64,000 bases of DNA, taken from NCBI GenBank assembly GCA_964016885.1, contig OZ024751.1:47182001-47246000 (forward strand), in the 5' to 3' direction. Source of the stretch: Eledone cirrhosa. Its lineage: Eukaryota. Each line of letters opens with the position of its first letter. The first letter of the stretch is position 1. The position numbers and the translations under genes are program-made. This document shows positions 1 to 64,000 of this stretch, piece after piece. The notes under the pieces were generated by a model. That model ran no database searches. It saw only the letters and a list, made by a program, of their open reading frames with translations, and had not been told where the DNA came from.

Positions 1-407
1 CTATGACTGGATGCCCTTGCTATCACCAACCACTTTACAGAGTGTACTGGGTGTATTTCTATCATAGCACCAACGCTAGAGAGGTGGTCATTCCCTTGAC
101 ACAACCGAAGATTCCTCTTGAAGATTTGTTTGGCATGAAAATTGTAATCTTTGTCTATTCAAATCTAATGCCTTCTCATTCCTGTTAGATGAACCTTTCC
201 CTGGTTGACTTCCATTGTTTCATATCTCTGACCATGTAGGACCGATATATTGAGTCAAATTGTTACACTATCTTGCCTTTGGTCACCCTCTAGTTCTTCT
301 CCACTGTCTTGGTGTCCAAGAATATCCCCAAATATTCACTTGATTTCAGTATTTTCCTCCACTTATTTGCAAGAGCAGTATGTTGAAGTATTGTAGTTTC
401 CTTCCAG

Positions 408-539
408 GTACTGGGTTACTGTATACCTGAAGAACAGTACAATGGAGATGACGTTACCCTAGTGTCTTTAATTACTGAGCTGGGTGACACCATAGATCTA
501 ATAAAATTACTTCCAATGAGCTGGGAAGAAAGACTGCGA
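408..539 (+). CDS. PKDCC: PKDCC/VLK-like extracellular tyrosine kinase, internal exon (earlier exons lie upstream of the window)
   Basis: ttccag| acceptor, |gtaagt donor, 132 nt phase 0/0. Translates VLGYCIPEEQYNGDDVTLVSLITELGDTIDLIKLLPMSWEERLR, matching the PKDCC LYGYC...[23 protein letters not shown] block. Confidence 0.92.
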
Positions 540-617
540 GTAAGTATATACTATCTACATACACACCTATCTACCTATATACGGACATTTAAATTGATTA
601 AATAAATAAATAATACA

Positions 618-801
618 CTCTATTTCCCAGCGTCGAAGACGCTACTTTTTTCCTAAAATAAGTCTAAAAAATCTACCATGATTCCTGGAGGCCGAAGGTT
701 GTTTATTATTTTTTTCCAAATTTTTGGTTGTCAAAATTAGGGTGCATCCTTGGGGACAAAGCGCCTCAAGGACAAAGCATCTTCGGTGCCGGGAAATACG
801 G
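618..801. mobile_element. Same MITE family as 13648-13806, opposite orientation
   Basis: Internal sequence is the reverse complement; right TIR intact. Confidence 0.8.
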
Positions 802-1062
802 TGTATATGAGCTTCTGTGTGTATGCAAATGGCAAACAGAAATAACAAAGCAAACAACTCATTGCAATGAAGAAATATATTAGTTTTACGCTTATATATA
901 TAATGGGAAAGCCTATAGATAGAGTGACTCCAGCTACTAGATATAGCAGCCAAATCTTCCTCAAATAATATTTACAGATTTTAGGTGTTATGTATGTATG
1001 GGTGTGTGCACATGTGTGTGAAAATTAGAATAATTTGAGTATGAGAGTGCAGGAAATGAAGA

Positions 1063-1104
<42 letters not shown>

Positions 1105-3039
1105 TATGTGTGAAATCCCTCAACGCCCCATGTGGTGGTGTCTAAGTATAATTTGATGTGTCTGGAAAGATTGTGTGGGTGTACAGTTATGTGTGTGTTA
1201 ATGTGTATGTGTATTAGTGTGTGTGTATGTGAGCATGGCTGACATCTTGAGTTAGATGAGATAAGATGGAGCTTGCTTGTTTTATGTGTAGTTATGGGTG
1301 GTGGTAGTGGGGGGGGGGATATTAGTAATGGTGGTCGTGGTGGTAGTGATGGTGATGATGGTGGTGATAGTGGTGGTGGTGTTGGGGGTCGAGGACATTA
1401 GTAATGGTGAAGGTGGTGGTGGTGATGGTGATGTTGGTGGTGGGATCAGTTATTTTTTTTATTTTTGACATGTGATAGGAGGTGGGGGGGGGGGTCCAGT
1501 GAGGTGGTGGTGGTGATGGGGGGTGTTAAACATTTGTGACATGGTTGGTTTTGTCAGGATGATGAGTGTGAAATAATTGAAGAGGTAGGAGGAGAGGTGT
1601 GGGGGTGGGGTAGGAGGTTAGAGTCTATAGTCTGTGTTATTAGTGGGGGGGGGGGATGAGAGGAAGGCTGTTGTGGTTTGGTGGTGGTGTTATTGTTATT
1701 GTTGGAGGTGGTGGTGGTGTGTCAAGTGTTTACACAAATAGGAAGTAATTTCACACACACACACACACACACACATCATCATCATCATTACCATCATCAT
1801 CATTATCATCATCACCATCATCATCACCACCATCATCATCATCATTATTCATCATCATCATCATCATCATCATAATTCTCACCATTACCATCATCATTAT
1901 TGTTTTAGGGGTGCTTTCTATAATGGCATGCACCTACCCCCCCCCCGCCCTCGAATCTCCAAATTTTGTGGGTGGAGGTGTGTGTTGGGGGAAGGGCAGT
2001 TTACTTGCCTTATACAACACATGCAGGGATACTGCGTACCTATATATCCCCCACTCATTAACAAGGGAGGGTATAGGGATGGTTGTATTAGTATAGGGTC
2101 ACTGTCAAGGCTTCTGGTGTCCTTGGTCCTTCCTTGTACTACTGGTCTCCTCTCAAATCAGATGGGGCAGGGGGTTGCGATGTCATGCATGAGGAAGGAA
2201 GGAAGGGGCTCAGTAAAGTGGAATGGCTGATGTAGCGGATATTGCTGGCTATACTTCATATCAATATACTTTTCATGTCCTTCATAATGAGAGAGAAGAG
2301 AAACTGTTTGTTACTAACAGAAGTCATAGCTTCCAGAACATTTTCTATAAAAGTTTGACTGCTTAGTTACTCATCGAACATCCTTCTCCACTGCTAATTA
2401 GCTCATCTGATCATTATCTTTTTAAAACATCCTTCCCCACTGCTAATTAGCTCATCTAATCATTATCTTTTTAAAACATCCTTCACCACTGCTAATTAGG
2501 TCAGCTAGGTAACTAAAAAGCCTTCTGAGATTTGAAAAAATGAGACAGATATATCCCTCTGATCTGTCAAGGTAGACTGGCTCAAATTGAACTGTTTATT
2601 TCAGTGTGACAGCTACACTGAGTAAAACCTGACTCAACTTAAACTGTTTATCTCTGGGGCAGCAACCATTGAATTAGAAGTGGCTCAATTTGAACTGTTT
2701 ATCTTGATGGGGCAGTAATTCTGAGTAAGAAGGGGCTCAAATCGAACCATTTGTCTCAGTGGGGCTGTAACACTGACTCGGAGTTGAACTGTTTATCTAA
2801 AAGGAAAGGAGTCAATTGTCACAATGGACTGTGGTCCCATTGTACTGTGATCCCATCAGAACCTGTGTCATTATGGCTGTGGTCCCATCTAAACCTATCT
2901 CACTATAGACTGTGATCCCATCAGAACCTGTCACTATGGAAAGCAGAGGTTGGTGGTGATGTGTTTTACTGCTAACAATACCTGCCCTGTACATCTAACA
3001 TAGGAAGTCCTTAGCTTGTTTAGTGAACCTACTGACATG

Positions 3040-3854
3040 ATGATGATGATGATGGTGGTGGTAGTAATGAGGGTCATGTTAGTGTTGTGGTGTTGGTGTT
3101 TGTGTTGTAGTGGTGTTGGTGTTAGTGTTGTGGTGGTGGTGGGGTTAGTATTAGTGTTGTAGTGGTGGTGGTGTTGGGGTTAGTGTTGTGGTGGTGGTGG
3201 TGTTGGTGTTAGTGTTGTAGTTGTGGTGGTGTTGAGGTTAGTGTTGTAGTGGTGGTGGTGTTGGGGTTAGTGTTGTGGTGGTGGTGGTGTTGGTGTTAGT
3301 GTTGTGGTGGTGTTGAGGTTAGTGTTGTAGTGGTGGTGGTGTTGGTGTTAGTGTTGTGGTGGTGGCATGGTATATAATATATGTATGTATTGTACCTCTC
3401 ACTCTCTCTCTCCACCCTGACTTTGTTACATCCACCCCTGTTTACCTCACTCCCTACTGACTTGTCACTCAAGATGCCAGGGGAAAATAGGCAGATAAGT
3501 GGGTGGGACCCCAGGGTGAGGGTAATGTGTGTATGTATGTAACAGTTGGCAGGAATATATTTATGTATATGTCAGTTATTGTGTAGTGTCAGTCAGTGTG
3601 TGGCTGACATGTTGCTGTCAGTTGCTGTAGTGTATGTGGTTGTGTGTCTAAGTATGTGTGTGTGTGGTTGTGTGTCTAAGTATGTGTGTGTGTGTGTCTG
3701 TCAGTGTGTCTAAGTGTGTGTGGTTGTGTGTCTGTCAGTGTATCTAAGTGTGTGAATTAAGAGGTGTGTGTGTCAGATGGCAGTTGTGTATATATGTGTG
3801 TGTCTGTCTGTGTGTGTCAGATGGCAGTTGTGTATATATGTGTGTGTGTATGTC

Positions 3855-3905
<51 letters not shown>

Positions 3906-4008
3906 CAGATGGCAGTTGTAGATATATGTGTATGTATGTCTATATATATACATATATATATATGCGTGTGTATGTGTGTATGTCTATATATATATGTGTG
4001 TGTATGTC

Positions 4009-4039
<31 letters not shown>

Positions 4040-4044
4040 ATGTC

Positions 4045-4081
<37 letters not shown>

Positions 4082-4680
4082 CTATATATATATATGTGTG
4101 TGTGTGTGTTGTCAGCAGCAGGTAACTGGAGGAGTTTTTAATGTGAAATAAATTTACTTGCCAAAATATAATATGTTGAACTAAAAACAAAATTAAAAAG
4201 TCTTTCATCACCACCCCTTCCCCATCCCTCCTAACAGTGATTTATAGTACTAGTAGTAGTAGTGGTGGTGGTGGTAGTAGTGGTGGTGGTGGTGGTGGTG
4301 GTGGTGGTAGTAGTGATGGTGGTATAGTAGTAGTGGTGGTGGTGGTGGTATAGTAGTAGTGGTGGTGGTGGTGGTGGTAGTGGTGGTGGTGGTGGTAGTA
4401 GTAGTGATGGTGGTATAGTAGTGGTGGTGGTGGTGGTGGTAGTAGTGGTGGTGGTGGTGGTAGTGGTGGTGGTGGTGGTAGTAGTAGTGATGGTGGTGGT
4501 GGTAGTAGTAGTGATGGCGGTGGTGGTAGTAGTAGTAGTAGTAGTGGTGGTGGCGGTAGTAGTGGTGGTGGTGGTAGTAGTAGTGGTGGCGGTGATGGTA
4601 GTAATAGTAGTAGTAGTGGTGGTGGTGGCGGCGGTAGTGGTAGTAGTGGTGGTGGTAGTAGTAGTGGTGGTGGTGGTAGT
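3040..4680. repeat. Low-complexity (GGT/GTA)n, (TG)n and (TA)n microsatellites
   Basis: Directly visible. Confidence 0.95.
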
Positions 4681-4949
4681 TGGGTCAGGTTAAATGGGGG
4701 GATGGTGTTATTGAGGAGGTAGGAGGGTATAGTTCCCCCCTCCCCTTCCCACCCACAGCCACTCTTTCATCTGGAAACACACACTTGTAGTTTTAAAGGA
4801 AGGGATTTGGGGGAACATACTCTATATACACAGATTGTTTTATATTTGTTTTGACTCTCTCACAACTCCCTCACTCTCTCTCTCACTCTCTCTCTCACTC
4901 TCTTCCTCACACTCTCTCACTTTGTCTCTCTCACCTCCTCTCTCTGTCT

Positions 4950-6170
4950 CTCTTCTTCACACTTTATCACTCTCTCTTCTTCACACTCTATCACTCTCTC
5001 TTCTTCACACTCTATCACTCTCTCTTCTTCACACTCTATCACTCTCTCTTCTTCACACTCTATCACTCTCTCTTCTTCACACTCTATCACTCTCTCTTCT
5101 TCACACTCTATCACTCTCTCTTCTTCACACTCTATCACTCTCTTCACACTCTATCACTCTCTCTCTTCACACTCTATCACTCTCTCTTCTTCACACTCTA
5201 TCACTCTCTCTTCACACTCTATCACTCTCTCTTCTTCACACTCTATCACTCTCTCTTCACACTCTATCACTCTTCTCTTCTTCACACTCTATCACTCTCT
5301 CTTCACACTCTATCACTCTCTCTTCTTCACACTCTATCACTCTCTCTTCTTCACACTCTATCACTCTCTCTTCTTCACACTCTATCACTCTCTCTTCTTC
5401 ACACTCTATCACTCTCTCTTCACACTCTATCACTCTCTCTTCTTCACACTCTATCACTCTCTCTTCACACTCTATCACTCTTCTCTTCTTCACACTCTAT
5501 CACTCTCTCTTCACACTCTATCACTCTCTCTTCTTCACACTCTATCACTCTCTCTTCACACTCTATCACTCTTCTCTTCTTCACACTCTATCACTCTCTC
5601 TTCACACTCTATCACTCTCTCTTCTTCACACTCTATCACTCTCTCTTCTTCACACTCTATCACTCTTCTCTTCTTCACACTCTATCTCTCCCTGTCTGTC
5701 TCCCCCTCTTCCTCACTCTCTCTCCCTGTCTGTCTCCCCTCTCTTCCTCACTCTCTCCCTGTCTGTCTCCCCCCTCTTCCTCGCTCTCTCCCTACCTGTC
5801 TGTCTCCCCCCTCTTCCTCACTCTCTCTCCCTGTCTGTCTCCCCCTCTCTCCCTGTCTGTCTCCCCCATCTTCCTCACTCTCTCTCTCCCTGTCTGTCTC
5901 CCCCTCTTCCTCACTCTCTCTCCATCTCCCCCTCTTACTCACTCTCTCTCTCCCTGTCAGTCTCCCCCTCTTCCTCACTCTCTCTCTTCCTGTCTGTCTC
6001 TCCTCACTCTCTCTCTCTCCCTGTCTGTCTCTCCTCACTCTCTCTCTCTCTCCCTGTCTGTCTCCCCCTGTTCCTCACTCTCTCCCTCTCTGTCTGTCTC
6101 CCCCTCTTCCTCACTCTCTCTCCGTCTCCCCCTCTTCCTCACTCTCTCTCCCTCTCACCCCCCCTCTCTC
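4950..6170. repeat. CT-rich minisatellites (21-24-bp CACACTCTATCACTCTCTCTTCTT unit, then CTCCCTGTCTGTCTCCCC unit)
   Basis: Directly visible; these produce the spurious 508-aa and 452-aa ORFs. Confidence 0.95.
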
Positions 6171-6499
6171 CCACACATTACTGGCAGTTTCTATTGGCTA
6201 TACAGCTAAAATATAAACATGCCATCATCATTATTGTTATCACAGCCATCAACATCATCTTCATCACCACCACCATCACCACCATCACTACCCATAACTA
6301 TCAATCTTATCATCATCACCACCACCATCACCACCACCATCACCACCATCATTACCCATAACTATCACTCCTATCATCATCATCACCATCATCACTACCA
6401 TCACCATCATCACTTTCATCACCATCACCATCACCATCACCATTATCTTCATCACCATTACCCATAACTATCACTCCTATCATCATCAACATCATCACC

Positions 6500-6549
<50 letters not shown>

Positions 6550-7050
6550 CATCATCACCATCACCATCATCACCACCATCACCATCATCATCATCATCAC
6601 CATCACCGTCACCATCATCACCATCACCATCATCATCATCACCATCACCCATAACTCACACTCCTATCATTACTACCATCACACAACCATTGTTATCATC
6701 TTCATCATTATCTTTACCAGCTGTCAACTGAGTACCTTTGTAGTTGCAGATGTTAAGACAGTACCACTCTTCCCAGCACACCAATAACTCCTCAAAAAAG
6801 AGGGCCATTTGTGATAAAAATACAACACATATGATAAAACAACAAAACAAAACAAATGGAGGATGGGGCAGTTTCTTTTAATGGGCTTCTTCAGTTTCTG
6901 TGTATCAATTTCACTCAGAAGGCATTTGTTGATCCAAGGCTATATATTTAAAGACACTCGCCCAAGTGGGATTGAACCCAAAACTATGTGGTTGCAATAA
7001 CAAACCTTTTAACCACACAGTCACACAGGCGCATAAAATCCTCAATTACT

Positions 7051-7269
7051 TTAACCCTTCAAGCATTTTTATATTATTCTATATTTACTATTATATCTTC
7101 ACGGTAAAGGCTTTACCTCACATAATATCGAATCTATGAGATTTTTATATTATTTATTTTGAGAACAATACCTTAACATCAGTATGAGTGTCCGGTTACA
7201 GCCAGTTTGAGCAGAAAAGGGTGAGAGAATTCTGGCTGGATATGGTAGGTTTAAATGCTAAAGGGTTAA
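7051..7269 (+). mobile_element. piggyBac-like MITE
   Basis: TTAA-CCCTT...AAAGGG-TTAA ends. Further copies at 10847-11398, 14545-14763, 42449-42756(-) and 45134-45343. Confidence 0.8.
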
Positions 7270-7447
7270 TGTTGGTATGAGTGGCCAGTTACGGCCGATT
7301 TGAACAGAAAGGGGTGAGAGAACTCTGGCCGGACAACGACCAGTTTAAATGCTAAAGTGTTATAGCAGTTTTTTTTATATTTTCTTTTTTGCCTTGTTTT
7401 TCTTTAGTTTATCTCCTGTCTCATCTCTAGTTCCTCTCTTTCCACAG

Positions 7448-7656
7448 ATATCCTACGACCTCATCTCACTTATTCATTTCTTTGCTCACTCCCCTCATGG
7501 TCCGATTGTTATGAATGACTTCCGACACCAACAGTTTGTCCTCGTCAATGGAATGTTGAAACTCACAGATGTCGATGACACTGGAATTGGTGACCCACAT
7601 TGTTCCACACAGGCTGATTGTGCTCTCCATTTCTCACCTTCACAACTCCAGACCAA
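7448..7656 (+). CDS. PKDCC: PKDCC-like exon with catalytic loop and DFG-equivalent motif
   Basis: ccacag| ... |gttagt, 209 nt phase 0/2. ISYDLISLIHFFAHSPHGPIVMNDFRHQQFVLVNGMLKLTDVDD... versus PKDCC [32 protein letters not shown]. Confidence 0.95.
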
Positions 7657-7715
7657 GTTAGTCATATTTTCTTAACATTTTTCTTGTTTGAACATTATTA
7701 TTATTATTATTATTT

Positions 7716-8482
7716 TTGCCTTTCATCCTTACGGGGTCGATAAAATAAAGTACCAGTAATGCACTGGATAATTGCTGGCCCTGTGCCTAAAGTAGAAACA
7801 ATTATTATTATTATTATTATTATGCGGTGGATTGGCAGTATCGGTAGAGGGTCGGACGCCATGCTTTCCAGCATAGTTACGTCCCTTTACGGTCTGAGTT
7901 CAAATCCCGCCGAGGTTAACTTTGCCTTTCATCCTTACGGGGTCGATAAAATAAAGTACCAGTAATGCATTGGGTAATTGCTGGCCTTGTGCCAAGAGTA
8001 GAAACAATTGTTATTATTATTATGGCCCTTTATGTTCTGAGTTCAAATCCCACCAGGTTAACTTTGCCTTTCATCCTTACAGTCAATCAAATAAAGTACC
8101 AGTAATGCACTTGGGGTAATTGTTGACCTTGAGCCAAAAGTAGAAACATTGTTATTATTATTAGGGCAGTGGATTGGCAGTATCTGTAGAGTGTCGGGCA
8201 ACATGCTTCACGGCATAGAGTTATGGCCCTTTGCGTACTGAGTTCAAATCATGCCAAAGTTAGCTTTGCCTTTCATCCTTACGGGATCAATAATATAAAG
8301 TACCAGTAATGCACTGGGGTAATTTCTGGCCTTGTGCTTAAATTAGAAACCATTGTTATTGTTATTATAAGAGCAGTGGATTGGCAGTATCAGTTGAGCA
8401 TCAGACATGCTTCGTGGCATAGGTTTACAACTCTTTACTTTCTGAGTTCAAATCCTGTTAAGGTTAGTTTACCTCTTTCATC
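7716..8482 (+). mobile_element. Tandem cluster of about 4 SINE family B copies (MetaSINE-like core)
   Basis: Repeated gagttcaaatcccgccgaggttaactttgcctttcatccttacggggtcgataaaataaagtaccag and (ATT)n tails. Other copies near 11560, 13995(-), 16345(-), 18525(-), 18935(-), 44440, 46570, 48255-48840, 52475(-) and 61450. Confidence 0.85.
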
Positions 8483-8600
8483 TTTATTAAAAAAGGTAAA
8501 AACTGTTGTTACAAATCATCCCTTAAGTAATTCAGATTCTACTGTGTCCCCTTTTGTATATTTGTTGTTTTTTTACTTCACGTTTTTGTTGACCTTTCAG

Positions 8601-8851
8601 AATCCCCTGTCGGAATGGCCATTGTGTCGGACTCAACGAGAAGAAGAATATTTTCAATGCAGGTCGCCATTTTATTATTTTCCGACTACCATATGGTGCT
8701 CCACTGTCCCTCCATCCACTTCTCTACGATGTCGTTTCTGGCTTTACTAACTTAACAATGACTGCTGATACACTTCTACAACAAATGCAAAAGGCTGTAG
8801 ACCTGTACAAAACTGGTCGTTATTTAAACAGGACTTATCCTGTTAAAACAC
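8601..8851 (+). CDS. PKDCC: PKDCC-like exon
   Basis: tttcag| ... |gtgagt, 251 nt phase 2/1. IPCRNGHCVGLNEKKNIFNAGRHFIIFRLPYGAPLSLHPLL...AVDLYKTGRYL versus PKDCC CEGMNEKRNLYNAYRFF...LYRSGQYL. Frame is continuous with flanking exons. Confidence 0.93.
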
Positions 8852-8933
8852 GTGAGTATACGTACCGATGACTTAACTCTTAATATCCTCTACATTTAGC
8901 AGGAAATATCTAAAAGCAGGTTTGTTAATTCAA

Positions 8934-9334
8934 ATCATCATTTCATCATCATCATCATCATTTTACGTTCACTTTTTCCCTGCTTGCAAGGGTGGGACGG
9001 GAACTGATTCTGGCTTGATTTCTACAGCTGGATGCCCTTCCTAACACCAACCTTATTTACAGTGAGTGCTGGGTGCTTTTTTGCCGTGGCACCTGCACGA
9101 CCACTTTACAGTGAGCGCTGGGTGCTTTTTTGCCGTGGCACCTCCATGACCACTTTACAGTGGAATGATATGGACCCCAGCCCCTATCATCTCATTTCTA
9201 CAGCTGAGTAAACTGAGGCAATGTGAAATAAAGTGTCTTGCTCAAGGAAACAACACATCACCCAGTCTGAGAATTGAACTCACAACCTTTCGATTGCAAG
9301 GCCAATGCTCTAACCACTAAGCCATGTGCCTCCA
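8934..9334 (-). mobile_element. SINE family A copy with internal duplication
   Basis: Reverse complement of 40407-40744. Confidence 0.88.
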
Positions 9335-9339
9335 TGTCA

Positions 9340-9952
9340 ATAGTATCTTACCTAGGAGACAGGTTTGTTAATTAAAATGTCTATAGTATCTTTACTAGGG
9401 GACAGGTTTGTTAATTCAAATGTTTATAGTATCTTTACTAGGGGACAGGTTTGTTAATTCAAATATTTATAGTGTCTTTACCAATAGACAGGTTTGTTAA
9501 TTAAAATGTTTATAGTACCTTTACAAGTAGACAGGTTTGTTGAAATGTTTATAGTATCTTTAATAGGGGACATGTTTGTTAATTCAAATGTTTATAGTAT
9601 CTTTACTAGGGGACAGGTTTGTTAATTCAAATATTTATAGTGTCTTTACTAATAGACAGGTTTGTTAATTAAAATGTTTATAGTACCTTTACAAGTAGAC
9701 AGGTTTGTTGAAATGTTTATAGTATCTTTAATAGGGGACATGTTTGTTAATTCAAATGTTTATAGTATCTTTACTAGGGGACAGGTTTGTTAATTAAAAT
9801 GTTTATAGTACCTTTACAAGTAGACAGGTTTGTTCAAATGTTTATAGTATCTTTAATAGGGGACAGGTTTGTTAATTCAAATGTTTATAGTATTTTTACT
9901 AGTGGACAGGTTTTTTTTAATTCAAATGTTTATAGTATCTTTAGTAGGGGAT
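9340..9952. repeat. About 43-bp minisatellite GACAGGTTTGTTAATTCAAATGTTTATAGTATCTTTACTAGGG, about 14 copies
   Basis: Directly visible, with shorter variant units recurring. Confidence 0.93.
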
Positions 9953-10135
9953 AGATTGTTGTGAGAATTTGCAGTAAACTAAATACTTACCCCATTAAAC
10001 ACATGAATATACCATACCAGAATGGAACACAGTTGTCTGGCCTCAGAACATGATAACCTGTCTCACTCACACAAGCCACAGTGATGATGATGATGATGAT
10101 GATATATGTGTGTTTGTATATATTTGTATACACAC

Positions 10136-10173
<38 letters not shown>

Positions 10174-10871
10174 ACCCATGCTAGCGTAGAAGACGTTAAA
10201 TGATGATGATGATTATACACATATACAAACATACATATATATATATATGTATATATGTATATATATGTGTATGTATATGTATATATATATGTATAAATTG
10301 CATGTATACACACATACATAGACAGACAATGAGAGAGAGAGCAATTGAGAAATTCTTGTTTCTCAGGGAGATCTCTTGGGAGGAAATTTTCAGCACCAGC
10401 TCATGTGTATAAACTAACAAAAACATGTATCTATTATGTTCTGTTTGCCCCACCTTCAGCTGTAAGTTGGGTTAGCAGAACCGGTAGGAGGTAGGGGTCA
10501 TATGCCCCATCCTCAGCTGTAAGTTGGGTTAGCAGAAAGAGTAGGAGGTAGGGCGGATGGGGGGGGGGGGGGGGGTCATACGTAATTCTTCCATCTTGCA
10601 GAATTTGGTTTCGTCATTTTCACATTGTGAATTCTCATCTTTTTGTGGTGAGGTTGACTGCACTTTTCCTATAGTACTTTTTATAACCCTTTGGACTTGT
10701 TATATTTTCTATGATGCTGGAGTACTAACAATTTTATCTCAGACGTAACTTCCGACTAGAAAACGTGAGACTTTGAAGTGAGGCTCCAACCAAACACCTG
10801 AAGAGACGTGTTGCTTATTTATAAAAAGTCTGCCGAGTCCATTTCTTTAACCCTTTAGTATTCACATTACT

Positions 10872-11213
10872 ATGGCTTAGTGGTTAGAGCATTGGCCTTG
10901 CAATCGAAAGGTTGTGAGTTCAATTCTCAGACCGGATTATGTGTTGTTTCCTTGAGCAAGACACTTTATTTCACATTGCTCCAGTTTACTCAGCTGTAGA
11001 AATGAGATGATAGGACTGGGGTCCCTATCATTCCACTGTAAAGTGGTCGTGCAGGTGCCACGACAAAAAGGCACCCAGCACTCACTGTAAATGAGGTTGG
11101 TGTTAGGAAGGGCATCCAGCTGTAGAAATCAAGCCAGCATCAGTTCCCGTCCCACCCTTGCAAGCAGGGAAAAAGTGGACGTAAAATGAAATGATGATGA
11201 TGATGATGATGAT
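10872..11213 (+). mobile_element. SINE family A copy nested in a piggyBac-like MITE
   Basis: Near-identical to 40415-40744. The flanks are the two halves of the TTAA MITE 10847-11398. Confidence 0.88.
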
Positions 11214-12040
11214 ACTATTATATTTTCATGGTAAAGGCTTTTCCTCGCATAATTATGTCACATAATATCGAATCTATGAGATTTTGAAAATATTTATTTT
11301 GAGAACAATACCTTAACATCAATTTGAGCGACCAGTTACAGCCAGTTTCAACAGATAGAGGTAGAGAATTCCGGCCGGTTTGAACATTAAAGGGTTAATC
11401 CCAAAGCATGTTCACCACAACAGTACTCCTTAACTATCTACTATAAGACTGACTAGATAGTTTCTATATATCACCAGATAGGTTTACTGATGGAGAAGAT
11501 TTATGATCAGTGGCATTCCAGCCATGCCCATCTCCTCTTTTTTTCTTATGTGCATGCAGTGGATTGGCAGTATTGGTAGAGGGTCGGACGGCAAGCTTTG
11601 CAGCACAGAGTTACGGCCCTTTATGATCTGAGTTCAAATCCTGCCAAGGTTAACTTTGCCTTTCATCCCTACGGGGTCGATAAAATAAAGTACCAGTAAT
11701 GTACTGGGTAATTGCTGGCCTTGTGCCAAAAGTAGAAACAATTATGTTATTTCACATGTCCTTTTTTTTCTAAAGACTATAGCGTATTATTAAAGGGAGA
11801 TTTGGCTGCTATTTCTAGCAGGTCAAGCAAACACATAGAAACTGCTTTGTTGGTTCATATTATGATGTTATGAATACATCATTACGTTATCTAATATGCC
11901 TTTTTTTTCTAAAGACCATAGTGTGTGTGAGTGATTAGAGGGAGATTTGGCTGCTATTTCTAGCAGATCAAGCAAACACATAGAAACTGCTTTGTTGGTT
12001 CATATTATTATGTTGTTTTTGTTTGTATTATTTTGTTTAG

Positions 12041-12217
12041 AATACAAAGAATATCGTAAAAGTGATCTACCAGGTAAATATGACTACAAATGCAGGGCTT
12101 CCATGTCGGGAACGAGCTGTACTTTCTCAGTATTTGATCAGAAGGAAGCTGAAGATGTCTGTGAAAGGGATCCAGAGTGTTTTGGCTTTGTCATGACTAA
12201 AGAAACTACATGGACAG
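12041..12217 (+). CDS. PKDCC: PKDCC-like exon, Cys-rich C-terminal region
   Basis: gtttag| ... |gtgaga, 177 nt phase 1/1. YDYKCRASMSGTSCTFSVFDQKEAEDVCERDPECFGFVMTKETTWTG versus PKDCC [46 protein letters not shown]. Confidence 0.93.
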
Positions 12218-13083
12218 GTGAGATGACATTTAGAGATAGATATATTTTTTATGCATGACTAGCAGCAGTACCCGGCTTTACCCAGGGTTGTTTATATCTA
12301 CAATAAATATAATTATAATCACCTCAAGAAACTGAGCCTTACAAAGGAGATAACACAAGATCAAGCTGATTGTTGATATGCCATAATACAAAGGACTCCC
12401 CGTCCACCATTTTAAGCATTGCAACGCTAAAAGTAAACATGGTGAGAGATGGGTGGCCACATTGTTTGGTAATCAATCAGAGACGGTATAGGATTTGAGA
12501 GGATACTTTAGTATGATTTTCAAATAATTTTTTAGATAATCAAGAATTTGAAGGGATTTAGTAATATAACTAACTTTTTCATTATTAAGCTAGTGTCTGG
12601 AACATAACTTAACAAAGGTTCTTACGTAAAATTATGATGGAAGGTTTTTTAGATAAATATAAACACCTTAAAATACATGGTTTTATATTGTAGAACTTGG
12701 GTGCTTTCCTTTAATTTTCCTTCTACTTTTATTCTTGGCTATGCTCAGTGTCAATACCCATCCACCTCATCTAGGGTTTAAATAGCCTCACCAACTCACA
12801 ATTGACCAAGCATGGTAAGTAAGGCTACAACTCTGAAGACATGACCAAAACCAAACCAAAAGGTGTGGAGGTCAACCAGGCAGGGGGTTCCTCCTATAGG
12901 AGTGAAAAGGCCCTGGATTGGATTGGATATAGGTCAATTGAGAGGGGTGTCCTCCAACAGGAGTGAGGAGACCTTGGATTGCATTGGATTGAATTTGATG
13001 CTAAGGCATCGCCTGAATTTAATTGATTAAATTAACCCTAGCACTTATTTTTTCAACCTGCGACTTACTTTATTGATCTCTCT

Positions 13084-13115
<32 letters not shown>

Positions 13116-13160
13116 TTTGCTAAACCATTAAGTTCTTTTTTTTTTTCCTTTTTCTTTTAG

Positions 13161-13243
13161 GTCGGAAAATCGTCCATCTAAAAAATAATATGAGCATCCC
13201 GGTACGAAATGCTGGTACAAATTTATATGTACGTCCTCCTTGA
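13161..13243 (+). CDS. PKDCC: PKDCC-like terminal coding exon
   Basis: Long polypyrimidine tract then ttttag|, phase 1. GRKIVHLKNNMSIPVRNAGTNLYVRPP* with TGA at 13241-13243, versus PKDCC GRQLVFFK...TTYVK. Confidence 0.9.
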
Positions 13244-13560
13244 AACATTTACCAGCTTCTCATTTCTCTTCACAGATGTCAAGAATGCCGTCTGCTGAAT
13301 TATAAGTACGTCCTCTGATGAAGATCAATGCACTGACATCAGAAAATCTATCACAATTCCCTCCTCTCTTCCTTCTTTGTAAATAATAAGTCTGGAAAAA
13401 AAAAAGAAAAAAAAACTCTTAAGAAGGAAGACTTTCCACATCTAATTGCTTTGTCTGTGATTTACTTAAAACTTCTTATCAAGACACAAACACACACACA
13501 CACACACACACACCCCTGTTCCATACATACACATTCTCACATAAAGTATCAGTATTTTAA

Positions 13561-37448: not shown

Positions 37449-38180
37449 AGAGGGATTAGATGTTGTTTACTCGAGAGAAGGCTACATTGGTATGGTCACG
37501 TGATGCGCATGAAAGACGACAGCTGTATAACAAAGTGCAGGGCAATAAAGATAGATGGTAGCCACGGAGTAGACAGACCCAGGAAAACCTGGGACGAGCT
37601 GATAAATTCCGACCTCACACACTTACACCTCTCCAAGACAATGTCACTGGACCGAGACCTTTGGCGGTACTCAGTAACAGAGAAGACCCGCCTTACCTAA
37701 ATACAAAGTAAAACCTACTAGTCAGTAGGCATCTCTAACAAAATACACCCCCGTCCCACCCCATCCACACCGCCCTCTTCAATGCAAAGTTATGTTGGTG
37801 CCACAACATCCAGGCCGAAACAAACGAGATCGTGTAGGTGTCACGACAAAAAAACACAGTCCACGCTGTAATGTGACCGTGTAGGCAACACGGTAAAAAC
37901 CTCCCAGTCCCACACTGTAAATGTGGTTGGTGTTAGGAAGGGCATCCAGCTGTAGAAAACACGCCAGACAGTCCACGCTGTAATGTGGCCGTGTAGGTAA
38001 CACGGTAAAAACCTCCCAGCCCCACACTGTAAATGTGGTTGGTGTTAGGAAGGGCATCCAGCTGTAGAAAACCTGTCAGACAGTCCTATGCGAGCAAGAC
38101 AACCACTCTTGCCTCAAGTGGGAAAACCCCCGTCCAAACCCATGCAAGCGTGGAACAGGGACGTTAAACGATGATGATGA
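37449..38180 (+). mobile_element. 5'-truncated RTE-clade LINE
   Basis: WYGHVMRMKDDSCITKCRAIKIDGSHGVDRPRKTWDE is homologous to the C-terminus of ORF 62857-63987, followed by 3' UTR and (GAT)n tail. Confidence 0.9.
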
Positions 38181-38187
38181 TATATAT

Positions 38188-38218
<31 letters not shown>

Positions 38219-38231
38219 CAAAGGTATATAT

Positions 38232-38397
38232 ATCATCATCATCAACGTTTAACGTCCGTGTTCCACGCTTGCATGGGTTTGGACGGGGGTTTTCCCACTT
38301 GAGGCAAGAGTGATTGTCTTGCTCGCATAGGACTGTCTGGCGGGTTTTCTACAGCTGGATGCCCTTCCTAACACCAACCACATTTACAGTGTGGGAC
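38232..38397 (-). mobile_element. Short RTE 3' tail insertion
   Basis: Reverse complement of about 38020-38180 with (CAT)n tail. Confidence 0.85.
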
Positions 38398-38415
38398 CAT
38401 ATATATATATCAAAG

Positions 38416-38455
<40 letters not shown>

Positions 38456-38466
38456 AAGGTATATAT

Positions 38467-38960
38467 TGAGTTAGGAACTCAAAATAGCTCTAAGAAAGAG
38501 ATATTTCCGAGCCGTATATTATAATAGAATATAAAGGAAAACGAGCAGATATATACATATATGTGTTCAAATCGAATAAACCTGGCTGCTATTTTCAGTG
38601 GTGTAAGTTTGTGAGACGCGCTAGGATGCCATGTGCGCTGAAATGTTTATATATAGCACACTATTCAGTTTCTTAATATACTTAGAAGTGTCTAGGATAC
38701 TAATTCATCACCCACTGATGAGCTTGAATTGGTAATTCTATTCACAATTAACATTGCGAAACAACAAGTTGTCTGGGTGATCGATAGTTACCACCATTCA
38801 GGTTTGTATTTATTTTCTTGATTTTTTTTCTTAAATTGAGACAAGCAACAAACCCAATTGTCTATAGTTAGTATTCTTTTCACCTTAGCAAATCTCGTCC
38901 CTTACGATTTGAACACATATATGTATATATCTGTGTTCGTTTTTCCTTTATATTCTATTA

Positions 38961-38964
<4 letters not shown>
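38467..38964 (+). mobile_element. TA-flanked fold-back element carrying a hammerhead (probably Penelope-derived)
   Basis: Inverted arms 38518-38574 / 38905-38964, hammerhead in the loop, (TA)n on both sides. Confidence 0.65.
38707..38781 (+). ncRNA. Type I hammerhead ribozyme motif (canonical core)
   Basis: atcaccca-CTGATGA-gc...gc-GAAA-caacaagttg-TC-tgggtgat. Perfect 8-bp stem I, G-C closing stem II, stem III ACAA/UUGU, GUC cleavage triplet. Confidence 0.85.
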
Positions 38965-39010
<46 letters not shown>

Positions 39011-39263
39011 GTTTTATGTAAGCTTGACTGCCGTGGCAGCCCACTAAATTAGGTCAATTTATTTGGTAAAATTGACTCTGGAATTATGATTGAAGGCCAG
39101 ATCGATGACAACCGACCTGATGGGATTTGAAACAGCATTTAATTGACTGGCCTATTCCTACATCTTCGAAGGAAACACAAATGTCTGTTGACAAAAATAT
39201 TGTGAGCATTTACTAGGGCTGCCACAAACCTAGTAGAAAAATGGTTAAAACGTGAAGGCCTCA

Positions 39264-39295
<32 letters not shown>

Positions 39296-40406
39296 GTTGT
39301 TGCTGATAATGAAATAAAACAATATAGGGCGATAGTTGAGTTTAGCGCCCCACTTTTGATATCAACTGCCGATTGACAAAAGTGAAAGTGAAACGCTTAA
39401 CTCCAGAATCGCTCATATTGTTGATAGCAAACCTGCCAAGTACATGTAAGAGATCACCCTTTGATGAGTGGAAGGAATACTCGAGCACTCTTCCTCCAGA
39501 ACCTTCCCAAGAATAAATGGACGGAGAAGACGAGGTTGATTTGATAGAATTGTTAGAATTTGTTCTGGGTTCAAATCCCGCCAAGATGTTCATTGCCTTT
39601 CATTGTTTCGAGATCAATAAAGAAAACACTAGCCGGTCCATCATTGCTATGTAAAATAAAAAGAAACAAAAAAAAAACAAAAGAAAATCAAACATCAGCA
39701 TTGCCATTATACAGAGTGGACTGGGCGCCATGATGAAATCCCACAAGCTCCCTCTGTAAGGTGGTTATGTTGGTGCCACGATGAAAAGAATCTAGTTTAC
39801 TCTGTATGATGGTCGTGCTAATGCCACGATAAAATTCTCCCAGTACATGCTGTAAAATGTTTAGTGTTAGGAAGAGCATCCAGCCATAGAAACCCGACCC
39901 CCAAACAGAGCATATCAGCAGTCTAGCCTGAAGATATGACAACCTATCTAACCTATGTGAGCTTGGAAAATAGATGTTAACTGGTGGTAGTGGTGATCGT
40001 TGTTATACTGATGATGATGATGATTATGCTGAATTTGTGTTTAAATAGCTGTCATTTTTGATATGTCATTTACTTCAGCAAGAAGAAAAAAAAAAAAAAT
40101 AAGCATAAGAAATAAGCATAGAGAAAACAGAATCCTGTATGAACTTAAGGTCCTTAACGAACCTCAATTAGTTGAGTAAGACAGCTAAAATAACCCTGTA
40201 ATATATACTAGATATAATAACAGATCTCATGGCAAAGAGAGAAAGTAGCTATTATCTGTTGTAACAACAACAACAGTACTAACAGGTACAAAAACAGGTG
40301 CACAAAGACTCCTCTCTGTGGTCACACAATCTACTTGACATAGCAGCCAAATCTCCTCCTCGAATCATACCTTATCACCTTAAAAAAAAAAATGAATAAT
40401 ATCTAT

Positions 40407-40744
40407 GGAGGCACATGGCTTAGTGGTTAGAGCATTGGCCTTGCAATCGAAAGGTTGTGAGTTCAATTCTCAGACCGGGTGATGTGTTGTTTCCTTGAGC
40501 AAGACACTTTATTTCACATTGCTCCGGTTTACTCAGCTGTAGAAATGAGATGATAGGGACTGGGGTCCCTATCATTCCACTGCAAAGTGGTCGTGGAGGT
40601 GCCACGGCAAAAACGCACCCAGCACTCATTGTAAATGAGGTTGGTGTTATGAAGGGCATCCAGCTGTAATCAAGCCAGAATCAGTTCCCGTCCCACCCTT
40701 GCAAGCAGGGAAAAGTGGACGTAAAATGAAATGATGATGATGAT
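40407..40744 (+). mobile_element. tRNA-derived CORE-type SINE (family A), full length
   Basis: A box tggcttagtggttag, B box gttcaattc, core ccttgagcaagacactt, RTE-like tail and (GAT)n. Confidence 0.88.
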
Positions 40745-40789
40745 CTTCCTTGGATAATGTCCTCCTAATCTGTTATTGGATTGAGGCCT

Positions 40790-41705
40790 GTTGACCGATG
40801 TTGTGAACTGATGGTATCTGTTGACCTATGTCATGACCTGGAGATAGTTACCTCCTCTGTTGACCAATGTGGTGAACTGGAGGTATATCTGTTGACCGAT
40901 ATGGTGAACTAGAGGTATATCTGTTGACCAATGTGTTGAACTGGAGGTATATCTGTTGACCAATGTGTTGAACTGGAGGTATATCTATTGACCAATGTTG
41001 TGAACTAGAGGTATATCTGTTGACCAATGTTGTGAACTGGAGGTATATCTATTGACCAATGTTGTGAACTAGAGGTATATCTGTTGACCAATGTTGTGAA
41101 CTAGAGGTATATCTGTTGACCAATGTTGTGAACTGGAGGTATATCTGTTGACCGATATGGTGAACTAGAGGTATATCTGTTGACCAATGTGTTGAACTGG
41201 AGGTATATCTATTGACCAATGTTGTGAACTAGAGGTATATCTGTTGACCGATATGGTGAACTGGAGGTATATCTATTGACCAATGTTGTGAACTGGAGGT
41301 ATATCTGTTGACCGATATGGTGAACTGGAGGTATATCTGTTGACCGATATGGTGAACTGGAGGTATATCTGTTGAGCAATGTGTTGAACTGGAGGTATAT
41401 CTGTTGACCGTTATGGTGAACTGGAGGTATATCTGTTGACCGATATGGTGAACTATAGGTATATCTGTTGACCAATGTGTTGAACTGGAGGTATAAATAT
41501 CCTTGATGTAAGACAAATAACGGGTCAAGATTTAATTCCCCTGTTGACCAATGTGTTGAACTGGAGGTATAAATATCCTTGATGTAAGACAAATAACAGG
41601 TCAAGATTTAATTCCCTTGTTGACCGATGTGGTGAACTGAAAGTATTTCCTTCCCCTGTTGACCAATGTGTTGAACTGGAGGTATAAATATCCCTGATGT
41701 AAGAC
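40790..41705. repeat. 31-32-bp minisatellite GAACTGGAGGTATATCTGTTGACCAATGTTGT
   Basis: More than 20 copies, ending in longer composite units. Confidence 0.95.
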
Positions 41706-41937
41706 AATGATGTAACTGATTTAATTAGTTTGTACTAATTAAAGGTTACACTGATTGGAACTGTATGAACGGTATAGTAAAGTATTGGTTATTTTAATTA
41801 GTAAGATTGCTTGTAGGAAACGAGGCAGGAATTAAACCAGATCAACTGTGAGTGAATCACCCTGAAGCTATCAATGTTATGTATGTGTGTGTGTGTATAT
41901 ATATGTATATGTGTGTGTGTGTGTGTATATATGTATA

Positions 41938-41968
<31 letters not shown>

Positions 41969-42448
41969 ATATATATATATATATGTTTAGACATGTACAT
42001 ATAGATAAATACTCACACACATATATGGGTGATGAAGCCAAAATCTACTCTGCCACCACTACTCATGTGCAGCACCCATACACATTCTACTCCAACATAC
42101 TCGTTGACAGATTATCAATCAGTATACAATTAACAAGTAATCACTAATCACAGTGTAAGGATTAATTTAAAAAAAAAAAGACACCAACAAAACAAACAAA
42201 AAAAAAACTGCAATGCATTTGTGTTTATTAATTTATTGTTTGTCTTGTTAGTGTCATCACCACCATAGCTTTTGTTGTTGTTGCCATTACCACCAACACC
42301 ACTATCATCATCATAGCTTTGTTGCTATTGTTGTTATTACCACCATCACCATCATCAACACAACCATTTTAGCTTTTGTTGTTGTTATCATCATCATCAC
42401 CATCAACACCATTCATTAGGGAGGGAGGTAGTCCATTCTTGTGGTTCC

Positions 42449-42756
42449 TTAACCCTTTAGCATTTAAACCGGCCGTATCCGGCCAGAATTCTCTCTGCTC
42501 TTTCTGTTCAAACTGGCCATAACCGGCTGTGACCAGCTGCTCATATTGATGATGATGTTTTGTTCTCAAAATAAATATCATCAAAATGTCGTAGATTCGA
42601 TATTGTGTGAGATAATTGTGAAATAAAGTGTTTACCATGAAAATAAATATCAAAATTTCGTAGATTCGATGTTCTGTGAGATAATTATGTGAAATAAAGT
42701 GTTTACCTTGAAAATACAACAGTAAATATAGAGTAATGTAAATAGTAAAGGGTTAA
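42449..42756 (-). mobile_element. piggyBac-like MITE with internal about 60-bp duplication
   Basis: ttaaCCCTTTAG...TAAAGGGttaa ends; tagattcgat...gtttacc is repeated. Confidence 0.8.
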
Positions 42757-43013
42757 GAAGATACAATATCATCTTATTTCCAGAATTCCAGAACTTGCAT
42801 ATTTCTTCACATTACAAACTGCTAACTACAGTTGCAGGAAAGCTGGGATGTAAATTAATAATTAACAGTAGATATTGTTGCTAGGAATATGTCAAGAACT
42901 ATAACCTAAAAACTCCATCCTTCCATCATGTGACAGCAGTGCCAATGGAAATTAAAATATCTTAAATACTCTATCTTTCGCACCAAGTGACAGTGCCAAT
43001 GGAAATTAAAATA

Positions 43014-43341
43014 CAGTGGAACTTCAGTTTAGAAATGCCTCTCATCATGAACAAATCGGTTCATGAACAATTTTTCCAAACATAAAATCTCTCGGTTGGT
43101 AAATGTTGTCTTGAATAACTGTCTCGAATAACAAACATACAACCTGGCAACAAGGTTTGGCGACAAGCTGGGAGTATCAGCAGGAAAGTGTCACTTGCTG
43201 TGTAATTAGTTACTATGGTGATATCTATCTGTCTTTCTCACTCACTCACTCACTCATATCAACATTTGATATGGGAAAAATAGTTTTGGCTAACAAATGG
43301 CCTTCAGGAACAAATTAAGTTCATAAACTGAGATTCCACTC
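43014..43341. mobile_element. Tigger/pogo-like MITE
   Basis: TA|CAGTGGAACTTCAGTTTA...TAAACTGAGATTCCACTC|TA. Confidence 0.75.
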
Positions 43342-43756
43342 TATCCTAAACACTCCATCTTAACATCATGTGAAGGTGCCAATATAAGAACTTCATCTTT
43401 CCATCATGTGATGGTACCACCTTCTTTCCATCATATGACAGTGCCAATATAAATTTAAATGTCAATCCACATTTATGGTGAAACTCAATTAAACTCTACG
43501 ACTATATTTCTGTTGCAAATATTCAATTAACATTTTGTAATTCTACCTCCTTACTCTTAACATCTGTGAAGAATTTTAGTAGAATTTGATAAGTTTGGAT
43601 TTCATTTTAAAATGTTCTTCTCGTTTGCACTGCATCTCTCCCTTCCTCTTGTATTTTATTTAAAAAAAAAACTTTTTATATTAATACTTGGTTTTGTGCA
43701 GCTTTTTAAAGAATAAATAGTCGTAAATTCCTTTACTTTGTCTCACATTATGTATA

Positions 43757-43801
<45 letters not shown>

Positions 43802-44300
43802 AGAGAGAGAGTTTTATTCGTACATCTTCATTTTACTACATAAACTTATGTAATAAAATGAAGATGTACAAATAAAACCATATCTCTTATTTATTATACT
43901 AAAACTTTGGTTCATACCTTACAGAGAAAATCCTAAGGAATACAAATCGTAGAGTATTTTATGTCTGTTTATGAAAAAGTCGGTTAATTATTTAATCAAC
44001 CAACTTTCATCAACTGATATATATATATATAAATTATAAAAACAGATTAAATTTTAAGCAAGAATCGCTGCTTTCACCCTTCTACAGGATATATTTCCAA
44101 GAGAGGTTGTTTCTTCTTCTTCTCTCTCTGCTAACCTATGTAAACATGGAAAAAAAATAGATGTTAAAAGATGATGATAATGATTATGATGATGTTGATA
44201 TCATATATAGCTGCATTTAACAGCCATGTTTCCATACTTCTAACAACTGTAATTTGTAAAATGTTATTTGCTATTTCATCTCCTTAATTATATTTTGTAG

Positions 44301-44384
44301 GTATTTTATGTCCAAGTTTGGATGTCTGGAAGATATAACTCTGTCGAAAGACGCTACACTGAATTTGAAGATCTGCACAAACAG
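44301..44384 (+). CDS. SNX24: SNX24-like exon 2 (PX domain, RRYTEF motif)
   Basis: ttgtag| ... |gtaata, 84 nt. VFYVQVWMSGRYNSVERRYTEFEDLHKQ. Confidence 0.95.
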
Positions 44385-44936
44385 GTAATATTTTGTATCC
44401 TTATTCTGGTTTTTCATCTGAGGCTGGGGTGGGGATTGGTAGTAATTGGTAGAGTGTCGTACATCGTTTTGTGGGATATAGTTACAGCACTTTACATTTT
44501 GATTTCAAATCTCACCGAGGTTAGCTTTGCTTTTCATCTGTATAGGTTCAATAAAGTACCAGTAATGCACTGAGGTCAATTTAATCGACTTTCTCTTCTC
44601 CCCCCTCCCCCCCAAAATGTTGACCTCGTGCCTGAATCAGAAACCATTCTGGTTTGTCATCTTAGAATTTCTTACATAATCCTATCGTTGCTATATTTCT
44701 AATGAAATACACTTCCAAATACACTTCTAATGAGCTTCAATTCGTTTTCTGATAACAAAAAAGAATTTGGAGGAGTTTAGTAAAATTACTTCTTTATTGG
44801 TTGATGTTTGGCGCATTACTTAGCAAAAAGTTCTGAGATCAAATTATGATGAACGGTTTTAATATATCACCATCATCATGGTGGTGGTGCTGACAATATT
44901 GATGACTATGATGATGATGATTTTACTCTTTTTCAG

Positions 44937-45041
44937 CTGAAGAAGCTGATTGCAACACCAGAATTCCCTCCAAAGAAGATTTTAAAATGGAACCCCAAAG
45001 TATTGGAACAAAGAAGACAACGTCTACAACTCTACATCCAG
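44937..45041 (+). CDS. SNX24: SNX24-like exon 3 (PX proline loop)
   Basis: tttcag| ... |gtcaat, 105 nt. LKKLIATPEFPPKKILKWNPKVLEQRRQRLQLYIQ versus SNX24 LKKCIKTPEIPSKHVRNWVPKVLEQRRQGLETYLQ. Confidence 0.95.
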
Positions 45042-45576
45042 GTCAATTTTTACACAACTTCATATTCTTCTTTTTTTTTTTTTTGTTACTTTTTCTTCTA
45101 TTGTTTTTTATTCCCCCCCCTCTCCTCTCTTTTTTAACCCTTTAGTATTTACATTACTCTATATTTACTATTGTATATTCATGGTAAAGGCTTTAACTCA
45201 CAATCCCAAGTCTATGAAATTTTGATGATGATATTGTTTATTTTAAGAACGATATCTTAACATCGGTGTGATAAGCTGATTACGGCTGGTTTCAAAAAGG
45301 GGATTCTGGCCAGATACAACTGGTTTAAATGTTAAAGGTTTAAATGCAGGTATGGCTGCATGGTTAGTTTTCTTCAAAATCATATGGTGTCTGATTAAAA
45401 CGACATCCCCCAAAATTGTTGGCCTTGTGCCTAAATCAGAAACCATTAATTTGTATATATGAAGCTGTTGTGTTAATAACATATTGATAGTGAGGCCCTT
45501 TACATCAATGAATGTAATGAGAGTCTATTGGAACAACTGTGAAATACTAATCCTTATTATTTCTTCTCTCTTACAG

Positions 45577-45665
45577 ACTGTTTGTCAAATGACCAGCACC
45601 AATGGCTATATTCCTCCAGCTTTGTTTAACTTTTTAGAACTGGAGCCATATGAACCTGGCTTTGA
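45577..45665 (+). CDS. SNX24: SNX24-like exon 4
   Basis: ttacag| ... |gtaagt, 89 nt phase 0/2. TVCQMTSTNGYIPPALFNFLELEPYEPGF. Confidence 0.9.
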
Positions 45666-45779
45666 GTAAGTAGCAGCATTTCAAATCATCACCATTATTG
45701 CCATTGATGTACAATTGGAAGGTAGCTATGTGCAGTGTACAGGAAGATGGCACTGTGTGCAGTGTACAGGAATGTAGTG

Positions 45780-46150
45780 CACAGGAAGGTAGACATAAGC
45801 AGGAATGGTGTTGGAATGATCTCCATTAAATGTACAATATGTTTTGGGTGAGAGACATTGAAAATGAAGTGAAAAGGTTATTGAATATTGGGACAACTGC
45901 ATTTAAGTGTAAGGTGGGTGTATATGGAAGGAGCTACAGATGGAGAGGATGTTGAACTGGATCTTGGGAATGGTGTGAAGACGGAAGGTGTGAAACCCTT
46001 TTGTTACTTAGGTGACATGTTAAATTAACAGAAGGTTGATTGGACTTGTTGGTGGTGGTTAAAGTGAGATACATATGGAAGGAGTTCTAAGAACTGAGTA
46101 ACCTACTAAAATTGAAGAGAGAGAATGTTGCCTGCTGCTGCATGTAAGAG
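45780..46150 (+). mobile_element. Decayed RTE LINE fragment
   Basis: FCYLGDML and WKEF remnants. Confidence 0.55.
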
Positions 46151-46238
46151 AAGTGCCTTGATTTCAAGGAAAAGATAAATGTAAAATTGATGATAGTGAA
46201 AATTATAAACTTGAACAATTGCCATTTTTATTTTGAAG

Positions 46239-46333
46239 GTCTGTGGACCATATGCTGCAGGAACCTGTCCTGTGTTCTCACAAACCAATGGTCAAATTTG
46301 AAGAAGATGCATTTCTATTTGACACTAACAAAA
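46239..46333 (+). CDS. SNX24: SNX24-like exon 5
   Basis: ttgaag| ... |gtaagt, 95 nt phase 2/1. SVDHMLQEPVLCSHKPMVKFEEDAFLFDTNK versus SNX24 LSHQPVLLFLRDPY. Phases fit both neighbours. Confidence 0.85.
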
Positions 46334-46869
46334 GTAAGTTCTGTGGATTCAGGTTTTTTCTTTCCTCTCTCTAACACACTCTCTCTCTCTCTCTGCTATA
46401 CCTCTCTTCTTCACTATTCCCCTCTTAAGTATTAGGATTAATCTGTTCTCTCTTCTTCTTTCTCTCTCTCAAATGTTCCCTCCTTGATCATAATGTCTTG
46501 GGTCTCACTCCTGGACTGGCTGGTGCATGGTGTTCTTGAGCAAAACACTTCATTACACATTGCTCTGAGTTCAAATCCCACACATTAACTTTGCCTTTTA
46601 TCCTTCCTGGGTCTATAAAATAAAATACCAGTAAAATACTGTGGTTACCCTTCTCTGAAATCGCTGACTTTTCGCCGAAAGTAGAAATTATTATTATTAT
46701 TGATAATGGTGGTGGGATGGCAACAGAATCAGTAGAGCATTCGACAACAAGCTTGTTCTGAGTTCAAATCTTGTCGAGGTTAGCTTTGCCTGTCATCCTT
46801 ACAGGGTTGATAAAATAAAGTACCAGTAATGCACTGGGGTGAGATTTAATCGACTTTCCCTTCCACCTT

Positions 46870-47915
46870 CAAATTATAGTCCTTGTGACTAAATCAGAAA
46901 CCATTATTATTATTATGACGTATAATATAAACTACCAGTAATGCACTGGGTAATTATTGTCCTTGTGCCTAAAGTAGAAACCATTATTATTATTATTATG
47001 ACGTATAATATAAACTACCAGTAATGCACTGGGTAATTATTGTCCTTGTGACTAAATCAGAAACCATTATTATTATTATTATGACGTATAATATAAACTA
47101 CCAGTAATGCACTGGGTAATTATAGTCCTTGTGCCTAAAGTAGAAACAATTATTATTATTATTATGACGTATAATATAAACTACCAGTAATGCACTGGGT
47201 AATTATAGTCCTTGTGACTAAATCAGAAACCATTATTATTATTATTATTATGACGTATAATATAAACTACCAGTAATGCACTGGGTAATTATAGTCCTTG
47301 TGACTAAATCAGAAACCATTATTATTATGACGTATAATATAAACTACCAGTAATGCACTGGGTAATTATAGTCCTTGTGCCTAAAGTAGAAACCATTATT
47401 ATTATTATTATGACGTATAATATAAACTACCAGTAATGCACTGGGTAATTATAGTCCTTGTGACTAAATCAGAAACCATTATTATTATTATTATGACGTA
47501 TAATATAAACTACCAGTAATGCACTGGGTAATTATAGTCCTTGTGCCTAAAGTAGAAACCATTATTATTATTATTATGACGTATAATATAAACTACCAGT
47601 AATGCACTGGGTAATTATAGTCCTTGTGCCTAAAGTAGAAACCATTATTATTATTATTATGACGTATAATATAAACTACCAGTAATGCACTGGGTAATTA
47701 TAGTCCTTGTGACTAAAGTAGAAACCATTATTATTATTATTATGACGTATAATATAAACTACCAGTAATGCACTGGGTAATTATAGTCCTTGTGCCTAAA
47801 GTAGAAACCATTATTATTATTATTATGACGTATAATATAAACTACCAGTAATGCACTGGGTAATTATTGTCCTTGTGACTAAATCAGAAACCATTATTAT
47901 TATTATTATGACGAT
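46870..47915. repeat. About 80-bp minisatellite derived from the SINE B 3' end, about 13 copies
   Basis: Unit taccagtaatgcactgggtaatt..ccttgtgcctaaagtagaaaccattattatt equals the SINE B tail. Confidence 0.92.
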
Positions 47916-47966
47916 AATAAATATAATTATTTCTGATGTGATCTTTTTCTTCTTCTTCCTCTGCAG

Positions 47967-48043
47967 CCTTGCTTCCAGATACCATTATCTCAGGTATACA
48001 TCTTGGACTCTACTCCTCTGAACATGATACCACAGTTCGGTAG
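47967..48043 (+). CDS. SNX24: SNX24-like terminal coding exon
   Basis: Pyrimidine tract then ctgcag|, phase 1. LLPDTIISGIHLGLYSSEHDTTVR* versus SNX24 FPNVVIEGVLHGIFY. Spliced total is 170 aa. Confidence 0.88.
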
Positions 48044-48254
48044 CTTACCGTTTACCATCACAACCTAACATCAACAAAACTTTCTCTCTCTCTCTCTCTG
48101 TTTTTGTCTTTGTCTTTGTTCTGTTTTTTTTTTTAATTTCTGTTTCATGCCAGCAATGGAAACTGACATAAGACGATGATAATGTTGATGATGACTACCT
48201 TGTATGGAAAAGCATTTCTTTTCTCAGCCATTATTATTATTAAACATTATTATT

Positions 48255-48840
48255 ATCAAATCCCGCCGAGGTTAACTTTGCCTTTCATCCTTACGGGGTC
48301 GATAAAATAAAGTACCAGTAATGTACTGGGTAATTGCTGGCCTTGTGCCTAAAGTAGAAACAATTATTATTATTATTAATTATTCATGGATTGGCAGTAT
48401 CGGTAGAGTGTTGGACGCCATGCTTTGCAGCATAGAGTTACGTCCCTTTGCGGTCTGAGTTCAAATCCTGCCAAGGTTAGCTTTGACTTTCACCCTTTAC
48501 GTGGGGGAGGGGGGGGGGTCGATAAAATAAAGTACCAGTGATGCACTGGCGTCAATTTAATCGACCCCCCCCCCCCCCCCAAACAAAAAAAAAATTGATG
48601 GCCTTGTGTCTAAAGTAGAAACAATTATTATTAGTATTATTATTGGCTTTTTAGAGGGCAGTGGATTCGCAGAATCGGTAGAGCATAGTGGGACAGTATT
48701 TTTTTCTGGCTCTTTAACATTCTGAGTTCAAATCCTGCTGTGGTCAACTTTGCCTTTCATCCTTTTGGGGTTGATGAAATAAAGTTCCAGTAAAAAACTA
48801 GGGGTTAATATAGTCAACTTTTCTCGTCCCACAAATTACT
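48255..48840 (+). mobile_element. Tandem SINE family B cluster downstream of the SNX24 stop
   Basis: Three head-to-tail copies of the same core. Confidence 0.82.
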
Positions 48841-48844
48841 GTAT

Positions 48845-49700
48845 AACTGAGCACAGCTCTGTGTGTCTTGGATTTGTGCAGTGTTGTTTTTGATGTTGTT
48901 TCTATTGTATTCTAAAGTACTCCTTGTAAAATGTGTATGCAGTGCACAGTAGTGTTATTTTCTGTATGCTGTATGTATTTGTACCTCCTGGGGTTTGGGT
49001 CATATATCTGTGTGTGTTTTTTTTATCATTCCAATATCACCTATTATTATAGGGATTCTGTTTTCATCATTTACATTTGGGTTATTTCTGTATCCAGATC
49101 TTTATATTTGGATAATTTCTCCATTTCCTTGATAAATATATTATCATCTGTGGCAATTAGTACATCAATTAGAAGACATCTCTTTTCTTTGTGGGTTTTG
49201 AATTCAATACCTAGTCAGTAGGCTTTGATCTCCTTGTCTGTGTGTATTGGTATATCCTGCTGCATGGTTATTTTGTCATTCTCTGACCCCTTTTGTGTAC
49301 TTCTTTTCTGTTGGTAATTCTTAGTGTTGGCATAACTTCCAGTGTATGTAAATCCCTACTCTGTCATGTCTGTGGATATATTCTTTCTTGTCTAAACTGG
49401 ACACTATGTGGTTAAGGGTTTCTTTCCCACCACCAAATTCTGCAGTTACTTACTGTGTTCTGCTTCATTATATACCTCTGGTGATTTTTTTGTGGGGCAG
49501 CTTTGATTTTATGCTGCAGTTAGGAATTTTTCACTGTCAGTTTTTAGTCCAGTGTTACTTAGCCAGATTTATGAATTTTGCTTGTCTACTTCCTCTCTAT
49601 TCTGCTATGTTGTGTATTGGTCATGTAGGGTTTTTTTTCTGGAGATCTATTTTCAAATTCTATTTTATCTTTTTCACTGTTTCTGATGTTGTTTCTTAAA
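48845..49700 (-). mobile_element. Decayed R4/Dong-clade non-LTR retrotransposon (restriction-like endonuclease end)
   Basis: Minus-strand peptides WLSNTGLKTDSEKFLTAA, DIPIHTDKEIKA and CLLIDVLIATDDNIFIKEMEKLSKYKDL, with stops and frameshifts. Confidence 0.8.
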
Positions 49701-51524
49701 CATCACTAGATATGTGGCAATTGGTGATGTGAAATAATCTATGATTTAAATTTTGAGCAATCACTACAAGTGATGAATGTAAATTTATTAAACCACAGAC
49801 ATCCAACTTTTTCATAGTCTATGAATCATCCTAGTGCATGGCATGAATGAGAAAATGGTATGAATGAGAAAATTAACTTTCGGTACTTTCAGGTTTTCGA
49901 ATTTCCATGTGCTCACTGCCAACATGTTGGTTGTGAAAACACTCTTGGAGCTATGCTGATTCTAAAAATGTATAATGCATTGGAGATAGACCCACTGGGG
50001 GCCCCTAGTTACTTTCCAGATACACACACACAGACAAGAATTTGTATTTATTATTATATATTCTGTTTATCATGGCATTGTTATGTTTTAGTGTTAGTCT
50101 TCATAACTATGTAACAATGCTAAAGACGTCATGAAACAATATTATGAAGATGCATAAATTTATGTCTCAAAATAGAGATAAGGGTAATAAAAGGTGGAAT
50201 TAGTCCCCATTAGTTAGTCTTCTTTTTACATAATCATTAGTGCATCAGACAATATGCTCTGTCCAAGTTCTTTACATCCTGCAGAATTCAACTTTGCTTT
50301 TCCTTCTAGGTTAAATAAAATAAAGTACCAGTCAAATAATGGGGTTGATTTAATTGTATAACCTCCTCCCCAAAATTTCTGACCTTGTAACTACATTAGA
50401 AACAATTATTATTAAATTAATAACTAGGATGTTGAGAGACACAATAAATATATTGTGGTATCTAGCTAGCTCCAGACATTTTCCGAGTTCTAAATCCTGC
50501 TGGAGGACAACTTTACAGCTCATTGTAACTGTAGGAGATATAAAAAAAAAAAAACAGGTCAATTTTCACTAATTGAGCCTTGTCTCTGTTAGCAATTTAT
50601 TATTATTATTATAAGTGTGGGTAATGTACGGAGGTTGATTTAATCAACTTTCATCTCCTCTCAGATTTGGCCTTGTACCTTAATCAGAAACCATTATTAG
50701 GGTGGATGACAGACTCAGTAAAGAAGCAACTAAAGTGCTGCTTTGTAGTATTTACTTAGATCCATTATCTGAGTTCAGATCCTTCCATAGTTCACTTAGC
50801 AATTCATTTCTTCTTCCAGGAATCAATAAACATTCAATCAAGTGCATGAATCAATTTTCACTTTACCTCCATAATTTGTGTCTAATTTAGATACTATCAT
50901 CATCATCATCACCATTATTGTCAATATAACATTTCGTTTTTTTATATTAAAAGATTTTGCATTGTTTTGCTTTAATAAAAAATAACATTAAAAAACAGAC
51001 AAAACTTTTTGAAAAATACAAGACTTTGTAAACCAAAATTGTAAAAACCAAAAAAAAAAAAAAAAATTTCAAGAAAATCTCTTTAAAATTCCATTTCAAT
51101 TCTCAGACTTTTGTTGTTTTCTATATTTTCCTTCCATAATTCTTGTATCATGGAAATATTGGTAAATACTGTCACTGGCGTTTCAAGAAAACAGGAGTTG
51201 AATTTGATGTCAATAGTACTGCTGATAGTATAGGACGTATACATAAGAATGTGTGAGTATTAGCAGTACCAGTAACACAATAGGATTCATTCATAATAGA
51301 GGCATATATGAAAGCTTATAAAATATGTTCATGTATAATAAACGTATATAAATAATCTAGCTGTGGATATTTTAAACTGTGAAACGATCACAGCTTCAAA
51401 TAACAATTATGTTTGTTTATTATACATAAACATATTTTATATGCTTTCATATATGCCTCTAATTATATATACACACATTATAAGAGGCATATATGAAAGT
51501 ATATAAAATCTCTCTCTCTCTCTA

Positions 51525-51935
51525 CGTGAACTGCAAAGCATAAACGAACTAAGGGAGAAATTAGGAATAAGAGGGATCAGATGTTGTTTACTCAAGAGAA
51601 GACTACGTTGGTATGGTCATGTGATGCGCATGAAAGACGACAGTTGTATAAAAAAGTGCAGGGCGATCAAAATAGACGGTAGCCACGGAGTAGGCAGACC
51701 CAGAAAAACCTGGGATGACTTCATAAATTCCGACCTCACACACTTACAAGACAATGTCACTGGACCGAGATCTTTGGCGCTACACAGTAATACAGAAGAC
51801 CCGCCTTGCCTAAGTACAAAGCAAAACCTACAGTCAGTAGGCACCTCTAACAAAAATACATTCCTGTCCCACTACCCCCCACCCCATTCAATATAAAGAT
51901 ATGTTGGTACCACAACATCCAGTCCGAAACAAATA
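51525..51935 (+). mobile_element. RTE LINE 3' fragment, same subfamily as 37449-38180
   Basis: MRMKDDSCIKKCRAIKIDGSHGVGRPRKTWDD, then a frameshifting deletion. Confidence 0.88.
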
Positions 51936-54168
51936 AGACATATATGAAAGCATATATATTTGCATGTGTGTGTGCAGTCTACAGATGAGAAGGGTGATGT
52001 GATAGACATATAACATTGAAGACAACTGAGTTTGTCTGAGACACTCTGCTACTAGCCATATGTCAGATTTGTGTAGGAAGCAATGGTTACAGTTAGACAG
52101 GGGATTACATAGCAGTTGAATGAGCCATTAAATCAGAGACAGGCCTGGATGTATTGGGTGAAAATGGAAAATAATGAACAATATGAGAAAGCCAGAAGAG
52201 AAGCTAAAGGCAAGCTAGATATCAGGTAGATTTAGTGAGGAGAGAAGCTGAAAGTAAGAGGTTTACAAAATATTCTATGATGAGAAGTTAGGAGGCATGA
52301 GGTATTCTAGATTCAAAGCAGTGTTTTAGTGCCAATCAAAATAACTGGTAAGTAGTGTACATGGAATGAACTGAGGTTGCAGAAGGAGAATGTTTAAGAA
52401 AGACAAGGCAGACCCAACAAAGAAACCAGTTCTATCTATGGACAATTAACTCTTTCGTTGCTGCATTTTTAATTAATTGTTTCTACTTTTGGCACAAGGC
52501 CAGCAATTACTCAGTACATTACTGGTACTTTATTTTATCGACCCCGTAAGGATGAAAGGCAAAGTTAACGCTGTATTTTTAATTTATGACATAAATATGG
52601 TTTATGTTCTTGAATAACTACAGGAAAAAATTATTGGTAAGGAGGGAAAACCGGAAGTTTAAAGAACTGGACAGGTTTGTGTGGAGACTATTTTGAGTGT
52701 TCACTCGTGTGTGACAAAAGGTTTCTGTTAATAGGATCAATGGCAATTGATAACGCAGTTGTATGTGGATGACACTAAAGAGGAAAAAAGAGATAACATA
52801 AACTGTAGGCGTTGTTACAGGTGACGGTATCACATGAAGGCGTGTAGATTAGTAAGGGTGTTCGGATCATAATCGTAAGGTAACATGTTCGATTCCCGGA
52901 CCTGGTGAAACGTTGTGCCGTTGATTGAGTAAAGAAAATAGCTGTTAAAAATGAATTGTGCCCGTAAATTCAAAAGACCAACCTTATTACACACTCATTG
53001 TCGTAACCAACGGAGGTCCAGCATCAACAACATTAAGTGACGGCAAGTATGTCATTAATGTATAGATGAAATATTGTGTAGGACAAAAGTGAACTTCGGG
53101 GTATACCAGAGTCGATGGAGTGTGGTGCGGGCTTCCTCGAGCTCTATTAAGATACACCAGAGAGTCCTCAATAAATACACAGCGGAGTCAATAGAGTGTG
53201 GTGTGGGCCAGAGAAGATTCTATAAATATATCAATAGTGTGTGGTGTGAGACAGAGTGCTCTATCAATACACAATACGGTGATACGAGAGAGAGAGCTCT
53301 ATCAGCACGGTGAATCTCGGTCGGTTTCGACGATGAGTGTTCGTCTGCTCATGAAAACGTGTAGGTGGCTAAGCATTCCACAGACACGTTGTACCCTTAA
53401 CGTAATTCTCGGAGACTCAGCATGACACATCATCATCATCTTTCAATCTTTCAAATCTCTTGCCAATCCCTTTCCACACTGCTCGGTACGGCATTGTTGT
53501 CCCCAGATCCCTTATGTCCAACCTTTGAGTCCCGAACTATGGTCCTTTGAGTTATAAATACAGTCCTTTCGACTTTTGAAGTGAGGTGATATTTGGCAAC
53601 TACTTGTAAAAAGAACAAAGTAAGATACATGTTGGCTTGTTTGTCTTTTGTTCATTTTTCGTGTTTAAAAAGGGACATAATTCTAAAAACCAATTTCTTA
53701 ACCTAATTAACTTATCTCCCCTTAGTTCTTCTAAAGTTTGCTACTTCCGTTCGTCGGAACCAAACCTCATTTACTCGCCTTACTTGAAACGAAACAGACA
53801 TTCGGGAGTGTTTATACACAATATACACGGCACTTTTCGCTCTCTTTTCACACACACACACATATATATATATACACGCATTCAGGTGTCTGACTTCTCC
53901 GCATAAAGACCAGACTAATTACCATTATAATAATTAAGGGGGGGATATATAGGAATATATAATATAATACACACACATATATATATGTATATAATATAGA
54001 TATAATATATATGCACACACTACCTTGTAACGAATCCGTTTTTAGTTTTTATTTCACAAATATCTTTTAGTCCAAGAACACAGGAATATTTTAAAAGTAA
54101 TAATAGTAATCATTATTATTATTACTATTGTTGTTATTATTATTAAATAAAATCAGAAGCCAGAGAAG

Positions 54169-54228
54169 ATGGGGAATACTTCCAGTAGTACAGAAACGGA
54201 AGAGGATCTTTCAGAAGACACATGTATG
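54169..54228 (+). CDS. Possible first coding exon of a third gene (MGNTSSSTETEEDLSEDTCM)
   Basis: aagATGG Kozak-like context, MGxxxS myristoylation-type start, and a G|gtatgt donor. No downstream exon was identified in the window. Confidence 0.35.
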
Positions 54229-56169
54229 GTATGTTATTGTTTTTATTTATTTAATCTATCTTTATATGTTCTACACACGCACACACACAGATACATACAT
54301 CGGGGGCACTATAAAATAAGTACCAGGTACCAGTAATATACCACGATGAGAGAGGATGAGATGCTGGGGGTGGTGGTGTCAATCGATTGAACCTGTCTTA
54401 TATACCGCGTGCCATTATTGAGAATCAATCATGCGTACTTAGACACACACCTAGGCTGGTTGAGATGGTTGACAATAATCCGAAGACTCAGTCTTCGACA
54501 ATAAAATAGTACCAAGGAGGTTAGTTAGGCTGATTACCACCCGCCCTCTATTTCGATGTCGATTTCCAGTTATGATAAAAATAGAAATGTTTCATATACA
54601 GACAACAAAAAAAAAAAATCGTACTTAAGAAATGAACTGGTTTTTATAGAGGAATAATAAATGTTATTACTCGGAATCTGATAAGAAGAATCCAAAGGCA
54701 CAGTTTTCGGCAGTGCGGTACTGCTGATAATGATTTCTTTGAAATATACAAAGCTACCCATTTTTATTGGGTGGCAGGTGGGTGTAGTCGTTTATAATAT
54801 CGACTACAGTACGTGATTGGTATCTAGTTTATCGATTCCGGAAGAAGAAAAAGACAAAGTCTACACAGATCGAATTTAAATTAAGAATCTAAAAATTCTG
54901 CAAAATATTTTGTCCAACCACTTTTACGATGTGTGTATTTCTAATCCTGCGTATATTCTATTTAGTTTCCTATATGAGTGTGTGTGTATATATCTACGCC
55001 TGTCTGTATGTATTTATTACGCCACTATCTATCCATATGTATGTCTGTGCGTGTATATATGTAAACATATAGCTTCATATATCCCTACATGTATGTGTGT
55101 GCAGGTGTATATCTATGTATATTTAATTTGGTTTATTTCAATATGAGGTATGTAGGTATGTATGTACGTATGTATGTGAGTGTGTGTGTTTACACACATA
55201 CACATATTTATAAGCATGTGTTTATATCACTTATCTATCAATCCAGATTTAAGTAATGCTAACCATGCCGTATGTGTGTGATCATCGATTTTACGTCGGG
55301 TTGTCCATGCTTCCATGGGTTGGACGGATATGTTACACCCAGATGCTCTTGATAATGTCAAAACTTTTAGTCACATTTTACGACACGCAAGATTACGGTG
55401 TATCTATTCTCACAACTGGGATACACACATTGTATGTATGTATGTATGTATGTATGTATGTATGTGTGTGTGTGTATGTATATATATAGATATATCATGT
55501 ATATATATAGATATATCATCACCATTTAACGTCCGGTTACCCTGCTAGCAATGAATAAACGGGTTTCCACACTGGGTCAGTACTCAAGCAGAGCTACAGA
55601 CCTCTCAGATGGGCCTGAGGTCTACATCGAGGTTACATACGATCCCTCGCTCTATTGAGTGCATTTTATTGTGGCACTATCACTAGGGAGGTTGCCATGT
55701 CTTTGACACAACTGAGAAGTCCTGACACTTTGTTTTGCAGGTTTTCTATCGCTTCATACCTTTTCTATCATCAAGTGCTTTACAGAATGTACTGGGTGCA
55801 TCTATTGTATAGATCACCAACTCTAGGGAGGTTGTCGTATCTTTGGCACAACTGAAAAACGTCCCTATACTTTACAGAGTGTACTGGGTGCATCTATTGT
55901 GTAGATCACCAACTCTAGGAGGTTGCCATGTCTTTGCTTGGCAAGTTTTCTATGGCTGGATGCCCTTCACATCACTAACCACTTTACAGAGTGTATTGGG
56001 CACCTAGAGTGGTTGTCAGTCATTGTCTCAGTTGAAGTGTTCTCTCTAACCTTTGGAGGAGAGAATGAAGATAAGTATAATGTTATAGGTGTATGACAAG
56101 TGTATTGGGATTTGACAAGGTGATATATAGGAACAAAGGGATGATCTGATAACATGGGGGAAGGGGGCA

Positions 56170-58860
56170 GTAACTTGTGTATAACTGCCTCTACTGTGTT
56201 TCTCATGAGTTGGTCCACAATAGTAACTTGTGTATAACTTCCTCTTCTGTGTTTCTCATGTGTTGGTTCCCACAATAGTAACTTGTGTATAACTTCCTCT
56301 TCTGTGTTTCTCATGAGTTGGTTCCCACATTAGTAACTTGTGTATAGCTTACTCTTATGTGTTTCTCATGAGTTGGTTCCCACAATAGTAACTTGTGTAT
56401 AACTTCCTCTTCTGTGTTCCCCATGAGTTGGTTCCCACATTAGTAACTTGTGTATAACTGCCTCTACTGTGTCTCCTATGAGTTGGTTCCCACATTAGTA
56501 ACTTGTGTATAACTTCCTCTTCTGTGTTTCTCATGAGTTGGTTCCCACAATAGTAACTTGTGTATAACTTCCTCTACTGTGTTTCTCATGAGTTGGTTCC
56601 CACAATAGTAACTTGTGTATAACTTCCTCTTATGTGTTTCTCATGAGTTGGTTCCCACAATAGTAACTTGTGTATAACTTCCTCTTCTGTGTTTCCCATG
56701 AGTTGGTTCCCACAATAGTAACTTGTGTATAACTGCCTATACTGTGTTTCTCATGAGTTGGTTCCCACAATAGTAACTTGTGTATAACTTCCTCTTCTGT
56801 GTTTCTCATGAGTTGGTTCCCACAATAGTAACTTGTGTATAACTTCCTCTACTGTGTTTCTCATGAGTTGGTTCCCACAATAGTAACTTGTGTATAACTT
56901 CCTCTTATGTGTTTCTCATGAGTTGGTTCCCACAATAGTAACTTGTGTATAACTTCCTCTTCTGTGTTTCCCATGAGTTGGTTCCCACAATAGTAACTTG
57001 TGTATAACTGCCTCTACTGTGTTTCTCATGAGTTGGTTCCCACAATAGTAACTTGTGTATAACTTCCTCTTCTGTGTTTCTCATGAGTTGGTTCCCACAA
57101 TAGTAACTTGTGTATAACTTCCTCTTCTGTGTTTCTCATGAGTTGGTTCCCACAATAGTAACTTGTGTATAACTGCCTCTACTGTGTTTCTCATGAGTTG
57201 GTTCCCACAATATTACCTTGTGTATAACTTCCTCTACCGTGTTTCTCATGAGTTGGTTCCCACATTAGTAACTTGTGTATAACTTCCTCTTCTGTGTTTC
57301 TCATGAGTTGGTTCCCACATTAGTAACTTGTGTATAACTTCCTCTTCTGTGTTTCTCATGAGTTGGTTCCCACAATATTATCTTGTGTATAACTTCCTCT
57401 ACCGTGTTTCCCATGAGTTGGTTCCCACAATAGTAACTTGTGTATAACTTCCTTTACTGTGTTCCCCATGAGTTGGTTCCCACAATAGTAACTTGTGTAT
57501 AACTTCCTCTTCTGTGTTTCTCATGAGTTGGTTCCCACAATAGTAACTTCTGTATAACTTCTTCTACTGTGTTCCCCATGAGTTGGTTCCCACAATAGTA
57601 ACTTGTGTATAACTTCCTCTACTGTGTTCCCCATGAGTTGGTTCCCACAATAGTAACTTGTGTATAACTTCCTCTACTGTGTTCCCCATGAGTTGGTTCC
57701 CGCAATAGTAACTTGTGTATAACTTCCTCTACTGTGTTCCCCATGAGTTGGTTCCCACAATAGTAACTTGTGTATAACTTCCTCTACTGTGTTCCCCATG
57801 AGTTGGTTCCCACAATAGTAACTTGTGTATAACTTCCTCTTCTGTGTTTCTCATGAGTTGGTTCCCACATTAGTAACTTGTGTATAACTTCCTCTTATGT
57901 GTTTCTCATGAGTTGGTTCCCACATTAGTAACTTGTGTATAGCTTCCTCTTCTGTGTTTTTCATGAGTTGGTTCCCACATTAGTAACTTGTGTATAGCTT
58001 CCTCTTCTGTGTTTCTCATGAGTTGGTTCCCACAATAGTAACTTGTGTATAACTTCCTCTTCTGTGTTTTTCATGAGTTGGTTCCCACATTAGTAACATG
58101 TGTATAACTTCCTCTTCTGTGTTTCTCATGAGTTGGTTCCCACAATAGTAACTTGTGTATAACTTCCTCTTCTGTGTTTCTCATGAGTTGGTTCCCACAT
58201 TAGTAACTTGTGTATAACTTCCTCTTCTGTGTTTCTCATGAGTTGGTTCCCACAATAGTAACTTGTGTATAACTTCCTCTTCTGTGTTTCTCATGAGTTG
58301 GTTCCCACATTAGTAACTTGTGTATAACTTCCTCTTCTGTGTTTCTCATGAGTTGGTTCCCACATTAGTAACTTGTGTATAACTTCCTCTTCTGTGTTTC
58401 TCATGAGTTGGTTCCCACAATAGTAACTTGTGTATAACTTCCGCTTCTGTGTTTCTCATGAGTTGGTTCCCACAATAGTAACTTGTGTATAACTTCCTTT
58501 ACTCTGTTCCCCATGAGTTGGTTCCCACAATAGTAACTTGTGTATAACTTCCTTTACTGTGTTCCCCATGAGTTGGTTCCCACAATAGTAACTTGTGTAT
58601 AACTTCCTCTACTGTATTTCTCATGAGTTGGTTCCCACAATAGTAACTTGTGTATAACTTCCTCTACCGTGTTCCCCATGAGTTGGTTCCCACAATAGTA
58701 ACTTGTGTATAACTTCCTCTTCTGTGTTCCCCATGAGTTGGTTCCCATAATAGTATGTTGTTTATAACTTCCTTTACTGCATCCCTCCTTAGTTCCAACA
58801 ATATTACCTTGTGTATAACTTCCTCTACTGCATCTCCCGGGAGTTAGTTCCCACAATAGT
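56170..58860. repeat. 55-bp satellite, about 49 copies
   Basis: TAGTAACTTGTGTATAACTTCCTCTTCTGTGTTTCTCATGAGTTGGTTCCCACAA. Confidence 0.97.
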
Positions 58861-59059
58861 CTCTTGAGTACATGTATTTAGATTAATTAGATTTTTGAAT
58901 TTAATTTTATTTAGCTCTACACTCATACAATCTACAAAGTCTACAACTTAAATAAAGAGAAAGACAAAAACTTGTGTATATAACTTCAACAACAAAAAAA
59001 TTATTAAAGCATATTACCACTGAGTGTAGAATTAATGAACTGTATAATGGAATTGATGT

Positions 59060-61422
59060 CTGCTGGGTGTATAATTGATCTACTGGGTGTATAATTGATC
59101 TACTGGGTGTATAATTGATCTACTGGGTGTATAATTGATCTACTGGGTGTATAATTGATCTACTGGGTGTATAATTGATCTACTGGTGTATAATTGATCT
59201 ACTGAGTGTATAATTGATCTACTGGGTGTATAATTGATCTACTGGTGTATAATTGATCTACTGGGTGTATAATTGATCTACTGGTGTATAATTGATCTAC
59301 TGGGTGTATAATTGATCTACTGGGTGTATAATTGATCTACTGGGTGTATAATTGATCTACTGGGTGTATAATTGATCTACTGGTGTATAAATGATCTACT
59401 GGGTGTATAATTGATCTACTGGGTGTATAATTGATCTACTGGGTGTATAATTGATCTACTGGGTGTATAATTGATCTACTGGTGTATAATTGATCTACTG
59501 GGTGTATAATTGATCTGCTGGGTGTTTAATTGATCTACTGCGTGTTTAATTGATCTACTGGGTGTATAATTGATCTACTGGGTGTTAAATTGATCTACTG
59601 GGTGTTTAATTGATCTACTGGGTGTATAATTGATCTACTGGGTGTTAAATTGATCTACTGGGTGTATAATTGATCTACTGGGTGTATAATTGATCTACTG
59701 GGTGTATAATTGATCTACTGGGTGTTTAATTGATCTACTGGGTGTTTAATTGATCTACTGGGTGTATAATTGATCTACTGGGTGTATAACTGATCTACTG
59801 GGTGTATAATTGATCTACTGGTGTATAATTGATCTACTGGGTGTATAATTGATCTACTGGGTGTATAATTGATCTACTGGGTGTATAATTGATCTACTGG
59901 TGTATAATTGATCTACTGAGTGTATAATTGATCTACTGGGTGTATAATTGATCTACTGGTGTATAATTGATCTACTGGGTGTATAATTGATCTACTGGTG
60001 TATAATTGATCTACTGGGTGTATAATTGATCTACTGGGTGTATAATTGATCTACTGGGTGTATAATTGATCTACTGGTGTATAATTGATCTACTGGGTGT
60101 ATAATTGATCTACTGGTGTATAAATGATCTACTGGTGTATAAATGATCTACTGGGTGTATAATTGATCTACTGGGTGTATAATTGATCTACTGCATGTAT
60201 AATTGATCTACTGGTGTATAATTGATCTACTGGGTGTATAATTGATCTGCTGGGTGTTTAATTGATCCACTGGGTGTATAATTGATCTACTGGGTGTTAA
60301 ATTGATCTACTGGGTGTTTAATTGATCTACTGGGTGTATAATTGATCTACTGGGTGTTAAATTGATCTACTGGGTGTATAATTGATCTACTGGGTGTATA
60401 ATTGATCTACTGGGTGTATAATTGATCTACTGGGTGTTTAATTGATCTACTGGGTTTTTAATTGATCTACTGGGTGTATAATTGATCTACTGGGTGTATA
60501 ACTGATCTACTGGGTGTATAATTGATCTACTGGTGTATAATTGATCTACTGGGTGTATAATTGATCTACTGAGTGTATAATTGATCTACTGGGTGTATAA
60601 TTGATCTACTGGGTGTATAATTGATCTACTGGGTGTATAATTGATCTACTGGGTGTATAATTGATCTACTGGGTGTATAATTGATCTACTGGTGTATAAT
60701 TGATCTACTGGGTGTATAATTGATCTACTGGGTGTATAATTGATCTACTGGTGTATAATTGATCTACTGGGTGTATAATTGATCTACTGGGTGTATAATT
60801 GATCTACTGGGTGTATAATTGATCTACTGGGTGTATAATTGATCTACTGGTGTATAATTGATCTACTGGTGTATAATTGAACTACTGGTGTATAATTGAT
60901 CTACTGGTGTATAATTGATCTACTGGGTGTATAATTGATCTACTGGGTGTATAATTGATCTACTGGGTGTATAATTGATCTACTGGGTGTATAATTGATC
61001 TACTGGTGTATAATTGATCTACTGGGTGTATAATTGATCTACTGGGTGTATAATTGATCTACTGGGTGTATAATTGATCTACTGGTTGTATAATTGATCT
61101 ACTGGTTGTATAATTGATCTACTGGGTGTTTAATTGATCTACTGGGTGTTTAATTGATCTACTGGGTGTTTAATTGATCTACTGGGTGTATAATTGATCT
61201 ACTGGGTGTATAATTGATCTACTGGGTGTTAAATTGATCTACTGGTTGTATAATTGATCTACTGGTTGTATAATTGATCTACTGGTTGTATAATTGATCT
61301 ACTGGTTGTATAATTGATCTACTGGGTGTTTAATTGATCTAATGGGTGTTAAATTGATCTACTGGGTGTATAATTGATCTACTGGGTGTATAATTGATTT
61401 ACTGGGTGTATAATTGATTTAC
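59060..61422. repeat. 19-20-bp satellite TACTGGGTGTATAATTGATC, more than 110 copies
   Basis: Directly visible. Confidence 0.97.
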
Positions 61423-62563
61423 TTACTTTCTTTGTATTATTACCGAATTAGTAGAGCATGGAATAAATATTTTGTTCCGGCTCTTTACGCTTTGAATTTA
61501 AATCCTGCCAAGGTTGACTTTGCCTTTCATCCTTCCCGGAGGTTGGGGAGGGGCGATACAATAAAGATATAAAGTACCAGTCATGTATTGAGGTCAATGT
61601 AATTGACTTTTCCTTCCCCATAGATTGTTGCTTTGTGGATTGGCAGTATCAGTAGAGTGTCTGATAACATGCCTTGCGGCATATACTTACGTCCCTTTGC
61701 ATTCTGAGTTCAAATCCCACTGAAGTTAGCTTTATAATAATAATAATAATGAAATTATTGTGAACAGTGCTCAGGTGCACTACAACTCATCAAAGGTGCA
61801 TGTATAGTACATAGAATAATATACAAATGTCAGGAAAGTGAACAGTGTATGAGTCATAATAAAATAAGGTGTGGTGTGGCCTAGGTATAACTATGTGGAG
61901 GTGTGTGGTTTAGTGGCTTTCAATCCTAAGAACATGAATTTGATTCCTGGTCTGGGTAGAGTAATAACCTTGAGAAAGACATTTTATTTCATGTTGCTCC
62001 AGTTCATACATCTGAAAAAAAAAATGAGTATCAACAACAACAGCAGCAGCAATCGGGGTGGGGTGGGAGGAATAGCCTTGTGATGGGGCAATGCTAGAGG
62101 CAAGCTTTGTAATGTGAATCACTTAATACAAGCGGAACTGGGATAAGATCCATCCTGATAAAATCCTGGACTTTAACCCCGTTTTTGTTACAAAACCACC
62201 TAAAACTGACCTCTAATTCTATGATACAAAACTATTTAGTTGACAATGTATATACACACAGGTATACTTCACTTTGTCATTTTAGAAGTTACAGCAATTT
62301 TTCTTCATATTACATGGCAAAAATAAACCTTGTGTTATGTTCATTTATTCAACTTTGTCGGTCTGCCAAAAAATCATTAAAAAAAAAAACCAATAAAAAC
62401 ATATAAAATCATAGGAGGAAGTTATAGTTTACTTGAAGCATTGCATATGGTATATAAAATCATATTTAATTAGTGTGTACTGTATGTACATTAAAGTACA
62501 TTGGGGAATGCCTCTTAGCAGTTATAATTTATGTAAGAACATTTGTTAAGCTATGTTCTGAAT

Positions 62564-64000
62564 ATCATCATCACCGTTTTACGTCCGTTCTTCCACGCTA
62601 GCATGGGTTAGACGGGTTGTCCTGTTGTGGGCAGTGTCTGGTCGGCTGACCATGCCTTGCTCATACAGGAACTGATCTGGCTTGATTTCTACAGCTGGAT
62701 GCCCTTCCTAACACCAACCTCATTTACAGTGAGTGCTGGGTGCTTTTTCGTGGCGCCTACACGTCCACTTTACAGTGTGGGCTGGGTGCTTTTTTGCCGT
62801 GGCACCTCCACGACCACCTTGCGGTGGGAGGAGTGGGGGCATATTGTTTATATGCTTCAGCATGTACCCATGGGAGGTCGGGTACCCTGTATTACTGCGT
62901 GACGCCAGAAGTCACGGTCGTGTGTCATTGTCTTTGAGAGGTGTAGTTGGGTAAGGTCGGCTTTTATCACCTCATCCCAAGTCATCTTGGGTCTCCCCAC
63001 TCCGCGGTTTCCATCAACTTCTAGTGCTCTGCACCTTTTTATGCAGCTGTCATCCTTCATACGCATCACATGTCCATACCAGCGTAACCGCCTCTCCTGC
63101 ACGCAGCATTTGATTCCTCTTATGCTCAGTCTCTCTCTCAATTCCTTTATGCTTTGTCGTTCACGTATATTACTGTTACACATCCATCGGAGCATGCAGG
63201 CTTCGTTTCTCTCTAATCTACGTAAGTCTTCCACCTTCAGCGCCCAGGTCTCACTACCATGCAACATCGCTGTTTGGATACACGCACCATACAGTCTGCC
63301 TTTCATTCTGAGGGAGAAGCCTTTTGCAGCTAGCAGTGGTAGTAGTTCCCTAAACTTCTTCCATCCCGTTCTTACCCTAGTTATTGTACTTTCTGAGCAC
63401 CCACCTCCGTTGCTAATTCGGTCACCTAGGTAGCAGAAGCTGTCTACTGTTTCTACAGGGCCCTCCCAGAGATTGGTGGTACTTGTTTCCTGTGGCTGTT
63501 TGCTTGCTGTTTCAGCACAGCTGCTGCATGTGAATCCTACATTCTTAATTAAGCTTCCTGAGATCCCGCTACATCTCTTGTGTACCCATTGTTTGCATTT
63601 GGGGCAGAGAATGGAGTTCCTACCTACACCTTTCCTATATACTGAGCAAGGCCATTTCCCTGAGGGGATCTGGGTTCTGTTTTCTCGTCTACATACAAGG
63701 ACCTTAGTCTTTGTCATGTTGACTTTGAGGCCCTTTCTCTCTAGTCCCTGCTTCCAGGTTTGGAATTTATTCTCTAGTTCTACCATAGATTCAGCTATGA
63801 GTGCGAGGTCATCAGCATACAGGAGTTCCCATGGGCATCCGGTCTTAAACTCCTCCGTTATTGCCTGCAGGACTATGATGAACAGGAGAGGGCTAAGAAC
63901 AGAGCCCTGGTGGACCCCAACCTGTATGCTAAATTCCTCGCTATACTCATTGCTAATCCTAACTTTGCTGACTGCTCCCCTATACATGGCTTGTACCGCT
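62564..64000 (-). mobile_element. RTE-clade LINE, 3' part (runs off the window end)
   Basis: Uninterrupted 376-aa ORF with RT motifs GVHQGSVLSPLLF, LLYADDL, FCYLG and WYGHVMR. 3' UTR 62564-62856 ends in (GAT)n. Confidence 0.95.
62857..63987 (-). CDS. LINE reverse transcriptase C-terminal half with a Cys/His PHD-like insert (partial)
   Basis: ORF track; YADD at about 63828-63839. Confidence 0.9.
   Translation of the reverse strand: MYRGAVSKVRISNEYSEEFSIQVGVHQGSVLSPLLFIIVLQAITEEFKTGCPWELLYADDLALIAESMVELENKFQTWKQGLERKGLKVNMTKTKVLVCRRENRTQIPSGKWPCSVYRKGVGRNSILCPKCKQWVHKRCSGISGSLIKNVGFTCSSCAETASKQPQETSTTNLWEGPVETVDSFCYLGDRISNGGGCSESTITRVRTGWKKFRELLPLLAAKGFSLRMKGRLYGACIQTAMLHGSETWALKVEDLRRLERNEACMLRWMCNSNIRERQSIKELRERLSIRGIKCCVQERRLRWYGHVMRMKDDSCIKRCRALEVDGNRGVGRPKMTWDEVIKADLTQLHLSKTMTHDRDFWRHAVIQGTRPPMGTC

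What the first reader, a model, noticed from the sequence alone, without database searches (positions are those of the whole stretch)
38707..38781. Canonical type I hammerhead ribozyme on the sense strand of the SNX24-like intron 1
Seen: atcaccca CTGATGA gc[32 nt]gc GAAA caacaagttg TC tgggtgat. It has the full catalytic core, a perfect 8-bp stem I, a G-C pair closing stem II, a stem III able to fold as a monomer, and a GUC site with predicted cleavage after C38773. It lies in the loop of a fold-back element, so no complementary arm sequesters it. Established: hammerheads occur in Penelope-like element pLTRs and in retrozymes. Inference: it could cut the host pre-mRNA co-transcriptionally inside the 23-kb intron, or mark a hammerhead-bearing non-autonomous retroelement family in cephalopods.
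Basis: partly seen in the sequence, partly recalled or inferred. Interest (0 to 1): 0.82.

Follow-up and report, generated by a model that had tools for sequence, protein, structure and literature searches.

The report
Hammerhead retrozyme beside its own minisatellite
The hammerhead ribozyme motif is real, but it is one of several hundred copies carried by a small non-coding repeat that likely spreads as a jumping RNA using Penelope-type enzymes; the unusual part is that a 13-kb minisatellite made of this repeat's own end sequence sits next to it and likely grew from it, filling over half of the host intron.

Summary
The motif is confirmed: intact core, 8-bp stem I, GUC site with C at 38773, on the sense strand of a 23.4-kb intron of a PX-domain gene. 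It is not a locus-specific device. It lies in a truncated copy of a 506-nt non-coding head-to-tail repeat with at least 640 copies. Copies end in (TA)n at two fixed sites about 87 nt apart and often carry an inverted 3' arm, as Penelope-like elements (PLEs) do. No linked ORF was found, so it best fits a PLE-mobilised non-LTR retrozyme. Stem III covaries across subfamilies. A 9-10 bp pseudoknot between the 5' flank and loop II is likely, though a rival loop-II helix is also kept. Cleavage and expression are untested, and the active fold is not the predicted minimum-energy fold. Two other hammerhead families sit in the same intron, and this copy shows no special conservation, so host regulation is unsupported. 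New here: the element's terminal motif is reiterated 2-5 times at 10 of 12 other loci read, and about 480 times (12.8 kb) beside this copy. The likely cause is a slippage seed later amplified at DNA level. An earlier scan note reached a similar 'ordinary PLE hammerhead' verdict on another genome.

The parts
38707..38781 (+). Type I hammerhead motif: stem I 38707-14/38774-81, core 38715-21, 2-bp stem II, 32-nt loop II, GAAA 38758-61, 4-bp stem III, predicted cleavage after C38773
38698..38706 (+). 5' flank strand predicted to pair (9 bp) with loop II 38726-38734 as a pseudoknot; any test construct should include it
   Evidence: rival helix
38726..38734 (+). Loop II strand: partner of the 5' flank (pseudoknot) or of 38745-38753 (stem II extension)
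38566..38964 (+). 5'-truncated forward copy of the 506-nt unit (unit positions 300-506 then 1-185, counted from the cleavage site), ending at 3' site A in (TA)n
38448..38574 (-). Inverted 3' arm of the same element (unit 127-273), ending at 3' site B; overlaps the forward copy by a short microhomology at 38566-38574
38965..39007 (.). (TA)n target microsatellite at the right end
23226..38466 (+). Minisatellite of about 482 units, (TA)n-CAAAGG and variants, the reverse complement of the element's site-B end; 12.8 kb after removing four insertions; abuts the inverted arm
20924..44300 (+). Predicted first intron (23,377 bp) of a PX-domain gene (SNX22/24-like, name recalled)

Best explanation
The hammerhead belongs to a truncated copy of a 506-nt, non-coding, head-to-tail repeat with hundreds of genomic copies, which likely spreads as a non-autonomous retroelement (non-LTR retrozyme) using the reverse transcriptase and endonuclease of Penelope-like elements. 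Shown: copy number, unit length, an identical head-to-tail junction, two fixed 3' end sites, (TA)n flanks, inverted arms, conserved core and covarying stem III. Inferred: active tandem copies are transcribed, and the hammerhead, probably helped by a pseudoknot, cuts once per unit to release monomers that may be circularised. A PLE protein nicks (TA)n and starts reverse transcription at one of two internal AT-rich sites. Priming from both target strands gives the inverted-arm plus forward-copy structure. At site B the enzyme sometimes slips and recopies the terminal motif, which is flanked by TA on both sides. Here such a seed was likely then amplified by DNA-level slippage and unequal exchange into the 12.8-kb minisatellite. 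The sense-strand intronic position is likely incidental, and any cleavage of the host pre-mRNA would be slow and a side effect.
For: Copies: 165, 398, 431 and 640 exact hits for four patterns, control 0 each. Unit is 506 nt and 33% GC. Of 165 site-B occurrences in the fetched loci, 85 end in (TA)n, 65 run into the head of the next unit, 8 reiterate the end and 7 are other; none was seen to enter an ORF. 3' ends cluster at unit 185-188 and 273, like the two internal start sites and 'tail' of a PLE (PMC11167929). Inverted 5'-truncated arms and (TA)n bias are PLE traits (PMC8557442). In 72 chosen copies 92.6% of cells pair; three stem III columns change on both sides (A-U/G-C, G-C/A-U, C-G/U-A); slid controls pair 29-41%. 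Of 27 copies with another base at position 17, 18 have A, 8 U and 1 G, fitting the NUH rule. The genome holds PLE fragments with GIY-YIG. End reiteration of 2-5 units sits directly on the element at 10 of 12 other loci read. Array variants come in runs with higher-order duplications, including an exact 1,032-bp repeat; template-exact units are 2 of 88 at the far end and 23 of 27 at 34.5-36 kb.
Against: No cleavage, expression or circular RNA was shown. No autonomous partner with a related terminal repeat was found among the loci fetched. The longest insertions seen are about 1.5 units and no trimer was seen, unlike long retrozyme arrays. The unit is longer than the 170-400 nt described in PMC7229834. 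Copies mostly read through the cleavage site: 56 of 76 arms picked by a downstream motif keep the whole hammerhead, and only 3 of 30 read non-C17 copies start exactly at the site. That fits circles or uncut RNA equally, so it gives no proof of cleavage in vivo. The active fold is not the predicted minimum. Covariation rests on few independent events among related copies.
Confidence: 0.78

Rival explanations
1. The unit is the solo or truncated pseudo-LTR of an autonomous Penelope-like element whose ORF-bearing copies were not sampled; the hammerhead is the usual pLTR ribozyme.
For: All end features are those of PLEs. PLE ORF fragments lie near several copies. HHRs are regular pLTR parts (PMC4209133).
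Against: The neighbouring ORFs examined belong to other families nested in (TA)n, with their own ends. All 65 read-throughs of site B enter the head of the same unit, also in a subfamily about 80% identical.
Confidence: 0.12
2. This copy has been co-opted and cleaves the PX-gene pre-mRNA inside intron 1, lowering or gating expression, like the conserved amniote intronic hammerheads.
For: Sense orientation; intact core, stems and pseudoknot strands; not masked by an antisense arm, unlike the motif pairs at 22094/22186 and 33612/34036.
Against: One of hundreds of copies. Zero structural changes is expected by chance at its divergence (about 0.15, from 11 of 329 changes outside) and is shared by 9 of 28 other copies. 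A rival fold is favoured. Introns tolerate many retrozymes in Xenopus, 42-44% of copies (10.64898/2026.07.22.740005).
Confidence: 0.07
3. The minisatellite was written largely by the reverse transcriptase itself, by processive telomerase-like repeat addition from the element's terminal template, before it copied the rest of the element.
For: The array reads as first-strand cDNA, lies almost wholly on one strand (370 against 2 motif hits) and runs straight into the element's end. Short reiterations recur at other copies. PLE RTs are the sister group of telomerase (PMC8557442).
Against: Variant units are clustered and whole blocks are duplicated, which points to DNA-level amplification. Only this locus has a long array: 102 of 125 pattern hits are in the window. 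Other seeds have 5 units or fewer.
Confidence: 0.1

Closest known systems
Non-LTR retrozymes of metazoans (Cervera and de la Pena 2020, PMC7229834; Li, Clavereau and Pollet 2026, bioRxiv 10.64898/2026.07.22.740005)
   Same: Type I hammerhead in a low-GC, non-coding head-to-tail unit; dispersed monomers and dimers; co-occurs with PLEs; mussel examples also lack the archetypal loop-loop nucleotides.
   Different: Unit is 506 nt (described RNAs 170-400 nt; consensus range 51-972 in the preprint). No long arrays seen. Copies show PLE insertion anatomy directly (two start sites, inverted arms, (TA)n). Circular RNA is not shown.
Pseudo-LTR hammerheads of Penelope-like elements (PMC4209133; PAc of Anolis, PMC11167929)
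   Same: Hammerhead upstream of two internal RT start sites, a tail, inverted 5'-truncated copies, AT-rich targets, mostly uncut templates.
   Different: No ORF linked. Tail is 86-88 nt instead of 30-40. Stem III has 4-5 bp rather than the minimal palindromic form. Stem II has 2 bp with a long loop.
Pseudoknotted hammerheads, including the human C10orf118 intronic hammerhead (Perreault et al. 2011, PMC3088659) and Rfam RAGATH-1-hammerhead
   Same: Very short stem II with a base-paired tertiary contact replacing the loop-loop interaction; weak RAGATH-1 match.
   Different: The predicted helix is longer (9-12 bp against 4-6). It sits in a repeat family and is not a conserved single-copy intron element. 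The Rfam score is far below the cut-off.
3'-terminal repeat slippage of eel LINE UnaL2 (PMC1636434)
   Same: Reverse transcription reiterates a short terminal repeat at initiation, likened to telomerase.
   Different: Here the template site is internal to a head-to-tail unit, the element is PLE-type, and one seed adjoins a 12.8-kb array.

Membership tests
Type I hammerhead ribozyme | Core CUGANGA, GAAA and NUH | tested here: met
   121 of 162 collected copies have the exact core (the collection allowed 2 mismatches per motif and many loci were picked by core patterns)
Type I hammerhead ribozyme | Three helices with stem I open-ended, supported by covariation | tested here: met
   stem III has 3 columns changed on both sides; stem II is nearly invariant (uninformative); inner stem I pairs are conserved
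Type I hammerhead ribozyme | Tertiary contact between the stem I and stem II regions | tested here: inconclusive
   Pseudoknot 91.7% paired with 2 doubly changed columns; rival loop-II helix 83.7%; few independent events
Type I hammerhead ribozyme | Self-cleavage | not testable with these tools
   needs an in vitro assay
Rfam hammerhead families (Hammerhead_1, RAGATH-1) | Score at or above the gathering threshold | tested here: not met
Non-LTR retrozyme | Type I hammerhead in short head-to-tail repeats | tested here: met
   Two hammerheads 506-507 nt apart at several loci; only about 1.5 units seen; the window copy has one hammerhead
Non-LTR retrozyme | Non-coding, low GC | tested here: met
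   33% GC; no long ORF within or joined to the unit in the loci scanned
Non-LTR retrozyme | Monomer size about 170-400 nt | tested here: not met
   506 nt; inside the 51-972 range of the 2026 preprint
Non-LTR retrozyme | Expressed as linear and circular RNA | not testable with these tools
   needs RNA data for this organism
Non-LTR retrozyme | No PBS or PPT; large TSD when present | not tested
   TSDs cannot be read in (TA)n flanks; PBS and PPT were not searched
Penelope-like element (autonomous) | ORF with RT and GIY-YIG between pLTRs | tested here: not met
   none linked in the loci scanned; the sample is partial
Penelope-like element (autonomous) | Partial tandems, inverted 5'-truncated copy, optional tail, microsatellite targets | tested here: met
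Co-opted intronic hammerhead (C10orf118/RECK type) | Single copy, conserved at the orthologous intron across species | tested here: not met
   multi-copy; no copy-specific constraint; cross-species conservation could not be tested

The most novel reading that the evidence does not exclude
A Penelope-type reverse transcriptase, working on a retrozyme RNA, adds telomerase-like repeats from a short internal template at interstitial (TA)n nicks and wrote much of a 13-kb array inside a host intron, giving a living intermediate between retrotransposition and telomere repeat addition.
Probability: 0.12. Interest if true: 0.85.

Novelty: new member of a known kind. Interest (0 to 1): 0.42.

Why it matters
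As a hammerhead in an intron it is ordinary: this genome carries many retroelement hammerheads, five in this window alone. Three things remain useful. First, the family shows at sequence level that a retrozyme-type unit is inserted with PLE hallmarks; a 2026 preprint argued this link from phylogeny, mainly in vertebrates. Second, it offers a natural hammerhead with a 2-bp stem II and a long predicted pseudoknot that competes with another helix, which is easy to test. Third, it catches a minisatellite next to its likely source, with short seeds at other loci. That makes the question of how telomerase-like PLE reverse transcriptases are directly testable with a defined template.

Tried and rejected
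Rfam: no hammerhead at gathering score; weak RAGATH-1 only. Search for an autonomous partner: ORFs near copies proved to be other families or unrelated LINEs where inspected. Two hammerheads 2.7 kb apart (L147) are a local duplication without a linking ORF, and the pair 5.7 kb apart (L061) flanks an unlinked PLE fragment. No genome-wide protein search for a partner was run. Pile-up of 5' ends at the cleavage site: not found; a mild cluster of ends within about 10 nt of the site was seen but not tested statistically. Hidden ORF across the unit junction: the script caught only 1 copy (longest stop-free run 35 codons), so this is not a real test. Expression: no RNA holder listed, which is no evidence either way. 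Laying three coded contig sets of one sample showed the family present, but no piece spanned this locus and the array was not checked. Copy-specific selection: not detected. Lunse et al. 2016 (PMC5785218) was not held. Earlier scan notes by place and by sequence: none. Literature searches for a description of this family or of PLE-end-derived arrays listed nothing that describes them; most hits were seen as listings only, subscription papers are not covered, and Repbase or Dfam could not be checked. Supplements of the bioRxiv preprint are closed and those of PMC7229834 and PMC4209133 were not read; they may list cephalopod hammerheads.

Full report
Observation. The motif is present exactly as described: an 8-bp stem I, core CTGATGA at 38715, a 2-bp stem II around a 32-nt loop, GAAA at 38758, a 4-bp stem III with a 4-nt loop, and GTC ending at 38773. 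A relaxed descriptor finds five hammerhead motifs in the window against 0.03 per shuffle in 60 shuffles. Rfam has no hammerhead at gathering score and only a weak RAGATH-1 match (23.2 bits, E 0.19). The host gene runs on the + strand, with an intron from 20924 to 44300 and PX-domain exons after it. The SNX24 label is recalled, and the gene model is from sequence alone.

The element. A BLAST-type search of the own genome (3.0 Gb) scored 40 of 2,730 candidates and gave copies about 84-96% identical over most of the query. Exact patterns give 165, 398, 431 and 640 hits, with 0 control hits each; these are lower bounds. Tandem copies define a 506-nt unit of 33% GC. The same head-to-tail junction is kept in a subfamily about 80% identical. 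In the 70 loci picked by a motif downstream of the ribozyme, 3' ends cluster at unit positions 185-188 and 273. Of 165 occurrences of the second site across fetched loci (16 loci from the window's array left out), 85 end in (TA)n, 65 continue into the next unit, 8 reiterate the end and 7 are other (this set includes loci chosen for reiteration). The window copy is a forward piece (38566-38964) ending at the first site plus an inverted arm (38448-38574) ending at the second. Two internal start sites, a tail, inverted truncated arms and microsatellite targets are PLE traits (PMC11167929, parts 1-2 of 4 read; PMC8557442, passages). This matches non-LTR retrozymes (PMC7229834, passages and section 14; 10.64898/2026.07.22.740005, parts 1-3 of 5), apart from the longer unit and the lack of long arrays.

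Ribozyme structure. I aligned 72 of 162 collected copies, chosen by hand to cover subfamilies. The proposed structure is 92.6% paired, against 89.1% in shuffles and 29-41% when slid. Stem III changes on both sides in three columns. Stem II is nearly invariant and so uninformative. The nine bases just 5' of stem I (38698-38706) are complementary to loop II (38726-38734). Over 10 columns this helix is 91.7% paired, with C-G/U-G/U-A and A-U/U-A changes. Cautions: 5 of the 10 U-A cells at one column come from a subfamily with a one-base insertion on both strands and depend on the alignment; the changes are few independent events on a poorly resolved tree; and a rival helix inside loop II is 83.7% paired. 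Pseudoknots of this kind are common in hammerheads with short stem II and needed for speed (PMC3088659, passages and section 10). In isolation the active fold (-8.9 to -11.9 kcal/mol, plus a -8.1 duplex not modelled with it) is weaker than a rival fold (-20.5), so fast monomer cleavage is not assured. Among 30 read of 56 copies with a non-C base before the site, 27 keep the upstream ribozyme (18 A, 8 U, 1 G), which fits the NUH rule.

Is the template cut? Of 76 arms chosen without reference to the core, 56 keep the whole hammerhead, 10 start in the core or loop II and 10 start between GAAA and +10. Only 3 of the 30 copies above start exactly at the site. So templates were uncut or re-ligated; this matches the PAc result that uncut RNA is the main substrate (PMC11167929), and does not distinguish circles from linear multimers.

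Host effect. The window copy has 11 of 329 private changes outside and 0 of 57 inside the structured positions; 9 of 28 other copies also have none. Two other families place sense-strand motifs in the same intron (22186, 34036), each with an antisense twin. Hammerheads are already counted in a cephalopod genome (235 Hammerhead_1 hits in giant squid; PMC6962438, passages). A regulatory role is therefore unsupported, though incidental cleavage is possible.

The adjoining array. From 23226 to 38466 the intron is filled by about 482 units of (TA)n-CAAAGG and variants, 12.8 kb without four insertions, 55% of the intron. The unit is the reverse complement of the element's second 3' end, nearly all on one strand (370 against 2), and it runs into the inverted arm. 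A two-unit pattern has 125 hits in the genome, 102 of them in this window. At 10 of 12 other loci read, 2-5 units sit directly on an element end; about 9 further hits outside the window were not listed or read. This is what slippage at the start of reverse transcription would leave, as known for UnaL2 (PMC1636434, passages). The long array has clustered variants, block duplications and an exact 1,032-bp repeat, and its far end is almost free of template-exact units (2 of 88). DNA-level amplification of a short seed is therefore more likely than processive synthesis. The assembly length was not checked with reads.

Verdict. A real hammerhead motif in a new family of a known kind: a non-autonomous, likely PLE-mobilised retrozyme (confidence 0.78). 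Interest is 0.42, carried by the array-seeding end reiteration and the testable pseudoknot. Other papers seen: PMC4209133 (part 1 of 4), PMC6765202 (passages). Searches that found no description of this family or array.

Noticed in passing
window 22030-22270: Inverted pair of minimal PLE-type hammerheads (cores at 22094 on -, 22186 on +) with palindromic stem III; a different family, with similar motifs in L133 and L160.
   Followed up: partly
window 33427-34281: Fold-back insertion inside the array from a third family, with hammerhead motifs at 33612 (-) and 34036 (+); its 3' end resembles that of a PLE family seen in L066 and L073.
   Followed up: partly
window 22953-23225: 273-bp near-perfect palindrome between (TA)n runs at the left edge of the array.
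   Followed up: no
window 23365-25400: Exact 1,032-bp direct duplication inside the array: a very recent duplication or an assembly artefact.
   Followed up: no
window 34976-35542, 37856-38086, 38021-38395: 112-bp tandem units of a SINE-like repeat, and a 161-bp inverted pair of the same family, inserted in the array.
   Followed up: no
window 40856-41495, 46872-47919, 56169-58860, 59059-61423: Further minisatellites with periods 32, 83, 55 and 20 bp; origins not examined.
   Followed up: no
window 387-12255: Exon-like ORFs of an upstream + strand gene; one weakly matches the FAM69-type kinase domain (PF12260, E 0.028).
   Followed up: partly
window 62860-63999 (-): 380-codon open frame of a LINE reverse transcriptase with a PHD-like finger.
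   Followed up: partly
window 9263-9326 (-): tRNA-like Rfam hit at 29.9 bits, probably a tRNA-derived SINE head.
   Followed up: no
L211-L213, L222, L224-L229, L232: A subfamily of the element with a GUA cleavage triplet in place of GUC.
   Followed up: partly
L179:1136-1627: Four tandem repeats of an internal 91-96 nt piece of the unit in one copy.
   Followed up: no
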